DNA of 64,000 nt, from contig JBBREH010000002.1 of the NCBI GenBank assembly GCA_038203095.1, forward strand, positions 5,904-69,903, written 5' to 3'. How positions within the stretch are numbered: position 1 is the stretch's first letter; every line of letters begins with the position of its first letter. Below are positions 1 to 64,000 of this stretch, piece by piece. A model generated the notes under the pieces. The model saw nothing but the letters and a program-made list of their open reading frames with translations, did no database searches and had not been told where the DNA came from. A program made the position numbers and the translations under genes. This DNA is from Candidatus Doudnabacteria bacterium (lineage in GTDB: Bacteria > Patescibacteriota > Doudnabacteria > UBA920).

Positions 1-838
1 TTGGCTTCATTACCAACTCGTCGCTGGTCTCCTGGCTTTTTACCAAAAACAGTTCGCCGCCAAACTTATCCCAATGACCGGAAGTTTTATATAACTCATT
101 TTTTGTAATATGCGGGCTCCAAACTCTTTGCCAGCCTTTTGCAAGTCTTAATTCCTGCGAATAATTATTTAGCAGTTCCCTTAACAAGGCACCTTTTGGA
201 GTAAACAACGGCAAACCTTTACCGACCTGATCAGAAATAGTAAATAGATCCAGCTTTTGTCCCAGTTTTCTGTGATCACGCTTTTCTGCTTCTTCAACCA
301 TTTTAAGATGTTTTTCCAGCTCTTCTTTACTTTCAAAAGCCCAACCATAAATACGCGTGAGCATTTTATTTTTTTCGTTGCCGCGCCAATATGCGCCGGC
401 AGTGTGAGTCAGCTTAAATGCGTCTGGCTTAACTTCACTACTCGGCGAGCCGCTATGCCCGCCTTTGCACAAATCTATAAATCCGCCGGAAGTGTAAAAG
501 GTTAAATTTTTGCCTTCCTTAGCAAACTCTTCTATTAGTTCAGTTTTGTATTCGTTCCAGGCGAATTCTTTTTTTGCTTCCTCGATTGAGACTTCCTTGC
601 CCACAAAATCCTTCCACATTGGCAAAAGCTGCCGCATCTTTTTTTCTATTTTTGGCAAATCTTTGTCGGTTAACGGCTGAGGCAAATCAAAATCCTGATA
701 AAAACCATTTTCGACAGCCGGCCCAATGGCGTTTTTTGCTCCAGGATAAAGTTGCCTCACTGACGCGGCTAACAAATGGGCAAGCGTATGTCTAATGCCC
801 TGAAGATGTTCTTTTTTGAAATATTCTTGATTGTCCAT
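1..838 (-). CDS. thrS: Threonine--tRNA ligase, 5' part (gene runs off window start). Begins directly with the editing-type domain (HTLAHLLAAAV...GFYQDFD); the catalytic-core motif RDHRKLGQKLDLF is present.
   Basis: Hand translation of the reverse strand from ATG at 836-838 gives MDNQEYFKKEHLQGIRHTLAHLL...DHRKLGQKLDLFTISDQ...SGHWDKFG, i.e. class II ThrRS motifs. It is missing from the ORF track only because it is truncated by the window edge. Confidence 0.8.
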   Translation of the reverse strand, partial: MDNQEYFKKEHLQGIRHTLAHLLAASVRQLYPGAKNAIGPAVENGFYQDFDLPQPLTDKDLPKIEKKMRQLLPMWKDFVGKEVSIEEAKKEFAWNEYKTELIEEFAKEGKNLTFYTSGGFIDLCKGGHSGSPSSEVKPDAFKLTHTAGAYWRGNEKNKMLTRIYGWAFESKEELEKHLKMVEEAEKRDHRKLGQKLDLFTISDQVGKGLPLFTPKGALLRELLNNYSQELRLAKGWQRVWSPHITKNELYKTSGHWDKFGGELFLVKSQETSDELVMKP

Positions 839-1275
839 AAAAGTAAATTTAAGATTTAAAATTTAAGATTAAAGTTTGTGCTTACTTTCTTTAATCTTAA
901 ATCTTTCAGCTTAAATCTGATATAAACACAAAACCCCGAAATTTAGCTACTGATAATTCGCCAGGTGGCGAATCAGTCGCTAAATTCCGGGGTCTCGCAG
1001 GAGACGTTTCCGTCCCAGAATTTCATCAGCAAAGGCAGGCCAAGGGCCTGCACTACAGCTAACGAACTTTTCATCTGCTATGGCTCTAGAACACAGCAGA
1101 TTTATTGTCTATTGTTTCAAACTCCCTGCTTGGTAGGCAGATCAACATTTGAAGTAGTGAACTAACTAAAAAAATTATAACAGAAGCCTTAATCCTTGGC
1201 AAATAAAGTTTTCCACAGCGGCATTTGGCTTATTTGTTTTATATATGACACCTATTCCTATCTGAATATCTGCGG

Positions 1276-4200
1276 TTAATTTACATCTATCATTAAAATT
1301 TCAGGCACGTCTCTAAGCTCGGCTAACAACTCATTCGAAACCGCAACCAAACTTTGGGTTTTAATTTTTTTTGCATTTTGACCTGTACCGACTGACAAGT
1401 AAACCTGGGCGTTGCCTTTATTTTTTTCTAAAATTTCCTTAATTTTATTTAAGGCATTCATATTAGAAAGACCTGCCATATGCAAAACTACCTGCTTACT
1501 TTTGCCCATTTCGTTCAAAGCCATACTGTATAGATCATCACTAGGCAACTCTTTTATATCATCTGCTATTAATTTAAATTCTTCATCTTTGTCGGACAAA
1601 CGGCCAATAACCTGGACTATGCAATCATCAGTTAAAAACTGCACGACTTTTTCCATAATTTTAGGAAAAACCAAAACCTCAATATTGCCCCCCAAATCTT
1701 CAAGAGTAAAAAACGCCATCGGATCATTTTTTCGAGTTAAAGTTTTTTTAAGCCGTGAAATAATACCTCCCATAATCACCTTACCACCCAGCTCAGTAAG
1801 TGAGAGACTTTTTACGCTCCGCAATGTAGATAAAACATTTTTATAAACATCCAAGGGGTGCGCTGAGACATACATACCTAAATGCTCCTTCTCCCAGAGC
1901 AGCTTTTCCTCTTTGGTCGCGGGCACTGAAGGTCTTAATTTTAATTTGCCCATTTTTAAAGACGAACCGAATAAGGAATTTTGCCCTTCAACGTCCTGCT
2001 TTAAGTTTTCACGAACAAATTCCAAAACTTCTTCTGTGTTGGCAAGTAATTGGCCGCGTTCACCAAACGCGTCCAGCGCCCCGCCCTTGACCAAGGCTTC
2101 CCAGGAACGTTTACTAAAGTTTTTGGTGTAAGAACGGATAAGAAAATCTTCGAGAGAAGAATAAGGCTGAGAAGTGCGGGGTAAATGGTGATTCTCTGCG
2201 CTATCAATCCTCAACACTTCACCCTCAACCCTCGCTTGAATTATGCTCGCAATAACATCACTCCCCAAATTCTTAATTGCGTTTAACCCAAACCGAATAG
2301 TCTTTTCATCCACAACCGTAAAATTTCCTAAGCTTTCATTCACATCCGGAGGCAAAACCGCAATCCCAAGCTGATCACATTCTTCCACAGCTTCATAAAT
2401 CTTATCCTCATCACCACTTTCCGCAGTCATTAGCGCAGCCATAAATTCAACAGGGAAATTAGCCTTCATATATGCGGTCTGATAGCCTACGGCCGAATAA
2501 GAGGCTGAATGTGCCTTGTTAAAACCATAAGCTGCGAAAGGTTCAATCCAGGTCCAAATTTGCTCGGCTTTTGAATGCGACCATTTGGAAGTATCCATAC
2601 AGCCCTGCACAAACTTAATTTTTTGCTTAGCCATTTCTTCAGGATTTTTTTTACCTACGGCCTTTCTAAACTTGTCGACCTCTTCCCAGCTATAGCCGGC
2701 CAAATCGTGGGCAATTGTTAAAAGATCGTCCTGATAAACTAAAATTCCATACGTTCGGTGAAGAATTTTTTCCAAAGCAGGGTCCAAATATTTAATTAAT
2801 TTTTTGTCGTGCTTTCGCGCAATAAACTCAGGAATAAACTGCATAGGGCCCGGCCGGTAAAGAGCTATCATAGCCATAATGTCAAAAATGTTTGCAGGCT
2901 TAAGTTCCCTAAGATAACGTGTAATCCCCGACGAACCGAGCTGGAAAACACCAAATGTAAGACCATCAGAAAGTAATTTAAAAGTTTTAGGGTCAGGATG
3001 AGGAAGGTTGTAGATATTAATGGATACATTATGGCGCTTTTGAACCAGGTTCACCGCCGATTCCAAAATTGACAAATTACGAATTCCCAGCAAATCTAAT
3101 TTTACCACTCCAATTGCTTTACTGCTCGCGCCGGCGTCCAAAGAATACATATCGTACTGGGTAATAATTCGCTCACCGTCCGGCTCTTTTTGCAACGGCA
3201 TATAGTCAGTCAGGGGAGTCGGAGTTATTACAATACCCGCGGCGTGCATACTCGCATGACGCGCGCAACCTTCCAATTTTTTTGCAATTTCCAATATTCG
3301 ATGAGTCTCAGGGTCACGGTCGTAAATTTCTTTAAGTTCCGGGGATTTTTCCAGAGCCTTTTCAAGCGTCATTAAAAAACCCTGCTTGCCTATGGGTATC
3401 ATTTTAGCAATTTGGTCGCATTTGCTATAAGGGACGGCCATAGCGCGACCAACATCGCGCACGGCGGCGCGTGCGGCCATGGTTCCAAAAGTTATAATTT
3501 GCGCTACCTTGTCCTTTCCATACTTATCAGTAATATAATTAATAACTTCGTCTCGACGGTTGTCGGCAATATCCAAGTCAATATCCGGCGGTGTCGGACG
3601 ATGCATTGTCAAAAAACGCTCAAATGATAACTCATAATATAGAGGATCAACATTAGTAATGCCGAGAATTCGGCCAACAATACTGCCGGCGGCACTTCCC
3701 CTAGTGTTAGTAATTGCACCAATATTATGCGCTCCCGAAACCACGTCTGCCACCATTAAAAAATAGGTGTCGAAGCCTTTTTTTATAATAATATTAAGTT
3801 CATATTCAATTCGCTGTCTAATTTCTTCGGGAATTATTAACTCCTGTTTATCGTTGCCGACAACTGTATTTGAGCCACGCGGCCTTTCACTAGCTATGAT
3901 TCTTTCGTCTTCCCGCTGAACAGTTGTCAATGACGGAACCCCTTGCAATGTGTATGAAGCCAATTTGCCATACATTAACAAAGCTTTTTCGTAAACCATC
4001 TTTCTTAAATAGTTCTCCGAGGTCATACCCTCAGGAATTTCCACCTGGGGAAAATAGCGTTGATCAATTAAAATTTCTAAATTACACATCTCTGCCACTT
4101 TTTGCGTATTTTGCACAGCCTCAGGCAAATCAAAAAATAGCTCCATCATTTTTTGCGGGGAATGAAGTGACAAATCGCAACTGCGCATATCCAAACGGTC

Positions 4201-4929
4201 TGTGTCGCCTACAATCCTACCCGTGCCGATGCAAACCATAACATCTTGTGCCTCGGCGTCTTCGGGATAAATATAGTGGCAATCCGCCGTCGCGACGACT
4301 GACAAATTATTAGCCTTGGCCAATTCAACCAAGCGATGATTGAGTTCTGTTTGGCGCTGATGATCCTCCTGCTGTGAAGGTTTAATATTCCTTTGTATTT
4401 CAATAAATAATTTTTCCGCGGTAAAAATTTCCAAATACTTTTCCAAAACTTTTTGCGCCTCACCTTGAGATTTATTCATTAACGCGCGGGCAATTTCTCC
4501 TCGCTGACAACCGGACAGGCAAATTAACCCTTGAGCATGTTTTGATAACAACTCTAAATCAATTCTGGGTTTGTAATAAAAGCCGTCCAGGTGGGCTTTG
4601 GTGGTAAGCATTATCAAATTTTTATAACCTTCGTCATTTTGCGCCAATAGCGTTAAATGATGGTAATCGGCGTCAATTTTGCCTTCTTTTTCTCCCATAC
4701 CACGAGGCGCAACATAGGCCTCCAGGCCGATAATCGGTTTAATGCCGGCTTCTTTGCATGTGTTGTAAAATTCCACGGCGCCATACATTACACCGTGATC
4801 GGTAATTGCCAGACTCTCCATACCCAATTCTTTGGCACGCTCAACCAGCGGCTCTATTTTAGACAAGCCGTCAAGTAATGAAAAATGCGAATGGCAATGC
4901 AAATGGGTGAAATTCATAACAATTAACAA
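1276..4929 (-). CDS. dnaE: DNA polymerase III alpha subunit
   Basis: 1217 aa. N-terminal PHP domain (HLHCHSHFSLLDG...AITDHG), LGITNVDPL and polymerase core motifs; uninterrupted. Confidence 0.9.
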   Translation of the reverse strand: MLIVMNFTHLHCHSHFSLLDGLSKIEPLVERAKELGMESLAITDHGVMYGAVEFYNTCKEAGIKPIIGLEAYVAPRGMGEKEGKIDADYHHLTLLAQNDEGYKNLIMLTTKAHLDGFYYKPRIDLELLSKHAQGLICLSGCQRGEIARALMNKSQGEAQKVLEKYLEIFTAEKLFIEIQRNIKPSQQEDHQRQTELNHRLVELAKANNLSVVATADCHYIYPEDAEAQDVMVCIGTGRIVGDTDRLDMRSCDLSLHSPQKMMELFFDLPEAVQNTQKVAEMCNLEILIDQRYFPQVEIPEGMTSENYLRKMVYEKALLMYGKLASYTLQGVPSLTTVQREDERIIASERPRGSNTVVGNDKQELIIPEEIRQRIEYELNIIIKKGFDTYFLMVADVVSGAHNIGAITNTRGSAAGSIVGRILGITNVDPLYYELSFERFLTMHRPTPPDIDLDIADNRRDEVINYITDKYGKDKVAQIITFGTMAARAAVRDVGRAMAVPYSKCDQIAKMIPIGKQGFLMTLEKALEKSPELKEIYDRDPETHRILEIAKKLEGCARHASMHAAGIVITPTPLTDYMPLQKEPDGERIITQYDMYSLDAGASSKAIGVVKLDLLGIRNLSILESAVNLVQKRHNVSINIYNLPHPDPKTFKLLSDGLTFGVFQLGSSGITRYLRELKPANIFDIMAMIALYRPGPMQFIPEFIARKHDKKLIKYLDPALEKILHRTYGILVYQDDLLTIAHDLAGYSWEEVDKFRKAVGKKNPEEMAKQKIKFVQGCMDTSKWSHSKAEQIWTWIEPFAAYGFNKAHSASYSAVGYQTAYMKANFPVEFMAALMTAESGDEDKIYEAVEECDQLGIAVLPPDVNESLGNFTVVDEKTIRFGLNAIKNLGSDVIASIIQARVEGEVLRIDSAENHHLPRTSQPYSSLEDFLIRSYTKNFSKRSWEALVKGGALDAFGERGQLLANTEEVLEFVRENLKQDVEGQNSLFGSSLKMGKLKLRPSVPATKEEKLLWEKEHLGMYVSAHPLDVYKNVLSTLRSVKSLSLTELGGKVIMGGIISRLKKTLTRKNDPMAFFTLEDLGGNIEVLVFPKIMEKVVQFLTDDCIVQVIGRLSDKDEEFKLIADDIKELPSDDLYSMALNEMGKSKQVVLHMAGLSNMNALNKIKEILEKNKGNAQVYLSVGTGQNAKKIKTQSLVAVSNELLAELRDVPEILMIDVN

Positions 4930-5093
4930 TTTACGATTAACAATTTCCGCTAAGGGGTCCGCCTTTGGCGGAAACTTATTCCTAAGTTAATCGTCAATTG
5001 TCAATCGTTAATCGTTCTAGCCTATCATACCAAAATTCTACCAACTTTGCTATAATTAAAATATATAAAATCAACAATAAAAATAATCCATTT

Positions 5094-5966
5094 ATGTCTT
5101 TATTCAAAGATCAAGTCAAGCTGGGCTTTCAAGAAGCCGAACTTGAAACCCAAAAAACTTTAGCCGGGCTGCCACCTCTTATTAGGTGGCTTGCGATAAT
5201 TTTTACCATCATGATTATTCCGGTTTACTATTCTGCAAAAATTATTTCCCGAAAAATCTTAACAAGTAGATACTCCCAAGGGGCCCTTTACGCCAAACCA
5301 AGTTTTACTAACCCAAAAAAACTAATTATTTCCAATGTGAACGTTGTGACCACCGGTAGCGGAAGTTTTGCCGCCGGAGTCAAAATCAAAAATCCAAATT
5401 TAGATTTGTCTTTAGAAAACCTGCCCTTTTCATTTAAATTTTATAATGAAAAAAAACAACTAGTTTATACTTATGAAGATAAGTTATTTTTACTGCCCGA
5501 CGAGGAAAAATATGTCACCGTTCCGACGTTCACAGCAATAGAAAACGTTTCCTTTGCAAACTTTGAAATACCAAATGAGCTTCCCTGGCAAAAAAAATTA
5601 ACAATTCCCAAAGTCCAGTTTTCTACTTCCGTACCCAACTCATACCAGCAAAGTTCGCCGGAGGCGTTTATAGTTGAAGGGGACTTTACTAACGACAGTC
5701 CTTATACTTTAAAAAGTGTTCGTTTGACATTTATTATTTTTGGCGCACAAGACAAAATTGTTGGCATAAGCCAGCGGGATGAGTTCACTGTAAGCCCTTT
5801 TGAAAGACGAGCGTACAAACAACTTTGGCCTTTAATTTCTGCTCCGGACATAAGCCGGGTTGAGGTCAGGGCCGAAACCAATACCTTAAATTCCAACAAT
5901 CTGGTTATTAATTCAAGCCCTTCACCAGCTTCCGATTTAAGCCGACCGAGGAATAAAAATAGATAA
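5094..5966 (+). CDS. Hypothetical membrane-anchored protein (one N-terminal TM, then a beta-rich extracytoplasmic part)
   Basis: Long ORF. The internal Met at 5094 (MSLFKDQ...) lies after an AT-rich putative promoter; no recognisable family. Confidence 0.4.
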   Translation: MSLFKDQVKLGFQEAELETQKTLAGLPPLIRWLAIIFTIMIIPVYYSAKIISRKILTSRYSQGALYAKPSFTNPKKLIISNVNVVTTGSGSFAAGVKIKNPNLDLSLENLPFSFKFYNEKKQLVYTYEDKLFLLPDEEKYVTVPTFTAIENVSFANFEIPNELPWQKKLTIPKVQFSTSVPNSYQQSSPEAFIVEGDFTNDSPYTLKSVRLTFIIFGAQDKIVGISQRDEFTVSPFERRAYKQLWPLISAPDISRVEVRAETNTLNSNNLVINSSPSPASDLSRPRNKNR

Positions 5967-6028
5967 TTCATCTTTATTGTTTTATTTTAGACAAATACGC
6001 GTAAAAATAAGCAACAACGGGAAAAACA

Positions 6029-7129
6029 ATGCACCATCTTCTTAACCGATTCAAATATTTTGATCTGCCACTGCTGGCGGCCACATTACTGCTGGCCTTG
6101 GCCGGTCTCGCAATTTTGTATGCTACCACGCTTTCGGACAATTCCACAACGGTTTTTAACCGACAGTTAATTTTTTTAGCTTTCGGTTTAATTATTTTTA
6201 TATTTTTAAGTCTTTATGACTATCATGCTCTGACCAAGTCAAACCGAATTATTTATATTGTTCTAATTTGTTTGCTTGTCTATCTTCTAGTTTTTGCCTC
6301 GCCTGTTAAAGGGGGCAAGCGCTGGATAGACTTTTCATTTTTTCGTTTTCAGCCCGCTGAGTTTGCCAAAGTAGTAATTATTTTAGGTCTGGCGCGGTTG
6401 CTCCATTTAGCCCGAGGTCAAATTAATTCATGGCGCACTATTACTTGGTCATTTTTTTATGCAATTTTGCCGGCAGCTTTGGTGCTGTTTGAACCCGACT
6501 TGGGCTCGTCTCTTATTATTTTTAGCTTGTGGGTTGGCATTATCATGCTTAGCTCAATAAAAAAGAAGTTTTTGGCGGTATTATTTTTTATTGCGCTATT
6601 TGGCTTGGGAGTCGGCTGGCAATTCGTTTTAAAAGATTTTCAAAAAGATAGGATTAGAGTTTTTTTAAACCCAGATTTAGATCCAAAAGGCAGGGGATAC
6701 AACGTTAAGCAGGCGACAATTGCCGTGGGAGCCGGTGAACTAGTTGGAAGAGGTTTGGGCAAAGGTGTGCAGAGCCAACACAAATTCTTACCTGAACGAC
6801 AAACCGACTTTATTTTTGCCGCCTCTAGCGAAGAAATTGGCTTTTTAGGTTCTGTTAGCCTATTAATGCTTTACTTTTTTTTACTTTGGCGAATATCAAA
6901 GATCATAAAAAAAACCAAGGATGATTTAGGCATGTATCTAGCCGGTGGGGCATTCTTTTTTTTCTTTTTCCATGTCGTAATTAATGTAGGCATGAATATT
7001 GGGCTTTTGCCGGTAACCGGCATTCCTCTGCCCTTTGTCAGCGCCGGTGGCAGTTCCTTAATTGCCAGCTTAATTCTGCTGGGAATTGTACAAAATATTG
7101 CTGTTGAGTCCAAAGCTTTGCGCTTTTAA
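6029..7129 (+). CDS. SEDS-family peptidoglycan glycosyltransferase (FtsW/RodA/SpoVE)
   Basis: About 10 TM helices and the conserved SEDS signatures QPAEFAKV, DFIFA, EEIGFLG and GLLPVTGIPLPFVSAGGSSL. Confidence 0.8.
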   Translation: MHHLLNRFKYFDLPLLAATLLLALAGLAILYATTLSDNSTTVFNRQLIFLAFGLIIFIFLSLYDYHALTKSNRIIYIVLICLLVYLLVFASPVKGGKRWIDFSFFRFQPAEFAKVVIILGLARLLHLARGQINSWRTITWSFFYAILPAALVLFEPDLGSSLIIFSLWVGIIMLSSIKKKFLAVLFFIALFGLGVGWQFVLKDFQKDRIRVFLNPDLDPKGRGYNVKQATIAVGAGELVGRGLGKGVQSQHKFLPERQTDFIFAASSEEIGFLGSVSLLMLYFFLLWRISKIIKKTKDDLGMYLAGGAFFFFFFHVVINVGMNIGLLPVTGIPLPFVSAGGSSLIASLILLGIVQNIAVESKALRF

Positions 7130-7151
7130 TTACATCTGGTATACTTAAATT

Positions 7152-7550
7152 ATGAAAAATAATATACCCTGCGGAGCGGGGTCCGGTTCTGCCGGAAAAT
7201 CTTTTGACTTTAAAAAAATTATTGAATGGCTGGGCTTTGTTTTAAAGTGTCCGATTTGTGGGCATAAGTATAAACTGGAGCAGACTAAAGTTTTAGAGAG
7301 TGAACAGAACGAAATCTATAACGAAGCACGGATTTTAATCCACTCCGACTGCGTCAAATGCAAAAGCTCGGTAATGTTCAATGTTGAAATCCGCGGACCG
7401 GAAGTCTTTAGCGTTGGTATGGTTACCGACCTAACCGGCAAAGACAGCTCCAAATTCAACAAACTCGGACCCATTAGCTCCAACGAAATTATCGGCCTAC
7501 ACCAGGAGCTTAAAAACTTTAAGGGCGATTTTGTTGCCGCGTTTACATAA
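7152..7550 (+). CDS. Hypothetical small protein with a CxxC...CxxC zinc-ribbon-like motif
   Basis: CPICGH ... CVKCKSS pattern; no family recognised. Confidence 0.35.
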   Translation: MKNNIPCGAGSGSAGKSFDFKKIIEWLGFVLKCPICGHKYKLEQTKVLESEQNEIYNEARILIHSDCVKCKSSVMFNVEIRGPEVFSVGMVTDLTGKDSSKFNKLGPISSNEIIGLHQELKNFKGDFVAAFT

Positions 7551-7572
7551 TTAAACAACAAGAAACAAAAAT

Positions 7573-8196
7573 ATGGGGAGAAAAATTGTATATGGGTTTT
7601 TGGGCTTAATAATTTTCTTAATTATTGGCGCATTAGTAGCATATGGCATTAGTACAATCATACCGTTTCCAGCACCTATTTACTTAATTATTTTAGGGAT
7701 TATAGTCATTTTAGGAGTTTGGCTTAGTATAAAATTTGCAAGTAAGAGAAATCAAGCTGAGCTACAAGCAGATCCGACTACTAGAGGTCATTTTTTAGCA
7801 GAAACCCCGAAATCACTTAGGTATTATTTTTTAGTCGTTGGTATATACCAATTGACTGTGGCATTCAGACTCCAGCCAAATCTTACAGCTATAATCACCA
7901 GTCTTATCGCTTTGATATTTGGAATTATCCAAATCTATATTGCCATAAAATTTGACTCTGTGATAAAAGACAAAATTAAATTCATTATAAATTTCCTTTG
8001 GATTCAGCTTGTTTATTCTATTTTGTTGTTTATAATGTTGTTCTTTGTATTAAAATTTAACACCTTCTTTGCTTGGGCACTAATGGGAGAAGTCGCTATT
8101 ACTTTGTATTTAATTTCAAACTCAAAACGCATACACAATAATCTTTTAAGTCAGCAAGTTTCTGTGCCGACACCTCCATTAAGCCCGAACTTATAG
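7573..8196 (+). CDS. Hypothetical polytopic membrane protein
   Basis: Several hydrophobic helices; no family recognised. Confidence 0.35.
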   Translation: MGRKIVYGFLGLIIFLIIGALVAYGISTIIPFPAPIYLIILGIIVILGVWLSIKFASKRNQAELQADPTTRGHFLAETPKSLRYYFLVVGIYQLTVAFRLQPNLTAIITSLIALIFGIIQIYIAIKFDSVIKDKIKFIINFLWIQLVYSILLFIMLFFVLKFNTFFAWALMGEVAITLYLISNSKRIHNNLLSQQVSVPTPPLSPNL

Positions 8197-8616
8197 TTTA
8201 CCACTTATGTAGGCTTTCAGCTTCCTGTCCGCTCAATCCGTTCAGCAACTTGACCAGACAATATCTAAACTGCCATTTAAGCGTCTCTGAAAGCCTTATA
8301 ATAATCGTAGCGACCATATAAACGCCTAAAAAATGTTAGATTTACGCCGGATATAAAGCTGAACAGATAAGCGGACACTGGAGTCGAACGACATAACCAA
8401 CCTGCCTGGACAAAATCCGGGCTTTTTGATACAATTATCAGGATTTATATATAAGGTTTTACTAGAGTAGGTAAGTAGACTGTCATTCCCAGGAGCCATA
8501 TTTGAAGGCTTCATTAGACAACAAAGCAATCTATCAACTATAAAGATAGGATCGCTTCTTTTGCCACAGCGATGACAAATTGAAAGCCGATGGTGTAAAA
8601 TCAAAAGGAAACGAGA

Positions 8617-9339
8617 ATGGATAAGTTACAGATTAAAGCCGAAGTTAGAGATGTAAAAAAATCTAACCCTCAAAAGCTACGCCAAGCAGGCTCACTGCCG
8701 GCTGTACTTTACGGCCACAAAGTGCAAAACGCGGCGCTCACGGTTAACGCCAGAGAGTTTGATAAAATTTTAAAAAAAGCGGGTGAAAGTACCATTGTTG
8801 AACTAATGACCAACGATGGTAAAACTCATCCGGTTTTAATTCACGACGTCCAAATCCATTATTTAACCAGCGTCCCGACCCACGTTGACTTTTACGAGGT
8901 TAGCTTAACGGAAAAACTTAAAGCCAAAGTTGTACTGGAATTTTCCGGTGAATCACAGGCGGTTAAGGCTATGGGCGGAGTTTTGGTTAAGATCTTAAGT
9001 GAAATTGAAGTAGAATGTTTACCAACCGACTTACCTCACAATATTACCGTTAATTTAGAAAGTTTAAAAACTTTAACAGACAGTATTCACATACGCGATA
9101 TAATAGCTCCTGCCAAAGTTAAAATTTTAACCGGTGCCGACGAAATGATAGTTAAAGTTCAGCCACCTCGTGACGTAGAGGCGGAATTGTCCGCTCCGGT
9201 TGTGGAAGACATTAGCAAAGTTGAGGGTGCAGCCGAAATTAAGCCCGATGCCGCTGCCGGCTCAACTTCTGAAAAACCTGAAAAATCCGCCAAGGGCGGA
9301 TCCGCCTCCGGCGGAAAGGATAAGGAAGACAAAAAATAG
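8617..9339 (+). CDS. rplY: 50S ribosomal protein L25 / general stress protein Ctc (long form with an acidic/Lys C-terminal tail)
   Basis: MDKLQIKAEVR...GSLPAVLYG...HYLTSVPTHVDFYEV is the L25/Ctc fold; RBS AAAGGAAACGAG upstream. Confidence 0.85.
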   Translation: MDKLQIKAEVRDVKKSNPQKLRQAGSLPAVLYGHKVQNAALTVNAREFDKILKKAGESTIVELMTNDGKTHPVLIHDVQIHYLTSVPTHVDFYEVSLTEKLKAKVVLEFSGESQAVKAMGGVLVKILSEIEVECLPTDLPHNITVNLESLKTLTDSIHIRDIIAPAKVKILTGADEMIVKVQPPRDVEAELSAPVVEDISKVEGAAEIKPDAAAGSTSEKPEKSAKGGSASGGKDKEDKK

Positions 9340-9408
9340 CCCATAATAAATCCCTCCCTCACCGGGGAGGGATTTTGATAATACGAATACTTCTGTTATT
9401 ATGAAATT

Positions 9409-10314
9409 ATGGAAATGAAACCTTATTTAAAATTTAACCGGTCGCAAATCTGGGTTCTTGCAGTTGCAATTTTAGTGCTATTAGTAGGCGGACTTTATTT
9501 TTATCATATTTGCCAAAATAACCCAAGAATAAATGACAAAGTTGAAATTGACGGGAGAGCCTATCAAAAGCTTGTCACCCATAAGGACCAAGAGCCTTTA
9601 CCTCCCGCAAAAAATGGTAGGAATGTAAAGGTAGTAATTTTAATGTACCACCATGTTGGCGACCCGCCGCCCAAAGCCAGCCGTATGCGAAAAGACTTAA
9701 CCGTTTCCACGGCTGATTTCTCGGATCAGGCGAAGTTACTAAAAATGGAAGGATATACCAGCATTAAACTTGGAGATATTTTAGCTTACAGCCAAGGCAA
9801 ATTTTCTATGCCCAAAAATCCGGTTGTTTTTACTTTTGATGACGGCTATGATGATGTTTTTGTAAATGCCCTGCCAATTTTGAAACAGAATGGGTTTGTT
9901 GGCAGCTTAGCAATTATTACCAGGTACCCAAAAAGCGTAATGGGTGATAACTTTTACGCTTCCTGGGATGAAATTGCCAAAGCGTATCAAGAGGGCAACG
10001 AAATTGTTTCGCACACCCAAGACCACTTTGACGGAAAAAATCCCAAATACTCACAAGATTTTATTTTTAATAATTTGACAGGCTCTGTTCAAGATATTAA
10101 AGACCACTTAGGCTATACTCCCAACATTTTAATATACCCATACGGACACTATACTACCAATTATATCGACATAGCCAAAAAGGTAGGCTTTGTAATGGGT
10201 GTAACCATTCATGACGGCAAAACAGTGAGTTTAGATAACTTAATGGAGATTCCACGTGTCAGAGTGCATGGCGGAGAAACTTTGGGGCAGTTTAGAGCAC
10301 GGGCCATGGAGTAA
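9409..10314 (+). CDS. Polysaccharide deacetylase family protein (NodB homology domain) with N-terminal TM anchor
   Basis: VVFTFDDGYDDVF...ALPILK...G..GSLAII and the His motifs of NodB-type deacetylases. Confidence 0.7.
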   Translation: MEMKPYLKFNRSQIWVLAVAILVLLVGGLYFYHICQNNPRINDKVEIDGRAYQKLVTHKDQEPLPPAKNGRNVKVVILMYHHVGDPPPKASRMRKDLTVSTADFSDQAKLLKMEGYTSIKLGDILAYSQGKFSMPKNPVVFTFDDGYDDVFVNALPILKQNGFVGSLAIITRYPKSVMGDNFYASWDEIAKAYQEGNEIVSHTQDHFDGKNPKYSQDFIFNNLTGSVQDIKDHLGYTPNILIYPYGHYTTNYIDIAKKVGFVMGVTIHDGKTVSLDNLMEIPRVRVHGGETLGQFRARAME

Positions 10315-11272
10315 TTTCCGCGAAGCGCCACAAATTATTTAAATCCTTATAAAATTTTACGTCTGCCTTTGGCAGATATTTTTTTATCAGCTCATGCAAT
10401 TCCGCCTTTTGACGAGGGTCAAACTCCAAATATATTAATTTTGGCAGATGTTTTCGCTCTGCAATTTGTTGTAATAAACGTCTAATTTCATACAGGCCGC
10501 TTTCCTTTGTAAATAGGGCCTGTTTTGGCTCAAATTTTAAACCGATTGTTGCGGCTGATGTGTTATTTTTCCATTGATTCCAGCCATAAGGAAGATTGGC
10601 AATAATCATATCAAAATCTCCTTTAATTTTTTGCAGCAAATCTGATTTTATAAACTCTAATCTCCCATACACTGGAGTATGGGAGATAGGGGTTAAAATA
10701 TTTTTTGCATTTTGCTTTGCCACTTTAAGGGCGGATGGCGAAATATCAGATGCAGTCACTTTAATCTTTAATCTTAAATCTTTAATCTTTTTCGTAAGCG
10801 ATATTGCAATACACCCGCTCCCGGTGCCAAGGTCGAGGATTTTGATGGACAAACCGCGGAGCATCCTTCCCTTAAAAAGGGAAGGTGTACCGCTTTGGCG
10901 GGACGGAAGGGTTGGAGTCTTAATCGAAACTTCTCCAACCACCTCCCCGCCCTGCGGGCGGTACTCCTCCTTAAAAAGGAGGAGAGACTGCACAACTCGC
11001 TCCACCAGCAACTCCGTCTCGGGGCGAGGGATTAACACATTTTTATTAACCATAAACCTTAGCCCATAAAAATCCCTATACCCCAAAATATACGCCACCG
11101 GCTCACCTCGAAGTCGCCGCTTTGCCATTAGTGTTAATCTGTTGACTTGTATCCGTGTTAATCTGTTTTCCCCATTCATATACAAAAATTCCTTGGATTT
11201 TCCAAGGACATCTGCCAGTAACAACTCGATTTCTATCGAGGAATATTTTTTTAAAATTTTATTTACCGTCAT
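10292..11272 (-). CDS. prmC: Release-factor glutamine N5-methyltransferase PrmC/HemK. Carries in-frame repeat insertions (GC-rich hairpin block and an AATCTTAAATC repeat).
   Basis: LDLGTGSGCIAISL SAM-binding motif and N(L)PY motif (IIANLPYG). Sits next to prfA. About 45 extra residues (LLFKEEYRPQGGEVVGEVSIKTPTLPSRQSGTPSLFKGRMLRG) are encoded by a GC-rich palindromic block. Confidence 0.8.
   Translation of the reverse strand: MTVNKILKKYSSIEIELLLADVLGKSKEFLYMNGENRLTRIQVNRLTLMAKRRLRGEPVAYILGYRDFYGLRFMVNKNVLIPRPETELLVERVVQSLLLFKEEYRPQGGEVVGEVSIKTPTLPSRQSGTPSLFKGRMLRGLSIKILDLGTGSGCIAISLTKKIKDLRLKIKVTASDISPSALKVAKQNAKNILTPISHTPVYGRLEFIKSDLLQKIKGDFDMIIANLPYGWNQWKNNTSAATIGLKFEPKQALFTKESGLYEIRRLLQQIAERKHLPKLIYLEFDPRQKAELHELIKKYLPKADVKFYKDLNNLWRFAEITPWPVL
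10861..11035. repeat. GC-rich palindromic (RPE-like) insertion block inside the prmC coding sequence; in-frame with no stop
   Basis: Three perfect hairpins in an otherwise AT-rich gene: cttccctt-aaaa-agggaag, ccgccc-tgc-gggcgg and ctcctcc-ttaaaaa-ggaggag. Both antisense frames are also open, which gives the spurious ORFs 10596..11069 and 10774..10995. Confidence 0.6.
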
Positions 11273-11907
11273 AAATCAAAATCAATATCAAGAACCGGCT
11301 CTTGGCCTGGCTTAAGTTTTTCACTGGTAACGATACTTACCAAGTAGCCTGCCTTGTACTTCACCTCAACCTTACCGTACCCGAGATGCAGTCTTTGCCA
11401 AATCCAATAATTATCTTTCACCTCTTTTCTGGCCTGTGGTTCAGTAACACTACCGTCATTTAACCCTTTAACTAGTTTCTCGCGTATGCCCAATAGTTGC
11501 TGTTTTGTTCTTTCATTGCTAACTTCCGTAAAACGTTTGAAACCTTCGGGTAAATTTTTTGCAAAAATTGATCTTAATTGTAAACTAATACCTTTACCTT
11601 TTAAATCCGAATGGGTCAGACGTGCGTAATTTGTTACAATCTGATTCTTTTCCGGATTAAACCCTACGCTAAGATAATTTTCCTCTACTAGGTAGCCCTC
11701 GTACTCAATTTTCCATTCATATTCAGGAAATTGTTTTTGATACTTAGGCTGAGCCAACAAATCTTTATTAACCCTAAGTCTTATTTCCTTTGGGGGTTGC
11801 TCGGTATTATTCAGCTTCAAACCATTAAAATGCGCAAGATAACTGTCCACAAGCTGTATTTTGTGGTTATAAATTTGTTCTGCGCTTGGTTCTATATCAA
11901 TACTCAT
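11269..11907 (-). CDS. Hypothetical protein between prfA and prmC (possible GNAT-like motif LKGKGIS)
   Basis: Translationally coupled position between prfA and prmC; no confident family. Confidence 0.4.
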   Translation of the reverse strand: MSIDIEPSAEQIYNHKIQLVDSYLAHFNGLKLNNTEQPPKEIRLRVNKDLLAQPKYQKQFPEYEWKIEYEGYLVEENYLSVGFNPEKNQIVTNYARLTHSDLKGKGISLQLRSIFAKNLPEGFKRFTEVSNERTKQQLLGIREKLVKGLNDGSVTEPQARKEVKDNYWIWQRLHLGYGKVEVKYKAGYLVSIVTSEKLKPGQEPVLDIDFDL

Positions 11908-11908
11908 A

Positions 11909-12973
11909 CTAATTCTTTAATGCTTCCTTTTTTGCTATTAAATCGGCCTTTTGCAAGGCTTCGGAAATATCGGCAAATTTGCCTTCCATTATTAAATTTA
12001 TTTGGTTAAAATTTTGATTAATGCGATGGTCGGTCACACGATCCTGGGGAAAATTATAGGTGCGGATTTTTTCCGACCTGTCCCCGGTGCCAATTTGAGA
12101 TTTGGTTAAGTCGCGAACTTTTTTGCTTTCTATTTCTTCATAGTATGCTGCCACACGAGCACGAATGACTGACAATGCCTTTTCACGGTTTTGTGCCTGA
12201 CTACGCTCGTCCTGGCACTGCGCTATAATTCCGGTGGGAATGTGAACAATGCGAATAGCAGAGTAGGTAGTATTAACACTCTGTCCGCCCGCGCCGGAAG
12301 AAGTAGTGGCTTCTATTTTTAAATCTTTTTCCGCAATTGCATAATCTTTTTCAGCCAATTCCGGCAACACCGCCACGGTAATTGTGGAAGTATGTACCCG
12401 GCCGGACTTTTCAGTGTCCGGCACGCGCTGTACTCTATGCACTCCGGATTCATATTTAAACTTAGAGTATGGACTTGGAAGCTTAGCGCTAAAAATTTCA
12501 AAAATTATTTCTTTAAAACCTCCTGCCTCTGACTTGGAAGAGGAAACAATATGAATTTTCCACTTATTTTCATCGGCAAACTTACCATACGCTCTAAACA
12601 TTTCCGCAACAAATAATGTAGCTTCGTCGCCTCCGGCGCCGGCACGGATTTCCATAATGCAATTCTTGTCGTCGTACGGGTCTTTAGGCAACAATGCATT
12701 TTCAATTCCAGATTGGAGATTTAAGATTTCGAATTCAAGACGACGAGCTTCATCAAGCGCCATAGATCTAATTTCAGCATTCTCATCGCTCAAAAGTTTT
12801 TTATTTTCATCTAACTCATTAGTTTTTAATCCTAACTCAGTTATTTTTTCAACCACCGGCGCTAATTCCGCCTGTCTCTTACCTAATTTAGCCATATCCA
12901 AGTTACCACCCAGCGACATTGTTTGGGTAAGCTGATTGTACTCGTCTAGAATTTTTTGAAAAATGTTATCCAT
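11909..12973 (-). CDS. prfA: Peptide chain release factor 1
   Basis: GGQSVNTT (GGQ motif), RF1-type PxT tripeptide region (VPDTE), conserved SGVHRVQRVP. Confidence 0.9.
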   Translation of the reverse strand: MDNIFQKILDEYNQLTQTMSLGGNLDMAKLGKRQAELAPVVEKITELGLKTNELDENKKLLSDENAEIRSMALDEARRLEFEILNLQSGIENALLPKDPYDDKNCIMEIRAGAGGDEATLFVAEMFRAYGKFADENKWKIHIVSSSKSEAGGFKEIIFEIFSAKLPSPYSKFKYESGVHRVQRVPDTEKSGRVHTSTITVAVLPELAEKDYAIAEKDLKIEATTSSGAGGQSVNTTYSAIRIVHIPTGIIAQCQDERSQAQNREKALSVIRARVAAYYEEIESKKVRDLTKSQIGTGDRSEKIRTYNFPQDRVTDHRINQNFNQINLIMEGKFADISEALQKADLIAKKEALKN

Positions 12974-13100
12974 AAATTAGCGTTTTGTCGGTAGTTATTT
13001 ATTCACTTTTTGGCTAACCACTAAATACTAGCGGCTACTTACTATATTAACACAAAACCGCGCCAAAATGGAGCGGTTATGGTTATTTTTATGGTTATAG

Positions 13101-13361
13101 TTATTTCTTGGCTCTGGCTTTGCGCTCCTTCTTTACCTTAACCACGGCTTTAACGGCCACAGCGGCGGCGGTGCGCTTTTTAAACTTGTCAACGTTTCCT
13201 GCCGCGTCAAGCAACTTTTGCTTACCGGTATAATACGGGTGGCAGTTGCTGCAAATTTCTGTATGAAGCTCTTTTAAAGTAGAGCCGGTGGCAAAAGTAT
13301 TACCGCAAGCGCAAGTGACAACTGCATTGGTATTAAATTGGGGATGAATGGTAGGCTTCAT
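13101..13361 (-). CDS. rpmE: 50S ribosomal protein L31 with Lys/Ala-rich C-terminal extension
   Basis: MKPTIHP...CACGN...[13 protein letters not shown] is the L31 zinc-ribbon signature. Confidence 0.85.
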
Positions 13362-13614
13362 AAATTTTAAAATTTCTATTTAATTTCTATAAATTTCCGT
13401 TTATTTCTTTACTATTTTGAAATAAGCTAAAATTAAATAGAAATATATTGAAATAAATTATACTTCAATATTTTATCCCATCTTGCCAATTTCGTCAAGC
13501 CCTGTTATAATAAGCGGACTATAAATTAATCAAACATATCCCGCATATCTACCTGTCTAAGCAAGCCTGAGGGCTTTTCTTTGGACCCGCGGGATAGAAG
13601 GAAAGGTTAAGATA

Positions 13615-14346
13615 ATGAAAGACGTCACACTTTTAGAGCTGCTCAAAAGCGGAGCGCACTTTGGACATACCACCTCACGCTGGAACCCCAAAATGAAACC
13701 GTATATTTTTACTGTTCGCAATAACATCCATATTTTGGATTTGGAACAAACCAAAAAAGCCTTGGAAAAAGCCTGCAAATTTGCCAAAGAGCTTTCGGGC
13801 AAGGGCGGCACGCTTTTGTTTGTCGGTACCAAGCGCCAAAGCAAAGAAATTTTAAAAGCTGCTGCTGTCTCTTGCGGCATGCCCTATGTTAATGTGCGTT
13901 GGTTGGGTGGCAGTTTTACCAACTTTAAAACTATCCAGAAAACCATTCGCAAAATGGAAAAATTGGAAGGCCAAAAAGCCTCAGGCGAATTGGAAAGCCA
14001 TTACACCAAAAAAGAACGCTTAATGGTTGAACGTGAAATTGAAAAGCTAAAAAAATTATTCGAGGGCATCCAGGGAATGAAAAAACTTCCTGATGCGATT
14101 TTTGTCACAGACGTAAAACACGACGCTATTGCTGTTACAGAGGCCAAAAAAAGTAAAGTTAAAATTATTGGCCTTATAGACACCAACTGTAGCCCGGACA
14201 AAATCCAGTATCCCATCCCCTCCAACGACGATGCCACAAAAGTTATTGAACTTATGTGCACCGCGATTGCCGAAGCGGTCAACGAAGGCAAAAGCGCTAT
14301 GACCGTGGTAAAAGAGGCAGCCACCACAACTGTAGAAACAAAATAA
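13615..14346 (+). CDS. rpsB: 30S ribosomal protein S2
   Basis: LLKSGAHFGHTTSRWNPKM...IFVTDVKHDAIAVTEA are S2 hallmarks. Confidence 0.9.
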   Translation: MKDVTLLELLKSGAHFGHTTSRWNPKMKPYIFTVRNNIHILDLEQTKKALEKACKFAKELSGKGGTLLFVGTKRQSKEILKAAAVSCGMPYVNVRWLGGSFTNFKTIQKTIRKMEKLEGQKASGELESHYTKKERLMVEREIEKLKKLFEGIQGMKKLPDAIFVTDVKHDAIAVTEAKKSKVKIIGLIDTNCSPDKIQYPIPSNDDATKVIELMCTAIAEAVNEGKSAMTVVKEAATTTVETK

Positions 14347-14480
14347 TTATTAACCACTAATCACAAATTAAATTATCCACAAATCACAAATAAGAACAAA
14401 TACTGCAAATCTATAAATTTGCCTATTTGCATCTCAGTGATTTGTGAGTATTTGTGTGATTGGTAATTTGTGGAGAACTT

Positions 14481-15062
14481 ATGTCCAACGATATCCTTAA
14501 AGAAATCCGAGAACTCACCGGCGCCGGCATTTTAGAAATTAAAAATGCATTGGGCGAAGTAAATAACGACAAAGAAAAAGCCATAGAACTTCTTAGAAAA
14601 AAAGGCATTGCCAAAGCCGGAAAAAAAGCTGACCGCCTAGCCAAAGAGGGGATTATAGAAGCTTATATCCACCCCGGCTCAAGAATAGGCGCATTGGCAG
14701 AAGTTAACTGCGAAACAGACTTTGTGGCCAGAACCGAAGACTTTAAAGCCTTAGTCAAAGACTTGGCTTTGCACATTGCCGCGGCCAACCCACTATATGT
14801 GTCAATTGCCGATGTTCCGACGGAAGTCGTAGAAAAAGAAAAGGAAATTTACAAGGATCAAGTAAAAGGGAAACCCGAAGATGTAGTCAATAAAATTTTG
14901 GAAGGCAAAATTGCCAAATACTACGAAGAAACCTGCCTAATGGAACAGCCCTATGTAAAAAATGCCGACATTAAAATTAAAGACCTGGTCTCAGCCGCGG
15001 CTGCTAAAATGGGGGAAAACGTGGTGATAAAAAGATTCGCCCGATTTGTTTTGGGGAATTAA
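14481..15062 (+). CDS. tsf: Elongation factor Ts (short form)
   Basis: MSNDILKEIRELTGAGILEIKNAL...ETDFVAR; GGAG RBS before the internal ATG at 14481; classic rpsB-tsf order. Confidence 0.85.
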   Translation: MSNDILKEIRELTGAGILEIKNALGEVNNDKEKAIELLRKKGIAKAGKKADRLAKEGIIEAYIHPGSRIGALAEVNCETDFVARTEDFKALVKDLALHIAAANPLYVSIADVPTEVVEKEKEIYKDQVKGKPEDVVNKILEGKIAKYYEETCLMEQPYVKNADIKIKDLVSAAAAKMGENVVIKRFARFVLGN

Positions 15063-15123
15063 TTAAAAGTGATATAATAAAATATATCTTTAATTCCAAA
15101 TTAACAATTTCCAATTCCTAATC

Positions 15124-15927
15124 TTGGGGCTCAAATTGGATATTGGAAATTGGATATTGGAAATTCCTCCCTTGTCCTTCCAAATTATCCCCAATCTCAT
15201 ATTTATTTTATCAATTCTAGGGATTTTTGTAATTGTCCTTAGGCATTTGCCGGATGCGGCAGTTGAATCGGAAGAATCAAACACAAATATTCAACCACAT
15301 ACTAGGCTTTTAGCCAAAGGACTCCCTGCCCAAGCAATATCTAAAATCAGAGTTAGTGCAACATTTACGGTTAAAAAATTTTGGTTTTTTATTTTAGAGG
15401 CCAAAGATCTTAGACCTCATTCCGCTGCCGGTTATAAAATAAAAAAAATGTTTACCAGCCGGCTTACCAAACCCAAAGCTTTACCTGTGCCTCTGCAACA
15501 ATTAGTTAATCCTAAAAATGAGCAATTTTATCTTGACCAAATAAAAATTGAGCCTAAGAATCTTAAACTTTACGATGACTTAGGAAAATATTATTTAGAG
15601 CAGGAAAATTTAAATGATGCTAGAGATATTTACCATTATTTAGTTAACCACGAACCGGCCAATCCGGATTTCCATGCGCGCTTAGGATTTTGCTTCTTCA
15701 AAAGTCAAAATTACGAGAAAGCTGCCCAAGCTTACGGTAAAGCCATTGCCCTTGATTCTACCCAGCCAAACAGGTATTATAACTTAGGCTTAAGCCAGGA
15801 AGCTGCCGGCGAACTAGATGATGCCGAAAGAGCGTTTAAAAAGGCTCTGGAACTAGAACCGCAAAATCCCAAATATTTGTACTCTTTAGAAAAGCTCGCG
15901 AATTCACGATTAACAATTCACGATTAA
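15124..15927 (+). CDS. TPR-repeat protein with N-terminal TM segment (start uncertain)
   Basis: C-terminal half contains canonical TPR units (AAQAYGKAIALDSTQPNRYYNLG..., AERAFKKALELEPQNPKY). Confidence 0.5.
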   Translation: MGLKLDIGNWILEIPPLSFQIIPNLIFILSILGIFVIVLRHLPDAAVESEESNTNIQPHTRLLAKGLPAQAISKIRVSATFTVKKFWFFILEAKDLRPHSAAGYKIKKMFTSRLTKPKALPVPLQQLVNPKNEQFYLDQIKIEPKNLKLYDDLGKYYLEQENLNDARDIYHYLVNHEPANPDFHARLGFCFFKSQNYEKAAQAYGKAIALDSTQPNRYYNLGLSQEAAGELDDAERAFKKALELEPQNPKYLYSLEKLANSRLTIHD

Positions 15928-16023
15928 CAATTAACTTCCTCTTTGAACTTAAATTACGAAACAATGAAATTTTAATCCTCCTGTTAATCGCCAATTGTTA
16001 ATGGTTAGTTGTTATTACTACCC

Positions 16024-16099
16024 GCCCACTTAGCTCATTTGGCAGAGCAGCTCCATGGTAAGGAGCAGGTGATCAGTTCGAATCTGATAGTGGGCTCCA
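16024..16099 (+). tRNA. tRNA-Thr (anticodon GGU), CCA encoded
   Basis: Hand fold: acceptor GCCCACT/AGTGGGC, D-arm TAGCTCATTTGGCAGAGCA, anticodon stem GCTCC/GGAGC with loop ATGGTAA, T-arm ATCAG-TTCGAAT-CTGAT. The ORF 16009..16242 over it is spurious. Confidence 0.8.
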
Positions 16100-16135
16100 T
16101 CTCACAACTTAAAGACATTCCACTAGGGAATTTAT

Positions 16136-16156
16136 GGGCTGCGCTTAGCGCAGCCC
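16136..16156 (+). terminator. Hairpin gggctgcgc-tta-gcgcagccc immediately after tRNA-Thr
   Basis: Perfect 9-bp stem followed by T-rich tract. Confidence 0.4.
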
Positions 16157-16302
16157 ATTGTGTTTGTGGGGTGAAATCAATTTTTTTGTTTTTCAAAGAG
16201 AGGTTCGAACCAAAGACTTTTTGGGCAAAGAGTTTTTTCTAATAAAAATTTCAAAAAAATAAGATTCTCACTTTGAATGAGGTTTAATTTTCTGATACAC
16301 AT

Positions 16303-16740
16303 TTATTTACTTTCTAAAATTAAATTAGTTAAGTAAAAAGTTACAGGCGTAAGCACTAATAGCTGTAAAAAGGGCATTAAACCTATTGATGTAAAAGGCA
16401 ATAGGGGCATTGAAGACAAATAGTACCACTTTCCTGAGGCAAGGGCAAAATATTCTATGCCAAAAGCTGTAACTGCTCCGAATCCTGCCGTAAGAGCAAA
16501 GTTTGCCATTTTATTTTTTTTGAACCACAGAATATCTTTACGTAAAGCTGCAATTATAAAATAAAAGGTTGCTATGGCAAAAGCATCTCCAATACTCGCT
16601 ACAAAACACATCCAAAAATGATGAGAAAAATTAGTAAACCCAGCATATAAAGGCGCTTGAAGATTTTCCCAGACTAGATTAAGTCCAAAACCAATTCCAA
16701 ATACTTCAAATAAAGTTTTTAATAATAACTTGTTTTGCAT
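16303..16740 (-). CDS. Hypothetical small membrane protein (4 TM)
   Basis: Hydrophobic profile only. Confidence 0.4.
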   Translation of the reverse strand: MQNKLLLKTLFEVFGIGFGLNLVWENLQAPLYAGFTNFSHHFWMCFVASIGDAFAIATFYFIIAALRKDILWFKKNKMANFALTAGFGAVTAFGIEYFALASGKWYYLSSMPLLPFTSIGLMPFLQLLVLTPVTFYLTNLILESK

Positions 16741-16966
16741 ACCTATTTTTTAATCTACTGGAATAAAGTTAATAATATAGCGAGTGAGGTTTTTAAAGTT
16801 GACAATTATATCTTGCCCAAGCTGAGTATTTCAACTTCCGGTTTAAGATGCTGGTGTTTTCTTTGATAACTTAATCAAACTAAAAGTACGGAATTTATAC
16901 TGTAATTAACCTTTACTTTAACACAAGTTATATAGATATGCCATAAATTCCAATATAAATAGGGAA

Positions 16967-17497
16967 TTGAATAAAATACAAACCATAAATTTTAAAGAGT
17001 TTTTACTGTATAATAAAAGAATGCCTCACCTAATTATCTTTGGAGCGCAATATCTCTATTTAGTTATTATAGCCATTGCTGTAATTTACTTTTTTATACA
17101 ACCCCGATTAAGGCAAAAGGACATTGCTTTATTTTGTCTTTTTGCATTACCTTTAATGTATATTGGGTTAAAAATTTCAGCGTCGCTATATTTTGACCCA
17201 AGACCTTTTGTAATAGGACACTTTACCCCTTTAATTGCCCATACTTCTGATAATGGTTTTCCGTCTGACCATGCTCTATTAACGAGTGCTATTTCATCTG
17301 TAATATTTTTCTTTAATAAAAAGGTTAGCGGGGGACTTTGGGTATTAACCATTTTAGTTGGAATTTCTCGGGTAATGGCAGGACTACATCATACTGTAGA
17401 TATAGTAGGGGCTATGACTATCTCTATAATAGTCGCCTTTGTGGTAGATTATGTCCTTAGACACTCCAAGGTTATTGATTACAAAAATAATTTTTAA
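16967..17497 (+). CDS. PAP2-family phosphatase (undecaprenyl-diphosphatase/phosphatidic acid phosphatase type)
   Basis: All three PAP2 motifs: FDPRPF (KxxxxxxRP-like), FPSDHA (PSGH) and SRVMAGLHHTVD (SRxxxxxHxxxD). Confidence 0.6.
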   Translation: MNKIQTINFKEFLLYNKRMPHLIIFGAQYLYLVIIAIAVIYFFIQPRLRQKDIALFCLFALPLMYIGLKISASLYFDPRPFVIGHFTPLIAHTSDNGFPSDHALLTSAISSVIFFFNKKVSGGLWVLTILVGISRVMAGLHHTVDIVGAMTISIIVAFVVDYVLRHSKVIDYKNNF

Positions 17498-17559
17498 TAA
17501 TTTAGGTCTTTGGTTAAATATGGAAATATAACTACGTCAGTCTTCATGAAAATTTCATC

Positions 17560-18255
17560 TTGTCCATTCAAACTATATTTATGAGAATCCTAATTATTGA
17601 AGATCAAGAAAAATTAGCAAAGAGCCTTAAAAAGGGTTTAGAACAAAAAGGCTATGTTGCTGACTATCTTTTAGATGGCGATGCCGGCCAGCGCCGCATT
17701 GAGATGAAGGAAAAGGATTATGACGCCGTAATTCTTGATTTAATGTTGCCCAAACGAAATGGGGTAGATGTCTGTAAAAATTGGCGTAATCAGAGCATCT
17801 CAATCCCTGTGCTTATGCTTACTGCCAAGGATGCCTTGCCGGACAAAATCCTCGGGCTTGACTGTGGTGCTGATGATTACATGGTTAAGCCTTTTAGCCA
17901 CGAGGAACTTACTGCCAGGCTTAGGGCTTTGCTGCGGAGGCCAAAACAAACTTTGCCTGCAAATTTAAATGTTGGCGACTTGCTGTTAAATCCTTCAAAA
18001 AAAGTTATAACCTGCAAAGGCATTGAACTTTCTTTAACCGCAAAAGAGTTTGTACTGCTGGCATATTTTATGCGCAACAAAAACGTGGTACTTAGCAAAG
18101 AACAAATATTAGAACACGTCTGGAATTACGATGCTGACTCCTTTTCAAATATTGTAGATGCACATATAAAAAACCTGAGGAAAAAATTAAGTAAAGTCCA
18201 TTATGAACACGTACTACAAACCGTTCGGGGAATGGGTTACCAGCTTAAGGTTTAA
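17560..18255 (+). CDS. OmpR-family response regulator (true start probably 17581, MRILIIED)
   Basis: Receiver domain (IIEDQ...DAVILDLMLP) and winged-helix C-terminal domain (VHYEHVLQTVRGMGYQL). Confidence 0.85.
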   Translation: MSIQTIFMRILIIEDQEKLAKSLKKGLEQKGYVADYLLDGDAGQRRIEMKEKDYDAVILDLMLPKRNGVDVCKNWRNQSISIPVLMLTAKDALPDKILGLDCGADDYMVKPFSHEELTARLRALLRRPKQTLPANLNVGDLLLNPSKKVITCKGIELSLTAKEFVLLAYFMRNKNVVLSKEQILEHVWNYDADSFSNIVDAHIKNLRKKLSKVHYEHVLQTVRGMGYQLKV

Positions 18256-19222
18256 TCCTTTCCAAAAGGCTCGAATTAAATTAACCGCATTTTATATATT
18301 AATGCTTGTGGTTATTTTGTGCGTATTCAGTTTTACTTTGTACTTTGCTTTAGCACAGAACCTTAGAGGAGATTTAGACGGCGAAATTACAGACGAATCT
18401 GCCCAAGTAAGAGTAATTAACCAAACTATCAATCACTTAAAAACTACCATAATTATTGCAGATGCAGGAGTATTATTGTTAATAAGCGCTTTAAGTTTTT
18501 ATTTAGCAGGCAAGACATTGCGCCCTATTGAAGAAGCTCTTTTAGCCCAGCAGCAGTTTAGCGCCGACGCCTCTCACGAATTTCGTACTCCTCTATCAAT
18601 TATGAAAAGCGAATTTGAGGTTGCCTTGGAAAACAACCATATAAGCTCGGGAGAGGCCAAGGTGTTAATTAAAAGCAGTTTAGAGGAAGTTAACCACATG
18701 TCCGGTATGGTTGACCAGCTTTTAAAATTATCCCGCAGTGAGAACCATAAAACAACTTTTGAGAAGACGGCTGTTGATTTAGGGGAAATAGTTAAAACAG
18801 CCGTAAATAAAATGCAAAAGCTCGCGCAAAATAAAGGAACAGATTTAACCGTGGAAAATATCTCCGGCAGTAAAATTTTAGGCAACTCCGGCGCATTGCA
18901 AGAAATGGTTTTGAACTTATTACAAAATGCCATTGATTACACTCCAGCTGGCGGTAGTGTGACAGTTACTATTAAGTCGTTAACAAAATCCTGTAGCCTT
19001 ATAATTCAAGATACCGGTATTGGCATTGATTCCAAAGACTTACCGCATATTTTTGAACGTTTCTACAAAGCCGATAACGCAAGAAGCCTACGTTCTAATA
19101 GTTCGGGTTTGGGGCTTTCCATTGTTTATGACATTGTCCAAAAACATAATGCTAAAATAAAGATAATCAGCAATATAAATAAAGGTACTACGGTTACTGT
19201 TATTTTTTCAGCATTTTTCTAA
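18203..19222 (+). CDS. Sensor histidine kinase, partner of the preceding regulator
   Basis: H-box SHEFRTPLS, N/G boxes (LLQNAIDYTPAGGSV, DTGIGI, GLGLSIV); two N-terminal TM helices. Confidence 0.8.
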   Translation: MNTYYKPFGEWVTSLRFNPFQKARIKLTAFYILMLVVILCVFSFTLYFALAQNLRGDLDGEITDESAQVRVINQTINHLKTTIIIADAGVLLLISALSFYLAGKTLRPIEEALLAQQQFSADASHEFRTPLSIMKSEFEVALENNHISSGEAKVLIKSSLEEVNHMSGMVDQLLKLSRSENHKTTFEKTAVDLGEIVKTAVNKMQKLAQNKGTDLTVENISGSKILGNSGALQEMVLNLLQNAIDYTPAGGSVTVTIKSLTKSCSLIIQDTGIGIDSKDLPHIFERFYKADNARSLRSNSSGLGLSIVYDIVQKHNAKIKIISNINKGTTVTVIFSAFF

Positions 19223-19358
19223 CTGTGGACAAGTTTTTTATAATATAATTTTATATAGCTTAATTAAGCTGTCTTTTTTTATACCTCTTCACGTTCATTT
19301 CATCCGCCATTGTTAAAGTATATATATGAGAAAAATTAACTAAGAAAGGAACAAAAAA

Positions 19359-19637
19359 ATGAACATAAGAATAAAAGCCGCTGCACTCTTGTCTGCTGGC
19401 GCAATAGTCGCAACTGCTGGAGCAATTGCTCTACAAACCCATGCCCAACAGGGCCCTACTCAGCCTGTTACACATGTGCAGAATCAGGCTACACAAACTC
19501 CGGCAGTTGTTTCAACTACAACTGGCGATAAAGTAACGCCTCAGGATACTGACAATATCCAAGACCCGGGTAATAGTGAAAAGCCGGATGCGCCGGACGC
19601 CACCGAAGTAAAGGGCGTGGATGCAAACGATAACTAA
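19359..19637 (+). CDS. Small secreted protein with signal peptide; hypothetical
   Basis: MNIRIKAAALLSAGAIVATAGA signal peptide; T/Q/P-rich mature part. Confidence 0.4.
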   Translation: MNIRIKAAALLSAGAIVATAGAIALQTHAQQGPTQPVTHVQNQATQTPAVVSTTTGDKVTPQDTDNIQDPGNSEKPDAPDATEVKGVDANDN

Positions 19638-19862
19638 GCAGGCGATACCGACACCACTCCTGAAAAAGGACAGGACGACCAGTCGGAGACTCCTACAGCC
19701 ACAACAAAATAACTATTAACCCCAAACGCACGCCACTTCACCCCTGGCGTGTGTTTGGTTAAGCTGTTAGCGCAATACGAAAAAATTCATGAAATTTTCA
19801 TTTTAGATAAATATACTTAAATTATTGAATTTTTAATTAATTGATTAAGCAATAATTTATTT

Positions 19863-20672
19863 ATGAACATACTTAATGGTATAGAGGTAAATAAAAGTCT
19901 AGCCAAACAGCTTTTTAATAAAGTCCCGGAAGTCACTCTATACTTCTGGATTATCAAAATCTTGTGTACTACTGTAGGCGAGACTTTTTCAGATGCTTTG
20001 GATACAAAATTTAATTTAGGCTTAACTAATCTAACTTATATTATGGGAGCTTTACTCATAATCACTCTATTCTTCCAGTTCAAAGCAAAAAAGTACGCAC
20101 CCGGCATTTACTGGCTGGCAGTTGTCTTAATAAGTGTAGTCGGCACATTAATCACCGATAATCTCACAGACAATTTAGGAATTTCCTTGATGACAACCAC
20201 CATTGTTTTCAGTATTGTGTTAGCCGTGGTCTTTGCGGTGTGGTATTCAGTGGAGAAAACATTATCCATAGAATCCATAGATACATGGGGACGCGAAGCT
20301 TTCTATTGGCTTGCCATATTATTTACTTTTGCTCTTGGCACTGCGGCCGGAGACCTTATTGCGGAAAGATTCAGTCTCGGTTATGTAATATCAACTGCTA
20401 TCTTTGTTGGAGCCATAGCCCTTGTCACTTTAGCAAGGTTCCGCTTTAAACTGAATGTGGTGCTCGCTTTTTGGATCGCTTATATTTTAACCCGTCCATT
20501 AGGGGCTTCTTTAGGGGATTTACTATCACAAGCTAAGAGTGATGGTGGCTTGGGTTTAGGTCCAACACTAACCAGTATAATTTTTCTTGTAGCAATATTA
20601 GCAATTGTTGTCTACCTTGGAATTACCAAAAAGGATGTAACCCCTACTGAAAAAGTATTAGCAAAACAATAG
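19863..20672 (+). CDS. Hypothetical polytopic membrane protein with internal duplication
   Basis: Two similar halves, each carrying a ...LGxxAGDLIAE/LGASLGDLLSQ-type segment. Confidence 0.4.
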   Translation: MNILNGIEVNKSLAKQLFNKVPEVTLYFWIIKILCTTVGETFSDALDTKFNLGLTNLTYIMGALLIITLFFQFKAKKYAPGIYWLAVVLISVVGTLITDNLTDNLGISLMTTTIVFSIVLAVVFAVWYSVEKTLSIESIDTWGREAFYWLAILFTFALGTAAGDLIAERFSLGYVISTAIFVGAIALVTLARFRFKLNVVLAFWIAYILTRPLGASLGDLLSQAKSDGGLGLGPTLTSIIFLVAILAIVVYLGITKKDVTPTEKVLAKQ

Positions 20673-20701
20673 CTTCCTGTAATGGGGCTCTGCCTTGAAG
20701 C

Positions 20702-21324
20702 ATGATAAATAAAACTATGAACTTACTGGATGCAGATACAATAATAAAAGCTGGGGGTTATGCTGCTATCTTTGGCATTCTCTTTGCAGAAACAGGTGTT
20801 CTTGTGGGGTTCTTTTTACCCGGAGATAGCTTATTGTTTACCGCAGGCTTTTTAGCTTCAGCCGGTTACTTGAACATTGTCATTTTAATATTAGTTTCGT
20901 TCTTCGCTGCAGTTTTAGGAGATACCTTTGGCTATGGTTTGGGTAAAAAGTATGGCCATAAGGTTTTTAGCCACAGCGGCTCGGTGCTTTTAAACCCAAA
21001 CAACATACTTAAGGCTGAAAAATTCTATGCAAAGCATGGCGGTAAAACCATAATTTTTGCAAGGCTTGTACCGCTTATTCGCACCCTCGCCCCAATACTA
21101 GCCGGAGTCGGAAAAATGAAGTAAAAAATTTTTTTGTGTATAATCTTGTCGGTGCGGTTTTATGGACAGTGGGCTTAAGTCTTATAGGATATCACCTAGG
21201 CAAAATTATTCCGAGCACTGACCACTATATTTTATCTATTGTGTTTGGGATAATAACTATATCAATCTTACCTTCTATTATTACGGTCATAACTGCAAAA
21301 ACAAGAAAAAAATCAAGAACCTAG
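20702..21324 (+). pseudogene. DedA/VTT-domain membrane protein disrupted by a 1-nt frameshift in an A6T7 homopolymer (21122-21136)
   Basis: ORF 20702..21124 ends ...LAGVGKMK* and 21136..21324 continues ...YNLVGAVLWTVGL in another frame. Adding one nucleotide at ~21122 restores the DedA consensus G-x-G-K-M-x-x-x-x-F-x-x-YN-x-x-GA-x-LW. Confidence 0.55.
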
Positions 21325-21332
21325 AACAAATT

Positions 21333-22505
21333 ATGGCTATCGACTTTAAAACTCCTACAATAAAAATAGAAACTACTTCGCACCGCTCTCCGTTAAAATT
21401 TATTTTAAAATGCTTAAAAATTATCGCTTTAATTTTGCTAGCGATTGGCATTGCCGGAATACTTTTTGTTAAATTTAACACATCAACGGCTGCGGAAATT
21501 ACCGATAAATACCTGCGCCCCATTTTTGGCGACAAGCAGATTATTTTTTTAGAAAAAGTATTCTTTAATCTGTCCGATAAAGTAACTAAAGTAGTTTATA
21601 AATTTAAAAAGCCTTTTGCACCCCAGTTTATAAATTCAGAGGCTAGTTCTTTTATACCCACATCCCTTAATTTAAAACCTATCCCTCTAAATCCCGCATT
21701 TACCCCTTTAAAAGGCGAGGGCTTATGGCATAGCATTCCACTCACCACTTTTCCTAATAAAGATGTAATGGCTTACACTTTTATTCGACCGGACTCAACC
21801 AGGTCTTTCGCCATCGTATCCTTAGTTAAAATAGATACTTCTGAACTTAGCATCGGAAGCGTTGCCGGGACAGTAGAGCCGGGGGGCAAAGTCGGCAAAT
21901 ACGGTACTGGTCGGGTGCCTAAAAGCATTGTACAAAGCGGTAAGCTCGTCGGAGCGTTTGATGGAGGCTTCCAATATAGAGACGGCGCCTACGGGATGAT
22001 AGTCGGCAGCACTACTTATTTGCCATTAAAAAATGATTTAGGAACGGTTGTTGGCTATAAAGATGGCAGTGTCAAAATTTTTAATTTTACAAACCAAGAT
22101 TTAGCTACTAGCACTGTCGTATTTGTACGTCAAAATGGACCAATGTTAATTGAAAATGGCAATATTACTGTAACTAACCCCTACAACCAAAAGGTATGGG
22201 GCAGAATTGTTGGAACGGATACTTTTACATGGCGCTCCGGAATTGGAGTAACACAAAACGGAGAATTAGTTTTTGCTGCCGGAAATAATTTAAGCCCGGT
22301 AACTTTAGCTCAAGCACTAAGCGTAGCCGGGGCTATAAATGCAATCCAGCTTGATATTAACCCTCACTGGGTACGCTTTAATATTTTTAACTCCACAGGT
22401 TCAGGCCAATATAATTCCGCACCACTCAATAAGGATATGCAGGACGGGTCAAAAGAATATTTAACCGGCTATCAAAAAGATTTTTTTTACATTTACAAGA
22501 AATAA
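21333..22505 (+). CDS. Hypothetical secreted/membrane-anchored protein, possibly phosphodiester glycosidase (DUF2233)-like
   Basis: N-terminal TM; C-terminal ...AINAIQLDINP... is loosely reminiscent of the LDGGGS region of NAGPA-type domains. Weak. Confidence 0.35.
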   Translation: MAIDFKTPTIKIETTSHRSPLKFILKCLKIIALILLAIGIAGILFVKFNTSTAAEITDKYLRPIFGDKQIIFLEKVFFNLSDKVTKVVYKFKKPFAPQFINSEASSFIPTSLNLKPIPLNPAFTPLKGEGLWHSIPLTTFPNKDVMAYTFIRPDSTRSFAIVSLVKIDTSELSIGSVAGTVEPGGKVGKYGTGRVPKSIVQSGKLVGAFDGGFQYRDGAYGMIVGSTTYLPLKNDLGTVVGYKDGSVKIFNFTNQDLATSTVVFVRQNGPMLIENGNITVTNPYNQKVWGRIVGTDTFTWRSGIGVTQNGELVFAAGNNLSPVTLAQALSVAGAINAIQLDINPHWVRFNIFNSTGSGQYNSAPLNKDMQDGSKEYLTGYQKDFFYIYKK

Positions 22506-22828
22506 GGGTACTTGCATAAACCCATGAGGACTTATGAAACTGTTGCCAAATGGCAGTTTGGCTAAGCTAAGTAAAAATTGGAGAGCTATTTGGCGTAGAC
22601 AGAACTGTTATAACTAAGCACACTCAAAGCATCTACATGGGTAAAGAACTAAGGAAGAAGACAACTTGTGCAAAATTTGCACAAGTTCAAAAAAAAAGGG
22701 GGTCAAATTTTTTCATTTGACATTTTGTAAATAAAGCAAAAAAGAAGTCAAGTTGACCAAAAAGCTAAACCTATGCTCTTTAAAGAAATATAATCAACTA
22801 AGCTTAAGAGATATTGGACAAAGAATTA

Positions 22829-23020
22829 ATGGCTTACACCACATCACAGTTTCGCATAAAATTAATAGGCTATAGACTCCTAAATAAAGCAGAATTTGGT
22901 TTTTCATTTTGGACGCCTAAGATCTTAGACCTCACTGCGCCAAAAGAAAATAATATAAAAAAGATTTTACAAAAATTGGTTTTCTATTCAGCGGTTAAAA
23001 TCACAAAAGGCAAGACATGA
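22829..23020 (+). CDS. Small basic hypothetical ORF (63 aa from ATG), 4-nt ATGA overlap with next ORF
   Basis: ORF only. Preceded by several perfect palindromes (22668-22692 AACTTGTGCAAA-a-TTTGCACAAGTT; GTCAAAT-n6-ATTTGAC). Confidence 0.25.
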   Translation: MAYTTSQFRIKLIGYRLLNKAEFGFSFWTPKILDLTAPKENNIKKILQKLVFYSAVKITKGKT

Positions 23021-23226
23021 CCCCCTTACTTTTACTGTTTAAGCGTTTCTTATGGCAGCTTGCCGAAAGACACCCAGAACTAATGACAGCAGAACTAATT
23101 GCGGAACTTTGCTCACCGGAGTACGAGCATCCAGTTACAAATCTTCAACATGTAGAATACATTACAAGCTGGGCTAAAAGGCATCGAATCCCTTTTGATA
23201 TTGCGTGTGTAATTGCAACAGAATAA
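23017..23226 (+). CDS. Small acidic hypothetical ORF (69 aa), translationally coupled to the previous one
   Basis: ATGA overlap; hydrophilic, composition looks protein-like; no family recognised. Confidence 0.3.
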   Translation: MTPLLLLFKRFLWQLAERHPELMTAELIAELCSPEYEHPVTNLQHVEYITSWAKRHRIPFDIACVIATE

Positions 23227-23321
23227 AAATATTTCGATGTATTGTTATAAAATTATAACTACGAATTCGGAAAACGAAAAGAATGTTAGAGTTGCAAAAG
23301 TTGGCAACAAATACTATAAAT

Positions 23322-23481
23322 AGGACTTACGCTTTTGAGCCAATTTCGAGGAATTTTGTGAGGATGTTTGGAAACGTAGCCAGCTACGGCGACAAATACC
23401 GCAGCAAAATAACGAAGAAATTGGCCAAAGCTGCTTTGAACCGGCGGAGCCGGATTCAAAAGCGGCAAGAGCGTAAGTCCT
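23322..23481 (+). repeat. Family A element copy 1 (~160 nt, TIR AGGACTTACGC/GCGTAAGTCCT)
   Basis: About 80% identical over the 5' 110 nt to 42352..42513, with different 3' hairpins. The ORF 23283..23483 over it is spurious. Confidence 0.7.
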
Positions 23482-23557
23482 AACGTCAATATTTTGGAAT
23501 GTGTTTTTATTTTTGCTGATGTTGAGCTAACCTGAGACGAATGATATAATTACCATT

Positions 23558-24127
23558 ATGCAATATTTTAGAACTTCTGAAACAGATGAAGCGCTTGTAA
23601 TAAAATATTTGGCGGGGGATACCCAAGCTTTGGACGAATTGGTTTTGCGAAATTATAAACAAATTTTCTTTTTTTCCAAGACTTTTGTAAAAAATGACGA
23701 CGCGGCAGAAGATGCCACGCAGGAAACATTTGTAAAGGTTTGGAAAAATTTAAAGAAGTTTGATCCGCAAAAAAAATTCAAAACCTGGCTTTTTCAAATT
23801 GCCAAAAATACCTGTATTGACCATATTAGAAAAACCAAAACTGCGCCTTCTGCCCGGGAAATTGATGCCGAACAGGCCTTAAACGAATTAGAAAAAATTG
23901 TTGACCCTACTCCCTTACCTGAGCAAATTTTTGACGCTTTGGGATTTGAAAAGAATCTTGAACACGCTTTAAACATTTTACCGGAGAATTATAAACTCGT
24001 AGCAACCCTGCATTTGCAGCAAAGCCTGACATTTGATGAAATTGCCGGGATTTTAAAAGAGCCTATTAATACGGTTAAAAGCCGTTACCGCAGGGCGCTG
24101 CTATTAATAAGAAAAAAATTAAACTAA
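23558..24127 (+). CDS. RNA polymerase sigma factor, ECF (sigma-70 regions 2 and 4)
   Basis: ETFVKVWKNLKKFDPQKKFKTWLFQIAKNTCIDHIRK (region 2) and LPENYKLVATLHLQQSLTFDEIAGILKEPINTVKSRYRRAL (region 4). Confidence 0.8.
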   Translation: MQYFRTSETDEALVIKYLAGDTQALDELVLRNYKQIFFFSKTFVKNDDAAEDATQETFVKVWKNLKKFDPQKKFKTWLFQIAKNTCIDHIRKTKTAPSAREIDAEQALNELEKIVDPTPLPEQIFDALGFEKNLEHALNILPENYKLVATLHLQQSLTFDEIAGILKEPINTVKSRYRRALLLIRKKLN

Positions 24128-24159
24128 CCCGAATTTTGTTTTTAAAGTTTATCCGGAAT

Positions 24160-24310
24160 CCTTTCAAAATATCCTCAGTCCGGACCATGCGCAATTTAGC
24201 CGGACTTAACCGGTGCGGGGCGTGGCTCTAAGCTCGAAGATTCCGGTAGGAGCGGATATTATCCGCCCGATTTGGAGGGAAGATGAGATCTCCCCCTACT
24301 CTGAATTGCG
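24160..24310. repeat. Intergenic GC-rich hairpin cluster downstream of the ECF sigma gene
   Basis: ccggaatc...gattccgg long-range helix, agtccgg-n14-ccggact, gcggata-tta-tccgc, ggaggga-n12-tccccct. Same style as the in-CDS GC-rich modules. Confidence 0.4.
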
Positions 24311-24535
24311 AAACTAAATAAATCCTGGTATTTTGAAATTACGATTAACATTATTTCCAGAAAATTTGCGTATGGCCCCTCAGTTTGCCCACGCGCCAAA
24401 ATTTGTGTAATTAAATAGGCTTGCTTGTAAATTGGATGACAATCTTCCTGCGACGATCAATACCCTGTAAAAAAGTGTTTGATTTATCAACCTGCACCAA
24501 AAACTAAGCAAAACTCGTACTATTAATGAAATATT

Positions 24536-25003
24536 ATGAAAATTCCCAACCAAAACAACCCAGACTCCCTGGAAAAAGCCATAACTAAACATTTTTCAAG
24601 CATTTCGATGTCAGGTTGTGACAGCGAGCTTTTTAATAAAATCATTAATAAAATCGAACTGGAAAAACAACTGGAAAAATTAATCCCAAAACTCTGGGCG
24701 GCTTTTGTCTTGTTTTTAATCGGAGTAGCGACTCTGATTTTGGCAGTAAATTTTGCTTCCTCCGCCTTTGCCCAAAGCCCGGCCGCCAAATACCTCTCCT
24801 TAATTTTTACGGATTTTAGGGCTGTATTGGACAACTGGCAAGACTATACTTTTTCAATTTTAGAAAGCCTACCTTTAAGTCAGGTCGCTGTTTTACTAAG
24901 CGGCCTTTTAGCCGGAACATTTATTTTCGATTTTGGCTTTAGCCAATTTAGCAATTTTAAGGCAATACTTAACATGAAAAATTATGGAACCCATCAACAA
25001 TAA
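24536..25003 (+). CDS. Hypothetical single-pass membrane protein downstream of ECF sigma (possible anti-sigma factor; speculative)
   Basis: Position after the sigma factor, one TM helix; no conserved anti-sigma motif seen. Confidence 0.3.
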   Translation: MKIPNQNNPDSLEKAITKHFSSISMSGCDSELFNKIINKIELEKQLEKLIPKLWAAFVLFLIGVATLILAVNFASSAFAQSPAAKYLSLIFTDFRAVLDNWQDYTFSILESLPLSQVAVLLSGLLAGTFIFDFGFSQFSNFKAILNMKNYGTHQQ

Positions 25004-25484
25004 CAACCCCGACTTAAGCACTCATAAACCGGCGCATCGGCTTTTTAAGTCAAAAACGTTTATTTGGACCACCGTTATTCTTGCCGAACTGATTTTGCTG
25101 ATTGCCGTTTTTGATTTGGGCATTCACGTGGCTTTACATAAAGCCCGTTATACTGACTCCTGGGCTCGGAACTACGGCAAGAATTTTGGCGACTCAAGAA
25201 TGTTCGGACGGCTTCCAACTGCCAGCCCTGAGCACGACGGCGATTTTATGCCGGCGCACGGCCTAGCAGGAACAATTATTAGCTTAGACAAAAATAATTT
25301 AACTTTAAAAAGCGTCGACAATGTGGAAAAGACCGTACTGGTTTCCGCATCAACAATCATTAGAATGAATTTTCAAAACTTACAAGCAGCGGACTTAAAG
25401 CCCGGACAGGAAGTTGTAATTATTGGCTCACCAAACGACAATGGTCAGATTGATGCAAAAATTATCAGAATTATCGCACAATAA
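24984..25484 (+). CDS. Membrane-anchored protein with C-terminal DUF5666-like beta domain
   Basis: C-terminal GTIISLDKNNLTLKS...GQEVVIIGSPNDNGQIDAKIIRI is paralogous to the C-terminus of 29635..30060. Confidence 0.4.
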   Translation: MEPINNNNPDLSTHKPAHRLFKSKTFIWTTVILAELILLIAVFDLGIHVALHKARYTDSWARNYGKNFGDSRMFGRLPTASPEHDGDFMPAHGLAGTIISLDKNNLTLKSVDNVEKTVLVSASTIIRMNFQNLQAADLKPGQEVVIIGSPNDNGQIDAKIIRIIAQ

Positions 25485-25486
25485 AA

Positions 25487-27208
25487 ATGCTTAATTTTTT
25501 TTTCTCGTTATATAAAAATAAAAAACACTTTTCAATATTAATGGCCTTGGTTCTGGTTGTCGGATATTTAACCTACCGACATTACTCAACTGTAGCCACG
25601 CCCACCCGCTATATTTTAGCAACCGCGACAAAACAAACCATTGTCACCAGCATTTCCGGCACCGGACAGGTTTCTCAGGACCATACCATAAACATTACCC
25701 CGGGTTCCGCAGGTAAACTTACCGCGGTCAGCGTAAAGCAAGGTGACAAAGTCAGAGCAGGGCAGGTGATTGCAGTTGTTGATGAAACCTCCGCTCTGCA
25801 GGCAATTAACCAAGCTAGAGCCTCTTTGGTCAGCGCCCAGGCCAACTACGACCAAATTTTAGCCGGCGCGACAAGCCAAGATATTAAACTTGCCCAATTG
25901 TCGGCGCAATCCGCTCAGGCCGCGGTGGACCAAGCTAACCAGAATTTGGAGACTGTAACCAAACAACAGGCACAAAATGTGGCCCTGGCACTAACAACCA
26001 TGCTTAACGCGGGGCTTCAGGCCGTGCCCGCTCCGTCTAACATTGGCAACGGCACCATTGCAGTAACCGGCACATATACAGGCAAAGAGCAGGGCGCTTA
26101 TACCATTACCGCCTATAACACCGGCGCCGGGATGCAGTTTGGCGTTAGTGGCTTGGAAACAGCCGGCAGCGCGATTAACAAAAACTCCGCGAGCCAGCTT
26201 GGGACAATGGGACTTTCTATCCAATTTTCCGGCAGTGTCTACAACAACGACAGCTGGACGATTAATATTCCCAACACCGCGGGATCGAGCTATAACAGCA
26301 GCTACGTTGCCTACCAAAACGCCTTAACTGCTCAAAGCTCGGCGCTGACTAACGCGCAAAATCAAATCACTAACACTAAAAATAACCTGGCCCAATCACA
26401 AATTAATTTAGAAATTAAACAACAGCCTCCAACTAACCAACAATTGGAAAATGCCAAAGCTAGCCTGACCTCTGCGCAATCCCAACTAACCAATGCTCAG
26501 TTGGCTTATGACAACAACATATTAAAAGCGCCGTTCGACGGCTTGGTTGCGGCTTTAAACAGTCAGGTTGGAGACCAGGTCTCCGCCTCAACCAATGTAG
26601 CTACGGTAATTAACAACCAATCCATTGCCGCCATCAGTTTAAATGAAGTAGATGTTGCTAAAATCCAGCTCAAACAACATGCCACAATGACTTTTGACGC
26701 TATTGATGGCTTAAGCATTACCGGAAAAGTCGCGCAAATTGACAACATCGGCATTGTCAGCCAGGGGGTTGTAAATTACAACGTCAAAGTGACTTTTGAT
26801 GTAGAAGACCCTCGCGTGAAACCCGGCATGAGCGTGGCCGTGGCAATTATTACCGCTACGGCAGTAGATGCCTTAAGCGTGCCAAGCTCTGCGATTAAGA
26901 CGCAAAATGGTAGAACTTACGTTCAGCTTTTAGATCCAGCGCAAACCCAAGCAACAGTCGGAATTACCGGAGTAATTGCGAAAACTCCGCCCAAGGAAGC
27001 CACAGTTCAAATTGGAATTAGCGACGGCACGAACACCCAAATTTTAAGCGGTTTGAACGAAGGCGACAGCGTAATCACCCAAACCATTAGCGCGACAAAA
27101 ACTTCCGCGGCTGCTTCTTCGTCGGTTTCTATCCCCGGCTTAGGCGGAGGTGGATTTGGCGGGGGAGGCGCAAGAACCGGCGGTGGTGGCGGCAGACCGG
27201 GTGGATAA
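25487..27208 (+). CDS. Efflux transporter periplasmic adaptor subunit (HlyD/MacA family) with long coiled-coil insert and Gly-rich tail
   Basis: N-terminal TM, biotinyl-lipoyl-like GQVSQDHTINITPGSAGKLTAVSVKQGDKVRAGQVIAVVD, long coiled coil, beta-barrel C-terminus; upstream of the ABC ATPase/permease pair. Confidence 0.7.
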   Translation: MLNFFFSLYKNKKHFSILMALVLVVGYLTYRHYSTVATPTRYILATATKQTIVTSISGTGQVSQDHTINITPGSAGKLTAVSVKQGDKVRAGQVIAVVDETSALQAINQARASLVSAQANYDQILAGATSQDIKLAQLSAQSAQAAVDQANQNLETVTKQQAQNVALALTTMLNAGLQAVPAPSNIGNGTIAVTGTYTGKEQGAYTITAYNTGAGMQFGVSGLETAGSAINKNSASQLGTMGLSIQFSGSVYNNDSWTINIPNTAGSSYNSSYVAYQNALTAQSSALTNAQNQITNTKNNLAQSQINLEIKQQPPTNQQLENAKASLTSAQSQLTNAQLAYDNNILKAPFDGLVAALNSQVGDQVSASTNVATVINNQSIAAISLNEVDVAKIQLKQHATMTFDAIDGLSITGKVAQIDNIGIVSQGVVNYNVKVTFDVEDPRVKPGMSVAVAIITATAVDALSVPSSAIKTQNGRTYVQLLDPAQTQATVGITGVIAKTPPKEATVQIGISDGTNTQILSGLNEGDSVITQTISATKTSAAASSSVSIPGLGGGGFGGGGARTGGGGGRPGG

Positions 27209-27297
27209 ATGTTATCGAAATTTTTGAAACTGATAACGAATACTGTCTAATTTCCAAACCACTGTTTTAAAATTTGAAATCTGAAATTTTTATTTTT

Positions 27298-28020
27298 ATG
27301 ATTGAATGCAAGGACATTTACAAATCATACTTTAACGGGGGAGTGGAAACCAAAGTTTTAAAAGACATTAGTTTTGCCATTAAAGATGGCGAATTCGTAG
27401 CCATTATGGGGCCTTCCGGCAGCGGTAAATCAACTTTAATGCATATTTTAGGCGCGCTAGATACCCCAACTTCGGGAACCTACCTTTTGGACGAGCACGA
27501 TCTTTCTAAAATGCCTGATGATGAGCTGGCTACAATCCGCAGAACAAAAATTGGTTTTGTTTTTCAAGCTTTTAATTTGCTGGCCCGTTCTACGGTAATA
27601 AGAAACGTCGCGCTACCCCTAGTTTACGCCAATGTTCCAAAAACAGAACGGGAAAAAATCGCGGCCAAAGCACTGCTCCAAACCGGCCTTGAAGAATCGC
27701 GTTTTCAAAATTTATCTAACCAGCTTTCCGGAGGCCAAATGCAACGCGTTGCTATTGCCAGGTCTCTGGTTAATAATCCCAGCCTGCTTTTAGCCGATGA
27801 ACCAACCGGAAATTTAGACACCAACACCGGCGAAATTGTACTGTCGACTTTTCAGGCCTTAAATAAACAAGGCCGCACTATTGTTTTAATTACTCACGAA
27901 ATGGACGTGGCTATGCACGCTAAAAGAATTATTTTAATCCGGGATGGGCAAATTTTGAGCGATAAAATTAATGAAAACCAGGTCATTGCAAATCCAAAGA
28001 AAGATATTGATGGAAATTAA
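27298..28020 (+). CDS. ABC transporter ATP-binding protein (MacB/LolD/FtsE-like)
   Basis: Walker [10 protein letters not shown], signature [13 protein letters not shown], Walker [13 protein letters not shown]. Confidence 0.85.
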
Positions 28021-28099
28021 TTGAAATTGATGGAAATTCCAATATCCCAATATCTGTAAATATCTACCAATTCCCTTCCCGAATTATCAAAGAAAATTT

Positions 28100-29335
28100 A
28101 TGAAAACCTCCGATCTATTCGAAGAAAGTTACAGCGCTCTGACAGTCAACAAAGTCCGGACAACTTTAACTATGCTCGGAATTATTATTGGTATTGGGTC
28201 AGTTATTGCCATGGTGGCTATTGGACAAGGCGCGCAAGGGAGCATTGCCGCGCGAATTAATTCAATTGGCTCAAATTTAATTATAGTTACTCCCGGCGCC
28301 CAGCGAGGACCCGGAGTAACTATTAGTGCCGGCTTAGGATCTTCCCAAAGTCTGACAATAGCCGATGAATTAGCAATAAAAACTCAAGTTACCAACATTA
28401 CCGCAGTGGAACCGGAATTAAGTAAACGCTACCAAATTACGGCCAAGGGCACCAATACTAACACTAATGTCATAGGCACGGACAGCAGTTATCCCACGGT
28501 TAGAAATGTTTCAATGGATACAGGTTCCTTTATTAATGACCAACAAGTTACAGACGCAATGAAAGTTGCAGTAATTGGCCCCACGGTTCGCGATACCTTA
28601 TTTGGCATAGGCTCCGACGCCATCGGCCAAACCATCAAAATAAATTCCATGCAATTTAAAGTAGTTGGCGTTACAGCACCCAAAGGGGGCAGCGGCTTTG
28701 CCAACCAGGACAATATGGTTTTTATACCCATTTCTGTTTCAGCACGTTTTCTAGTCGGATCAAATGCCAAAGGAGAGCCTTATGTTAGCACCATTGCCAT
28801 ATCAGCAGATAACGCCGGCAATATGACCGCCGTACAAGACCAGGTTACCCAGCTTCTTATGGCGCGTCACAAGGTTGCCGATTCAGCTTCGGCAGATTTC
28901 ACTGTGCAAAACCAAGCAGATATTGTTTCCGCCGCTTCCGGCGTGGCCAGCACTTTTACAATATTACTGGCTTCGGTTGCGGCGATTTCGCTTTTGGTCG
29001 GCGGAATTGGGATTATGAATATGATGCTAACAACTGTAACAGAACGAACCAGAGAGATTGGCTTACGTAAAGCCATTGGCGCGACCCGGGCAGATATTAA
29101 TTTTCAATTTTTAACCGAAGCGATTATTTTAACTTTCACCGGCGGAATTTTAGGCATTATTTTTGGCTGGGGAACGTCATTGATTGCCAATAATTTTGGC
29201 ATTGCCAGCACAGTTACTGTGGCTTCAATAGTTTTAGCCTTTGGCGTTTCGGCCTTAATTGGCGTAGTCTTTGGCTATTACCCGGCACGGAGGGCTTCCA
29301 AGCTTAATCCGATTGAGGCATTACGGTATGAGTAA
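28100..29335 (+). CDS. ABC transporter permease, FtsX/MacB-type
   Basis: N-terminal TM, large periplasmic domain, C-terminal FtsX 3-TM bundle (LLVGGIGIMNMML...). Confidence 0.85.
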   Translation: MKTSDLFEESYSALTVNKVRTTLTMLGIIIGIGSVIAMVAIGQGAQGSIAARINSIGSNLIIVTPGAQRGPGVTISAGLGSSQSLTIADELAIKTQVTNITAVEPELSKRYQITAKGTNTNTNVIGTDSSYPTVRNVSMDTGSFINDQQVTDAMKVAVIGPTVRDTLFGIGSDAIGQTIKINSMQFKVVGVTAPKGGSGFANQDNMVFIPISVSARFLVGSNAKGEPYVSTIAISADNAGNMTAVQDQVTQLLMARHKVADSASADFTVQNQADIVSAASGVASTFTILLASVAAISLLVGGIGIMNMMLTTVTERTREIGLRKAIGATRADINFQFLTEAIILTFTGGILGIIFGWGTSLIANNFGIASTVTVASIVLAFGVSALIGVVFGYYPARRASKLNPIEALRYE

Positions 29336-29375
29336 CTCTACCGAATACGGAGAGGGCATACAGATATACGGACTG

Positions 29376-29540
29376 ATTAGACTTGTAGCGAATTAATTTT
29401 TTAAATCAAGATTTGATATTTTAGTCAAAATCCCAATTAAAAATTTTGATGTTTAACTTTAGTTAAGCGGAAAAATTATTAACAAGAGTTTGGTAAAAGA
29501 GCAATTTTTGGACAAAAATTAATTCACTACAAGGCTATTA
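29376..29540 (+). mobile_element. Family B MITE copy 1 (~165 bp, TIR ATTAGACTTGTAGCGAATTAATTTTTT)
   Basis: Shares the core AAAATTTTGATGTTTAAC(T/C)T(T/A)AGTTAAGCGGAAAAATT with copies at 53683..53843 and 49997..50158. Flanked on both sides by inverted GAATACGGAGAGG / CCTCTCCGTAT units. Confidence 0.7.
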
Positions 29541-29634
29541 GTGCTAAGCGGCCTCTCCGTATATCCGTACCGTTTCCGTATTCCGTAAAGTTAATAAAAA
29601 ACAATTAATCAACAGAATAATTAAATTAATCACC

Positions 29635-30060
29635 ATGAAAAAACAACATATCATCACACTCGTGATAGCAGTCGTAACAGCGGTAGCCGGCTTTTTTGGC
29701 GGCATTAAGTATCAGCAAACTAAAATCCCGGCCGTGGCCGGCAGGGGAGCGGGCCAGTTCGCGGGAGGCGCGGGAGCTCAAAACCGCGGCGGCAATCGCG
29801 GCGGAGCGGGGTTTGTAGGGGGTAGCATTCTGAGCAAAGATCAAAATAGCATAACTGTTAAAGACCAAACCGGTGGCAGCAAAATTATATTGCTTTCCAA
29901 TAAAACTTCGGTGGGCAAAACAACCACCACCACACCGGATGATTTATTAATTGGAGAAAACGTTATAGTTAATGGCTCCCCCAACACCGACGGCAGCATT
30001 ACCGCCACCAACATTCAAATTCGTCCGACCATGCCCAGCCAACCGGGAGCCGGTAAATAA
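29635..30060 (+). CDS. Membrane-anchored Gly-rich protein with DUF5666-like beta domain
   Basis: GGSILSKDQNSITVKDQTGGSKIILLS...VIVNGSPNTDGSITATNIQIR; paralog of 24984..25484. Confidence 0.4.
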   Translation: MKKQHIITLVIAVVTAVAGFFGGIKYQQTKIPAVAGRGAGQFAGGAGAQNRGGNRGGAGFVGGSILSKDQNSITVKDQTGGSKIILLSNKTSVGKTTTTTPDDLLIGENVIVNGSPNTDGSITATNIQIRPTMPSQPGAGK

Positions 30061-30063
30061 CCA

Positions 30064-30705
30064 ATGCAAAACATTTTCAACCAATACAAAATACTCGCTG
30101 CACAAAAATCTTTTTTCCTTCAGCTCATAACCTCAGTCGCGTTGTTTGTTTTAAGTTTGTCCTTTAACTACTACGCAAACAATTATACGGCAACCCATAT
30201 TGGCACTCCAATAAGCGACCTAATTTTAGACCATATCCCAACTTTTAAGGTAGATGATATTTTTTACGAAGGCGGCTTGCTAATAGCTGCCTTCGTAGCT
30301 TTCTTATCCCTGACTAAGCCGAGGCGCATTCCCTTTGTATTAAAAAGCGTGGGCGTATTTTTTTGCGTCCGCTCATTCTTTTTGATTTTAACCCATTTAT
30401 CCCCGCCACTCCATGCGGCTACTCTTCCAACTTCTAATTTTTTGGAAAGATTGGTTTCCGGTTCAGGCGACGACCTATTTTTTTCCGGTCACACCGGTTT
30501 CCCGTTTTTAATGGCACTCCTATTTTGGCAAAATAAAAACTTAAAAATAATATTCGTCGTAGCTACTTTAATTTTTGCCGGTGCCGCGCTGCTTGGACAC
30601 TTACACTATTCAATTGATGTTTTTTCCGCTTTCTTTATTACCTACGGCATTTACCAAATCTCTTCTATCTTATTTAAAACCGATAAACAGCTTTTTTTAG
30701 GGTAA
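30064..30705 (+). CDS. PAP2-superfamily-like integral membrane protein
   Basis: FFSGHTG and GHLHYSIDV resemble the PAP2 C2/C3 motifs; 5-6 TM. Confidence 0.4.
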   Translation: MQNIFNQYKILAAQKSFFLQLITSVALFVLSLSFNYYANNYTATHIGTPISDLILDHIPTFKVDDIFYEGGLLIAAFVAFLSLTKPRRIPFVLKSVGVFFCVRSFFLILTHLSPPLHAATLPTSNFLERLVSGSGDDLFFSGHTGFPFLMALLFWQNKNLKIIFVVATLIFAGAALLGHLHYSIDVFSAFFITYGIYQISSILFKTDKQLFLG

Positions 30706-30885
30706 GAAGTCTAAATGAGCTTTTGACCATTTTCCAATAGTCCCTTGTAGAGAAGAACCTGGACCTTTCTTACACCAGCAAACCATAGCCATTTTGGGCA
30801 ATGCTGAATAGTTACAATTAGTTAATTTTTAGTTAATTAAAAATTATGCTATAATTTTAAAAGTTAAAAATTAATTAAATCATAA

Positions 30886-31317
30886 ATGAAAAAAATCATC
30901 TTGTTTTCCGCCAGCATTATCTTACTTGCCGCAGGGTGTTCTAATTCTCAGCCGGCTGCCGCCCCTCTCGTTAAAAACCCACCGCAGTCTGAAACCAAAC
31001 AACCGGCTCCGGATACAAATGAAGCCGGAGTAAAAAGCTTCACTATTGTAGCCAAAAACTTTTCTTTCACCCCAAATGAAATAAAAGTTAAAAAGGGCGA
31101 TAAGGTAAAAATTGTATTTCAAAATAATGACGGTTTTCATGACTGGGTAATTGATGAATTTAGCGCCAAAACCCCAAGAGTCAAATCCGGCGACAGCGCC
31201 ACAGTGGAATTTACCGCGGACAAAACCGGAACTTTTGAATACTACTGCTCCGTAGGTGAACATCGGGCAATGGGCATGAAGGGCAATTTAATTGTTGAGA
31301 ATCCATTTGAAAAATAA
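30886..31317 (+). CDS. Cupredoxin (plastocyanin/azurin-like type-1 copper) lipoprotein
   Basis: Lipobox LLAAGCS; type-1 Cu ligands H (FHDWVI) ... CSVGEHRAMGM (C-x2-G-x-H-x2-M). Confidence 0.6.
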   Translation: MKKIILFSASIILLAAGCSNSQPAAAPLVKNPPQSETKQPAPDTNEAGVKSFTIVAKNFSFTPNEIKVKKGDKVKIVFQNNDGFHDWVIDEFSAKTPRVKSGDSATVEFTADKTGTFEYYCSVGEHRAMGMKGNLIVENPFEK

Positions 31318-31501
31318 TTTTGAAGCGAAATTGCAGGATTTCGAGACGATTGGCAGAAATAAATTTTGTCGTGCCAAAGGTACATCCGCCTTTGGCGGAA
31401 CGTTTAACCTGAGTTAAGCGGATAAATTTTTTCGGGCAAGCGGCCGAAAGGCTGTAATTGCAGCCAAAAGGATTTTTAAAATGGGTTCTGAGTAGAGTTT
31501 T

Positions 31502-31540
31502 AAAAAAACCGCGCTGATCTAACATCAAGGCGGTTTTTTT
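31502..31540 (+). terminator. Bidirectional-looking Rho-independent terminator aaaaaaaccgcg...cgcggttttttt
   Basis: GC stem flanked by an A-run and a T-run. Confidence 0.45.
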
Positions 31541-33421
31541 ATGTTACAATTACACCGTATGCAAACATTTAAAAATCGAAAAATTTTAATTTACGTAATT
31601 CCATTTTTAACCTTATTGGGCTTAATTTTGGGCTTATTTTCAACCTTTTTGGGTTACCAAATACTTGGCCAGCTAATTTTAAAAGCAACCTTAGTGCTTG
31701 GCACCTTGCCACTTTTATGGCGCATGGCTAAAGATTTATACCGCGGTCATTTTGGCATTGACCTAATTGCAATGCTGGCCATTATTACCTCCTTTATTTT
31801 GGGACAAAATCTTGCGGGTACGGTCATAGTCTTAATGCTTTCAGGCGGAGAAGCCTTGGAAGATTATGCTCTAAAGCGTTCTAGTCGGGAGCTAACCAAA
31901 CTGCTTTCGCTAGCGCCAACCGTTGGCCATTTAAAAATTGGCACTAGTCTAAGGGACATTCCGGCTGAGCAAATTAAAATTGGAGATATTGTTTTGGTCA
32001 AACCGGGCGAAATTGTACCTGTAGACGGCACTGTAATAGCGGGAGTTTCGGAAATGGATGAGAGCTCTATTACCGGGGAAAGCCTGTTAGTAGAAAAATT
32101 CGTGGGCTCCGGAGTTTTCTCCGGAAGCTTAAATAAAGGCGCGGCTTTAGAAATTAGCGTGCAAAAAGAAGCTCACGAAAGCCAATATCAAAGAATTGTA
32201 AAACTGGTAAAAGGAGCCCAAAACAGCAAGGCGCCGATGGTTAGATTGGCTGACCGCTACGCGGTCGGGTTTACTTTAATGACCTTGGCTTTATCTTTAG
32301 GAGCTTGGTTTTTTTCTCGTGATGCAATTCGCTTTTTAGCCGTTTTAGTTGTAGCCACGCCTTGTCCGCTAATTTTAGCCACGCCGATTGCCATAATTTC
32401 CGGCATAAGCAAAAGCGCTAGTAGGGGAATTATTGTTAAAAATGGCGGAGCGTTAGAAACCTTAGGTGAAGCCAAGGCTATGGTTTTTGACAAAACCGGG
32501 ACACTTACTTTGGGCGAGCCAAAAGTTTTAGGCGCAAACGCTGCCAACAGCTCTGTGACGGAAAAACAAATTTTATTTTTAGCCGCCTCACTGGACCAAC
32601 TCTCTATTCACGCTTTGGCCAGAGCCTTAGTTAAGCACGTCAAGACCCAAATAACCGACGCTTTGCACTTGCCAACGGACTTTAAAGAAGTTTTGGGAAA
32701 CGGCGTTTCGGGAAACTTGGCCGGCAAAACTTATTTATTTGGCAAGCTAAGCTTTTTAAAAGAAAAGGGGGTTATTATAGAGCAGGTATTCGAAACCGAG
32801 CACGCTAGATACCAAAACGAGGGTAAAATTATCATTTATTTAGCTGAAGACATAAAACTTTTAGGGTCTATTGCTTTTGCGGATATTATAAGACCGGAAA
32901 TGAAGCAAGTATTTAAGGAAATCGCTGAACATAAAATAAAAAGAATCTTTATGTTGACCGGCGACAAATATCCCGTAGCACAAAAAATTTCCGCTGAACT
33001 TGGAATTAAGGAATTTAAAGCCGAAATGCTACCTGAAGACAAAGCCACTGAAGTCACAAAAATTAAGGCGCTGGTTTCGCCACTTGCCATGGTCGGAGAC
33101 GGCATAAACGATGCTCCGGCGCTGGCTGCGGCCGACGTTGGCATTGCCTTGGCCTTCCACGGCTCATCTGCTTCTTCCGAAAGCGCGGACATTGTAATTA
33201 TGCAAAACAATTTAATGCGAGTCCACGACGCAGTCCACATTGCCCAAACCACTATGCGCATTGCCAAACAAAGTATTTTTGCCGGCTTGGGGTTAAGCAT
33301 TCTACTAATGATAATTGCCGCCTTCGGCTACATTTCACCCATTTACGGCGCTATGTTGCAGGAAGTAATTGATGTGGCCGTGATTTTAAATGCCCTGAGA
33401 GTCAACTTTGAAAAAGTATAA
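31541..33421 (+). CDS. Heavy-metal-translocating P1B-type ATPase (no N-terminal HMA domain; TM6 motif TPCP rather than CPC)
   Basis: DKTGTLT, TGDKYPVAQ, GDGINDAPAL, actuator TGES. Metal-site helix VLVVATPCPLILATP. Short N-terminus without CxxC. Confidence 0.85.
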   Translation: MLQLHRMQTFKNRKILIYVIPFLTLLGLILGLFSTFLGYQILGQLILKATLVLGTLPLLWRMAKDLYRGHFGIDLIAMLAIITSFILGQNLAGTVIVLMLSGGEALEDYALKRSSRELTKLLSLAPTVGHLKIGTSLRDIPAEQIKIGDIVLVKPGEIVPVDGTVIAGVSEMDESSITGESLLVEKFVGSGVFSGSLNKGAALEISVQKEAHESQYQRIVKLVKGAQNSKAPMVRLADRYAVGFTLMTLALSLGAWFFSRDAIRFLAVLVVATPCPLILATPIAIISGISKSASRGIIVKNGGALETLGEAKAMVFDKTGTLTLGEPKVLGANAANSSVTEKQILFLAASLDQLSIHALARALVKHVKTQITDALHLPTDFKEVLGNGVSGNLAGKTYLFGKLSFLKEKGVIIEQVFETEHARYQNEGKIIIYLAEDIKLLGSIAFADIIRPEMKQVFKEIAEHKIKRIFMLTGDKYPVAQKISAELGIKEFKAEMLPEDKATEVTKIKALVSPLAMVGDGINDAPALAAADVGIALAFHGSSASSESADIVIMQNNLMRVHDAVHIAQTTMRIAKQSIFAGLGLSILLMIIAAFGYISPIYGAMLQEVIDVAVILNALRVNFEKV

Positions 33422-33436
33422 ATATACAATCTGCTT

Positions 33437-33898
33437 ATGCCTTATCGTTACAAAGCTTTGCTACTTAACTGTATGGATCCACGCCTACAGGGGGAGAACG
33501 AAATTAAAATTATCGGCGCTGCCGGGTTTTCTAGCGGCGAATACGAAGTCCTGACCTATCCAGGGCCTTCGCTTTGGATGACAAGCCCTCACCAGCTCTC
33601 ACATTCGGAGAATTTTTGGTGGGAACTGGAAAATGTTTCTTTAAAATTCCATAACATTTATACTGTTGTAATTGTCGGCCACAGCCAATGCGGCGGCTTT
33701 GAGCTTAAAGGCGCGCCAAGCGAGCCGGAAAAAGAAAAGCTGACCATAATCAATTCTTTAAAAATAGCCGGGCAAGCCATTAAAATAAAATACCCGAATT
33801 TAGAAACCAAACTGATTTTTGTCCATATAAGCAAAGACGACAATAATAACGGACTGCCCGAGATTTTTACGGAAATCATAGAAATAGATACCAGATAA
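33437..33898 (+). CDS. Beta-class carbonic anhydrase-like protein (short)
   Basis: CMDPR (CxDxR) and HSQCGG (HxxCG) zinc-ligand motifs of beta-CAs. Confidence 0.45.
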   Translation: MPYRYKALLLNCMDPRLQGENEIKIIGAAGFSSGEYEVLTYPGPSLWMTSPHQLSHSENFWWELENVSLKFHNIYTVVIVGHSQCGGFELKGAPSEPEKEKLTIINSLKIAGQAIKIKYPNLETKLIFVHISKDDNNNGLPEIFTEIIEIDTR

Positions 33899-34159
33899 AA
33901 TTCATTAAAAAATGCTCCGCGCAAAGCAGAGCATTTTTGTGATACCGTTCGGGTATCAGTTGATGGAATTACAAGTTTCCAGTAAGGGTATGAGAGAAAA
34001 TCGTGTTTTAACCTACTTAAAGGGTATAATTGTATCTTGAATAAAATTTCAAGGCACAATTATGTCCTTTAAAATCAAACAAAAGTTAATATCTGTGGTA
34101 AATTTTTAATTTTTTTGTGGCGGTTATATCCACTAATTTCCGAACGGTAACCATTTTTG

Positions 34160-34246
34160 TGGTGGGCGGTGAGGGACTCGAACCCCCGGAGGCCGAAAGG
34201 CCGTCGCGTCTACAGCGCGATGTAATTGCCGCTATACGAACCGCCC
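34160..34246 (-). tRNA. tRNA-Tyr (anticodon GUA), class II with long variable arm, CCA encoded
   Basis: Reverse strand: GGGCGGT...TCGCG-CTGTAGA-CGCGA...CGGCCTTTCGGCCT (variable arm) ...GGGGG-TTCGAGT-CCCTC-ACCGCCC-A-CCA. Confidence 0.8.
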
Positions 34247-34622
34247 AAACAAGGACAAATACCCAATAATTTTAGTACATTTTCCGGAAATTGACAAGGT
34301 TGATATTTGTAATTAAACAGACTTAAATTAGATTTTTTTAACACAGCCCGCTTTGAAGCCTTTAGCGACGGCGTAGCTGACAAAACCCAAGCCTGCCCGG
34401 AACACTAGGCAACCAATCCCACCAAAAGTCTTTGGTCGGGTTATTTTTTTGTATTTTTTTTCGAGTGCCTTTTGTGCTAGCATACTAGTACGCTAAAACG
34501 AAAAAGGATTTTCAATCCAAATATTAAAATTACTCGGCCAAAGGGTTGAACCATTTTTATTTAAAATTTTAAAACATCCGATGTTGGCCCATAAATCGGC
34601 CGCCACAAGCTACAAGCTTCCC

Positions 34623-35873
34623 CTAAGTTCCTTCCTGCCAACTAGCCAAATACTTTTGCTGCTCGGGGGTTAACAGGTCTATTTTTATTCCCATGGCCGA
34701 TAGCTTCAAACGAGAAACTTTCTCGTCAATCGCTTGGGGAACGTCGTATACCTTTTTTTCCAATTGTTTATGATTTGCCGCCAGCCATTCGCACGTAAGC
34801 GCCTGGTCTGCAAATGACATATCCATAACCGCACTGGGATGACCTTCGGCCGCGGCCAGGTTCATTAGCCGGCCTTCACCGATCAAATAAATTTTGCGCT
34901 CGTCTTTTAAAGTATATTCCATTAAATTATCGCGTACCTGCTTTTTGCTATTTGCTAATTTGCTTAACTGAACTTCATTAATTTCCACATTAAAATGCCC
35001 GCTGTTACCTAAAATTACGCCGCTCTTCATTAACGCCACGTGATCTTTGGTAATTACGTCTTTGTTGCCGGTAACGGTAATAAACACGTCGCCAATTTTT
35101 GCCGCCCGCGCCATAGGTAAAACTGTAAAGCCGTCCATTGCGGCTTGTAATGCGGGCAGGGGATTGACTTCGGTCACAATAACCTTGGCGCCCAAACCTT
35201 TTGCGCGAAGCGCTATACCCTTGCCACAATATCCGTAACCGGCTACAACCATAGTTTTGCCGGATAGCAATATGTTAGTAGCGCGAAACAAGCCATCTAA
35301 AGTGGATTGGCCGGTGCCGTAATAGTTATCAAACATATGCTTGGTGGGCGTATCGTTAATTGCCACAACCGGAAATTTGAGTTTGCCGTCTTTGGCCATA
35401 GCCTTAAGACGAATAACTCCGGTGGTTGTTTCTTCTTGTCCGCTAAAAATTTCTTTTAATTGGCCTTTGCGCGATTTATGTAGTGTTGATATTAAGTCAG
35501 CGCCGTCGTCAATAATAAGTTGCGGATGAAAATCTAAAACTTTGTTCACGCACCAATAATATTTTTCATCCGTAATTCCGCGCCAGGCAAAGACATTAAT
35601 TCCTTCCTCTGCCAAAGCCGCGGATACATCATCCTGGGTTGAAAGAGGGTTACTGCCGCAAAGTGCCACTTTAGCCCCTCCGGCTTTTAAAGCTTTCATT
35701 AATACTGCGGTTTCTTTGGTAACATGCAAACAACAAGCAACTGTTAAATTCTTAAACGGCAAATTTTTCTTAAATTCCTCCTCAATGATTTTCATTACCG
35801 GCATTTCCTGTTCGGCTAACTGAATCTTTAGCTTGCCTTGCTTGGCTAGTGTAATATCTTTGACTTTATGCAT
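34623..35873 (-). CDS. ahcY: Adenosylhomocysteinase (short, archaeal/Thermotoga-type ~416 aa form)
   Basis: NAD-binding GYGYCGKG, conserved HxTxET-like region (CLHVTKETA), C-terminal LANSKK... Confidence 0.9.
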   Translation of the reverse strand: MHKVKDITLAKQGKLKIQLAEQEMPVMKIIEEEFKKNLPFKNLTVACCLHVTKETAVLMKALKAGGAKVALCGSNPLSTQDDVSAALAEEGINVFAWRGITDEKYYWCVNKVLDFHPQLIIDDGADLISTLHKSRKGQLKEIFSGQEETTTGVIRLKAMAKDGKLKFPVVAINDTPTKHMFDNYYGTGQSTLDGLFRATNILLSGKTMVVAGYGYCGKGIALRAKGLGAKVIVTEVNPLPALQAAMDGFTVLPMARAAKIGDVFITVTGNKDVITKDHVALMKSGVILGNSGHFNVEINEVQLSKLANSKKQVRDNLMEYTLKDERKIYLIGEGRLMNLAAAEGHPSAVMDMSFADQALTCEWLAANHKQLEKKVYDVPQAIDEKVSRLKLSAMGIKIDLLTPEQQKYLASWQEGT

Positions 35874-36087
35874 TTTATAAAAAAGTTAATAATACTTAAA
35901 AAAGTATAGCATAAAAGCTGATTTTTAACATTGTAAATTTACAAATTATAGCAAGCCTATTTATGAATTGCCAATTAACCAGAACAGACGCTAAGCCTAC
36001 TATCTATAATACTGATAATTATCACGCTATAAAAAACTTGAGGGACTGGATTTTTTTTAGGCTTTGTGGTAAAATATTCAAAGTTAT

Positions 36088-36184
36088 CCCGCACCACTTT
36101 TTGTTTATCTTGGGTACATTGGTATTTAAACTCATTTAGGCGCCATTGTGCACAGTGCTTTCTTTGACAAAAAGTGGTGCGGGG
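36088..36184. repeat. ~97-bp element bounded by a perfect 16-bp inverted repeat CCCGCACCACTTTTTG / CAAAAAGTGGTGCGGG, just upstream of tRNA-Thr
   Basis: Perfect TIR seen directly; internal gcgcc-attgtgcacagtgc hairpin. Confidence 0.5.
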
Positions 36185-36235
36185 TAAATCGGCCGTCCCG
36201 CCGTTGGCGGTTTAATCGGTATACAAAAACAACCT

Positions 36236-36311
36236 GCCGGCTTAGCTCATCTGGTAGAGCAACGGTTTTGTAAACCGTAGGTGGTCGGTTCAAGTCCGAC
36301 AGCCGGCTCCA
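36236..36311 (+). tRNA. tRNA-Thr (anticodon UGU), CCA encoded
   Basis: GCCGGCT-TA-GCTC-ATCTGGTA-GAGC-A-ACGGT-TTTGTAA-ACCGT-AGGTG-GTCGG-TTCAAGT-CCGAC-AGCCGGC-T-CCA. Confidence 0.85.
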
Positions 36312-36394
36312 CTTTTCGCGAAGCGAAGAGTGTCACCCGAAGCTTTGGCGAAGATGACAAAATAATGTTTTTTGATCAAAAAACATTCCAAGAC

Positions 36395-36535
36395 TCTCCT
36401 GACGCCCAGGAAAATCTTAAATCTTTCCGCCAAAGGCGGATCTCAGCCAAAGACTGACTAGCCTCTGGCTGGCGCAATCGCATCAAGCGGAAAATCTTAA
36501 ATCCTTAATCTTTCCGCCAAAGGCGGATCCGCCCC
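36395..36535 (+). repeat. Two direct copies of GGAAAATCTTAAATC(CTTAAT)CTTTCCGCCAAAGGCGGATC (AATCTTAAATC motif plus CCGCCAAAGGCGG palindrome) separated by a 53-nt palindromic spacer
   Basis: Read directly. The same two motifs recur at 841-925, 10755-10800 (inside prmC), 4957-4975, 31383-31401 and 54752-54770. Confidence 0.6.
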
Positions 36536-36560
36536 AGGCGGAAAAACTTTAACTAAATTT

Positions 36561-36716
36561 ATGTCCCAAGATCATCTTATTAATATGGAATGTACGGTTT
36601 GCCATAATTTAAATTATCAAACCAAAAAGAACAAAAAGAATACCCAGAAGCGCTTAGAACTCCAAAAATTCTGCAAATTCTGCAAAAAGAAAACTTTGCA
36701 CAAAGAAACGAAGTAG
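36561..36716 (+). CDS. rpmG: 50S ribosomal protein L33 (51 aa; below ORF-track threshold)
   Basis: Hand translation [51 protein letters not shown] matches the L33 zinc-ribbon consensus (ECTxC...NY.T.KNK.N...RLEL.K(Y/F)C..C.KHT.HKE.K). Confidence 0.7.
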
Positions 36717-36733
36717 TTAAATAATACCGCCGT

Positions 36734-37459
36734 ATGGCGGTATTATTTTACAAATTAATCGGTATAGTATATACTAGTTATGTAACAATATTAGTGCATA
36801 TGAAAACTGACTTAAAAATAAAAGCAATTAGTTTACGTCGACAGGGTTTTAGCTATGGTGACATTAAAAGGAAATTGGAAATTTCCAAAAGCACAAGTTT
36901 ACTATGGACAAAGGATGTAATTTTGTCATCTAAGTCACAAAACATACTAGCAACGAAAACTGAAGCAGCAAGAAAAAAAGGTAGGGAAACCCATACTTTA
37001 AATACTAAGTTAAAATACAGCAAAATTAACAATCTGGTTGTTAATAATTTATCACATTTAAAAATAAATAAAACTTACGCTAAATTGCTTTGCGCAATGC
37101 TTTATTGGGGGGAGGGGAGCAAATCATCTGGCCAGGTTGTTTTTACCAACTCTGACCCCGAAATGATTAAGGCTTTTTTAAAATTATTTAGATATGGCTT
37201 TGTGATTAATGAACAAAAAGTTAAAGCGTTACTGCACCTTCATCCATACCATAACGAAAAAATTCAAAAGGTCTTTTGGTCTAAAATTACAGGCATTTCC
37301 CTTGAAAAAATAAAAATTTTCAACAAAACCTCGTTCGGTAAAACCATAAGACCAGGCTATCCTGGCTGTATTGCTATTAAATATGCAAGTATGGATATAT
37401 TAAACGAATTGATGTATTATTATAAAGAAATAAATTATCTGCTTGGGGAGTTAGTATAA
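36734..37459 (+). CDS. HTH-domain protein inserted between rpmG and tRNA-Trp; possible homing-endonuclease-like or transposase-remnant protein (speculative). Likely start 36800 (MKTDLKIK).
   Basis: N-terminal helix-turn-helix (LKIKAISLRRQGFSYGDIKRKLEISKSTSLLW) like IS630/Hin-type HTH. C-terminal ...LLCAMLYWGEGSKSS... is faintly LAGLIDADG-like. The stop codon lies inside the first bases of tRNA-Trp. Confidence 0.35.
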   Translation: MAVLFYKLIGIVYTSYVTILVHMKTDLKIKAISLRRQGFSYGDIKRKLEISKSTSLLWTKDVILSSKSQNILATKTEAARKKGRETHTLNTKLKYSKINNLVVNNLSHLKINKTYAKLLCAMLYWGEGSKSSGQVVFTNSDPEMIKAFLKLFRYGFVINEQKVKALLHLHPYHNEKIQKVFWSKITGISLEKIKIFNKTSFGKTIRPGYPGCIAIKYASMDILNELMYYYKEINYLLGELV

Positions 37460-37518
37460 TGGTAGTACATTCGTCTCCAAAACGAAGAGCGAGGGTCCGA
37501 TTCCTTCACTCCCCGCCA
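37445..37518 (+). tRNA. tRNA-Trp (anticodon CCA) with atypical T-loop (TCCGATT)
   Basis: GGGGAGT-TA-GTAT-AATGGTA-GTAC-A-TTCGT-CTCCAAA-ACGAA-GAGC-GAGGG-TCCGATT-CCTTC-ACTCCCC-G-CCA. Acceptor and anticodon arms are perfect; the T-arm has a G.U pair and C55. Confidence 0.65.
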
Positions 37519-37617
37519 AAAAAATTCCTGTTTTTAGCAGGAATTTTTTTGTGGCCAAGCCTAACATTATTTTGTCATTTATGATAAAATATATAAAATA
37601 ACCAAAAGGAGACCAAA

Positions 37618-39468
37618 ATGAAAAAAATCATATTTATGCTTGCATTCATAGCCCTCGCAATGCCTTTTGCCAGGGCGCGAGCGGCGGTACATCCGTCCGG
37701 AGCTAATATTAAGACACAGGACGGCACAATTTATTTTATTGGCGCAGACGGCCAAAAACGGCCATATACTTCGGCCGGAGCTTTTTTGTCTTATGGACTC
37801 AATGCTTTTAACAACGTTGTCGACGCAAGCGCAGAGGACAACGCTTTACCCAGCGGTTCATTTATCCCCCCGCAAGACGGCAAAATTATTTGTTCAGACA
37901 GAGGCGGGGACAAAGGCACCTGCTATCTCATTTCTCAAAGCGTAAAAGTCGGCTTTCCCACCGCGGCCATTTTTACCGGCCAAGGCTTTAACTTTAAAAA
38001 TGCTTTGCGAGGCGACACTTCCTTTTTAGCCTACAATTCCAACACCCAAACTGAATCGGAAGCACATCGACCGGGAGTTTTGGTAAATAAAGGTGGCACA
38101 ATTTATTTGGTGGGTTCCCAGGGGCTTTTGGGTATTCCGAGCGTGCAAACTTTCCAGTCCTGGGGCTACAGTTTTAATGATGTAGTCTTAGCCAATTCGG
38201 CAGATAAAGCTCTGCCGACAAGTGGAATAATGCCGACTCATTCCGCGGGCCTACTCAGCCCGTTAGGCCAAAATTTATCCTCCTCACCAAGTCCGGCGAC
38301 AAATCCATCGCCAATGCCAACACCTAATCTAACCCCCAGCCCCGCCGCGCAGATAGTTTACGCGGTTAACACCACCACCCCGCAAGGCACTGTGGAAATA
38401 ACCGTGGACAGCGCATCTCCTTCAGCCCAGCAACTACCAATGTCCAAAAAAGGCGCAGTATTTTACGCGGTGAATTTTAAAGAAACCTCCGGCAACGAAG
38501 CGGTTAATATTAAAGGCCTGACAATAACTGCGCGGGTAACCGGCGGTATTACCAACGGTAATGGCGTAGCCAATACCGCTTACAATACTTTAAAAAATTT
38601 AAGCTTGGTTAACGGCTCAACTGTAATTAGCCGCGCCTCTTTTTCCGCGTCAACTCCGCCCCGTGAAGGTGCCGGAACGCAAACTTATGAAATAGATTTT
38701 AAAACCGGTTCGCCTTTAAATTTTCAAATTCCGGCCAGCGGCACTGTCACTCTAACATTAAAAGCCGACATTAGTGATTGGGCAGCGGGCGCGGCGACTA
38801 ATTCCGTATGGCAATTTTCGATTAACACAACTGCAGACGCCACATTGATTGGCCAAAACAGTAACTCCAACCTCACGCCCATTGTCACTAACGCAGCGGC
38901 TTCCGCCTTAAGCACCATTATAAAACAACCGTTAACTTTTAACCCTGTTACCAGCACCCCGGCCGGGAAAAACTTTGCCTCTGTAATTGCAGAGGGTATG
39001 CGCAACACCCAAGAAAAGGTCGGCATTTTCAATGCCATAAGCCCTTCTACCACTCTGCTTTTAAATTCCATCACCCTGTCACAAGCTGGCACCGCACTGC
39101 CAACAGGAACAAGTTCAGCGGTTAGCTACTACGTTTATGATTCACTTATTGGTTACTCCCAGCCCGTTGGTATTGGCACGCTAAGCGGCAGTGGTTCGGT
39201 AACAATTAATTTAAGCTTAAATTCTGCGCTCAACAAAGGTGTTAATGTTCCGACAGATGGTAGTGAGTACTTGGTCATAGCAGCCGACACAACAAATTTT
39301 AGTCTTTGCTACCCGGGCAATAACTGTACAGCCTACGGATATTCTTTAAGCCTGTCCGGCTGGCAATACAGCGACCCGGCTGCGCCGGGAGTAATCTCCA
39401 CCGGACCCTTTGCGCCTGACATTGCCAAAACCGCAGTTTACCCGGGCGGTGTGGGCAGAAGTTATTAA
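37618..39468 (+). CDS. Large secreted surface protein with three N-terminal ~50-aa repeats and S/T/P/N-rich C-terminal region
   Basis: Signal peptide MKKIIFMLAFIALAMPFARA; repeats GTIYFIGADGQKRPYTSAGAFLSYGLN / GTIYLVGSQGLLGIPSVQTFQSWGYSF. Confidence 0.5.
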   Translation: MKKIIFMLAFIALAMPFARARAAVHPSGANIKTQDGTIYFIGADGQKRPYTSAGAFLSYGLNAFNNVVDASAEDNALPSGSFIPPQDGKIICSDRGGDKGTCYLISQSVKVGFPTAAIFTGQGFNFKNALRGDTSFLAYNSNTQTESEAHRPGVLVNKGGTIYLVGSQGLLGIPSVQTFQSWGYSFNDVVLANSADKALPTSGIMPTHSAGLLSPLGQNLSSSPSPATNPSPMPTPNLTPSPAAQIVYAVNTTTPQGTVEITVDSASPSAQQLPMSKKGAVFYAVNFKETSGNEAVNIKGLTITARVTGGITNGNGVANTAYNTLKNLSLVNGSTVISRASFSASTPPREGAGTQTYEIDFKTGSPLNFQIPASGTVTLTLKADISDWAAGAATNSVWQFSINTTADATLIGQNSNSNLTPIVTNAAASALSTIIKQPLTFNPVTSTPAGKNFASVIAEGMRNTQEKVGIFNAISPSTTLLLNSITLSQAGTALPTGTSSAVSYYVYDSLIGYSQPVGIGTLSGSGSVTINLSLNSALNKGVNVPTDGSEYLVIAADTTNFSLCYPGNNCTAYGYSLSLSGWQYSDPAAPGVISTGPFAPDIAKTAVYPGGVGRSY

Positions 39469-39631
39469 GAAACCTTCTAACTAGTGGAATTTAAACATTA
39501 CAAATGGAGAAAAGATTCTTCGACTTTACGGAGAAGATATTTTTCCTTCCGCATTCGTAGTCAAACATAACATTAATATAATTCCACATAAAGAAAAACC
39601 GTAACTATTCCTCTTTTCCCGATGGTTGGCT

Positions 39632-39683
39632 GTAGCGTGCCCATTTATGGGCGTTTCCTGGACACCGATTACGGCCACGCTAC
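39632..39683 (+). repeat. Family D double-hairpin element copy 1 (GTAGCGTG-CCCATTTATGGGCG-...-CACGCTAC)
   Basis: 22-nt identity with copies at 62743..62794 and 60133..60186. The ORFs 39622..39825 and 39526..40023 over it are spurious. Confidence 0.7.
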
Positions 39684-39766
39684 ACAATATCGATACTTTT
39701 GGAAAAAAGTAAATACTTACGAAAAACCTTCTCGCAAGCGGGAAGGTTTTTTGATATACTGCCAAC

Positions 39767-40993
39767 ATGAAAATCAAAACCTTTTTAGCCAGCATTTTAG
39801 CCTCTGTATTTTTATTTGCCCATGAAGCTTTTGCCCGCGGGGGCGGGGGAGGAGGCGGGGGTGGATTCCATTCATCGTCTTCATCCGGAGGCTCAGGCAA
39901 CGGAAGCTTTAGCCCATGGATGCTGCTGTTTTTAATTATTCCAATACTCGGAATAGTTTTTTCAATAATAAATAAAAAACGCTTAGAGGAACTGGCAAAA
40001 ATAAAGGACGAGGAGATTATCACAAAAAATCATTTGGACAAAAATGCTTTATACGCGGAAATCGAGACGCTTTTTAAAAAATTCCAAACTTCTTGGAGCG
40101 AGTTTGATTTAAAAACAATGGAGCTACTGGTTACCCCGGAATACTACAAACGCATGGTTTTGGAGCTCAATGTCCTGAAAAACGAAAAACGTTCAAACCC
40201 TATGAGCAACGTTAATGTAGTTGAAATGTTTGTAGTTGGCGAAGAACTTCCCGGTGAAACCACGCAAAAACTTACGGTACAAATTACCGCTACAGCGACC
40301 GATGTGCTTATGGACACCCAAAATCAATTACCACTTTTTACTGATAACAGCACATTCACTGAATACTGGCACTTAACACAAGATCAAAATAGAAAATGGA
40401 AATTAGATTTTATTACCCAAGAAACAGAAAATGGCGCTTTAGCTGAATCCGACATTGCCTCTTTTGCGCAAACCAACAACTTTTATTACGATCCAGATTT
40501 TGGCTGGCTAATGATGCCCAACAAAGGCGTGCTATTTAGCAGTACAAACTTTGGGACCAGCGATATTAACAACCACGTGGTTGGCTATTTTAGAGATAAA
40601 ATTGTAGAATTCTATACTTATATTCCCGACCCCAATTCCAAATTTCCATCTAACTATTTAATTGCCCAAGCCATTTTGCCCAAAAGTTACGTCAACATTT
40701 TGATTAAAAAGAAAAGACTACTTAACTTGCCAGTTTGGGGGCTTAAACGCATTGAGCTGGAAAGCGCGGATTTCAATAAAAGATTTTGCCTTTGGGCCGA
40801 CCCAAAAGACCAGGTCAATTCCCTGGAACTGCTGACGCCGAATTTTATGGAAAAAATTTACCGGTTACCTTTTGAACTAAACATTGAACTGGTTGGCAAC
40901 ATTTTGTATTTTTATACCAAAGACCGCGGTACGTCCAACTACGATCAAATGTTGGAAATATTGTCCTGGGCGTTTGATGAAATGAAAATGTAA
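39767..40993 (+). CDS. Membrane protein with signal/TM segments, poly-Gly stretch and a Tim44-like domain
   Basis: LFKKFQTSWSEFDLKTMELLVTPEYYKRMV...VVEMFVVG resembles Tim44-like/SnoaL-fold domains. Low certainty. Confidence 0.4.
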   Translation: MKIKTFLASILASVFLFAHEAFARGGGGGGGGGFHSSSSSGGSGNGSFSPWMLLFLIIPILGIVFSIINKKRLEELAKIKDEEIITKNHLDKNALYAEIETLFKKFQTSWSEFDLKTMELLVTPEYYKRMVLELNVLKNEKRSNPMSNVNVVEMFVVGEELPGETTQKLTVQITATATDVLMDTQNQLPLFTDNSTFTEYWHLTQDQNRKWKLDFITQETENGALAESDIASFAQTNNFYYDPDFGWLMMPNKGVLFSSTNFGTSDINNHVVGYFRDKIVEFYTYIPDPNSKFPSNYLIAQAILPKSYVNILIKKKRLLNLPVWGLKRIELESADFNKRFCLWADPKDQVNSLELLTPNFMEKIYRLPFELNIELVGNILYFYTKDRGTSNYDQMLEILSWAFDEMKM

Positions 40994-41104
40994 GACGCGA
41001 ACATAAACGCAGATTTAAAACTGCAAACGCGGATCTGGATACGAATCCTGATTGCTTACGCGAATTCAAACACGGATTAATGACCTTTATGCCACAATTA
41101 TAAA

Positions 41105-42324
41105 ATGAAAAATATAAAGAATACAATCGCAAAAACCTTTTCGTCACTTTCAATAAAAAACTATCGCTTATATTTTTTTGGGCAAGCTGTTTCGCAAGTT
41201 GGCACTTGGATGCAAATTATTGCCCAGAACTGGCTGGTGTTAAAGCTCACAAATTCCGGAACTCAGTTAGGTCTGGTTGCTGCGGCGCAATTTTTGCCCG
41301 TGCTTTTATTTGGCCCGGCAGCAGGAATTCTTGCTGACAGGTTCGACAAACGAAAAATTATTATTTTTACCCAAGCTTGCTCCGGGGTACTGGCATTAAT
41401 TTTGGCTTTGCTTATTAGTTTTGACGCGGTCAAATTGTGGATGATTTACTGTTTAGCTACCGGCATCGGCTTAATTAATTCACTAGATACTCCCACCAGA
41501 CACACCTTTATCTACGAGATGGTTGGGTCGGAGAAAATTACCAATGCCATATCTCTTAACGCCAGCCTGTACAATTTAAGCCGTATTATTGGACCGGCAA
41601 TTGCCGGCATAATAATTGTCAGCTTCGGTCTAGCTCCATGTTTTTACATAAATGCAGCTTCCTTTTTAGCGGTAATTTTAGGCATATTTTGTATAGATAC
41701 CTCGATCTTAAAAAAACAACTCCCGATAGAAAAAATTAAAGGTCAATTAACTGAAGGTTTTAAATACATAATGCGAGAACCCCTATTGCGAGACATTTTA
41801 ATTTTTATGGCCATAATGGGAATCTTTGTTTATGAGTTTTCTGTTTCTGTGCCGCTACTGGCTCAAATAACTTTTCACAGCGGCGCGCAAGGGTACGCGG
41901 CTCTTACCTCGTCTATGGGTATTGGTTCGGTGTTTGGGGGCTTGTTTTCAGCCTCCAGAAAACAACCAAAAATTTCCCAAGTTATTTTGGCAATTTTATT
42001 TTTTGGTTTAGCCATGTTTATGGCCGCATTAAGCCCCAATCTGATTATTGCTATGATATCCATGGTATTAATAGGTTTTTGCTCAACCAACTTTTCCACC
42101 AGAGGCAATGTACTGCTTCAACTAAACACTACTCCACAAATGCGTGGCAGAGTTTTGTCTTTATGGAATGTGGCTTTTGTCGGCTCTACCCCAATTGGTG
42201 GACCAATAATTGGTTACGTTTCAGAAAACTTAAATCCCGCTGGGGTTTTGCCCTTGGTGGCTTAGCCGCATTTCTGACTGTGGTATATGGAAAAATTAGT
42301 TCCCTAAACAAAGCCTTTAAATAG
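41105..42324 (+). pseudogene. MFS transporter with a 1-nt frameshift at a CCC run (~42228-42234)
   Basis: ORF 41105..42265 ends ...YVSENLNPAGVLPLVA*. The -1 frame continues ...KSRWGFALGGLAAFLTVVYGKISSLNKAFK* (a natural final TM helix) to 42324. Confidence 0.6.
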
Positions 42325-42351
42325 CTCGTTTTATCTGCTAATATTACTTTT

Positions 42352-42513
42352 AGGACTTACGCCTTTGGTCGAGTACGAGGCATTTTGCGAGGATTTTTGG
42401 AGACGTAGTTTGACTACGGCGACAAAAACCGCAGCAAAATAACGAAGTAATCGGCCAAACCCCTTGTGGGTTTCATCAATATTTTAAATATTTAGATGAA
42501 AGGCGTAAGTCCT
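42352..42513 (+). repeat. Family A element copy 2
   Basis: TIR AGGACTTACGCC/GGCGTAAGTCCT; core conserved with copy 1; 3' hairpin ttcatc-aatattttaaatatt-tagatgaa differs from copy 1. Confidence 0.7.
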
Positions 42514-42609
42514 GACTTTAATAAATCCCGTTAGAAATTCTTTGAATTATTAACCGGGATAAAATTTTAAAGTAGGCAGATATAAAAAAAGTATTAAACT
42601 AACTTATTA

Positions 42610-44325
42610 TTGATTTCTAACCATATGAATCAATCTCAAAAACCTGTAACCTTAATAATTCTTGACGGCTGGGGATACCGCGAGGGCAAGGAGCATAACG
42701 CCATTTTGGAGGCGCAAACGCCGTTTTTTGACCATTTGTGGCAAAACTATCCCCACACCTTGCTTAACGCCAGCGAACAGCACGTGGGCTTGCCGGGAGG
42801 CACTATTGGCAACAGCGAAGTTGGCCATATGACTATGGGTGCGGGGCGGGTGATAGATACCGATTTGGTCAGAATATCAAAAGCAATGGAGTCCGGCGAA
42901 TTTAACACCAACCCGGCTTTTGCCGCGCTTTTTGAACACGTAAAAAATAACCATTCAACTTTGCATGTAATGGGTTTGGTGAGTGATGGAGGGGTGCACA
43001 GCCACCGAGAACATTTGCACGGCTTTTTAACCGCGGCCAAAGAAGCGGGCATAGAAAAAGTTGCCATTCACGCTTTTACGGATGGGCGGGATGTGGCGCC
43101 GCAGAGCGGGGGGAAATATTTGCAGGATTTGGAAAAGGTTATTGCCAATTTGGGCATAGGCCACATTGCCACCGCCTCGGGCAGATATTTTGCCATGGAC
43201 CGCGATAAAAATTGGCATCGCACCAAACTTGTGGAAGACGCGATTTTTGAGGGTATAGGCAAAATGTCCCTTGCAAATAAACCGTCCGATGTTATTAAAG
43301 AGCTTTATAAAACAGGGGAGTTGGATGAGTTGCTTGAACCCCTAATTTTTTTGGACGACAAAGGCAAGGCTATGCCGGTCCAAAAAAATGACGGCATTTT
43401 CTTTTTTAATTTTAGAAGCGATAGACCTCGCCAGCTAACGCAAAAAATTGTCGAGCGCGCCAAAAAACATAACTTGTATTTCGTAACGCTAACGGAATAC
43501 GATCCCGCGCTTGAAAGCGTAGTGGCGTTCCCGCCAAATAAAATAGAGACTACTTTAGCCGCGGAAATTAGCCAAGCCGGCCTGACTCAGTCCCATATTG
43601 CCGAAACCGAAAAATACGCGCACGTAACTTACTTTTTTAACGGCGGCAAACAGGAACCGCATAAAAATGAACATCACTTTTTAATAGAAAGCCGGCGCGA
43701 CATAAAAACGCACGACGAAGCGCCGGAAATGCGCGCGAGAGAGATTGCCGATAAATCCATTGAACGGCTAAACGCCGGCGACGACTTTCTGGTAATTAAC
43801 TTTGCCAACGCCGATATGGTCGGACATACAGCTAATAAACCTGCAATTATTACTGCCGTAGAAACCGTGGACCGCGAGCTAAAGCGGGTTGTCGATGTTG
43901 TACTGGCCAAAGGCGGCATCGCCCTAATTACCGCCGACCACGGCAACGCCGAACTAAATTTTGATGCCTCAACCGGCCACAAACACACCGCGCACACACT
44001 GAACCAAGTCCCGTTTATAATTGCTGAAAAAAGTGGAAAGTGGGTAGTGAGTAGTGAAAAGTCGAAAACCATCAGCGTGCCCCCTCCTCTCCCTACCGAA
44101 GGTCCGACGAAGTCCGCCTTAGGCGGACGAAGTTGGATGGGAGAGGACGTCGCCTCAGCGACAGGTGAGGGTGCAGTTTTCCCCTCCCTTGATGGGAGGG
44201 GCGAGGGGAGGGTGACTCTCAACTCTTCAAGAAGCTTAGCCGATATTGCCCCGACTACCCTAGCCCTAATGCAAATAAAAAAACCGTCCGCAATGACGGG
44301 GGAGAGTTTGATTGTTTCTGATTAA
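42610..44325 (+). CDS. gpmI: 2,3-bisphosphoglycerate-independent phosphoglycerate mutase with ~60-aa in-frame GC-rich insertion near the C-terminus
   Basis: ILDGWG, GNSEVGHMT, ADHGN motifs. Insert ...EKSGKWVVSSEKSKTISVPPPLPTEGPTKSALGGRSWMGEDVASATGEGAVFPSLDGRGEGRVTLNSSRS precedes the conserved LADIAPT..L.L..I.KP..MTG.SLI C-terminus. Confidence 0.9.
   Translation: MISNHMNQSQKPVTLIILDGWGYREGKEHNAILEAQTPFFDHLWQNYPHTLLNASEQHVGLPGGTIGNSEVGHMTMGAGRVIDTDLVRISKAMESGEFNTNPAFAALFEHVKNNHSTLHVMGLVSDGGVHSHREHLHGFLTAAKEAGIEKVAIHAFTDGRDVAPQSGGKYLQDLEKVIANLGIGHIATASGRYFAMDRDKNWHRTKLVEDAIFEGIGKMSLANKPSDVIKELYKTGELDELLEPLIFLDDKGKAMPVQKNDGIFFFNFRSDRPRQLTQKIVERAKKHNLYFVTLTEYDPALESVVAFPPNKIETTLAAEISQAGLTQSHIAETEKYAHVTYFFNGGKQEPHKNEHHFLIESRRDIKTHDEAPEMRAREIADKSIERLNAGDDFLVINFANADMVGHTANKPAIITAVETVDRELKRVVDVVLAKGGIALITADHGNAELNFDASTGHKHTAHTLNQVPFIIAEKSGKWVVSSEKSKTISVPPPLPTEGPTKSALGGRSWMGEDVASATGEGAVFPSLDGRGEGRVTLNSSRSLADIAPTTLALMQIKKPSAMTGESLIVSD
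44075..44215. repeat. GC-rich palindromic (RPE-like) insertion inside gpmI. Contains a CCCCTCCC-loop-GGGAGGGG-C-N-AGGGGAGGGT module nearly identical to one inside fmt.
   Basis: Hairpins cctctccc/gggagagg, gtccgcc-tta-ggcggac, gtcgc-ctca-gcgac, cccctccc-ttgat-gggagggg. Compare 56849..56880. Confidence 0.65.
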
Positions 44326-44599
44326 CTACCCAAGCTGCCATTTCGACCACGAGTGCATCCGAGAGGGAGAAATCTATTATTTACAGATATCTCCTCGACT
44401 GCACTCGTAGAGATGTAAACAAAAAAGAAGCCACAAGCATATTGGCTTCCGAAATTTTAAATTGTTTACCGCGGAACCCAACAAATCTTTGTTAGTCGAC
44501 CGGTTGGTCAATTTCACTTAAGAATTGTTGTTGTTCCGCGGCCCAGATTTAACCTGGAAAATGATTCGCTGCTAGCTAAATTTTTACGTATAGCGCTGT

Positions 44600-44960
44600 G
44601 ATACGCAAACTTTTTTACTGGCAGGAATTGCCTAAGGCAGGCTACTGAAGCCTGTGAACCCCAAGATGTCCGGTCGTAAGACCGGTGCGGTCGCCTGCCC
44701 TACTGGGACAGGCAATACATCTGAGATTGCTGGTGGCGCTGGATCCCCGGCCAAGTCGCCGGGGAGGACAAGGTTTTTGGCCCAGTCTAAGGGCAACGGC
44801 CCCTCGGGCGGGCCCCTCCTAATTTTTGCCTCCGCTAGATCGGCGGCTGTTTTTTCTGTGAGGGTCACCAGCTGGCAACCTGCTGATTCCAGCGGCTTGC
44901 GCTGGTCCCAAGGACGCACAACCGTCCTTTCTTTTCTATTGGACATTTTACCTCCTGCAG
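44600..44960. other. ~360-nt GC-rich (roughly 60% GC), hairpin-dense intergenic island of unknown nature (structured ncRNA or cluster of GC-rich palindromic units)
   Basis: Long ORFs on both strands (44654..44977 +, 44632..45138 -) typical of GC-rich non-coding DNA. Hairpins with GNRA-like loops (ccggtc-gtaa-gaccgg), ccccggc-caagtc-gccgggg, ccagcg-gcttg-cgctgg. A perfect AGGAGGT-n5-ATG sits on the minus strand at 44947. Confidence 0.35.
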
Positions 44961-45199
44961 GCTTAGATTTGGAATAAATAGTAACATACATTGAATAAAA
45001 AAGAAATAGCAAAAGCCTCTTTTTTTTTATGCCAAAATTCCCTATAATACAACTACAAATGGGAACAGTAACATACCACAAATGACTACGAATCCTTTTT
45101 TGCGGAGTTGGGTGGTGGAATAATAAATTTGTAGTCATTTGTAGTCATTTGTAGTGTGTTAATAAATTTTGTAATTTTTTGTAGTGTAGTATTCGTAGT

Positions 45200-46951
45200 A
45201 TGGAAAGCTTAACCCTAAAAACCCTCAAAATCTACTGGCAACATAGCGCTAAATATAAGGGCTATGTTTTTGGCATTGTGGGACTGTTATTTTTGCACAT
45301 ATTGGGTGAAACATCGGGGCCATTTTTGTATAAGCAGTTTATAAATAATTTGGCGGCTTATGACTTTAGCCGTTACAATAAACTAATTGGCATTTTAATT
45401 TTAATTTTATTGGCGCGCAGTTTACGCACTTACGCTTTTAGAGCCAAAGACTTTGTCACCAACTTTTTTGAGCCACGCGTAATGGCCGACTTAAGCAACA
45501 CCTGCTTTAACTATATGCATCAAAACGGTTACTCGTTTTTTTCCGGCAGCTTTGTGGGCAGTTTGGTCAACAAAGTCAAAAAAATGGAACGTGGCTTTGA
45601 AATGGTCACAGATAGAATTGTAGATGACTTTTTGCGTAGCTTTCTTTCCATTGCTTTTGCCGTCAGCATTTTGTCCTTTACCCACTGGACGCTGTCTTTA
45701 GCCCTACTTATTTGGTGCGTAGTGTATATGGTTATTATTTACTATTTTTCCCTGTACAAATTAAAATACGATTTAAAAAAATCTGAACTCGATACCAAAA
45801 TTGTCGCCCAGCTGGCCGACACAATTACCAACAACACCAACATCAAACTTTTTGCCGGCCTTACCAAAGAACAGAAAGTTTTTGAGGGAATTACCGAGGA
45901 TCATTTTGCCATTAGAAGATTCTCCTGGAACCTGATGACGTATTTAGAATTGATTCAAGCTACTTTAATGTTGGCAATGGAAGGGTTAATGATGTATTTG
46001 GCCTTGCAATACTGGAAAGCCGGGCGCTTGAGCATTGGCGACTTTACGCTTATTCAGCTATATATGATAAATATTTTCGACAAGCTTTGGGGTATGGGCA
46101 AACAGGTCCGCTCCTTTTACGAAGCACTGGCCGATGCAAATGAAATGACGGAAATATTACTTACGCCGCACGAAGTAAACGACTCGCCAAACGCTAAGGC
46201 GCTAAAAGTAAGTGGCGGAAAAATAGAATTTAAAGCTGTAAATTTTGACTACCACACTAAAGCCAGCGTGCTAAAAAACTTTAATTTATCTATTGAACCC
46301 GGACAAAGAATGGCGCTAATCGGCCCCTCCGGTGGCGGAAAATCCACCATCATAAAATTGCTTTTACGCTTTCATGACATTCAGAATGGCGGAATATTTA
46401 TTGACGATCAAAACATTGCCCAAGTTACACAGGACTCTTTGCGCACGGCTTTAAGCCTGGTGCCACAAGATCCAATTTTATTTCACCGAACATTAATGGA
46501 GAACATCCGTTATGGAAAACCCAAGGCTACCGATAATGAGGTGATTGCAGCCGCTAAAGCCGCGCACGCGCACGAATTTATTACGCGCTCTCAGCATGGC
46601 TACAATACCTTTGTAGGGGAGCGGGGGATTAAGCTTAGCGGCGGAGAGCGTCAGCGCGTTGCCATTGCCAGAGCAATTCTAAAAAACGCGCCAATATTAA
46701 TTTTGGACGAAGCCACATCCAGCTTAGACAGTGAAAGTGAACAGTTAATCCAGCAAGCGCTCAAAAACCTAATGACAAATAAAACTGTCATAGTAATTGC
46801 CCACCGCCTCTCCACAATTATGCAAATGGACCAAATAATTGTTCTGGAAAACGGGAAAATAGTAGAGGAAGGCAAGCATAAAGAACTTCTAAAAATGAAA
46901 CAAGGCACCTACCAAAAATTGTGGCAAATTCAGGCCGGAGGTTTTGCGTAA
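45200..46951 (+). CDS. ABC transporter, fused permease/ATP-binding protein (MsbA-like exporter)
   Basis: 6-TM N-terminal domain; Walker A GPSGGGKST, signature LSGGERQRVAIAR, Walker B ILILDEATSSLD. Confidence 0.85.
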   Translation: MESLTLKTLKIYWQHSAKYKGYVFGIVGLLFLHILGETSGPFLYKQFINNLAAYDFSRYNKLIGILILILLARSLRTYAFRAKDFVTNFFEPRVMADLSNTCFNYMHQNGYSFFSGSFVGSLVNKVKKMERGFEMVTDRIVDDFLRSFLSIAFAVSILSFTHWTLSLALLIWCVVYMVIIYYFSLYKLKYDLKKSELDTKIVAQLADTITNNTNIKLFAGLTKEQKVFEGITEDHFAIRRFSWNLMTYLELIQATLMLAMEGLMMYLALQYWKAGRLSIGDFTLIQLYMINIFDKLWGMGKQVRSFYEALADANEMTEILLTPHEVNDSPNAKALKVSGGKIEFKAVNFDYHTKASVLKNFNLSIEPGQRMALIGPSGGGKSTIIKLLLRFHDIQNGGIFIDDQNIAQVTQDSLRTALSLVPQDPILFHRTLMENIRYGKPKATDNEVIAAAKAAHAHEFITRSQHGYNTFVGERGIKLSGGERQRVAIARAILKNAPILILDEATSSLDSESEQLIQQALKNLMTNKTVIVIAHRLSTIMQMDQIIVLENGKIVEEGKHKELLKMKQGTYQKLWQIQAGGFA

Positions 46952-47032
46952 AACCAAAAGTCTTGAGCCTGTCGAAAGGAAGGGAAATTCTCTCCAATTG
47001 AAAGCAATCGAATTGATAATTATTATAAAATT

Positions 47033-47326
47033 ATGGGAGAACCAAGAGAAAACCAATTTGGCCTAATTGAAGGAAAACACAAAAGGCTGCACGATATTCA
47101 AGTGGAGTTAATTCAACGTACTAATTCAGCTATTGAACATTTGAAAAGCGCCCAAAAAGTAATCGAAGCGTTTAAACTCGATGCCAAAAGCGAAAAAATA
47201 ATTTCCTTTGACAGAGGAGTCAAAAAAAATCAAAGAGAGTGGTTCAAATTTATAGAACATTCTTCTATAAATCAAGACCTGGTTTTGGCAGGCCAAGATG
47301 CATTTGAGATTTACACAATCCTTTAA
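47033..47326 (+). CDS. Hypothetical protein (possibly a gene remnant; downstream 270 nt looks like decayed coding sequence)
   Basis: ORF only. Confidence 0.3.
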   Translation: MGEPRENQFGLIEGKHKRLHDIQVELIQRTNSAIEHLKSAQKVIEAFKLDAKSEKIISFDRGVKKNQREWFKFIEHSSINQDLVLAGQDAFEIYTIL

Positions 47327-47595
47327 GGACCCAAATATTCGCAAAACTTTAGCGATACGGCCAACTTAATAATCCATGGTGAATTAGGCGAACTGGGTGT
47401 AAAAATTTAGGAAACAATATCTGACTTAACTGATTTTTCTCGTTATTTTCGGCCTGAGGTGCGAGCACGCCTTTTTGAGTCCCAAGAGATTGCCGTAAAT
47501 ATTTTTGTAAAGACAATTTATCGTTTGGAATCTTTAGTAGAACAAATTACAGACGCGCCGCCCGGTCCAAAAATACCAACACAAGAATAAAAGCT

Positions 47596-48315
47596 ATGAA
47601 CTTGAAAAATATTTTAAAAGCTTTATCAATCCCGTTTACCATTCTAGCGCTTAGCTTAGGCTACCAGCTGCTTTGGAATTATTTGCGATGGCCCAAGGGC
47701 GATGATTTAATTGCGCTTATTATCGACTTTTTTAACCACTATGGCTTGTGGGTAGTTTTTATTTCCAGCATCCTGGAAAGCGCGCTTTTGGTGGGCAATT
47801 TTTTTCCCGGTGGCGCTGTAATTTTTTTAAGTGTAATTGCGGCAGGCCACAATTTCCCAAGAATTTTGTTAACGGTGTCAATAGTATGCGTTGGTTTTTT
47901 TATTGGCTACGCCATAGACTATACATTAGGCAAATACGGTTGGCACAAGCTCCTGCTTAAATTTGGTCTAAACGAACAAATTGAAAAAGCCAAAGCCAAA
48001 CTAATTAAGCACAGCTTTAACGCCATTTTCTTAAGCTACTGGGAAGTTAATTTGGCATCTATAACAGCAACCTCCGCCGGAATTTTAAAAATGGATATAA
48101 AAAAGTTTTTCCGAGAGTCTACAATAGCGCTAATTTTGTGGAATATTTTTTGGACAATCTTGGTTGTTTCCTTAGGCAAAAAAGCATTGGACTTAATTAC
48201 CAATTTAATTTTCGTCATTCCGATAATTGTGGTTTGGATTTTGGTGATTTTAATAAGAATGCATATGCAGCATAAAAAACTTAAAAATTTGACAAAAACT
48301 GCAAATAAGAGCTAG
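47596..48315 (+). CDS. DedA/VTT-domain family membrane protein (second paralog)
   Basis: LESALLVGNFFPGGAVIFLSVIAAG... and F...YWEVNLASITATSAGILKMDIKKF resemble the DedA core. Confidence 0.5.
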   Translation: MNLKNILKALSIPFTILALSLGYQLLWNYLRWPKGDDLIALIIDFFNHYGLWVVFISSILESALLVGNFFPGGAVIFLSVIAAGHNFPRILLTVSIVCVGFFIGYAIDYTLGKYGWHKLLLKFGLNEQIEKAKAKLIKHSFNAIFLSYWEVNLASITATSAGILKMDIKKFFRESTIALILWNIFWTILVVSLGKKALDLITNLIFVIPIIVVWILVILIRMHMQHKKLKNLTKTANKS

Positions 48316-48366
48316 CTTATATCTAGCTGCGATGATTAAATTTATCTTAAATTAACATAAATTCCT

Positions 48367-48510
48367 ATGTCTGATATTACAATACAAGCTATTGCTAAAA
48401 CTGTGGAAGAGGTTATTAAACAAGAACTTGATCCAATTAAGACCAGGTTGGGTAACATAGAAAAAACTCAAAGTGCCCACACTGCCTCACTCGAACAGCT
48501 AGTGACTTAA
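48367..48510 (+). CDS. Small hypothetical coiled-coil ORF (47 aa); the same frame stays open after the TAA for 43 more codons
   Basis: MSDITIQAIAKTVEEVIKQELDPIKTRLGNIEKTQSAHTASLEQLVT* then KQNRTDDKVVTAHRFDRLEKWAIKVGEKIGPKLEF*. Confidence 0.25.
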   Translation: MSDITIQAIAKTVEEVIKQELDPIKTRLGNIEKTQSAHTASLEQLVT

Positions 48511-48650
48511 AAACAAAACCGGACGGACGACAAAGTTGTTACCGCTCACCGTTTTGACAGACTGGAAAAATGGGCAATAAAAGTTGGTGAAAAGATTGGT
48601 CCGAAACTGGAATTTTAATTTTACATCTATATAAAACCGCTATTTAAAAA

Positions 48651-48681
48651 GGACTTCGTGCTTTGGCCGAAAGTCCTTTTT
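48651..48681 (+). terminator. Hairpin ggacttcgtg-ctttggccg-aaagtcc followed by a T-run
   Basis: Stem plus TTTTT. Confidence 0.4.
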
Positions 48682-48713
48682 GAAAAATGTTCTTTTCCTG
48701 CTAAAATTTCATT

Positions 48714-49991
48714 ATGGAACCACTAGCCAATAAAATCCGCCCAACATCGCTAAACGAATTTGTCGGGCAACAACATTTGGTGGGGGAAGGCAAACCTTTA
48801 AGACAGGCGATGGAAAATCGTCATCTTTTTTCTTTTATTTTATGGGGACCACCCGGGGTGGGCAAGACCACGCTGGCGCGGATTTACGCTAACGCCATGG
48901 GCGCGGATTACTTTGAACTGTCCGCTGTGTCCGCGGGCAAAGACGATATTAGAAAAATAATTTCAAATGACGCCCTGCCGGCTGGCGAAGAAATACCAAA
49001 AAAGAAACCAAAAGTAATATCGGCATATAATTTACCAAATGCGCTTTCATTGGATAGATTTAAAGAGTCAATTAATAAGTTAAATTCGGACCAAGACAAA
49101 CAGCCGATAAATCGGCTAACTACAGACGGGGGCAAACCAAAAATTTTATTTTTAGACGAAATCCACCGTTTTAACAAAGCTCAGCAGGACTTTTTGCTTC
49201 CGTATGTGGAAACGGGAAAACTGACTCTCATCGGCGCCACCACAGAGAATCCGTCATTTGAAGTTATTTCCGCTTTGCTTTCGCGCTGCCGGGTATTTGT
49301 ACTCAATGAATTAACAGCGGAAGAAATGCGCGCAGTAATCAGTCAAACTAAAATCGAGATGGCTGATGATGCAAAAGAGTGGCTAATTGCCATGGCCAAT
49401 GGCGACGCGCGCGCGGCCATAACCATGCTGGAAAACACCTTAAGTTTGTACCGCCAAATTACGGTTGAAAATTTAAAAAACGCACTCCAATCCAAACACC
49501 TGCGCTACGATAAAAAGGGCGAGGAACATTACAATATTATTTCAGCTTTTATAAAATCGATGAGAGCTTCACAGCCCGACGCGGCGCTCTACTATTTAGC
49601 CAGAATGGTGGAAGCGGGGGAGGATCCAAAATTCATTGCCCGTAGGATGGTGGTGTTTGCCAGCGAAGATGTCGGCCTTGCCCAGCCAACCGCCTTGGTT
49701 GTTGCCAATGCCGTGTTTGAAGCCTGTCAAAAAATTGGCTACCCTGAATGCGCTATCAATCTTGCCCACGGTGCAGCATATCTCTCACAGTCTAAAAAAG
49801 ACCGCTCCGTCTACAACGCCTTACGGTCTGCCCAGGCAGATGTAGAGGCGCTCGGCAATTTACCCACCCCTCTTAAACTGCGAAACGCACCCACCAAATT
49901 AATGAAAAGTCTCGGCTATGGTGAGGGTTACGAAAAATATGATAATAATGATTATTTTCCCGAGGAGTTAAAAGGAAAAAAATATTTGTGA
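48714..49991 (+). CDS. rarA: Replication-associated recombination protein A (RarA/MgsA) with ~55-aa insertion between Walker A and B; ends with TGA
   Basis: GPPGVGKTT (Walker A), ILFLDEIHRFNK (Walker B/sensor), ARMVEAGEDP C-terminal domain. Confidence 0.85.
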   Translation: MEPLANKIRPTSLNEFVGQQHLVGEGKPLRQAMENRHLFSFILWGPPGVGKTTLARIYANAMGADYFELSAVSAGKDDIRKIISNDALPAGEEIPKKKPKVISAYNLPNALSLDRFKESINKLNSDQDKQPINRLTTDGGKPKILFLDEIHRFNKAQQDFLLPYVETGKLTLIGATTENPSFEVISALLSRCRVFVLNELTAEEMRAVISQTKIEMADDAKEWLIAMANGDARAAITMLENTLSLYRQITVENLKNALQSKHLRYDKKGEEHYNIISAFIKSMRASQPDAALYYLARMVEAGEDPKFIARRMVVFASEDVGLAQPTALVVANAVFEACQKIGYPECAINLAHGAAYLSQSKKDRSVYNALRSAQADVEALGNLPTPLKLRNAPTKLMKSLGYGEGYEKYDNNDYFPEELKGKKYL

Positions 49992-49996
49992 TATAA

Positions 49997-50158
49997 TAGA
50001 CTTGTTGCTTAATAATTTTTCGCCCAAAATGTGTCCTTTCGCCAAAACCTTGTTAAAAATTTTTTCGCTTAACTTAGGTTAAACATCAAAATTTTTAGCT
50101 GCGGCCTTGTCAGAAATAACACATTTTAGATCAAAAAAGTTATTTAACAACAAGTCTA
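49997..50158 (-). mobile_element. Family B MITE copy 3 (inverted orientation)
   Basis: The reverse complement aligns end-to-end with 53683..53843 (TIR TAGACTTGTTGTTAAATAACTTTTTT). Read-through of its TIR gives the spurious MSEITHFRSKKLFNNKS N-terminus of ORF 50107. Confidence 0.7.
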
Positions 50159-50166
50159 ATTTATTC

Positions 50167-51087
50167 ATGTCGTTTTTTCCTCTTATTCTTACAATATTAG
50201 GCCTTGGTTTGTTTGAAACCGTGTCGTCTGTAGACAATGCGGTAATTAACGCCGAGGTTTTAGGCACTATGGGCCCCAAAGCCAGGCGCTGGTTTACCGT
50301 TTGGGGCATGCTTTTTGCTGTCTTTGCCGTACGAGGACTTTTACCCTGGCTAATAGTTTGGCTAGCAACCCCCGGCCTTGGTCCCATAACCGCAATTACC
50401 GCTTCATTTTCATCTAATCCTGAAGTATTAACTGCCGTAGAAAAAGCCGCGCCTTTTTTGCTAATGGCCGGTGGAGTATTTTTAATTTTTTTGTTTCTGC
50501 ACTGGTTATTTTTGGAACCCAAAAATTTTGGCATAAGCGGTGAAAAATTTTTTTACCGTCAGGGCGTCTGGTTTTACGCCGTGGTATCATTGGCGCTTTC
50601 TGTAATAGTTTGGCAGTCTCTTAAAATAGATGCTTATTTAGCTTTTGCCGCTGTGGTTGGGTCAACAACATTTTTTATTACCCACGGATTTAAGGAAAAT
50701 GCCGCTTCTCAGGAAAAAACTTTAATGCGTACGGGGTTATCTGACTTAAGCAAAGTTTTTTATTTAGAAGTGATTGATGCGACATTCTCCATAGACGGCG
50801 TACTAGGCGCCTTTGCTTTTACTCTTTCTGTTCCTCTAATTTTATTGGGCAATAGCTTGGGAGCACTGCTCGTTCGCCAGTTAACTATTAGCAATATAGA
50901 TACTATAAAAAAATATGCCTACTTAAAAAACGGCGCTATGTACTCTATTTTATTTCTAGGCTTAATTATGCTTGCGGACGGATTTGGACACCACATACCT
51001 CAATGGCTATCGCCCGTGATTACCTTTACCATTATTAGCTATTTTTTTATTAAATCTAAAGCTCAATTAAAAAATGAGCCTGCTTGA
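50167..51087 (+). CDS. TerC-family / DUF475 integral membrane protein
   Basis: ETVSSVDNAVINA and LEVIDATFSIDGVLGAF motifs; 7-8 TM. Start set at MSFFPL after the MITE. Confidence 0.6.
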   Translation: MSFFPLILTILGLGLFETVSSVDNAVINAEVLGTMGPKARRWFTVWGMLFAVFAVRGLLPWLIVWLATPGLGPITAITASFSSNPEVLTAVEKAAPFLLMAGGVFLIFLFLHWLFLEPKNFGISGEKFFYRQGVWFYAVVSLALSVIVWQSLKIDAYLAFAAVVGSTTFFITHGFKENAASQEKTLMRTGLSDLSKVFYLEVIDATFSIDGVLGAFAFTLSVPLILLGNSLGALLVRQLTISNIDTIKKYAYLKNGAMYSILFLGLIMLADGFGHHIPQWLSPVITFTIISYFFIKSKAQLKNEPA

Positions 51088-52120
51088 AAAGCTATTAAAA
51101 TCATACAACTATAACTTCCCTGTGGAGCTAATTGCCCAGTCTCCCGCCCGCCCGCGCGACTCCGCGCGGCTTTTGACATACAAGATAGCTGGCAATAAAA
51201 TAAGTTTCGACACTTTTGCCAACATTGGTAAATATCTACCAAAAAATTCAGTTTTGGTTTTTAACCAAACCAAAGTGGTGCCTGCTCGTTTGACGATTAT
51301 AAAACCCACTGGCGAGAAGGCGGAAATTTTGTACATTGACCACAATAAAAAATTCATTAAAGTCATCGCCAACAAAAAATTGTCGCTTAAAAGCACGTTC
51401 CCCCTTTTATGCGGCCGCATAAAAGGGGGAACGTTTAAAGTTGCAAAAAAGGAAGGTCAATTTTATTTCTTAAAGCCCAGCTTCCCGACATCCGAAATTA
51501 AGAGCCTAATGGCCAAATACGGTAAAACCCCGTTACCGCCTTACATTAAACATTCACCGCTCACAGAGAACCAAAAACGCAAAGAGTACCAATCGGTATT
51601 TGCCAAACAGGGATTGTCCGTTGCCGCGCCAACCGCGAGTTTACATTTTACAAAAAAGCTGATTAAAAACCTGCAAAAGCAGGGGATAGAGGTTAGGTTT
51701 ATTACGCTCAATGTAAACTTAGGCACCTTTGCCCCTTTAAAAGAAGAAAATTTGGCAACCGGCTTGCTCCACAGCGAAAGCTACGAAATAGACAAAAAAA
51801 CCTCGGGTGATTTAAACCGGGCAAAAAAACTCGGTCAGCCGATTATTGCCGTTGGCACAACAGTTATTCGTACTTTAGAATCTGCCGCAAGCAACCATCA
51901 GCTAAAAAATCTTTCCGGCCAAACCCGCCTATTCATTCAACCAGGGTACAATTTTAAATTTATTGACGGTCTAATAACCAACTTCCACGTTCCAAAATCC
52001 AGCCTTCTTATGCTTATTTCCGCACTTGTGGGTCGCAAAAAACTGCTTTCTCTTTATCAAAAAGCTATATCCAAAAAGTTCCGCCTCTTTTCTTTTGGCG
52101 ACGGGATGGTTATAGTTTAG
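51074..52120 (+). CDS. queA: S-adenosylmethionine:tRNA ribosyltransferase-isomerase
   Basis: YNYNFPVELIAQSPARPRDSARLL N-terminus, FITLNVNLGTFAPLK, HSE.YEI, AVGTTVIRTLES. Confidence 0.85.
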   Translation: MSLLEKLLKSYNYNFPVELIAQSPARPRDSARLLTYKIAGNKISFDTFANIGKYLPKNSVLVFNQTKVVPARLTIIKPTGEKAEILYIDHNKKFIKVIANKKLSLKSTFPLLCGRIKGGTFKVAKKEGQFYFLKPSFPTSEIKSLMAKYGKTPLPPYIKHSPLTENQKRKEYQSVFAKQGLSVAAPTASLHFTKKLIKNLQKQGIEVRFITLNVNLGTFAPLKEENLATGLLHSESYEIDKKTSGDLNRAKKLGQPIIAVGTTVIRTLESAASNHQLKNLSGQTRLFIQPGYNFKFIDGLITNFHVPKSSLLMLISALVGRKKLLSLYQKAISKKFRLFSFGDGMVIV

Positions 52121-52134
52121 AGAAGGAGGCCGAT

Positions 52135-52251
52135 ATGAAAAAACGGCTAAAAAAAATCGGCCAAGGCCTTTTAGACGCTGCGGTCTCCGCAGCGGCCATT
52201 CTGGCCCTGTTTCCGATTTTTAAAATCACGCCCAAGAAAAAACTGCACTAG
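52135..52251 (+). CDS. Small hydrophobic peptide (38 aa) with strong RBS GAAGGAGG
   Basis: MKKRLKKIGQGLLDAAVSAAAILALFPIFKITPKKKLH; SD plus 7-nt spacer. Confidence 0.3.
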   Translation: MKKRLKKIGQGLLDAAVSAAAILALFPIFKITPKKKLH

Positions 52252-52544
52252 TGGCTTCAAGCTAGTTGGCAATTTCTTAGGCGCTAACTTTTCCCTGTGG
52301 ATATGTCAGATTATTATCTAATTCTACAAACTCAATAAAAAATAAAATCTCTTATAAATAAGCCAATAATCATACTGATACAACAATTCCCATATTTTTT
52401 GCCAAATTAGCAACAATTAAGGCAAAAAACACTTGCTTTACTTGGGTTTTTTAGCTAAGATTTAAACGTTAACAAATAATCATACACCCCCACTCCAAGC
52501 CCTCCTTTTTAGATGGTGAGGAAATGGGGTAGGGAGACAAAAAA

Positions 52545-52817
52545 ATGACAAAGTCAGAGACATTACAAGCCCTAGCTGATAAGCTGGGAAAGACTCGCAA
52601 AGAAGCAGGCGAAATTTTGGATGCAATTATTGAATTAGCCGTTGCCGAGACCAAAAAGAACGGTGAATTTACTTTCCCGGGCTTAGGCAAACTCCAAAAG
52701 AAGCACAGAGATGCCAGAATGGGCAGAAACCCGGCCACCGGCGCTTCCATTCAAATCCCGGCTAAGACAGTTTTGAAGTTCCGCGTTGCCAAACAGGCCA
52801 AAGACGCAATACTTTAA
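52545..52817 (+). CDS. hup: DNA-binding protein HU
   Basis: GEFTFPGLGKLQKKHRDARMGRNPATGASIQIPAKTVLKFR is the HU/IHF arm. Confidence 0.85.
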   Translation: MTKSETLQALADKLGKTRKEAGEILDAIIELAVAETKKNGEFTFPGLGKLQKKHRDARMGRNPATGASIQIPAKTVLKFRVAKQAKDAIL

Positions 52818-53027
52818 GTTACAAGTAGAAAGTTTAAAGTAAAATGGTAAAACCATCTCGCATAATGCGAGGTGGTTTTAATTTTATTGATTTTGTGGTA
52901 TAATAATAGAAATCTTTATGGAGAATAAAGTGTGTTTATATACAATCATTTCTCTAAAATATACTACTCCTTGTTTTTAGAATGTCGACGACGTTCTCTA
53001 AACGGGTAAATTAAAACTATTGCATAA

Positions 53028-53468
53028 ATGCAAAATTCACTTACCAAGATCCATCTTGAAACAAAAAAACAATTTGAAATTGTGGATTTGACCGGTCAAA
53101 TAATGAAAGCTGTGGTTGACTCAAAAATCCAAAATGGTTTAGTCCTTATTTTTTGCCCACACACAACGGCCGGAATTAGAATCAACCACAACGAACCTCT
53201 ACTAATGCAGGATTTTATGAAGGCTCTATACCGCTTGGTGCCAATAAACCAAAGCTACAGCCACGATTTATTTGAAGTCAGACAAAACGTCGCTCCTAAT
53301 GAGCGCAGCAACGGCCACGCGCATGTTAAATCGTTTTTACTTGGCTCATCCGAAACGCTTCCAATTGATAAAGGCAGTTTGCTTTTAGGCCAAAGGCAAA
53401 GCATTTTTTTTATTGAACTGGAGGGAGGCAGAATGCGCGAAGTTATTATTAAAATTATTGGCGAATAA
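53028..53468 (+). CDS. YjbQ/UPF0047 family protein (secondary thiamine-phosphate synthase-like)
   Basis: LVLIFCPHTTAGIRINHNE...NGHAHVKSFLLGSSETLPIDKGSLLLGQRQSIFFIELEG. Confidence 0.7.
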   Translation: MQNSLTKIHLETKKQFEIVDLTGQIMKAVVDSKIQNGLVLIFCPHTTAGIRINHNEPLLMQDFMKALYRLVPINQSYSHDLFEVRQNVAPNERSNGHAHVKSFLLGSSETLPIDKGSLLLGQRQSIFFIELEGGRMREVIIKIIGE

Positions 53469-53545
53469 ATCCAGGCGCCTTCCTGCGGGGAATTACACCC
53501 CGCAGGAAGGCTATAAAATCCATTCATCCCCGCAGCAAGCTACGG
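53462..53545 (+). repeat. GC-rich palindromic unit at the 3' end of yjbQ (AATAAATCCAGGC...CCTTCCTGCGGGG-aattacac-CCCGCAGGAAGG), homologous to 54602..54724
   Basis: ~70-nt alignment between the two copies, each starting right at a stop codon (GAATAA / TTCAATAA). Confidence 0.55.
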
Positions 53546-53682
53546 AGTACGGACTGAATACGGATATACGGAGGGAGTACTTGAGCATTTTGAATTTCGT
53601 ATATCCGTATGCTCCCTCTCGGTACTTCCGTAAAGAATCTTAAGGTGGTCGATCTTAAGACAGGTAACAAAGATAAAATAAT

Positions 53683-53843
53683 AGACTTATTGTTTAATAA
53701 CTTTTTTGATTCAAAATCTGGTATTTCAGACAAAACCGATGTTTAAAATTTTGATGTTTAACCTAAGTTAAGCGGAAAAATTTTAAACAAGGTTTTGACG
53801 AAATAACAGATTTTAGGCGAAAAATTATTAAACAACAGGTCTA
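53683..53843 (+). mobile_element. Family B MITE copy 2
   Basis: TIRs TAGACTTATTGTTTAATAACTTTTTT / AAAAATTATTAAACAACAGGTCTA. The spurious ORF 53524..53733 (MSEIPDFESKKLLNNKS) arises from its TIR. Confidence 0.7.
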
Positions 53844-53908
53844 GTAATCAAAATTAAAATAAATGTTTTGCGGTTCATAAATTTTAGCCGCAAAATGAAA
53901 GGATAAAA

Positions 53909-54589
53909 ATGGATTACCCAACCTATCAGGTTATGGTAGTTAGCGCGTTACAAGATTTGTTTTTTAAAACAGTTAGCTACCTCCCAAATTTAATTGCGGC
54001 AATTATTGTTGTAATTATTGGCTGGCTTTTAGCAATATTTTTAAGCTCACTGGTAAGTAAGGTTTTAAGTACAATTAAAATTGACCACCTAGCAAACCAA
54101 TTGGGATTACAAAACCTCTCGGAAAAAACCGGCAAAAAACTTAGTATTTCCACTTTTTGTGGCTGGCTAGTAAAATGGTTTTTCTTTTTGGGCAGCTTTA
54201 TTGCCGCGGCTGACATTTTAAATCTACCGGGAGTCTCAAGCTTTCTTTACCAGGATGTTTTGGGCTACGCCGGGCACGTAATTGTCGCGGTCGCAATTTT
54301 GCTTCTGGGCCTCCTGGCAGCCGACTTTTTCTCGGGTTTAATTTCAACAACGGTAAAAGCCAGCGGACTCAACACCGGACATTCTTTGGGCGCTGTTGCC
54401 AAGTGGTCTATAATTGTCTTTGCCGTTATTTCAGCGCTGTCTCAATTGCAAATTGCCTCGGCGTTTTTGCAGGACTTGTTCAGGGCCGTTGTTGCTATGT
54501 TGGCTATTGCCGGCGGTCTGGCTTTTGGCCTCGGCGGACAGGCTCACGCCAAAAAAGTTTTGGACGGACTAGAAGACAATTTTAAGTGA
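53909..54589 (+). CDS. Membrane protein with conserved TM-helix repeats (CmpX/MscS-N-terminal-like); hypothetical
   Basis: Repeated amphipathic helices ...LxNLxxxIxxxVxAAxILLLG... Confidence 0.35.
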   Translation: MDYPTYQVMVVSALQDLFFKTVSYLPNLIAAIIVVIIGWLLAIFLSSLVSKVLSTIKIDHLANQLGLQNLSEKTGKKLSISTFCGWLVKWFFFLGSFIAAADILNLPGVSSFLYQDVLGYAGHVIVAVAILLLGLLAADFFSGLISTTVKASGLNTGHSLGAVAKWSIIVFAVISALSQLQIASAFLQDLFRAVVAMLAIAGGLAFGLGGQAHAKKVLDGLEDNFK

Positions 54590-54601
54590 TTAGGAAAATT
54601 C

Positions 54602-54724
54602 AATAAATCCAGGCATTTTCCTACGAGGTACTAAACCCCGCAGAAAGACTATAATTCCATTTATTCCCGCCGTCCGTCAGCCTAGGCTGACGGACGGGGT
54701 ATTTTGGAGGGAGCCTGGATAAAA
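54602..54724 (+). repeat. GC-rich palindromic unit (homolog of 53462..53545) bounded by ATCCAGGC/GCCTGGAT, containing the perfect 28-nt palindrome CCGTCCGTCAGCCTAGGCTGACGGACGG
   Basis: Read directly. Confidence 0.55.
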
Positions 54725-54857
54725 AACATCAAAATTTGTTTTGATTGACTGTCTCATCCGCCTCCGGCGGACAATTTTTGTCCAAAGAGCCCATTCGGCA
54801 ACAGTTCCAATAAAATGGCGCGAAATTTGTGGTAAAGGTTTTGTTTTATCCTAAACA

Positions 54858-55673
54858 ATGAAAAAGTTTATTTTTATTCTGATATTTTTAATTTTGCTGA
54901 TTATCAGCGCTTTTGCCTTGTCTTCGGCTTTAAACCATCGCTCTCAATTACAACAAACAAGAACCACTGCCAAAGCGGCACAAATCAGCATAACTTTGCT
55001 AGAAGGCTGGACTGACCGGGATATTGCCGAATACCTGCAAAAGACTCTTTATATTAATACGGCTGATTTCCTTAAAACCGCGGATAATTTTGACCTGACG
55101 GCCTATCCTATAGTCTCCCAAAAGCCCAAAAATGGTAATTTGGAGGGCTTTTTATTTCCGGACACCTATTTCCTGCTTAAAAGCGCTACCAGCACGCCTG
55201 AGGCAGTTATTAAAAAAGCATTGGATAACTTTTCTCATAAAATCACACCGGAAATGCAGACCCAAAGTTTAGCCAATAACATGAGTTTTTATCAAACCCT
55301 TATTTTGGCCTCAATAATTGAAAAAGAGGGTAAATCCAACGCGGACAAAAAAATTATTTCCGGGATTTTTTACAATCGATTAAAAAACAACATCGCCCTA
55401 CAAAGCGATGCCACTATTAATTATATAACCCACAAAAATAGCCCGAGTTTAAGCTTAGATGATACCAAACTGGATTCACCCTACAATTCCTACAAATACC
55501 CCGGCCTGCCGCCCACGCCAATTTGTAACCCGGGATTAGATTCTATTTTAGCCGCGCTTTACCCTCAAAAAAATGACTACCTATATTTTCTCTCAGATCC
55601 CAAAACCGGCAACGCAATTTTTGCCAAAACTTACGAGGAGCATTTACAAAATAAGAAAATTCACTTAAAATAA
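54858..55673 (+). CDS. mltG: Endolytic murein transglycosylase MltG (YceG-like)
   Basis: N-terminal TM, LASIIEKEG, LQSDATINY, SPYNSYKYPGLPPTPICNPGLDSILAA, DYLYF. Confidence 0.75.
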   Translation: MKKFIFILIFLILLIISAFALSSALNHRSQLQQTRTTAKAAQISITLLEGWTDRDIAEYLQKTLYINTADFLKTADNFDLTAYPIVSQKPKNGNLEGFLFPDTYFLLKSATSTPEAVIKKALDNFSHKITPEMQTQSLANNMSFYQTLILASIIEKEGKSNADKKIISGIFYNRLKNNIALQSDATINYITHKNSPSLSLDDTKLDSPYNSYKYPGLPPTPICNPGLDSILAALYPQKNDYLYFLSDPKTGNAIFAKTYEEHLQNKKIHLK

Positions 55674-55677
55674 GCTT

Positions 55678-56118
55678 ATGGAATATAGAAAACAATTGGC
55701 GGACGATACTGATGCCTATGAATTTGGCGAACGAGACATTGCGTATGCAATGAAAGAAACAGAAAAAAGAGAATCGGAATCTCAGCCGGTGGAACTTTAT
55801 TTTGAATTTACAAACACGACTGAAAAAGAAAAAGCGAAAACAGCCCTACTAGCATATATAAACCAACCCACTTCCGGACCTGATTACCATCCAGATCAAA
55901 TCTTTGACCCTAAATGGTTTATTGGAATTGATAGAAAGCCGGACCAGAGACCCGAGGGCTTAGAGTTCTCATTTAGTAGGACCCCCGCTTTCATAAGAAA
56001 TCCCGAACGTTTAAAAAATTATTTAGAAAAATTTTTACTAAATAATTTTGCTTTTAAGCTGAGAAGCAGAGACGGTCGAGTAGAAGATTACGAAGTAGTC
56101 GACAACAAACCGGTTTAG
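55678..56118 (+). CDS. Hypothetical acidic protein
   Basis: ORF only. Confidence 0.35.
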   Translation: MEYRKQLADDTDAYEFGERDIAYAMKETEKRESESQPVELYFEFTNTTEKEKAKTALLAYINQPTSGPDYHPDQIFDPKWFIGIDRKPDQRPEGLEFSFSRTPAFIRNPERLKNYLEKFLLNNFAFKLRSRDGRVEDYEVVDNKPV

Positions 56119-57117
56119 TCAACGGTTTAGCGAAGAACCTATAAAATCCTTATACCCGTTTAAAAACTCTGTAATTGAAACCTCATTTTTACCAGCTAAC
56201 TGTAGCCGGTTGATTTTTAATTTGGTATTGTTGCCGCAGATAACAACACCATCAGCAATCACAGTTCCCGGGTCTAAATTTCTGTAGTTTTCTGTAGTGT
56301 CTCCATTCTGTAGTTCTGTAGTAATGCATTCTGTTATTTTTAAATTTTGTCCCTTCCAAGTTGTCCAAATTCCCGGCCAAATATAAAAGGCGCGGAACTG
56401 GTTATAAATTTCGGTTGCCGATTTATTCCAATCAACTTTCCCGTCCGCTTTACTAACAATCTTGCAGTAACTGACACTGTCTTCGTCCTGGGGCAGAGGA
56501 GTAATTTTACCCGAAACATAATCTGAAATTGTTTGATTGATTATGTTTGCCGACCTGCGCGCCAATTTATCGGAAAGTGTAAAAAAATTATCGTCCGGAT
56601 CAATGTTTACAATTTCCTGCGTCAGCAAAAGCCCGTCGTCCACATTTTTGTCCAAAAGAAAAATTGATGTCCCAGTCTGCTCATCGCCGTTAAGCAGCGC
56701 GGCCTGTATAGGCGAAGCGCCGCGGTATTTGGGCAACACGGAAAAATGGACGTTAATAGTTTTGTACTTTGGGGCGCTGATTATGTCCATAGGCAAAATT
56801 TTGCCATAAGCCACTACAACAAAAAGCTCAACACCGGCGGGTCCCATTCCCCTCCCGTCAGGGGAGGGGCTAGGGGAGGGTAAACAAAGATTTTTAAGTT
56901 GCCCCAAAAACTCCCGATTATCTTTTACATTTTCCGGTTTAAATGTCAAAAGGCCTAAATCCGCAGCCAATGCCGAAACCGGACTCTCCTCCATTTCCTG
57001 CCTGCGGCCAACCTTAACATCGGGCGTAGTAACCACGGCCGCAATTTCATGCTCCTTGCGCAAAGCCTCCAAAATGGGCAAGGCAACGTTTGATGTGCCA
57101 AAAAATACTAATTTCAT
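56119..57117 (-). CDS. fmt: Methionyl-tRNA formyltransferase with 18-aa in-frame GC-rich insertion (CLPSPSPSPDGRGMGPAG)
   Basis: MKLVFFGTS...AVVTTPD, HFSVLPKYRGASPIQ, C-terminal domain. The insert lies between ...QLKNL and VELFVVVAYGKILP. Confidence 0.85.
   Translation of the reverse strand: MKLVFFGTSNVALPILEALRKEHEIAAVVTTPDVKVGRRQEMEESPVSALAADLGLLTFKPENVKDNREFLGQLKNLCLPSPSPSPDGRGMGPAGVELFVVVAYGKILPMDIISAPKYKTINVHFSVLPKYRGASPIQAALLNGDEQTGTSIFLLDKNVDDGLLLTQEIVNIDPDDNFFTLSDKLARRSANIINQTISDYVSGKITPLPQDEDSVSYCKIVSKADGKVDWNKSATEIYNQFRAFYIWPGIWTTWKGQNLKITECITTELQNGDTTENYRNLDPGTVIADGVVICGNNTKLKINRLQLAGKNEVSITEFLNGYKDFIGSSLNR
56849..56880. repeat. GC-rich palindromic module CCCCTCCC-gtca-GGGGAGGGG-CT-AGGGGAGGG inside fmt (same module as in gpmI at 44178-44213)
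   Basis: Near-identical 35-40 nt between the two genes. Confidence 0.65.
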
Positions 57118-57308
57118 CTACAAAAAATCTTACAAATCTACAAATGACTACAAATCTCTGTAACCATATTAATACAATTATACTGTTTCTATAGCAGGTT
57201 GACAAAACTCTCTCTCTGATATTTTTAGGAGTCGCCCGGCGCCAGTTATATACGGACGATTTTTCGTCATTGGGACGAAAAAGCAACTGGCAAACAGAAG
57301 GGGGCTAA

Positions 57309-57470
57309 ATGGAGTTCAGCTCAACCGGATGGTACTCGCAACACGGAGCATTCATAAAAAGGATGCAGGCCTTCGCAGACGAAGGCTGGGATATAGTCAA
57401 TGTCATAAGCTCCGGAAACGGCAAAGTCTGCGCCTTTTTCACAAGGGTGAAACAGGGCGCAAGCCAGTAA
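57309..57470 (+). CDS. Small DUF4177-like protein (53 aa)
   Basis: RBS GAAGGGGG; MEFSSTGWYSQHGAFIKRMQAFADEGWDIVNVISSGNGKVCAFFTRVKQGASQ has the EGWxxVxV...G.....F.R pattern of DUF4177; followed by a terminator. Confidence 0.4.
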   Translation: MEFSSTGWYSQHGAFIKRMQAFADEGWDIVNVISSGNGKVCAFFTRVKQGASQ

Positions 57471-57484
57471 AATCATGCCGTACC

Positions 57485-57528
57485 CAAGCATCTAAGGTCG
57501 AAGGATCTTAGATGCTTGTATTTTTGTA
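57485..57528 (+). terminator. Rho-independent terminator caagcatctaag-gtcgaaggatc-ttagatgcttg + TATTTTTGT
   Basis: Perfect 12-bp stem plus T-run. Confidence 0.55.
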
Positions 57529-57660
57529 GTGTGCTCGTTCGAGTCTGAGCCTGAGGGCTCATCCCTCAAAGTCGAAGACCGATTTATCGACGATACTGTA
57601 ACGCTCATAAATAGGCACGCTACGGCTATCAATCGGACAAATGCAGGCCAATGGCCTGCG

Positions 57661-58224
57661 CTACATCCTAGACATTATCTTCCTCAAAACTTCCGCCTCC
57701 ACCCGGCAATCTACCAACGCATCGTGTAGCTGATTTTTATCTACATTAATTTTTAACTTTTTTATTAAATATTCCAAACCAAACCCGGAAAAATCTTTTT
57801 TGGATTTAAGTTGATTTTTTAGTCCCAAGTGGCCAAAAAAGAGTGGCCACAGGTCAAAGTAATGATAGTCAAAAGCGTATTTAACTCCGGCGCGTTCATA
57901 AGCGTCCAGCAAAAATCGCTTATCGTTAAAACCTACGTAGAACGCCTGAATCACGTTATGGCCAAAAGTTTTATTGAATTTTTTTATAACCAATTTTAAA
58001 CTCGGCGCGGACTTAAGTGTGTCTAACGAAATTTTATTAACTGCCATGGACTTTGGGTCTCGGCTGTGCCACTTGGCGGGCTTAACATAGCTGGAAAAAT
58101 GCTTTTTCTCCTTTAAAGTTTTTTTGTCCAACAAAACCGCCGCGAGCTGAATAATCTCGTGCTTATTGGGATTAAGCCCTGTCATTTCAAGGTCTATGAG
58201 TAAGATGTTTCGTTTAAAATCCAT
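57661..58224 (-). CDS. DEDDh-type 3'-5' exonuclease (DnaQ/oligoribonuclease-like), catalytic motifs intact
   Basis: Exo I DLEMTGL, Exo II ...GFNDKRF.., Exo III HDALVDC. Confidence 0.7.
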   Translation of the reverse strand: MDFKRNILLIDLEMTGLNPNKHEIIQLAAVLLDKKTLKEKKHFSSYVKPAKWHSRDPKSMAVNKISLDTLKSAPSLKLVIKKFNKTFGHNVIQAFYVGFNDKRFLLDAYERAGVKYAFDYHYFDLWPLFFGHLGLKNQLKSKKDFSGFGLEYLIKKLKINVDKNQLHDALVDCRVEAEVLRKIMSRM

Positions 58225-58299
58225 AAGTTAGTAGGCAGTGCGCAGTGGATAGTGGTCAGTTACTAATCACTGCACACTATTCACTATTCACTTGCTAGC

Positions 58300-58836
58300 T
58301 TAAACTTCTTTAATTATTCTTCTAAACACCTCTGCCTCCAGCCTAACTTTTTCCATAGCGTCAAAGGGATTTTTTTGCTTGAGTTTAAAATAATCCAAAA
58401 ATGTGTGGAAGGTAGGCATTTTTTTAAGCCCGTAGTTTAAAGTATAAATATAGCCCAAGGTCCACAGCTGTACAATATGAGGGTCGTAATTAAAGCCAAT
58501 TGCGGCCTTTTTAAAGGCATTTCTTAGAAACCAGACACTCTGGAAACTGTTGGTGGAAAGCAGTAAGTTTTGGCCAAATTTTTTGTGGAAGTTTTTAACT
58601 GCATCATAAATTTTTGGGCTCTTCCTTAAAGTGTCGTAATTAGTATTCAGTAATTTCGCGTGCTCATTAATTACACTGTCTAAAAAACTTATTTTTATAT
58701 ACGTATTAAAATTATCTTTTTCCAGCAAATTATCTTTGTCTAGCAGAACCGCGGATAGCTGAATTATGGAATCCTTGTCCGGGTCCTGCCCGGTAGTTTG
58801 GATTTCAAAAAATAGGAGATCTTTAATAAATTTCAT
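58300..58836 (-). CDS. DEDDh-exonuclease-like paralog with degenerate active-site motifs (probably inactive)
   Basis: Aligns with the upstream paralog, but Exo I is FFEIQTTG and Exo III is FDAMEKV (catalytic H/D replaced). Confidence 0.5.
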   Translation of the reverse strand: MKFIKDLLFFEIQTTGQDPDKDSIIQLSAVLLDKDNLLEKDNFNTYIKISFLDSVINEHAKLLNTNYDTLRKSPKIYDAVKNFHKKFGQNLLLSTNSFQSVWFLRNAFKKAAIGFNYDPHIVQLWTLGYIYTLNYGLKKMPTFHTFLDYFKLKQKNPFDAMEKVRLEAEVFRRIIKEV

Positions 58837-58919
58837 TTGTTCACAAATCACTAATGGTGCAAATGGGAGACAAATCAGGAATTTGCAGTATTTGTTCCCA
58901 TCTGTGATTAGTGGATAAT

Positions 58920-59432
58920 TTAATTTTTTGCTTTTTTCCAAACCTTAACCACATCTTCACCCTGCGTGTACTTTTTAATTAAATCAATAATCAATACCCC
59001 ATTTATGTGGTCAATTTCATGCTGAGCCACACGCGCAATCCAGCCGTCATCGGAAAACTTTATTATTTTACCCTCGGCGTTCTGCGCCTCAACCGTAACC
59101 TTCTTGGAACGTTTAACCATCCCAAAGACCCCCGGAATAGAAAGACATCCTTCCTCAATTTCGGTCTTCCCAAACCCTTTGCTTGTCACCTTGGGATTAT
59201 ACAAAGCCAGTAAAGGTACGCCATTTTTTTCCAAATTGACAATAATTAGTTTAACCGATTTTCCCACCTGCGGTCCGGCCAAACCAATGCCGTCTGCCTT
59301 GCGCACAGTGTCTATCATATCAGCCGTCAGCTTTTTTATTTCCTTGGACAAAGGAAAAACCACCGGCTCGGTCGGATCGCGTAAAACTTTGTTGGGATAA
59401 GTTAAAATCGGCAAAATCATATCTGTAGGCAT
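58920..59432 (-). CDS. def: Peptide deformylase
   Basis: GIGLAGPQVG, EGCLSIPG, QHEIDHINGVL metal-binding motifs. Confidence 0.85.
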   Translation of the reverse strand: MPTDMILPILTYPNKVLRDPTEPVVFPLSKEIKKLTADMIDTVRKADGIGLAGPQVGKSVKLIIVNLEKNGVPLLALYNPKVTSKGFGKTEIEEGCLSIPGVFGMVKRSKKVTVEAQNAEGKIIKFSDDGWIARVAQHEIDHINGVLIIDLIKKYTQGEDVVKVWKKAKN

Positions 59433-59446
59433 CCGCAGATCCGGAT

Positions 59447-59770
59447 TTAATCCGCAGGTCCGGATAGTGATTGATTATTTTTTTCTAAATTATTCTTTTT
59501 AATTAAATACGCAAACAACCTTCCGGGCGTTTTTACGCTTTTACTTTCCATTATTTGCCCGGCAAGGTTCCTTAAATAATTATGATCATACAAAACCGCC
59601 ATCTTCAAATAAAACGCAAAATGCTTTTTGTCATTTAATCTTTGCGATAGTTCATCTGCCAGCAGGTGGGCAGGGGAGTGAAGGTGGGGATTAACCTTGG
59701 TTTTGGCTGATGATTTGCCCGCTTTTAACCTAGCAATATTTCCTAAAGATTCCATAAAAATATTATACAT
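59447..59770 (-). CDS. Hypothetical protein
   Basis: ORF only. Confidence 0.3.
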   Translation of the reverse strand: MYNIFMESLGNIARLKAGKSSAKTKVNPHLHSPAHLLADELSQRLNDKKHFAFYLKMAVLYDHNYLRNLAGQIMESKSVKTPGRLFAYLIKKNNLEKNNQSLSGPAD

Positions 59771-59801
59771 TAAACTTTAAAAATAGGCTATAATTAAAAT
59801 T

Positions 59802-61190
59802 ATGAAAGTAGATATTGCCGGACTAAAAATTGACGCGACCACCAAAATAGATTTACTGGATGCTGTTTTGGCGCGGATTAAAAATAATCAAAAAACCTTT
59901 GTCACCACGCCGTATTCAGAGTTTTTGTACCGAGCTTTTTTGGATCCAAAATTGCTGGAAACTTTTAACCGAGCCGATTTTGCCGTAGCCGACGGGATTG
60001 GGATTTTTTGGGCAAAAAGATATTTAGAAATTCCTCTTTCGGCCAAAAGCTTCTGGGGCAAAATTTTGCAGGCGTTTTGGCAGATTATTTACAGCTTGGC
60101 TGCGATAATCTTGTACTCCAGATTTATTTATGATAGCGTGCCCATTCACGGGCGTCTCGAATCGCCGATAAATCGGCACACTACACAGCCTGATATACCG
60201 GAGAAAATCGTCGGTGCGGATTTAATTTGGGACTTAGCCAAATTGGCGGCTAATAATAACTTATCAATCTATCTTTTGGGTGGCTTTGGTAACACTCCGG
60301 AACTTGCGGCGGAAAAACTAACGACTTGTTATATTCACAGCCATAAACGAAGCAAGTCGCTTAAAATTGCGGGGTGGTCAAATAAAAATCCGAATGACTC
60401 ATCGGTGATTGCGGATGTCAATTCATCTGTGGCAGATATTTTGCTGGTTGCTTACGGACCTGTGAACCAAGAAAAATGGATTGTAGATAATTTACCCAAG
60501 TTAAATATTAAACTCGCGATTGGCGTAGGCGGGAGCCTTGATTACCTCGCGGGCATTAAATCCGCGCCGCCAAAATTTATTCGCTACGGCGGACTGGAAT
60601 GGCTTTGGCGGCTAATTACCCAACCATACCGCTTGAAAAGAATTTGGCAGGCAACTTTTGGATTAATAAGCAAAACTTTACTTCACAAAATTTATCAAAT
60701 TATGCCACTTAGAAAAAATGCCGTATGCGTTATTTTGAATAAAAATAAATCCATTCTTGTTTGCAAGCGAAACCCCAAACCTCAAGAAACCGACGCGGTC
60801 GGCGAACCGGCTGCCAAATTTCTAAACTATTGGCAACTCCCCCAAGGCGGAGTTGGTGAAGATTTGGATATAATAAGCGGCGCAAGAAGGGAAGCGCTTG
60901 AGGAAGTTAGTTTAAATGATTTGGATCTTCTTTACGTTTCACAAAAACATTATGACTACCAATTTCCTTTAAGCTGGCAAAGAATCTTTAAAAAGAATTA
61001 CCGATACCGCGGGCAAAGCCAAAATATTATTTATTTCAAATTTTCTGGAAAGGATGAAGAAGTAACAGTAGATCGAAAAGAATTTGTAGACTACCGGTGG
61101 GTAGAGGCAAACCAACTTTTCAAAATCATCCATCCCGAGAAACTTAACTTAACCAAAATTGTTGTTGATGATTTGAAACAACTGGTTTAA
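59802..61190 (+). CDS. Fusion protein: WecB/TagA/CpsF-family (GT26) glycosyltransferase + C-terminal NUDIX hydrolase. Carries an in-frame family D repeat at 60133..60186.
   Basis: N-terminal ...FVTTPYSEFLYRAFLDPKLLETFNRADFAVADGIGIFWA (GT26). C-terminal Nudix box LPQGGVGEDLDIISGARREALEEVSL. Confidence 0.6.
   Translation: MKVDIAGLKIDATTKIDLLDAVLARIKNNQKTFVTTPYSEFLYRAFLDPKLLETFNRADFAVADGIGIFWAKRYLEIPLSAKSFWGKILQAFWQIIYSLAAIILYSRFIYDSVPIHGRLESPINRHTTQPDIPEKIVGADLIWDLAKLAANNNLSIYLLGGFGNTPELAAEKLTTCYIHSHKRSKSLKIAGWSNKNPNDSSVIADVNSSVADILLVAYGPVNQEKWIVDNLPKLNIKLAIGVGGSLDYLAGIKSAPPKFIRYGGLEWLWRLITQPYRLKRIWQATFGLISKTLLHKIYQIMPLRKNAVCVILNKNKSILVCKRNPKPQETDAVGEPAAKFLNYWQLPQGGVGEDLDIISGARREALEEVSLNDLDLLYVSQKHYDYQFPLSWQRIFKKNYRYRGQSQNIIYFKFSGKDEEVTVDRKEFVDYRWVEANQLFKIIHPEKLNLTKIVVDDLKQLV
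60133..60186 (+). repeat. Family D element copy inside a coding sequence, in-frame (encodes DSVPIHGRLESPINRHTT)
   Basis: ATAGCGTGCCCATTCACGGGCG-TCTCGAAT-CGCCGATAAATCGGC-ACACTACAC versus the 62743..62794 copy (reverse complement) GTAGCGTGCCCATTTATGGGCG-ACTAAGATA-GCCGATAAATCGGC-GCGCTACAC. Confidence 0.7.
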
Positions 61191-61219
61191 AATGATAAGA
61201 TTAATATAATTAGACGTTT

Positions 61220-62746
61220 ATGATCAACCCAATAAAAACCGTCCGTACACGCTTTGCGCCCAGCCCCACCGGCTTTGTGCACATTGGTAGTTTGCGCACT
61301 GCGCTATTTAGTTTTTTATATGCCCGCAAAAATCATGGAGCGCACATTTTACGTATAGAGGACACCGACCAAAATAGGCTGGTAGAAGGCGCGGCGGAAA
61401 ATTTAGTTAAAGTCATGCGTGAGATGGGCATAGAATTTGACGAGGGCTACTACTTAGCCGATGACGGATCACTAAAAGAAAGAGGAAATTTTGGCCCCTA
61501 TTTACAATCAAAGCGTTTGGATTTATACCAAAAACACGCGACGGAACTCGTAGAAAAGGGGAGTGCATATTATTGCTTTTGCAGCCAGGAAAGACTGGAT
61601 GAACTTCGAAAAGAACAAACGGCTTTAAAAAAGCCGGCAATGTATGACAGACACTGCAAAAATTTATCCGAAGATGAAATTAAATTGAAACTGATTGAAA
61701 TTAAGGGGCAGAAAAAAAACCCCGTAGTGCGCTTTGCCATTCCACAGGAAGGTCAAACCACAATCCACGATTTAATTTACGGTGATATTACTTATGAAAA
61801 TAAAAACCTAGACGACCAGGTGATTTTAAAATCTGACGGTTTCCCCACCTACCATCTGGCTGTGGTCGTTGACGACCACTATATGCAAATTAGCCACGTT
61901 ATTCGCGGTGAAGAATGGATACCTTCTACGCCCAAACATTTGCTAATTTACAAAGCTTTAGGCTGGGAGCCGACGCAGTTTGCCCACCTGCCTCTAATAT
62001 TAAACCCGGATAAATCCAAACTTTCCAAGCGCCAGGGCGACGTGGCGGTGGAAGATTTTTTAAAGCACGGGTATTTAAAAGAGGGCTTGTTAAATTTTGT
62101 GGCTTTTTTGGGCTGGAACCCTAAAACAGACCAAGAGCTTTTTTCGCTTACAGATTTAATAGAGCAATTCGATTTTAGCAAAGTCAATAAAGCCGGCGCC
62201 GTATTTGACGACAACAAGCTGGACTGGTTTAACTCACAATATATTAAAAAACTGACGCCGACCGATTTAGCAAACCTGCTCAAGCCTTATTGGCAGCAAT
62301 CGGGAATTAGTTTTCAAAATTTTTCCGATGAATATCTTGCCACTGTTGCCAAACTTGAACAGGAACGCTTAAAAAAACTTTCCGAGATAGGGGAGAGGAC
62401 TGCTTACTTTTTTAAAGCTCCTGATTATGATGCTAAATTACTCATTTGGAAGAAATCAGACGCTGGGGATGCAAAACAAAAATTGTCTGAGCTTGCAAAT
62501 TTACTATCAACTCTGACTGATGATAAATTTTCCAACTCCAATCTAGAAACGGAAATCAAAAAATTTATTGCGGAAAAAAAATATGACAACGGCTCCGTTC
62601 TTTGGCCGCTAAGAACCGCGCTCACCGGCCAAGAAAAAAGCCCCGGCCCTTTCGAAGTTTGCGCCACGTTGGCTTTAGGCTTGGGCAAAAAAGAGGTCCT
62701 AAAACGTCTTGAGACAGCGGTTTCAAAATTGACAGTTGATGTGTAG
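61220..62746 (+). CDS. gltX: Glutamate--tRNA ligase
   Basis: RFAPSPTGFVHIGSLRTALF (HIGH), KLSKR (KMSKS), anticodon-binding C-terminus. Confidence 0.9.
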   Translation: MINPIKTVRTRFAPSPTGFVHIGSLRTALFSFLYARKNHGAHILRIEDTDQNRLVEGAAENLVKVMREMGIEFDEGYYLADDGSLKERGNFGPYLQSKRLDLYQKHATELVEKGSAYYCFCSQERLDELRKEQTALKKPAMYDRHCKNLSEDEIKLKLIEIKGQKKNPVVRFAIPQEGQTTIHDLIYGDITYENKNLDDQVILKSDGFPTYHLAVVVDDHYMQISHVIRGEEWIPSTPKHLLIYKALGWEPTQFAHLPLILNPDKSKLSKRQGDVAVEDFLKHGYLKEGLLNFVAFLGWNPKTDQELFSLTDLIEQFDFSKVNKAGAVFDDNKLDWFNSQYIKKLTPTDLANLLKPYWQQSGISFQNFSDEYLATVAKLEQERLKKLSEIGERTAYFFKAPDYDAKLLIWKKSDAGDAKQKLSELANLLSTLTDDKFSNSNLETEIKKFIAEKKYDNGSVLWPLRTALTGQEKSPGPFEVCATLALGLGKKEVLKRLETAVSKLTVDV

Positions 62747-62794
62747 CGCGCCGATTTATCGGCTATCTTAGTCGCCCATAAATGGGCACGCTAC
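62743..62794 (-). repeat. Family D element copy (reverse orientation) immediately after gltX
   Basis: See 39632..39683. The ORF 62763..62951 (-) is spurious. Confidence 0.7.
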
Positions 62795-62841
62795 GCCGAC
62801 AATTTTTGCCACATAAAGCCAACTCTGGTATAATATGTGTA

Positions 62842-64000
62842 ATGAAACGAGCATACGATACCAAAATTAAAATAATCACGGGGCTTTTATTTTTTGCCTT
62901 AATTTTTGGTCTGAAAAATAATCTTGCCTTCGCCGACGCGGCTTCCGACAAATTAGCAGCCAGCCAACAGAAGCTTTTTCAAATAAATCAACAAATTAAG
63001 AGCTACCAACAACAAATCGCAACAACCCAAAGCAAGGCCAGCACTTTAAAAAATGAAGTTTCTATATACAATAGTCAAATAGCTTCAACAGAGCTCCAAA
63101 TTCAGGCCAAGGAAACTCAAATTAGTGACGGCAATTTACAAATTACAAAAATCCAGGAAATCATTGACCTTAAAGTTCAAGAAATTGCAAACAATAAAAA
63201 GGTTTTAGGCCAATTAATTCTTGAGGCTAACCGCTTTGATGACCAGTACGCTTTAAGAACCGGACTAGGCAGTAGCAATCTGTCCGATTTTTTAGATCAA
63301 ATTCAATACGGTCAAAATTTACAGGGCAAAATTTATCAACTAATGGAAAAAATTAAAACTTTAAAAACCCAGCTGGAGGATCAGAAAAACGATTTGGAAA
63401 TTAAAGTTAAACAACTAGGGGAACTAAAAAGCCAACTGGAAATTACAAATAAATCGTTAAATGAAATTAAAAATCAAAAACAAAAATTATTTAATCAAAC
63501 CCAAGGGTTAGAAAAAAATTACCAAAAACTTTTGGCCTCAAGCAAACAGGATGCCGACAATTTACAAAAGGAAATTCAAGATTTAGACGCGCAAATAAGA
63601 GCAAAATTAGGCAAAAAAACCATTGTCGCGCAAAAAGGTGTTTTGGCATGGCCGATTGATGGCATACTAACCCAAGGCTATGGCAATACCGGTTTTACCT
63701 CTTTAGGCTATAATTTTCACAACGGAATTGACCTTGCCGGGCCTCCGGGGCAGGCAATTTATGCTGCCGCTGACGGCACAGTACTGTACACAGACCATTC
63801 AGACGCAAGTTTTGGCAACTGGGTGGCAGTCAAGCATAATATTTCCACAAAAAACGGTACCAGCCAAATTATTACTTTGTATGGACATATGACAAGTTTC
63901 AAAGTTTCCGTTGGGCAGAATCTTTCTCAGGGCGACTTAATTGGCTACGAAGGCAATACCGGTAACACCACCAAAAAACTTTACGGACCAGAAAGGGGAT
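62842..64000 (+). CDS. M23-family peptidoglycan metalloendopeptidase with N-terminal coiled coil (EnvC-like); 3' end beyond window
   Basis: Signal/TM, long Q/K-rich coiled coil, then HNGIDLAG...G.V....D......GNWVAVKH.....TLYGHM (HxxxD ... HxH-type M23 motifs). Confidence 0.7.
   Translation, partial: MKRAYDTKIKIITGLLFFALIFGLKNNLAFADAASDKLAASQQKLFQINQQIKSYQQQIATTQSKASTLKNEVSIYNSQIASTELQIQAKETQISDGNLQITKIQEIIDLKVQEIANNKKVLGQLILEANRFDDQYALRTGLGSSNLSDFLDQIQYGQNLQGKIYQLMEKIKTLKTQLEDQKNDLEIKVKQLGELKSQLEITNKSLNEIKNQKQKLFNQTQGLEKNYQKLLASSKQDADNLQKEIQDLDAQIRAKLGKKTIVAQKGVLAWPIDGILTQGYGNTGFTSLGYNFHNGIDLAGPPGQAIYAAADGTVLYTDHSDASFGNWVAVKHNISTKNGTSQIITLYGHMTSFKVSVGQNLSQGDLIGYEGNTGNTTKKLYGPERG

What the first reader, a model, noticed from the sequence alone, without database searches (positions are those of the whole stretch)
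10861..11035. GC-rich palindromic modules inserted in-frame into three essential genes (prmC, gpmI, fmt), Rickettsia-palindromic-element-like
In an AT-rich genome, prmC (10861-11035), gpmI (44075-44215) and fmt (56840-56883) each carry a GC-rich block made of perfect hairpins. The blocks sit exactly where the proteins have extra residues compared with conventional homologs.
- Example hairpins are cttccctt/agggaag, ccgccc/gggcgg, ctcctcc/ggaggag, cccctccc/gggagggg and gtccgcc/ggcggac.
- All three blocks keep the host reading frame and have no stop codon.
- The gpmI and fmt blocks share an almost identical ~38-nt module, tcccctccc-N4/5-gggaggggc-N-aggggagggt.
This is the behaviour described for Rickettsia palindromic elements, which insert into ORFs and are translated as extra peptide segments. 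Similar units also occur intergenically at 24160-24310, 53462-53545 and 54602-54724.
Basis: seen in the sequence. Interest (0 to 1): 0.8.

Follow-up and report, generated by a model that had tools for sequence, protein, structure and literature searches.

The report
Palindromic repeats translated inside CPR genes
Short GC-rich, hairpin-forming DNA repeats that also lie between genes sit in frame inside housekeeping genes of a Candidatus Doudnabacteria-like (CPR) genome and add floppy extra loops to the proteins: a known kind of selfish-DNA behaviour (Rickettsia RPEs, intragenic REPs) that I found no report of in this lineage.

Summary
prmC, gpmI and fmt each carry a GC-rich block of perfect hairpins, in frame and free of stops, exactly where most orthologs have a short loop.

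The blocks are copies or mosaics of dispersed palindromic repeats, not lineage-specific protein loops:
- gpmI and fmt share a 32-nt module (0 expected by chance). It is read in opposite orientations and gives unrelated peptides.
- The prmC block belongs to a ~125-160-nt family built as TIR, several hairpins, TIR. Related genomes carry it in frame in prmC and also between genes.
- One intergenic copy, and a 60-nt nested insertion in a hairpin loop, are absent from a relative whose fmt is 85% identical.
- Stems differ on both arms between orthologs while staying complementary, and one loop is flipped.
- Synonymous sites are more conserved inside the element than in the rest of prmC.
- All 13 distinct prmC inserts are open in the host frame only.
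- AlphaFold2 predicts the PrmC and GpmI inserts as disordered surface loops.

Not shown: translation itself, the mobilising enzyme, and target-site duplications.

Verdict: the RPE-like reading is supported. These are new families in a new lineage, so a new member of a known kind. Intragenic REPs and RPEs are already described in other phyla.

The parts
10292..11272 (-). prmC (release-factor glutamine methyltransferase), host gene
   Evidence: TIGR03534 scores 216.8 bits in two stretches split at the insert. Ortholog alignment A1.
10854..10987 (-). Composite palindromic element in frame in prmC (PrmC aa ~95-140). Plus-strand coordinates: remnant 3' TIR CCGCGGAGC 10854-10862; hairpin H5 10865-10885; H4 10890-10901; H3 10910-10940; H2 10947-10961; H1 10964-10984.
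   Evidence: Hairpins; fold z = -6.7. Homologous, still palindromic copies lie in prmC of L001, L003 and L152. Same family as the intergenic L087 copy through L133. AF2 pLDDT <50 for residues 111-139.
10760..10793 (-). AT-rich AATCTTAAATCTTTAATCTT-type repeat in frame at the second variable site of prmC (encodes KIKDLRLKIK)
   Evidence: Direct-repeat families D4/D18 have further copies at 890-923 and 36493-36513, and family D19 places one at 36413. Site 2 is variable in alignment A1.
42610..44325 (+). gpmI (cofactor-independent phosphoglycerate mutase), host gene
   Evidence: TIGR01307 scores 592.5 bits, in two stretches.
44050..44214 (+). Mosaic insert in gpmI (55 aa, SSEKSKTIS...GEGRV). Pieces: AT-rich lead-in 44050-44076; outer stem CCTCTCCC 44086-44093 / GGGAGAGG 44139-44146; it encloses the TCCGCC hairpin 44112-44128, flanked by the direct repeat ACGAAGT; GTCGC-CTCA-GCGAC 44149-44162; three-arm module 44181-44213.
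   Evidence: Sequence; hairpins. Most orthologs lack it, and others carry different repeat-derived inserts at the same loop. Fold z = -3.6. AF2 pLDDT <50 for residues 474-526 in P0121 numbering.
44181..44213 (+). Three-arm module CCCCTCCC-TTGAT-GGGAGGGG-CG-AGGGGAGGGT, gpmI copy, read as PSLDGRGEGR. The inter-arm CG replaces the usual TT/CT, which would place a TAG in this frame.
   Evidence: Aligns with the 5' end of intergenic elements L135 A, B and C.
56119..57117 (-). fmt (methionyl-tRNA formyltransferase), host gene
   Evidence: TIGR00460 scores 250.8 bits.
56836..56886 (-). Insert in fmt (Fmt aa 78-94, CLPSPSPSPDGRGMGPA). It contains the three-arm module at 56849-56881 on the plus strand, so it is read in the opposite orientation to the gpmI copy.
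   Evidence: The closest orthologs (62-68% identity) lack it. A more distant clade has the same module at the same site.
9286..9315 (+). Tandem pair of TCCGCC-N3-GGCGGA hairpins in frame in the C-terminal tail of ribosomal protein L25/Ctc (SAKGGSASGG)
   Evidence: The L004 ortholog tail has KGGSAPGG; L001 lacks it. The same doublet lies between genes at 36513-36542.
36513..36542 (.). Intergenic tandem pair of TCCGCC hairpins upstream of a small ORF. Single copies lie at 36426-36440, 4958-4972, 31385-31399 and 54757-54771.
3835..3966 (-). Extra segment of DnaE (aa 322-365) absent from the L001 ortholog; possibly an old, decayed insert. L004 has a different repeat-like insert at the same site.
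   Evidence: Alignment. No significant fold, z = 0.05.

Best explanation
The blocks are copies and mosaics of non-autonomous, hairpin-forming repeat elements of the REP/BIME, MITE and RPE type that are dispersed in Doudnabacteria-like CPR genomes.

What the elements look like:
- The basic units are 15-40-nt GC-rich stem-loops, for example TCCGCC-N3-GGCGGA and the three-arm CCCCTCCC-loop-GGGAGGGG-NN-AGGGGAGGG.
- Units are often combined into ~125-160-nt composites bounded by terminal inverted repeats (TGCGGAGC...GCTCCGCG in the prmC family).

How they behave:
- Copies land in intergenic DNA and in genes.
- Copies that are a multiple of three long, stop-free in the host frame and placed in a permissive surface loop or domain linker survive.
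- Survivors are transcribed and translated as disordered extra peptide.
- Once resident they can persist through speciation, as the prmC element has across orthologs of ~50-63% protein identity.
- They keep evolving at the DNA level: stems change on both arms, loops invert, new modules insert into loops, and pieces are deleted.

Status of each step:
- Shown: repeat families, dispersal, both orientations, presence/absence polymorphism, nested insertion, stems that differ on both arms while staying paired, synonymous-site constraint, exclusive openness of the host frame.
- Inferred: translation, neutrality, and how copies are made. The leading guess is a single-strand hairpin-recognising transposase of the RAYT / IS200-IS605 kind acting in trans, or recombination between copies.
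For: 1. Repeat families beyond chance.
2. DNA is conserved, not peptide. The gpmI and fmt modules are identical apart from the loop and one inter-arm base, yet are read in opposite orientations as FPSLDGRGEGRV and LPSPSPSPDGRG.
3. Same element in coding and intergenic DNA:
- L133 in-frame prmC element against the L087 copy starting at the fmt stop codon: nhmmer E = 1.9e-13 over 125 nt.
- L142 prmC element against intergenic L005 12716-12845: E = 1.4e-5.
- L135 has three copies in spacers; two of them sit upstream of gap and atpB (A against B, E = 2e-22), and the window gpmI module aligns to their 5' end.
- In L161 (the same sequences recur in L163) one hairpin family sits in prmC and twice in a 1223-aa ORF.
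4. Polymorphism between L085 and L087, whose fmt genes are 84.6% identical. L085 has a 60-nt insertion exactly in the loop of the fmt hairpin. L087 has an intergenic element of at least 125 nt that L085 lacks.
5. Ortholog surveys. Most PrmC, GpmI and Fmt orthologs lack the insert, and others carry different repeat-derived inserts at the same loops. All 13 distinct prmC inserts of >=30 aa are GC-enriched; 12 fold with z of -2.9 to -8.5 and one (L165) does not (z -0.5). Insert-free orthologs give z of about 0.
6. Frame. The host frame has 0 stops in 13/13 inserts. The other two sense frames have 17 and 30 stops and are open in 3/13 and 1/13. No prmC broken at the site was found in 36 loci. The gpmI copy lacks the TAG that the canonical module would place in that frame.
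7. DNA-level dynamics. The H1 stem has at least 6 different, always complementary versions. The H5 loop is flipped between the window and L001/L003. L004 has a nested ~55-nt insert in the H5 loop.
8. Synonymous constraint. Third-position identity at identical residues is 25/30 inside the element against 99/175 outside, p = 0.008.
9. Structure. AF2 gives pLDDT <50 for PrmC 111-139 and GpmI 474-526, between well-predicted elements.
10. Precedent. RPEs and intragenic REPs behave this way.
Against: - No transposase or RAYT appeared among the 43 window ORFs scanned.
- No consistent target-site duplication was seen. The one candidate is ACGAAGT flanking the gpmI TCCGCC hairpin; the other TCCGCC copies show none.
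- No proteomic or RNA evidence of translation is available.
- The three-arm module also matches exactly in 45 IMG/VR contigs of 44-71% GC with unrelated flanks. At least that unit is not a lineage-specific transposon and could be a convergent or functional motif.
- The long persistence of near-perfect stems is not what a decaying selfish insert predicts.
- Only 64 kb of this genome was available, so within-genome copy number is extrapolated.
Confidence: 0.72

Rival explanations
1. The hairpin blocks are functional nucleic-acid structures kept by selection. Candidates are mRNA-stabilising or RNase-processing stem-loops, translational pause sites at domain boundaries, or a hairpin/G-quadruplex switch (GGGAGGGG-NN-AGGGGAGGG is a canonical four-tract G4 motif). 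The peptide would then be a by-product.
For: - Near-perfect stems persist across prmC orthologs of ~50-63% identity, and the stems differ on both arms.
- All three arms of the module co-vary between L135 copies A and B.
- Synonymous sites are more conserved inside the element.
- Intergenic copies sit immediately after stop codons or 11-20 nt upstream of start codons.
- The prmC insert lies at the linker between the N-terminal domain and the methyltransferase domain.
Against: - Copies occur in both orientations relative to transcription, so gpmI mRNA carries the G-rich strand and fmt mRNA the C-rich strand.
- Most orthologs, including the closest ones, lack the inserts.
- There is no Rfam match.
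- Insert content at a given site differs widely between lineages.
- Complementary arms can also be maintained without selection, by templated repair or by replacement from other copies.
Confidence: 0.15
2. The palindromes arise locally, without mobility. Fast-evolving loops would accumulate inverted duplications through template switching or fold-back replication errors, and GC-rich hairpins would be a mutational by-product.
For: - A loop inversion.
- Different stems in different orthologs.
- No TSDs and no transposase.
- Many hairpins are unique.
Against: - Copies at unrelated loci and in different genomes are significantly homologous over 100-130 nt.
- gpmI and fmt share an identical 32-nt module.
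- The same families are intergenic and intragenic.
- Clean presence/absence of whole elements is seen between close relatives.
Confidence: 0.06
3. The blocks are not translated. They would be removed from the mRNA (an intron-like intervening sequence) or skipped by the ribosome, like the GC-rich 'byp' bypass elements that I recall from memory as described in a yeast mitochondrion (not checked in a paper here).
For: The elements are GC-rich hairpins in a relatively AT-rich genome. From memory, not tested here, CPR rRNA genes are known to carry excised insertions.
Against: - 13/13 prmC inserts, plus the gpmI, fmt and L25 inserts, are multiples of three and open only in the host frame.
- No frame-breaking insert was found in 36 loci.
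- The gpmI copy has lost the in-frame TAG.
- Excised or bypassed inserts would not need any of this.
Confidence: 0.04
4. The hairpins are DNA-uptake signal sequences, as in Neisseria or Haemophilus, which also occur inside genes in tolerated frames.
For: From memory, CPR bacteria depend on DNA uptake. Uptake sequences occur as inverted pairs and in poorly conserved protein segments.
Against: - No single 8-10-mer approaches uptake-sequence density (about 1 per kb); the best reach 6-14 counts on both strands in 64 kb.
- There are many different stem sequences rather than one motif.
Confidence: 0.03

Closest known systems
Rickettsia palindromic elements (RPE-1 to RPE-10; Ogata et al. 2000, 2002), as summarised in PMC2229807 and PMC10969869
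   Same: - 105-146-bp palindromic repeats with TIRs.
- Present between genes and fused in frame into conserved housekeeping genes.
- Retained at the same site across species.
- The added peptide is tolerated.

The prmC-family composites here measure about 125-160 nt, have TIRs, and occur both in frame and between genes.
   Different: - Different host phylum, and no sequence relation was established.
- The blocks here are mosaics of much shorter hairpin units.
- Several unrelated families occupy the same permissive loop in different lineages.
- For RPEs, translation of a gene product carrying the insert was shown experimentally (gmk; PMC2229807); here translation is only inferred.
REP / BIME / REPIN elements, including the intragenic REPs of Di Nocera et al. 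2013 (PMC3733652)
   Same: - 20-40-nt GC-rich stem-loops, often in inverted or tandem pairs.
- Mosaic arrangements.
- Mostly downstream of ORFs, but in some species entirely inside ORFs, encoding 20-82 extra residues in conserved proteins.
   Different: - The G/C-rich modules here lack a consistent GTAG or CGTC tag.
- About half of the strong hairpins in the Doudnabacteria-like loci lie inside long ORFs.
- No RAYT was found.
- A separate GTAG-tagged, REPIN-like family does exist in the window; see noticed in passing.
Bacterial MITEs with in-frame insertions (Correia/NEMIS, ERIC, Coxiella QMITE, Anabaena MITEs; PMC10969869)
   Same: Small, non-autonomous, TIR-bounded and strongly folding. They sometimes create in-frame fusions with host ORFs.
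   Different: - MITEs typically show TSDs and a cognate IS; neither was found here.
- The units here are shorter and modular.
Mitochondrial GC clusters and double-hairpin elements (yeast GC clusters as mobile DNA, PMC4478555); the Allomyces double-hairpin elements and the Magnusiomyces 'byp' bypass elements are recalled from memory, not read here
   Same: - GC-rich hairpin modules spreading in a relatively AT-rich compact genome.
- Found between genes and inside coding regions.
- A two-hairpin architecture resembling the element's G-arm/C-arm, TAA, C-arm/G-arm layout.
   Different: - Organellar rather than bacterial.
- As I recall, byps break the frame and are bypassed, whereas these keep the frame.

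Membership tests
RPE (Rickettsia palindromic elements) | Sequence membership in one of the ten RPE families of Rickettsia | not testable with these tools
   No RPE consensus or Rickettsia genome is held in the collections. The host is a CPR bacterium, so membership is unlikely.
RPE (Rickettsia palindromic elements) | ~105-146-bp palindromic unit with terminal inverted repeats that folds into a long stem-loop | tested here: met
   The prmC-family elements measure about 125-160 nt. L133, L152, L142, L004 and L167 have TGCGGAGC...GCTCCGCG ends, with z of -3.7 to -8.5. The fmt block is only 51 nt and the window prmC copy keeps only the 3' TIR.
RPE (Rickettsia palindromic elements) | Copies both intergenic and fused in frame into conserved protein genes | tested here: met
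RPE (Rickettsia palindromic elements) | The insert is transcribed and translated with the host protein | tested here: inconclusive
   Only indirect evidence: host-frame openness in 13/13 inserts against 3/13 and 1/13 in the other frames, and loss of an in-frame TAG in the gpmI copy. No RNA or protein data.
REP / REPIN (RAYT-mobilised) | 20-40-nt imperfect palindrome tagged by GTAG (or CGTC) at one end | tested here: not met
   The TCCGCC and CCCCTCCC modules carry no consistent tag. A few stems begin (C)GTC, for example L152 CGTCCCG and window 44148 CGTCGC. The separate CGCCCATAAATGGGCACGCTAC family does carry the tag.
REP / REPIN (RAYT-mobilised) | Associated RAYT (IS200/IS605-type Y1 transposase) gene in the genome | tested here: inconclusive
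   None appeared among the 43 window ORFs scanned. Only 64 kb of the genome was visible.
REP / REPIN (RAYT-mobilised) | Predominantly extragenic location | tested here: not met
   53 of 109 strong GC-rich hairpins in 328 kb of mostly Doudnabacteria-like loci lie inside long ORFs.
MITE | Terminal inverted repeats, small size, multiple copies, no coding capacity for a transposase | tested here: met
MITE | Target-site duplications flanking the copies | tested here: inconclusive
   There is one 7-nt direct repeat around the gpmI TCCGCC hairpin. None is consistent at the other 8 copies or at the L135 copies. The one clean filled/empty intergenic pair is cut by a contig end.
Translational bypass elements / intervening sequences | The insert interrupts the reading frame (stop or frameshift) and is skipped or excised | tested here: not met
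   All inserts examined keep the frame and lack stops.

The most novel reading that the evidence does not exclude
The modules may not be merely tolerated selfish DNA. They could be a structure-maintained element class of CPR genomes. Stems would be kept by selection or by a dedicated hairpin-templated mechanism, as suggested by arms that co-vary (all three arms of the module) and by synonymous-site constraint inside an essential gene. Hairpin loops would be the preferred entry points for further modules. The three-arm unit, which matches exactly in contigs from many GC backgrounds, would act as a hairpin/G-quadruplex switch affecting transcription, mRNA stability or translation of the host or neighbouring gene.
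Probability: 0.15. Interest if true: 0.8.

Novelty: new member of a known kind. Interest (0 to 1): 0.55.

Why it matters
1. Gene models and alignments. In this 64-kb window at least four housekeeping genes (prmC at two sites, gpmI, fmt, rplY/ctc) carry repeat-derived segments. DnaE has an unexplained extra segment, and wecG/tagA-like, mgsA and queA are further candidates. That density looks at least comparable to Rickettsia. Such segments inflate protein lengths, create spurious 'hypothetical' peptides and can mislead alignments, trees and structure models of CPR proteins.

2. A natural map of tolerated sites. The same permissive loops are hit repeatedly by different families. This marks where essential enzymes tolerate 15-55 extra residues.

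3. An open mechanistic question. CPR genomes are small and streamlined, yet they maintain many perfect hairpins. The mechanism of spread and of stem maintenance is unknown and could now be tested on complete CPR genomes.

4. The kind itself is already documented elsewhere (in-frame RPEs and REPs), so this extends a known phenomenon to a new lineage rather than overturning anything.

Tried and rejected
- An exact look-up of the window PrmC in the contig index found nothing.
- The search for related loci on genome contigs with alignment A1 chose generic methyltransferase patterns. It returned mostly non-CPR PrmC loci, with the best hit at 45% identity. That spent the only genome scan. The loci served only as a negative control: 0 copies of the three-arm module in L005-L084.
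- A phmmer search of the 47-aa prmC insert peptide against 1.84 billion representatives gave 0 hits. This is uninformative because the query is short and low in complexity.
- Rfam found only four tRNAs in the window, and nothing at E <= 1 in 24100-24540 or 57100-57680.
- The P0021/P0044 pair (L169/L170) was fetched to define a clean insertion boundary. The middle of the gene is too diverged, or recombinant, to give one.
- A generic 'three-arm' detector was swamped by AT-rich chance matches.
- The uptake-sequence idea was set aside because no dense k-mer exists.
- Assembly artefact was set aside: the same architectures recur in independent assemblies from NCBI, JGI, ENA and Logan.
- Four literature searches aimed at CPR/Patescibacteria, palindromic repeats and in-frame insertion found no report of this in CPR. 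Absence from the held library is not proof that it is unpublished.
Full report
**Source and genes**

The window is 40.5% GC. Its PrmC, GpmI and Fmt are identical to proteins recorded on one 70,283-bp NCBI contig. Their nearest named relatives are Candidatus Doudnabacteria / Patescibacteria MAG proteins. NCBIfam confirms prmC (10292-11272, minus strand), gpmI (42610-44325, plus strand) and fmt (56119-57117, minus strand). The PrmC and GpmI matches are each split into two stretches at the reported blocks.

**Observation**

All three blocks are in frame and stop-free.

They exceed chance on several measures:
- The module CCCTCCC-N5-GGGAGGGGC-N-AGGGGAGGGT occurs twice (gpmI 44182-44213, fmt 56850-56881) against 0 expected.
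- TCCGCC-N3-GGCGGA occurs nine times exactly, against 0.04 expected for the search that allowed one mismatch.
- Perfect hairpins with stem >=6 and GC >=0.7 number 34, against a mean of 4.5 in shuffles.
- The prmC and gpmI blocks fold far better than shuffles (z = -6.7 and -3.6). The short fmt block alone does not (z = -1.45).

Three corrections apply:
- The prmC element spans about 10854-10987.
- The full gpmI and fmt inserts are 44050-44214 and 56836-56886.
The small TCCGCC hairpins at 4958, 31385, 36426, 36513-36542 and 54757 are.

**The extra residues are inserts at permissive loops**

- PrmC: among 40 Doudnabacteria-type orthologs the stretch between PRPETE and ILDxGTGSG varies widely in length. 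It is about 20-24 residues in the insert-free orthologs of the DNA set and 61 in the window. It carries several recognisable repeat-derived peptide types.
- GpmI: most orthologs of 500-520 aa lack the window's 55-residue segment. About 14 of the 120 listed sequences carry other repeat-like inserts at exactly that loop.
- Fmt: the nine closest orthologs (62-68% identity) lack the 17-residue segment. A more distant clade has SPSPNPSP..GRG-type inserts at the same position.
- AlphaFold2 predicts the PrmC insert (residues 111-139) and the GpmI insert (474-526 of the 566-aa form) as low-confidence loops between confidently modelled elements.

**The inserts are DNA elements, not protein motifs**

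- The gpmI and fmt genes lie on opposite strands, but the shared module has the same plus-strand orientation. It is therefore translated as FPSLDGRGEGRV in one gene and LPSPSPSPDGRG in the other.
- DNA of 13 distinct prmC inserts of >=30 aa came from a metagenome scan for the Doudnabacteria-specific (Y/F)LEFDPRQK motif plus look-ups. All are GC-enriched (0.38-0.59 against 0.33-0.45 for the rest of the gene). Twelve fold with z of -2.9 to -8.5; one (L165) does not (z -0.5). Orthologs with only 20-24 residues at the site have 0.23-0.30 GC and z of about 0.
- Aligned, the long inserts share an architecture: 5' TIR TGCGGAGC, hairpin H1, internal hairpins, hairpin H5, 3' TIR GCTCCGCG.
- H1 has at least six different but always complementary stems (ctcctcc/ggaggag, cccctcc/ggagggg, ccccgcc/ggcgggg, tcccctc/gagggga, tccccc/ggggga, ccctcccc/ggggaggg).
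- The window copy keeps only the 3' TIR. It is nearly base-for-base conserved with L001 and L003, whose PrmC proteins are 63% and about 50% identical.
- The H5 loop is inverted between the window (tttttaa) and L001/L003 (ttaaaaa). This changes PSLFKGR to PSLKKGR.

**Dispersal and recent activity**

- The in-frame prmC element of L133 is homologous to a copy that starts right at the fmt stop codon in L087 (nhmmer E = 1.9e-13 over 125 nt). The same spacer in L085, whose fmt is 84.6% identical, is AT-rich and empty.
- L085 in turn has a 60-nt insertion exactly in the loop of the fmt three-arm hairpin, which L087 lacks.
- L004 has a nested ~55-nt insert in the H5 loop relative to L142.
- The L142 prmC element matches an intergenic element in L005.
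- L135 carries three copies in spacers. Two are inverted relative to each other and sit upstream of gap and atpB (E = 2e-22). The window gpmI and fmt modules align with their 5' ends.
- Between L135 copies A and B all three arms changed together: CCCTTCCC/GGGAAGGG against CCCCTCCC/GGGGAGGG.
- In L161 (the same sequences recur in L163) one hairpin family sits in prmC and twice in a 1223-aa ORF, in different frames.
- Across 328 kb of mostly Doudnabacteria-like loci, 53 of 109 strong GC-rich hairpins lie inside long ORFs.

**Distribution of the three-arm module**

The sub-pattern GGGAGGGG-NN-AGGGGAGGG is absent from the 80 control PrmC loci L005-L084, almost all from other phyla. The full three-arm pattern matches exactly in 45 IMG/VR contigs of 44-71% GC with unrelated flanks, mostly in spacers near gene starts. 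That unit is therefore enriched in this lineage but not specific to it. Its G strand is a canonical four-tract G-quadruplex motif, which I only note.

**Are the inserts translated?**

This is inferred, not shown.
- The host frame has no stop in 13/13 prmC inserts. The other two sense frames have 17 and 30 stops and are open in 3 and 1 inserts.
- No prmC broken at the site was seen among 36 loci.
- The gpmI copy has CG where the canonical module has TT/CT, which removes a TAG that would fall in frame.
- This pattern is expected if ribosomes read through the inserts. It is not needed if the inserts were excised or bypassed.

**Constraint at the nucleotide level**

Between the window and L001, third-codon-position identity at identical residues is 25/30 inside the element against 99/175 in the rest of prmC (Fisher p = 0.008). 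Together with the stem differences, this shows that the arms are kept complementary. The cause could be selection on a DNA or RNA structure, templated repair, or replacement from other copies. I could not separate these.

**Mechanism**

- No transposase or RAYT appeared among the 43 window ORFs scanned.
- No consistent target-site duplication was found. The one candidate is the 7-nt repeat ACGAAGT around the gpmI TCCGCC hairpin.
- No uptake-sequence-like dense k-mer exists, and there is no Rfam family.
- The most likely model is non-autonomous hairpin modules copied in trans or by recombination, then filtered by selection to permissive, in-frame positions. Hairpin loops act as hot spots for further insertion and inversion.

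**Comparison with what is known**

- RPEs are 105-146-bp TIR-bounded palindromes found between genes and in frame in 19 or more conserved Rickettsia genes (PMC2229807, PMC10969869).
- Di Nocera et al. 2013 list GTAG/CGTC REPs lying entirely inside ORFs of several phyla and encoding 20-82 residues (PMC3733652).
- The present elements work like these. They fail or cannot be tested for family membership: a different phylum, no consistent tag, no RAYT seen.
- I found no report of this in CPR in four searches aimed at it.

**Verdict**

The finding is real and the RPE-like interpretation is supported. It represents new families in a new lineage of a known kind. The stem-maintenance puzzle and the high density give it moderate interest.

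Noticed in passing
window 39628-39690, 57580-57625, 60125-60190, 62744-62800; singlet 49103-49124: A separate REPIN-like family consists of two inverted stem-loops of the type (G)TAGCGTGCCCAT-TT-ATGGGCG ... CGCCCAT-AA-ATGGGCACGCTAC. It carries the GTAG tag typical of RAYT-mobilised REPs. One doublet lies in frame inside the WecG/TagA+NUDIX ORF 59802-61190, just before the Pfam match begins at aa 130. One follows the stop codon of ORF 61220-62746 (glutamyl-tRNA-synthetase-like by eye, not tested). The singlet lies inside the AAA domain of mgsA.
   Followed up: partly
window 53464-53577 and 54602-54723: Two copies of an intergenic element (81% identical over 53 nt; nhmmer E about 1e-8 over ~110 nt) begin right at the stop codons of two genes (UPF0047 family and a mechanosensitive-channel-like gene). 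Each has a long perfect hairpin (14-bp and 12-bp stems). They are not related to the in-gene modules.
   Followed up: partly
window 29374-29524, 49993-50097, 53678-53829: An AT-rich intergenic repeat of up to ~134 nt contains an inverted motif GATGTTTAAC-N-AGTTAAGCGG. A related motif follows the TCCGCC hairpins at 4958 and 31385. It could be a promoter or operator-like site.
   Followed up: no
window 23384-23429 and 42414-42459: A 46-nt direct repeat, 93% identical. One copy lies inside a small ORF (23283-23483); the other lies about 150 nt upstream of gpmI. It may mark a duplicated small gene or its fragment.
   Followed up: no
window 890-923, 10760-10793, 36411-36425, 36493-36513: AT-rich AATCTTAAATCTT-type short repeats. 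One copy is in frame in prmC (KIKDLRLKIK); others flank intergenic TCCGCC hairpins. Related loci show AT-rich palindromes in frame at the same prmC site (L169 QLQNFKFKISNLKL), so the phenomenon is not limited to GC-rich modules.
   Followed up: partly
window 24160-24310: A GC-richer intergenic stretch with several small hairpins lies downstream of the ORF 23558-24127, which looks like an ECF sigma factor (not scanned). It has no Rfam match at E <= 1 and no relative in any fetched locus. Its nature is unknown.
   Followed up: partly
window 57118-57660: A ~540-nt gene-poor spacer upstream of fmt contains several hairpins (57369, 57546-57568, 57643) and one REP-like unit. It has no Rfam match at E <= 1.
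   Followed up: partly
window 1035-1051 and 57643-57659; L169 3001-3939: Hairpin GCAGGCC-AAG/AAT-GGCCTGC occurs twice in the window. The same stem family is found in frame in the prmC insert of L169 (VQALGLPA...QQATGLPY).
   Followed up: no
window 36734-37459: A free-standing 241-aa ORF between a small rpmG-like ORF and tRNA-Trp has no Pfam hit at 1e-5. It contains a ...LYWGEGSK... stretch that, from memory only, recalls LAGLIDADG homing endonucleases. Not verified.
   Followed up: no
L134 about 1053-1884 compared with L147/L159: A short PrmC-like methyltransferase from another CPR lineage carries [11 protein letters not shown], as TCCGCC-type hairpins would encode (its DNA was not inspected), at the equivalent loop. 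Its close relatives have KKIKKPVE there. In-frame hairpin insertion therefore seems to extend beyond Doudnabacteria.
   Followed up: no
window 51152-51169: Hairpin CCGCGCG-ACTC-CGCGCGG lies near the N-terminus of queA (aa ~27-32). The protein is 348 aa against a 322-position Pfam profile. This is a possible further in-frame module.
   Followed up: no

What the first reader, a model, noticed from the sequence alone, without database searches (positions are those of the whole stretch)
23322..23481. Family A: two copies of a ~160-nt TIR-bounded element with conserved 5' core, compensatory internal pairing and divergent 3' hairpins (candidate structured RNA or MITE)
Copies at 23322-23481 and 42352-42513 both begin AGGACTTACGC(C) and end (G)GCGTAAGTCCT, giving 11-12 bp perfect terminal inverted repeats with TA-like flanks.
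- The first ~110 nt are about 80% identical, including the core CTACGGCGACAAA(T/A)ACCGCAGCAAAATAACGAAG and a CGTAG-loop-CTACG hairpin whose loop differs between copies.
- A second long-range helix shows covariation: copy 1 GCCAATTTC/GAAATTGGC versus copy 2 GGTCGAGTAC/GTAATCGGCC.
- The 3' ~45 nt are unrelated in sequence, but each folds into a hairpin.
This is structure conserved with sequence divergence.

Both copies are intergenic and sit upstream of + strand genes (the ECF sigma factor and gpmI).
Basis: seen in the sequence. Interest (0 to 1): 0.75.

Follow-up and report, generated by a model that had tools for sequence, protein, structure and literature searches.

The report
Miniature transposon carrying a conserved hairpin
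The two ~160-base repeats are copies of a small non-coding jumping element (a MITE) of candidate-phyla-radiation bacteria, and what is unusual is an inner hairpin whose base pairing is kept on one strand.

Summary
The true ends lie one base further out: 23321-23482 and 42351-42514.

**What it is.** Both copies belong to a mobile-element family.
- Their 13-nt ends, YAGGACTTACGC(A), match those of the IS701-family insertion sequence ISPlag1.
- In 119 elements with these ends, from many phyla and with unrelated interiors, an exact 5-bp target duplication flanks 77 (chance about 1).
- Copy 2 has such a duplication (ACTTT/ACTTT). Copy 1 has none.
- The host is a Doudnabacteria-like bacterium.

**Family A.** About 60 relatives with the same core turned up. 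Named genomes are Doudnabacteria and Saccharibacteria; most copies are from unnamed metagenome contigs.
- All are intergenic, and their orientation relative to neighbouring genes is random.
- No promoter, terminator or Rfam match lies inside either window copy.
- The link to the sigma-factor gene and gpmI is therefore incidental.

- 24 of 30 pairs of the 90-nt hairpin show double changes, and 96% of cells are paired.
- G·T outnumbers A·C 47 to 7.
- The 3' hairpin shows no such strand bias.

**Verdict.** This is a new MITE family of a known kind, carrying a strand-specific folded module of unknown role. RNA is the more likely form and single-stranded DNA the alternative. The two unrelated 3' ends are two recurrent modules.

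The parts
23321..23482 (+). Family-A MITE, copy 1 (162 nt): TIR, hairpin 1, type-1 3' hairpin, TIR. No target-site duplication (ATAAA versus ACGTC).
   Evidence: (covariance model R1, 111.6 bits).
23321..23333 (+). Left terminal inverted repeat of copy 1, TAGGACTTACGCT.
   Evidence: The consensus YAGGACTTACGCA comes from 119 elements. ISPlag1 carries the same terminus.
23339..23425 (+). Hairpin 1 of copy 1. It has four helices separated by three GA-type internal loops (5' GAGG; 3' ACGGC / CCGCAG / AACGAAG).
23430..23466 (+). 3' hairpin of copy 1 (type-1 module). Its apex CCGGCGGAGCCGG is the reverse complement of the CCGGCTCCGCCGG found in several relatives (for example L129 and L162).
23470..23482 (+). 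Right terminal inverted repeat of copy 1, AGCGTAAGTCCTA.
42346..42350 (.). Left copy of the 5-bp target-site duplication (ACTTT) of copy 2.
42351..42514 (+). Family-A MITE, copy 2 (164 nt): TIR, hairpin 1, type-2 3' module, TIR.
   Evidence: (R1, 125.8 bits). Two short-read contigs of the same genome break inside it.
42351..42363 (+). Left terminal inverted repeat of copy 2, TAGGACTTACGCC.
42367..42456 (+). Hairpin 1 of copy 2.
42460..42501 (+). Type-2 3' module of copy 2: a small CCCC/GGG(G) hairpin plus the AT-rich hairpin TTTCATC...GATGAAA. The same module occurs in L078 and L168, and related versions in L034, L131, L144, L145 and L179.
42502..42514 (+). Right terminal inverted repeat of copy 2, GGCGTAAGTCCTG.
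42515..42519 (.). Right copy of the 5-bp target-site duplication (ACTTT) of copy 2.

Best explanation
Both repeats are copies of a non-autonomous DNA transposon (a MITE).

**How it moves.**
- The element has no gene of its own.
- An IS701-family DDE transposase of the ISPlag1 group, supplied in trans, recognises the 13-nt terminal inverted repeats YAGGACTTACGC(A).
- It inserts the element at AT-rich intergenic sites and duplicates 5 bp of target.
- The same termini and the same 5-bp duplication bound hundreds of otherwise unrelated short elements in many phyla.
- The window's family ('family A') is found in named Doudnabacteria and Saccharibacteria genomes and in many metagenome contigs that carry no taxonomy.

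**How it is built.**
- Each element consists of the two TIRs, an obligatory ~90-nt hairpin (hairpin 1), and an optional, exchangeable 3' hairpin module.
- Two 3' module types exist, and the window holds one of each. That explains the unrelated 3' ends.

**Hairpin 1.**
- It is kept by selection as a fold of the + strand only.
- Its helices change by compensatory substitutions.
- Three similar purine-rich internal loops (5'-GA-3' opposite 5'-G(N)A-3', next to G-C pairs, 11-12 nt apart) stay nearly constant.

**Shown versus inferred.**
- Shown: the TIR match, the target duplication, copy multiplicity, the covariation and the strand asymmetry.
- Inferred: that the fold matters for the element's own spread or persistence.
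- Inferred: that the fold acts as RNA (my estimate about 0.4) rather than as single-stranded DNA (about 0.3).

The position upstream of the sigma-factor gene and gpmI is incidental.

**What the confidence covers.** The figure of 0.8 is for 'MITE of this superfamily with a selected, strand-specific hairpin'. The MITE part alone is about 0.95.
For: **TIRs and target duplication**
Hosts include Cyanobacteria, Poribacteria, Chloroflexota, Patescibacteria, Thiotrichaceae, Legionellales, Hymenobacter and Desantisbacteria, and the interiors are unrelated.
- Position -1 is always Y and position +1 is R in all but one element. Position 12 is A in 108 of 120.
- An exact 5-bp duplication lies just outside the ends in 77 of 119 elements, and 15 more have one mismatch. 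Shuffled flank pairs give 1.1.
- Within family A, 15 of 48 are exact and 8 more have one mismatch. Copy 2 has ACTTT/ACTTT.

**Autonomous partner**
- A published description gives ISPlag1 as 1,306 bp, IS701 group, with TIR CAGGACTTACGCAAGCACGCTATATATAG (PMC2464740).
- I recovered it in a Planktothrix plasmid (L187 10029-11334). It has these ends and a 337-aa 'IS701-like element ISPlag1 family transposase', which scores 408 bits against NF049921.
- More than 7,000 homologues exist, including one 77% identical in Tatlockia.
- 1,531-bp autonomous copies have the same termini, and 4 of 9 have a 5-bp duplication.

**Family A**
- 62 metagenome loci matched the core pattern, about 55 of them true copies.
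- A covariance model finds further copies, up to 3 within 4 kb.
- Short forms made of TIRs plus hairpin 1 only exist, as do forms with extra inserted hairpins.

**Structure**
- 96.3% of cells are paired, against 80.1% after shuffling and 29-50% after sliding the partners.
- 24 of 30 pairs have double changes. The covariation score is 0.396 against 0.119, reached by 0 of 500 shuffles.
- An independent MAFFT plus RNAalifold analysis finds double changes in 14 of 20 predicted pairs.

**Strand specificity**
- G·T outnumbers A·C 47 to 7, spread over 18 versus 6 different pairs.
- The + strand fold is the more stable one in 43 of 45 hairpin-1 modules with RNA parameters and 45 of 45 with DNA parameters.
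- The 3' hairpin serves as an internal control and shows no bias: 15 of 26, and G·U counts of 11 versus 12.

**Host and copy number**
- The closest named relatives of gpmI are Candidatus Doudnabacteria, at 61-71% identity.
- Two short-read contigs of the same genome end inside copy 2, as expected for a repeat.
Against: - No ISPlag1-like transposase is encoded in the window or in any fetched MITE locus (tblastn; motif scan). A partner in this host is therefore assumed, not shown.
- Copy 1 lacks a target duplication.
- Only 15 of 48 family-A copies have an exact duplication.
- No clean empty site was obtained. Related contigs are too diverged in the spacers.
- Against the RNA reading: no promoter-like or terminator-like site lies inside either copy, and orientation relative to neighbouring genes is random (upstream 21 same / 27 opposite; downstream 16 / 29).
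- Against the single-stranded DNA reading: IS4/IS701-type DDE enzymes act on double-stranded ends (established knowledge).
- Part of the loop conservation is imposed by my search pattern (GAGGAT, ACCGCAG and TAACGAAG were required).
- The model-based alignment leans towards the structure.
- Cells are not phylogenetically independent.
Confidence: 0.8

Rival explanations
1. Hairpin 1 is a cis-acting single-stranded DNA structure. The + strand folds when exposed, for example on the lagging-strand template or after DNA uptake. The fold helps a very short element bring its two ends together, or helps the mobilising machinery recognise it.
For: - The element is mobile DNA, so conservation across many copies is most simply explained by a requirement for spread.
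- The asymmetry also holds with DNA energy parameters, 45 of 45.
- G·T is the mildest DNA mismatch, and tandem G·A pairs are stable in DNA (established knowledge).
- No promoter lies inside the copies, and orientation relative to genes is random.
- Precedents for strand-specific DNA folds in mobile elements are integron attC sites and IS200/IS605 ends (established knowledge).
Against: - IS4/IS701-type DDE transposases use double-stranded ends.
- Other MITE families with the same TIRs lack this hairpin, so the enzyme does not generally need it.
- If gene direction is taken as a proxy for replication direction, there is no orientation bias.
Confidence: 0.3
2. The element is an ordinary MITE and the hairpin has no function. 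Its apparent covariation reflects shared ancestry of subfamilies plus hairpin-templated repair that keeps DNA palindromes symmetrical.
For: - MITEs in general fold stably (PMC10969869).
- The 3' hairpin behaves like a symmetrical DNA palindrome.
- The apex of copy 1's 3' hairpin is inverted relative to several relatives, which is a DNA-level palindrome event.
- Related sequences can beat shuffle controls without any structure (caveat stated by the tool).
Against: - Palindrome homogenisation should erase mismatches. Instead, three asymmetric loops (GAGG opposite CGNA-type strings) persist in about 57 distinct copies.
- Six different Watson-Crick combinations occur at two adjacent pairs of the lower stem.
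- The G·T: A·C ratio is 47:7 in hairpin 1 but 11:12 in the neighbouring hairpin.
- The slide control, which keeps relatedness, drops pairing to 29-50%.
Confidence: 0.12
3. It is a host small-RNA gene or cis-regulatory leader (riboswitch-like) for the downstream sigma-factor and gpmI genes, and the inverted termini simply form its closing stem.
For: - Strong folding and covariation.
- Both window copies lie upstream of + strand genes.
Against: - The termini are those of a transposase-bearing IS, and 5-bp duplications flank them.
- Neighbouring genes differ from locus to locus, and orientation is random.
- The promoter-like site for the sigma-factor gene lies downstream of copy 1.
- There is no Rfam match, even at E = 10.
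- The related contigs L154/L122 carry a copy in a spacer that is empty in the window.
Confidence: 0.03

Closest known systems
ISPlag1 (IS701 family) and its short derivatives in Planktothrix agardhii
   Same: - The 12-13 terminal bases are identical (CAGGACTTACGCA).
- Autonomous relatives make a 5-bp duplication.
- Short non-coding derivatives exist: 197-bp remnants (PMC2464740) and 810-bp internally deleted copies in L187.
   Different: - Beyond the first ~12 nt, family A shares nothing with ISPlag1. It is a 'TIR-only' MITE, not a deletion derivative.
- The host is Patescibacteria, not Cyanobacteria.
- Family A carries hairpin 1.
Nezha MITEs of Anabaena/Nostoc (Zhou et al. 2008), linked to ISNpu3
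   Same: - Size 130-170 bp, with TIRs and direct repeats shared with an IS, and very stable predicted folds (review PMC3184786).
- Many Nostocales elements in my scan (AGGACTTACGCAACTGGCACA...) share their termini with the 1,531-bp autonomous copies L188-L195.
- These may be Nezha-like, but that is my inference.
   Different: - The Nezha paper is not held, so its TIR sequence could not be compared.
- The interiors of the Nostocales elements are unrelated to family A.
bcr1 repeat of the Bacillus cereus group
   Same: About 155 bp, flanked by 5-bp direct repeats, mobile-element behaviour, and compensatory base changes that keep a two-hairpin fold at the RNA level. It is known to be transcribed (PMC3184786).
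   Different: - Unrelated sequence and host.
- bcr1 has no identified transposase partner.
- Transcription of family A is untested.
Integron attC sites and IS200/IS605 subterminal hairpins (mechanistic analogues only)
   Same: Mobile-DNA signals that are conserved as a strand-specific fold with fixed unpaired bases rather than as sequence (established knowledge).
   Different: - Those are recognised as single-stranded DNA by tyrosine or HUH enzymes, and they have no TIRs or 5-bp duplications.
- Family A has the hallmarks of a DDE transposon.

Membership tests
MITE (generic) | Short (<500 bp), with no coding capacity. | tested here: met
   The elements are 162 and 164 nt. The only ORFs of 60 aa or more across copy 1 (23283..23483 on + and 23286..23489 on -) have no counterpart in copy 2.
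MITE (generic) | Terminal inverted repeats. | tested here: met
   13-nt TIRs. Copy 1 is perfect. In copy 2, 12 of 13 positions are complementary.
MITE (generic) | Target-site duplication of fixed length. | tested here: met
   The duplication is 5 bp. It is exact in 77 of 119 elements across the superfamily (control 1.1) and in 15 of 48 family-A copies. Copy 2 has it and copy 1 does not.
MITE (generic) | Multiple dispersed copies, present or absent at orthologous sites. | tested here: inconclusive
   - There are 2 copies in 64 kb, up to 3 in 4 kb in L137, and contig breaks inside copy 2.
- The related contigs L154/L122 carry a copy in a spacer that is only 62 nt and TIR-free in the window.
- The spacers are too diverged for a base-exact empty site.
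IS701 family / ISPlag1-group derivative | Termini identical to those of a transposase-bearing element. | tested here: met
   L187 10029-11334 has CAGGACTTACGCA ... TGCGTAAGTCCTG and a 337-aa IS701 transposase. L188-L195 show the same.
IS701 family / ISPlag1-group derivative | Same duplication length as the autonomous element. | tested here: met
   4 of 9 autonomous copies have an exact 5-bp duplication. Several of the others share single flanks with other copies, which suggests exchange between copies or assembly chimeras (my inference).
IS701 family / ISPlag1-group derivative | A matching transposase in the same genome or lineage. | not testable with these tools
   - None is present in the window or in any fetched locus.
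- The rest of the genome is not available.
- The homologue list carries too little taxonomy to decide.
Nezha (Anabaena/Nostoc MITE) | TIR and direct repeat as published for Nezha/ISNpu3. | not testable with these tools
   The paper is not held. Only a review's description is available.
Known structured RNA family (Rfam 15) | A match to a curated covariance model. | tested here: not met
   The window gives no hit at gathering score except 4 tRNAs. Nothing meaningful appears at E up to 10 on either copy.
Independent non-coding RNA gene | Covarying secondary structure. | tested here: met
Independent non-coding RNA gene | Own promoter or terminator, or a fixed orientation relative to neighbours. 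| tested here: not met
   The scan covers sigma-70-type signals only, and promoters of candidate-phyla-radiation (CPR) bacteria are poorly known.
Independent non-coding RNA gene | A detectable transcript. | not testable with these tools
   No expression data can be reached.

The most novel reading that the evidence does not exclude
Hairpin 1 is a real functional single-stranded ligand carried by a transposon. It is a ~90-nt rod with three in-phase tandem-GA-type loops, spaced 11-12 nt and therefore about one turn of an A-form helix apart. These loops would dock a protein, either the transposase or a host factor. The fold would be required for the spread or retention of this MITE family in candidate-phyla-radiation bacteria. 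That would make it a new class of cis-acting transposon RNA (or strand-specific DNA fold) linked to a DDE transposon.
Probability: 0.35. Interest if true: 0.65.

Novelty: new member of a known kind. Interest (0 to 1): 0.4.

Why it matters
- **Annotation.** These elements should be masked as mobile repeats, not called as regulatory leaders or small-RNA genes of the sigma-factor or gpmI loci. They also break short-read assemblies of candidate-phyla-radiation genomes.
- **Mobile-element biology.**
  - One 13-nt terminus with a 5-bp duplication is shared by many unrelated short elements across at least eight bacterial groups, alongside transposases of 64-100% identity among the 120 listed homologues, one of them in Legionellaceae.
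  - This points to a very successful, horizontally spreading IS that has seeded MITE families many times.
  - I found no description of MITEs in Patescibacteria in the searchable library.
- **If the hairpin is functional.** It would be a tractable case of a structured nucleic acid selected at the level of a selfish element. It comes with a built-in control, the neighbouring hairpin that lacks strand bias.

Tried and rejected
- **TA duplication / IS630-type element.** This was my first guess from copy 1's flanks. I rejected it because the outer base is Y/R and varies independently on the two sides, and the duplication is 5 bp.
- **Cyanobacterial host.** Rejected. The closest gpmI relatives are Doudnabacteria.
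- **Rfam.** No family matches.
- **Plasmid collection.** BLAST with copy 1 and with a Nostoc-type element found nothing. Only the 30-nt ISPlag1 terminus gave hits.
- **Viral contigs.** Zero hits for both patterns.
- **Autonomous parent inside the 183 fetched loci.** None was found by TIR pairs with ORFs, by solitary TIRs, by the transposase motif, or by tblastn. ORFs that lay between TIR pairs did not look like ISPlag1-type transposases (not run against family libraries), and tblastn with the ISPlag1 protein hit none of them.
- **A decayed third copy at 53711-53805** (R1 model, 21 bits). Rejected. It lies inside a copy of a different repeat family.
- **Base-exact empty-site comparison** with syntenic contigs. 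The spacers are too diverged.
- **Internal promoter or terminator.** None found.
- **Cruciform-only explanation.** Disfavoured, because a cruciform needs both strands to fold and predicts no excess of G·T over A·C.

Full report
**1. The observation**

- AGGACTTACGC occurs four times in the window, only at the four ends.
- The first 108-109 nt are 84% identical (E = 8e-28). The last ~45 nt are unrelated.
- As single strands, both copies fold far better than shuffles: -77.5 and -69.8 kcal/mol, z about -9.
- The fold is a three-way junction: a closing stem made by the termini, a ~90-nt hairpin ('hairpin 1'), and a 3' hairpin.
- The reverse strands fold less well, at -63.3 and -60.8 kcal/mol.
- Rfam has no match.

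**2. The termini belong to a cross-phylum transposon superfamily**

I scanned one genome per species for AGGACTTACGC-N(120-150)-GCGTAAGTCCT.
- Hosts were Nostocales and other cyanobacteria, Poribacteria, Chloroflexota, Doudnabacteria, Saccharibacteria, Thiotrichaceae, Legionellales, Methylobacter, Hymenobacter and Desantisbacteria.
- About 2 matches were expected by chance (my estimate from the 22 specified bases and the collection's size).
- The interiors are unrelated to one another.

The base outside each end is Y on the left and R on the right in all but one element, and the two vary independently. The inverted repeat is therefore YAGGACTTACGCA.

Reading the flanks showed a 5-bp direct repeat just beyond the ends.
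- It is exact in 77 of 119 elements, with one mismatch in 15 more.
- Shuffled pairs of flanks give 1.1.
- This is the signature of DDE transposition.

In the window, copy 2 has ACTTT on both sides (42346-42350 and 42515-42519). Copy 1 has none.

**3. The autonomous partner family**

A full-text search for the terminus found one relevant paper, PMC2464740.
- It describes ISPlag1 of Planktothrix: 1,306 bp, IS701 group, one 337-aa ORF.
- It gives the terminal repeat as CAGGACTTACGCAAGCACGCTATATATAG, and reports 197-bp remnants.

I recovered the element in plasmid p3 of strain NIVA-CYA126/8.
- It spans L187 10029-11334, which is 1,306 bp, with these ends.
- It is annotated 'IS701-like element ISPlag1 family transposase'.
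- The protein scores 408 bits on NCBIfam NF049921.
- The same plasmid carries 810-bp internally deleted copies.

The protein has more than 7,000 homologues. The 120 listed are 64-100% identical, and one in Tatlockia (Legionellaceae) is 77% identical.

Eight insertions of a 1,531-bp relative in metagenome contigs, plus one of a 1,271-bp relative, have the same termini. Four of these nine have an exact 5-bp duplication. Several of the others share single flanks with other copies, which suggests exchange between copies or assembly chimeras.

No such transposase is encoded in the window or in any MITE locus I fetched. A partner in this host is therefore inferred.

**4. Family A and its host**

The window's gpmI is closest to proteins named Candidatus Doudnabacteria, at 61-71% identity.

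In the genome scan the family-A core occurred only in three Doudnabacteria, one Saccharibacteria and one unclassified genome. A weak relative occurred in a Legionellales genome.

A metagenome scan for GAGGATNT-N(20-50)-ACCGCAG-N(4-7)-TAACGAAG gave 62 loci.
- About 55 are true copies with recognisable TIRs.
- Seven are chance hits in other sequence.

A covariance model built from 47 copies (R1) found further copies that do not satisfy the pattern. One 4-kb contig holds three.

The elements are modular.
- Short forms consist of the TIRs plus hairpin 1 only (~120 nt).
- Two main 3' module types exist.
- Some forms carry extra inserted hairpins.
- The window holds one copy of each 3' type, and each type recurs in other genomes. 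For example, copy 2 matches L078 and L168, and copy 1 matches L133 and L125. This explains the 'unrelated' 3' ends.

Other points:
- Copy 2 is closer to a copy in another Doudnabacteria genome (88% over 137 nt, L034) than to copy 1.
- Family-A duplications are exact in 15 of 48 copies, with one mismatch in 8 more.
- Two short-read contigs of the same genome stop inside copy 2.
- Contigs syntenic with window 3460-10205 carry a short-form copy in a spacer that is 62 nt and TIR-free in the window. Divergence prevents a base-exact comparison.

**5. The hairpin really covaries**

On a plain MAFFT alignment, RNAalifold finds double changes in 14 of 20 predicted pairs.

On the model-based alignment (61 distinct rows, 30 pairs):

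| Measure | Observed | Control |
|---|---|---|
| Cells paired | 96.3% | 80.1% shuffled; 29-50% with partners slid by 1-3 columns |
| Pairs with changes on both sides | 24 of 30 | 14.2 shuffled |
| Covariation score | 0.396 | 0.119 shuffled |

None of 500 shuffles reaches any of the five measures.

Examples seen directly in the alignment:
- Two adjacent lower-stem pairs occur as TT/AA, TA/TA, TG/CA, AG/CT, CA/TG and CG/CG.
- The middle helix switches between ATTTTG/CAAAAT, ATTTTC/GAAAAT, AAAAC/GTTTT and AAAATG/CATTTT.

The unpaired strings stay nearly fixed.
- CGAGGCA was not part of my search pattern and is at least 75% conserved at every position.
- GAGGAT, ACCGCAG and AACGAAG were required by the pattern, so their constancy is partly imposed.

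The three internal loops are alike. Each has 5'-GA-3' opposite 5'-G(N)A-3', next to G-C pairs. On the 5' arm they are spaced 12 and 11 nt apart.

**6. The fold is strand-specific**

- In 57 distinct strong rows, G·T pairs outnumber A·C pairs 47 to 7, spread over 18 versus 6 different pairs.
- A few of the G·T cells sit at positions where my pattern fixed a T. Removing those, and the two loop-adjacent pairs, still leaves about 29 to 7 (my recount).
- The + strand fold is the more stable one in 43 of 45 hairpin-1 modules and 41 of 45 whole elements with RNA parameters. With DNA parameters the figures are 45 of 45 and 43 of 45.
- The type-1 3' hairpin is an internal control and shows no bias. The + strand is more stable in 15 of 26, and G·U counts are 11 versus 12.
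- A cruciform, or a general mutation bias, would not give this contrast.

**7. What the element is not**

- Orientation relative to flanking ORFs is random: upstream 21 same / 27 opposite, downstream 16 / 29.
- The neighbours differ from locus to locus.
- No sigma-70-like promoter or intrinsic terminator lies inside either window copy.
- The best promoter-like site for the sigma-factor gene lies downstream of copy 1.
- So the element is not a leader or riboswitch of the adjacent genes.

**8. Interpretation**

Shown:
- It is a MITE family of the ISPlag1/IS701 terminus superfamily.
- It has an obligatory hairpin that covaries and is strand-specific.

Inferred:
- Copies of a non-autonomous element decay after insertion. 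Conservation across about 60 copies in many genomes therefore most likely reflects a requirement for the element's own spread or retention.
- A fold limited to one strand implies RNA or strand-specific single-stranded DNA.
- I lean to RNA (about 0.4), for three reasons: purine-rich tandem-GA-type loops, loop spacing of about one A-form turn, and the bcr1 precedent. bcr1 is a 155-bp repeat with 5-bp direct repeats that is transcribed and shows compensatory changes (PMC3184786).
- Single-stranded DNA (about 0.3) is favoured by the absence of a promoter and the random orientation.
- A function-less palindrome (about 0.12) is disfavoured by the persistent asymmetric loops and the G·T excess.

**9. 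Novelty**

- MITEs, their stable folds, and even compensatory changes in such repeats are known.
- This is a new family in a lineage where I found no MITE description.
- Two further points are worth noting: the breadth of the terminus superfamily, and the strand-specific hairpin with its built-in control.

Noticed in passing
window 29376-29540 (+), 49991-50165 (-), 53678-53846 (+): A second MITE-like family. Three AT-rich copies of ~165 nt are 75-85% identical, with termini about TAGACTTGTTG...CAACAAGTCTA. Weak hits of the family-A model fall inside them. Their interiors contain ACCGCAG- and GGCGAAAGAAC-like strings.
   Followed up: partly
window 4958-4993, 9286-9326, 10357-10397, 31370-31420, 36443-36544, 54742-54773: Short GC-rich palindromes of the form TCCGCC(W3)GGCGGA, sometimes in tandem, scattered across the window. 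They look like terminators or REP-like units.
   Followed up: no
loci L001-L120 (genome-contig scan): The same 13-nt terminus and 5-bp duplication bound short elements with unrelated interiors in at least eight bacterial groups. Some of these elements are nested or in tandem (L016, L048).
   Followed up: partly
window 23443-23455: The apex of copy 1's 3' hairpin (CCGGCGGAGCCGG) is the exact reverse complement of the apex in several relatives (CCGGCTCCGCCGG, for example L129 and L162). This looks like a palindrome-tip inversion.
   Followed up: partly
L121 (ends at window 42377) and L184 (starts near window 42484): Two short-read contigs of the same genome, both from run SRR19962014, break inside copy 2. 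This is consistent with a multi-copy repeat.
   Followed up: yes
L137 1573-1680 (-), 2559-2670 (+), 3273-3384 (+): Three family-A copies lie within about 2 kb of one contig, in mixed orientation. That contig is syntenic with window 52542-54540.
   Followed up: partly
L154 about 2379-2502 versus window 5967-6028: A related genome (68-77% identity over window 3460-10205) has a short-form family-A copy between the orthologues of ORFs 4998..5966 and 6029..7129. The window's spacer there is 62 nt and contains no TIR.
   Followed up: partly
L187 17235-18046 and 39622-40433: 810-bp internally deleted ISPlag1 copies in a Planktothrix plasmid retain only the first 124 and last 49 codons of the transposase. 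They are intermediates on the way from IS to MITE. The left flank of the full copy (AATTAGA) equals the right flank of one deleted copy, which suggests recombination between copies.
   Followed up: partly
L047 1347-1488 (Legionellales MAG): An element with the same termini and a different interior still carries the loop-1 strings CGAGGCA ... TAACGAAG, with AACGAAG three times. It scores 34.6 bits on the family-A model.
   Followed up: no
window 60134-60187 and 62740-62793: 54-nt inverted repeats, 83% complementary, bracket a 2.5-kb segment that contains ORF 61220..62746.
   Followed up: no
window 53464-53516 and 54602-54654: Two copies (81% identical) of a 53-nt hairpin-forming repeat flank ORF 53909..54589.
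   Followed up: no

What the first reader, a model, noticed from the sequence alone, without database searches (positions are those of the whole stretch)
29376..29540. Family B: AT-rich ~165-bp MITE in three full copies (one inverted) plus a core fragment; generates look-alike spurious ORFs
Copies at 29376-29540 (+), 53683-53843 (+) and 49997-50158 (-) share 20-27 bp terminal inverted repeats (TAGACTTGTTGTTAAATAACTTTTTT) and an internal core AAAATTTTGATGTTTAACCTAAGTTAAGCGGAAAAATT. The core contains the palindrome TTAAC-N4-GTTAA.
- A core-only fragment lies at about 31425-31460.
- All copies sit in short intergenic spacers next to gene ends (macB permease, rarA/TerC-like, yjbQ).
- The TIR read-through produces near-identical false N-termini (MSEITHFRSKKLFNNKS / MSEIPDFESKKLLNNKS) in ORFs 50107 and 53524, a trap for automated annotation.
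Basis: seen in the sequence. Interest (0 to 1): 0.6.

Follow-up and report, generated by a model that had tools for sequence, protein, structure and literature searches.

The report
Hairpin MITE of an IS5-family transposon
The repeat is a real, non-coding ~160-bp mobile element (a MITE) that carries the same end sequences as a 1.05-kb IS5-family insertion sequence found in groundwater ultra-small (CPR) bacteria. It is an ordinary kind of element in an unusual host, with an oddly conserved, strand-asymmetric hairpin interior.

Summary
Three ~160-bp copies (29379-29536 +, 53683-53842 +, 49998-50157 -) align end to end, and each folds into one long imperfect hairpin. The "core fragment" is really the centre of a fourth, full-length 194-bp copy of a sister subfamily (31297-31490). 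A fifth, truncated copy lies at 54724-54809.

The same element occurs in up to 27 copies per genome. Apart from one chance hit, it was found only in Patescibacteria/CPR MAGs. Its 19-bp terminal repeat, AGACYTGTTGCTTAATAAT, also bounds 1031-1073-bp elements in groundwater metagenomes. These encode a ~305-aa DDE_Tnp_4/HTH_Tnp_4 (IS5-family, PIF/Harbinger-like) transposase.

Both the IS and the MITEs are flanked by a 3-bp duplication, AAT or ATT (44/75 versus 22 expected). So this is a non-autonomous MITE mobilised in trans. No transposase lies in this window.

Two features go beyond a textbook MITE:
- The interior is unrelated to the IS, yet it keeps a covarying full-length hairpin.
- The apex (GAUGUUUA...UAAGCGGA, with a tandem G·A) is shared by subfamilies that have different ends.

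One G-rich strand always folds about 16 kcal/mol better than its complement. That strand lies antisense to neighbouring genes 2:1. Verdict: new member of a known kind, of moderate interest.

The parts
29379..29536 (+). MITE copy A (subfamily 1, the most diverged). It is flanked by ATT (29376-29378) and ATT (29537-29539). It sits between the MacB-type permease gene (ends 29335) and a 141-aa gene (starts 29635), inside the loop of a TACGGA-rich hairpin.
   Evidence: flanks read; context
53683..53842 (+). MITE copy B (subfamily 1). Flanks are AAT (53680-53682) and AGT (53843-45). It lies between the UPF0047/YjbQ gene (ends 53468) and an MscS-like gene (starts 53909).
49998..50157 (-). MITE copy C (subfamily 1, inverted). 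It has an exact 3-bp duplication, AAT (49995-49997) and AAT (50158-50160). It fills almost the whole spacer between the RarA stop (49989-49991) and the TerC ATG (50167).
31297..31490 (+). Full-length copy of sister subfamily 3. It has the same core (31402-31420) but different arms and termini. It carries a nested 34-nt insert (31367-31400) that includes the GC palindrome TCCGCCTTTGGCGGA. Its left end supplies the last codons and the stop of the cupredoxin gene (ends 31317).
54724..54809 (-). Truncated 5' half of a subfamily-4 copy, broken inside the core after TTGATGTTT. It has the nested GC palindrome TCCGCCTCCGGCGGA at 54757-54771.
53756..53774 (+). Apical core GTTTAAC-N4-GTTAAGCG of copy B. 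The same motif is at 29451-29469 (+), 50066-50084 (-) and 31402-31420 (+). With its flanks it forms the UGAUGUUUAAC-loop-GUUAAGCGGA stem, which has two U·G pairs and a tandem G·A.
50107..50166 (+). Spurious 5' extension of the TerC/DUF475 ORF, read out of the MITE arm (LSEITHFRSKKLFNNKSNLF). The real start is the ATG at 50167.
53524..53733 (-). Spurious 69-aa ORF that starts inside copy B with the look-alike N-terminus LSEIPDFESKKLLNNKS.

Best explanation
Family B is a non-autonomous DNA transposon (MITE). It consists of about 160 bp of non-coding DNA bounded by the 19-24-bp terminal inverted repeat AGAC(C/T)TGTTGCTTAATAA(T).

Proposed mechanism. That repeat is the recognition end of a ~1.05-kb IS5-family (PIF/Harbinger-like) insertion sequence. 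The IS encodes a ~305-aa transposase with an HTH_Tnp_4 DNA-binding domain and a DDE_Tnp_4 catalytic domain. The transposase, supplied in trans, binds the two ends. It cuts the element out or copies it, then inserts it at an A(A/T)T site through a 3-bp staggered cut, which leaves the AAT/ATT duplication. Insertions that persist lie in the very short AT-rich spacers at gene ends.

What is shown:
- multi-copy dispersal;
- TIR identity with the IS;
- the transposase domains;
- the 3-bp duplication on both MITEs and ISs;
- absence of the element at one orthologous junction.

What is inferred:
- that this transposase family is the mobiliser;
- that the three window copies are old and probably no longer mobile. 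They are 75-85% alike, copy A has a degenerate right end, and there is no transposase in the window.

The interior is not IS-derived. It is a full-length hairpin whose arms covary between subfamilies and whose apex is conserved. Once inserted, a copy is transcribed with its neighbours, can form a long RNA hairpin, can donate TAG/CTA stop codons or false starts, and breaks short-read assemblies.
For: Repeat family. There are 3 full copies plus 2 relatives in the window. A scan of 185,579 species genomes with the core gave 52 loci. All but one chance hit are Patescibacteria/CPR MAGs, and one MAG has 27 matches. Copies from other MAGs are 85-91% identical to the window copies over the full ~165 bp.

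Parent IS. A metagenome scan with the TIR returned 120 loci. Ten TIR pairs are 1031-1073 bp apart, and 8 of these have an intact ORF of over 300 aa. The ORF hits PF13359 DDE_Tnp_4 at 77 bits (cut-off 24.8) and also HTH_Tnp_4. 2131 homologous protein clusters were found, some named 'transposase [Patescibacteria group bacterium]'. A chromosomal IS copy lies between housekeeping genes with AAT/AAT flanks.

TSD. In the genome set, 30/38 copies have identical AxT flanks, against a shuffle mean of 17.3 and max of 26. In the independent metagenome set the count is 44/75, against 22.4 ± 3.4 and max 35. For the ISs it is 7/10. Window copies A and C have exact ATT and AAT duplications.

Presence/absence. 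L023 has the element between two genes whose orthologues in L010 lie only about 25 bp apart.

Other points. Elements occur in both orientations. Private substitutions look neutral (GU 8 vs AC 7). There is no Rfam match. PHIS/IS5 relatives make 0-, 2- or 3-bp TSDs (PMC12730594).
Against: The IS was not found in this window or in the 346 kb around MITE copies in the genome set. Co-residence of the IS and this MITE subfamily in one genome is therefore not shown.

No exact empty site was recovered, so the TSD rests on statistics and on two of three window copies.

The MITE shares only the 19-24-bp TIR with the IS.

Subfamilies 3 and 4 have different termini, and no IS was found for them.

The NCBIfam IS5_4 score is 58 bits, below that model's 140-bit cut-off.

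Covariation along the whole hairpin, the conserved apex and the consistent strand asymmetry are not required by a cut-and-paste model.
Confidence: 0.85

Rival explanations
1. A family of structured RNA genes or cis-regulatory RNA hairpins (or single-stranded-DNA hairpins). On this view the repeats exist because the hairpin has a cellular function, and the transposon-like ends are secondary.
For: - 95.8% of cells pair, against 84.2% in shuffles and 40-60% in slid controls. 31 of 56 pairs show compensatory double changes.
- The core-defined + strand folds better than its complement in 41/41 elements, by 15.9 kcal/mol on average. The arms alone give -3 to -10 kcal/mol in every subfamily.
- The apex with the tandem G·A is kept in subfamilies with different termini. 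The tandem G·A is kept even where the apical stem is replaced (L041) or changed on both sides (L026).
- There is a 2:1 orientation bias relative to genes.
Against: - The ends are identical to those of a DDE-transposase IS, and there are 3-bp duplications.
- Both orientations are common (20 of 60 sense).
- There is no conserved neighbouring gene.
- The element is present or absent at orthologous junctions.
- Recent private substitutions do not favour wobble pairs.
- There is no Rfam family and no convincing promoter or terminator.
- Covariation of the outer ~25 bp is expected anyway, because both ends must bind one transposase.
Confidence: 0.07
2. A REP/BIME-like palindrome spread by a HUH (RAYT or IS200/IS605-type) enzyme acting on single-stranded hairpins, or an integron attC-like recombination site. 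The core does read RYYYAAC...GTTRRRY.
For: Hairpin architecture and strong strand asymmetry. GTTTAAC / GTTAAGC fits the attC R''/R' consensus; that consensus is recalled from memory, not tested here. Small GC palindromes are nested in some copies.
Against: - These systems make no target duplication and have no TIR shared with a DDE IS, and both features are present here.
- The RYYYAAC/GTTRRRY boxes sit at the hairpin apex, 4 nt apart, not at its base.
- The neighbours are housekeeping genes in both orientations, not a cassette array.
- No Y1/HUH or integrase gene was seen among the 20 window ORFs scanned.
Confidence: 0.02
3. Chance similarity of AT-rich intergenic DNA or of ordinary terminators.
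For: The spacers are AT-rich and lie at gene ends.
Against: Core: 4 matches vs 0.00 expected. TIR: 4 vs 0.02. Full-length nhmmer hits have E-values of 1e-40 to 1e-49. There are 85-91% identical copies in unrelated MAGs.
Confidence: 0.005

Closest known systems
IS5-family insertion sequences and their eukaryotic relatives PIF/Harbinger (PHIS superfamily), with their Tourist-type MITEs
   Same: - The parent element is ~1.05 kb with a single ORF carrying DDE_Tnp_4 + HTH_Tnp_4.
- Short TIRs contain a CTGTT(G) motif.
- The 3-bp A/T-only target duplication falls within the 0/2/3-bp range quoted for Harbinger relatives (PMC12730594).
- The MITEs share only the TIR with the autonomous element.
   Different: - The duplicated triplet is AWT (AAT/ATT), not the TWA of canonical PIF/Harbinger (TWA is from memory).
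- The host is a CPR bacterium.
- The closest annotated plasmid homologues are only 34-44% identical, and the NCBIfam IS5_4 score is below cut-off. The subgroup (ISL2, IS1031 or IS427) is therefore undetermined.
- The MITE interior is a full-length hairpin.
Bacterial hairpin MITEs: ERIC/IRU (enterobacteria), Correia/NEMIS (Neisseria), RUP (Streptococcus pneumoniae)
   Same: All are 100-170-bp non-coding intergenic repeats that occur in both orientations, can be co-transcribed and fold into long hairpins, and sit at gene ends. This comparison rests on general knowledge.
   Different: There is no relation of ends or parent. Correia and RUP duplicate TA and are linked to IS630-like enzymes (from memory). 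Here the duplication is 3 bp and the parent is IS5-like. No sequence comparison with those families was run.
Coxiella burnetii QMITEs (PMC5896051, found)
   Same: A described example of MITE families in a reduced bacterial genome, discussed there for effects on proteins and small RNAs. The paper was listed in a search; only its title and abstract were read.
   Different: The host and sequences differ, and no shared parent IS is known. The paper was not examined in detail.
REP/BIME elements with RAYT transposases
   Same: Intergenic palindromes. The 15-bp GC palindrome TCCGCCnnnGGCGGA, which is nested in some copies, resembles REPs more than the MITE itself does.
   Different: REPs are 20-40 bp and have no TIR or TSD (PMC3733652 abstract). 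Family B is ~160 bp with both.

Membership tests
MITE (non-autonomous TIR transposon) | Short (<~600 bp) and without coding capacity | tested here: met
   The elements are 158-194 bp. The only ORFs are run-throughs that start in the arm.
MITE (non-autonomous TIR transposon) | Terminal inverted repeats | tested here: met
   (I15)
MITE (non-autonomous TIR transposon) | Target-site duplication of fixed length | tested here: met
   The duplication is a 3-bp AWT: 30/38 and 44/75 vs 22.4 ± 3.4. Window copies A and C are exact, and copy B has 2 of 3 bases.
MITE (non-autonomous TIR transposon) | Many dispersed copies within a genome | tested here: met
   27 core matches in MAG CAYIHW01, and 5 family members in this 64-kb window
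MITE (non-autonomous TIR transposon) | TIRs shared with an autonomous element that encodes a transposase | tested here: met
   Ten ~1.05-kb elements carry the same 19-bp ends and a DDE_Tnp_4 ORF. This is not shown within the same genome as subfamily 1.
MITE (non-autonomous TIR transposon) | Empty sites in related genomes that differ by the element plus one TSD copy | tested here: inconclusive
   The orthologous junction in L010 lacks the element present in L023, but the flanks are too diverged for base-level resolution. An exact empty-site scan found nothing.
IS5 family (parent IS) | DDE transposase of the DDE_Tnp_4 / DDE_Tnp_1 type | tested here: met
   PF13359 at 77 and 70 bits (cut-off 24.8); PF01609 at 37.6 bits for L122
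IS5 family (parent IS) | Curated NCBIfam IS5 model reached | tested here: not met
   NF033581 transpos_IS5_4 scores 58.3 bits against a cut-off of 140. The element is a distant member, and its subgroup is unassigned.
IS5 family (parent IS) | Size ~0.8-1.5 kb, a single ORF, and short TIRs with a short TSD | tested here: met
   1031-1073 bp, a 304-320-aa ORF, a 19-bp TIR and a 3-bp TSD. The family ranges are from general knowledge and PMC12730594.
Any Rfam RNA family | Covariance-model score at or above the gathering threshold | tested here: not met
   The window contains only tRNAs at that threshold. On the elements, only generic miRNA-precursor hairpin hits appear, far below threshold.
Integron attC site | R''/R' boxes pairing at the base of the hairpin, with arrays of same-oriented cassettes next to intI | tested here: not met
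   The boxes are at the apex, 4 nt apart. Orientations are mixed and the neighbours are housekeeping genes. The attC consensus is recalled from memory.
REP/BIME (RAYT-associated) | 20-40-bp palindrome without TIR or TSD | tested here: not met
   Family B is ~160 bp with a TIR and a TSD. The REP definition is from the PMC3733652 abstract.
ERIC / Correia / RUP | Sequence similarity to the family consensus, and a TA duplication | not tested
The duplication here is 3 bp, not TA.

The most novel reading that the evidence does not exclude
On this reading the unit under selection is the hairpin interior, not the transposon ends. A ~110-nt strand-specific hairpin with a conserved apex (tandem G·A plus two U·G) has been re-fitted several times with the ends of different IS5-like transposases (subfamilies 1/2, 3, 4 and 'type X'). 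It persists because it does something as single-stranded nucleic acid. Candidate roles are an RNA or lagging-strand DNA structure bound by a host or element protein, one that affects transposition efficiency, transcript fate or replication. That would explain three observations: the interior is more conserved than the termini across subfamilies; one G-rich strand always folds far better than its complement; and that strand lies antisense to neighbouring genes 2:1.
Probability: 0.18. Interest if true: 0.6.

Novelty: new member of a known kind. Interest (0 to 1): 0.35.

Why it matters
CPR/Patescibacteria genomes are about 1 Mb and are usually described as streamlined. Here a MITE/IS5 system reaches dozens of copies per genome, with thousands of transposase variants in groundwater and soil metagenomes.

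Practical consequences:
- The element breaks assemblies. The only public contig with this RarA gene ends inside copy C.
- It creates false gene starts.
- It supplies stop codons.
Annotators of CPR MAGs should therefore mask it.

Biologically, the family gives a clean TIR-to-transposase pairing that can be tested in vitro. It also raises a small puzzle: a covarying, strand-asymmetric hairpin whose apex is shared by MITEs with different ends. If that feature is functional, it would bear on how MITE interiors are selected.

Tried and rejected
Searches that found nothing useful:
- Exact empty-site scan of metagenomes for the RarA-TerC junction without the element: no hit.
- Core scan of viral contigs: no hit.
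- Rfam at gathering and permissive thresholds: nothing but tRNAs and sub-threshold miRNA-like hairpins.
- Transposase search in the window: 20 ORFs by Pfam and tblastn with the IS transposase found none.
- Multi-copy ORFs and solo or long-range TIR pairs in the 52 genome loci: none.
- IS partners for the subfamily-3 and -4 termini in all held loci: none. The 420-bp 'pair' at window 54389-54808 is a chance match inside the MscS-like gene.
- Look-ups of RarA and of three transposase homologues to link the IS and the MITE in one genome: only short contigs, or contigs from other MAGs.
- tblastn against plasmids to name the IS subgroup: only 34-44% 'transposase family protein' hits in cyanobacteria and others.

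Ideas dropped:
- Promoter or terminator in the element: only weak consensus matches and no terminator. A -35/-10 reading of the core fails because the spacing or the key bases are wrong.
- IHF-site, attC and REP readings (see rivals).
- Conserved synteny of subfamily 3 as a hint of a cis-regulatory RNA: no common neighbour gene.
- The TACGGA hairpin at 53541-53630 as a paralogous empty site for copy A: the loops are too different.
- A 2-bp TA duplication: TA is always present but is explained by the termini. Only the 3-bp frame beats shuffles.

Full report
1. THE OBSERVATION

The three claimed copies are real. They align end to end with 82% mean column identity. Repeat search gives B vs C at 85% over 172 nt, and A vs B and A vs C at 75% over 134 nt. 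Refined limits are A 29379-29536 (+), B 53683-53842 (+) and C 49998-50157 (-).

The core GTTTAAC-N4-GTTAAGCG occurs four times in the window against 0.00 expected. The terminal repeat occurs four times against 0.02 expected. Complementarity is not confined to 20-27 bp. Each copy folds as a single long imperfect hairpin, with DNA fold z-scores of -5.5, -6.9 and -11.1 against dinucleotide shuffles.

Pfam confirms the neighbours: MacB/FtsX permease, MgsA/RarA, TerC/DUF475 and UPF0047. The two look-alike false N-termini are reproduced. Copy C fills nearly the whole spacer between the RarA stop (49989-49991) and the true TerC ATG (50167).

One item needs correction. The 'core-only fragment' has its core at 31402-31420. 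It is the middle of a complete 194-bp element (31297-31490) with different arms, interrupted by a 34-nt nested insert. A truncated half-copy of yet another subfamily lies at 54724-54809 (-).

2. RELATIVES ELSEWHERE

A scan of one genome per species (185,579 species) with the core pattern gave 52 loci. All but one chance hit come from MAGs labelled Patescibacteria, Doudnabacteria or Saccharibacteria, and one MAG (CAYIHW01) has 27 matches. The window itself is not among them. The only coding similarity to any locus is 68% nucleotide identity in the macB-like gene (L019). MITE copies from other MAGs are nevertheless 85-91% identical to the window copies over their full length.

Printing all hits in register showed at least four subfamilies. 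They share the ~40-nt centre but differ in their arms and termini:
- sf1: TAGACTTGTTGCTTAATAAT (the window type);
- sf2: TAGACCTGTTGCGTTTTAAT;
- sf3: TAGAACCTGTCTGAAAAATA;
- sf4: GGGACTGTTGCCAAATG.

L050 is a chimera of sf2 outer arms and an sf1 inner arm.

Caveat: because the loci were found with the core as the pattern, the invariance of those 20 positions is partly ascertainment. Profile searches did find copies with altered cores.

3. TARGET DUPLICATION AND MOBILITY

In 38 sf1/sf2 copies, the best frame is a 3-bp A-x-T on both sides of AGAC...GTCT. It is identical in 30/38, against a shuffle mean of 17.3 and a maximum of 26.

In an independent set of 75 TIR-bounded elements from metagenomes, the 3-bp flanks match in 44, against 22.4 ± 3.4 and a maximum of 35 in 2000 shuffles. 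No 4- or 5-bp signal appears. The triplets are almost always AAT or ATT. Window copies A (ATT/ATT) and C (AAT/AAT) are exact, and copy B has AAT/AGT.

Two loci from different MAGs are syntenic. L023 has the element between two genes whose orthologues in L010 lie only about 25 bp apart, with no element. The flanks are too diverged for base-level resolution, and a metagenome scan for the predicted empty RarA-TerC junction found nothing.

The same macB-to-DUF5666-like spacer holds an sf1 copy in the window and an sf3 copy in L019.

4. THE AUTONOMOUS PARTNER

Besides ~160-bp elements, ten TIR pairs are 1031-1073 bp apart. Eight of them carry an intact ORF of over 300 aa.

The ORF hits PF13359 DDE_Tnp_4 (77 and 70 bits; cut-off 24.8), HTH_Tnp_4 and, for one copy, DDE_Tnp_1. 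NCBIfam's IS5_4 model is matched only at 58 bits against a cut-off of 140. Seven of the ten ISs have identical AAT or ATT flanks.

A protein search found 2131 homologous clusters, mostly on ~1-kb contigs, as expected for a repeat. Some are named 'transposase [Patescibacteria group bacterium]'. One copy sits on a 46-kb scaffold between a 370-aa ORF of unknown function and an aminoacyl-tRNA-synthetase gene, amid housekeeping genes. It is 1054 bp long and flanked by AAT/AAT. The closest annotated plasmid homologues are 34-44% identical 'transposase family proteins'.

IS5-family elements are the prokaryotic relatives of PIF/Harbinger, whose relatives make 0-, 2- or 3-bp duplications (PMC12730594).

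The MITE shares only the 19-24-bp TIR with the IS. Nothing of its interior is found in the IS. The same TIR also bounds other MITEs of about 50, 80, 95, 107, 145-163, 180 and 236 bp. No homologue of the transposase lies in the window or in the 346 kb of genome loci.

5. WHAT IT IS AND HOW IT WORKS

The evidence fits a non-autonomous MITE that is moved in trans by this IS5-family transposase. The two TIRs are bound, the element is inserted at AWT by a 3-bp staggered cut, and survivors are those in the tiny AT-rich spacers at gene ends. In one search, elements lie 0-40 bp from ORF ends.

The transposase-MITE pairing is inferred from identical ends and identical duplications, not from an experiment, and co-residence in one genome is not shown. 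The window copies are diverged (75-85%), and copy A has a degenerate right end (AAGGCT). They are probably old and immobile.

Visible consequences:
- false ORF starts;
- the cupredoxin gene ends inside the sf3 copy;
- the only public contig with an identical RarA protein stops about 100 bp into copy C.

6. FEATURES BEYOND A TEXTBOOK MITE

(a) Whole-length covariation. On 38 distinct elements from all subfamilies, RNAalifold predicts one hairpin of 56 pairs, 31 of them with compensatory double changes. 95.8% of cells are paired, against 84.2% in shuffles (0/500) and 40-60% when partners are slid. For the outer ~25 bp this is expected, since both ends must bind one protein. For the interior it is not.

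(b) Conserved apex. UGAUGUUUAAC-loop-GUUAAGCGGA forms a stem with two U·G pairs and a tandem G·A, and its loop is free to vary. L026 carries a double change in the apical stem (AAC/GTT to ACC/GGT). L041 has an unrelated apical stem but keeps the tandem G·A. A second ~160-bp MITE type ('type X') keeps GATGTTTA...TAAGCGGA around a different apical stem.

(c) Strand asymmetry. The core-defined + strand folds better than its complement in 41/41 elements, by 15.9 kcal/mol on average. The arms alone give -3 to -10 kcal/mol in each subfamily. The stable strand is the G-rich one (G 1113 vs C 737), and other MITE types with this TIR behave the same way. Private substitutions show no such bias (GU 8 vs AC 7). 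The asymmetry is therefore a property of the founders rather than something visibly maintained copy by copy.

(d) Orientation. Between co-directional genes, the stable strand is antisense 21:11 in the genome loci and 19:9 in the metagenome loci. The pooled count is 40:20, two-sided p = 0.013. Caveats: gene calls are crude longest-ORF calls, the p-value is uncorrected, and transcription cannot be separated from replication direction.

I regard (a) to (d) as observed but unexplained. The most economical reading is that founders are selected for a stable hairpin on one strand, and that strong hairpins in mRNA, or on one replication template, are mildly counter-selected.

7. RIVALS

A stand-alone RNA gene family is unlikely. 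The ends and duplications are those of a DDE IS, both orientations are common, there is no conserved neighbour, and there is no Rfam match.

REP/RAYT or attC-like readings fail for three reasons. Both a TIR and a TSD are present. The RYYYAAC/GTTRRRY-like boxes sit at the apex rather than at the base of the hairpin. The context is housekeeping genes.

Chance is excluded.

8. NOVELTY

Full-text searches found no description of MITEs in Patescibacteria/CPR or Doudnabacteria. The kind of element is well known: an IS5/PIF-type MITE, and a hairpin intergenic repeat like ERIC or Correia. I therefore rate it a new member of a known kind. It has a modestly interesting twist in the conserved, strand-asymmetric interior and in the host lineage.

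Noticed in passing
window 4958, 9286, 9301, 12284, 31385, 36426, 36513, 36528, 44113, 54757 (each 15 bp): A separate 15-bp GC-rich palindrome, TCCGCC-NNN-GGCGGA, occurs 10 times vs 0.04 expected. It is often in tandem pairs. It is nested inside MITE copies here (31385, 54757) and in other genomes (L010, L030, L032, L034, L035, L042), and a longer variant, CCTGCCTGCCGGCAGGCAGG, appears in L026, L037, L064, L080 and L140. It behaves like a tiny REP-like insertion. The copy at 44113 lies inside ORF 42610-44325.
   Followed up: partly
window 29340-29372 with 29550-29590, and 53541-53630: TACGGA-rich hairpin repeats lie downstream of the macB-like and UPF0047 genes (I9: 33 nt, 82%). MITE copy A sits in the apical loop of one of them.
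   Followed up: partly
window 53464-53516 and 54602-54654: A 53-nt direct repeat (81%) containing a GC-rich stem (CCTGCGGGG...CCCCGCAGG) follows immediately after two genes. It looks terminator-like (D9).
   Followed up: no
window 60134-60187 / 62740-62793, and 39633-39657: A 54-nt inverted pair (83%) brackets the 61220-62746 ORF, with a third partial copy at 39633. It is made of two short GC hairpins (I3 and D12).
   Followed up: no
window 23384-23429 / 42414-42459, and 15380-15425 / 22895-22940: Two further two-copy repeats of 46 nt, at 93% and 87% identity (D11 and D13). Their nature is unknown.
   Followed up: no
L019 2060-2224 vs window 29379-29536: The orthologous spacer between the macB-like gene and the DUF5666-like gene holds a subfamily-3 element in L019 and a subfamily-1 element in the window. 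This could be an insertion hot spot or replacement by recombination through the shared core.
   Followed up: partly
L050 3609-3768: A chimeric element: subfamily-2 outer arms with a subfamily-1 inner right arm. This suggests recombination between subfamilies.
   Followed up: no
L053 (Logan SRR19962014_227237, 7.6 kb): The only public contig that encodes an identical RarA protein ends about 100 bp past the gene, inside MITE copy C. This is an assembly break at the repeat, and it identifies the likely source sample.
   Followed up: partly
L061 609-1834: A 107-bp MITE with the same TIRs lies directly next to an IS copy (transposase at 863-1765) on one metagenome contig.
   Followed up: no
window 4998-5966 (+): A 322-aa ORF with no Pfam family at E <= 1e-5.
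   Followed up: no
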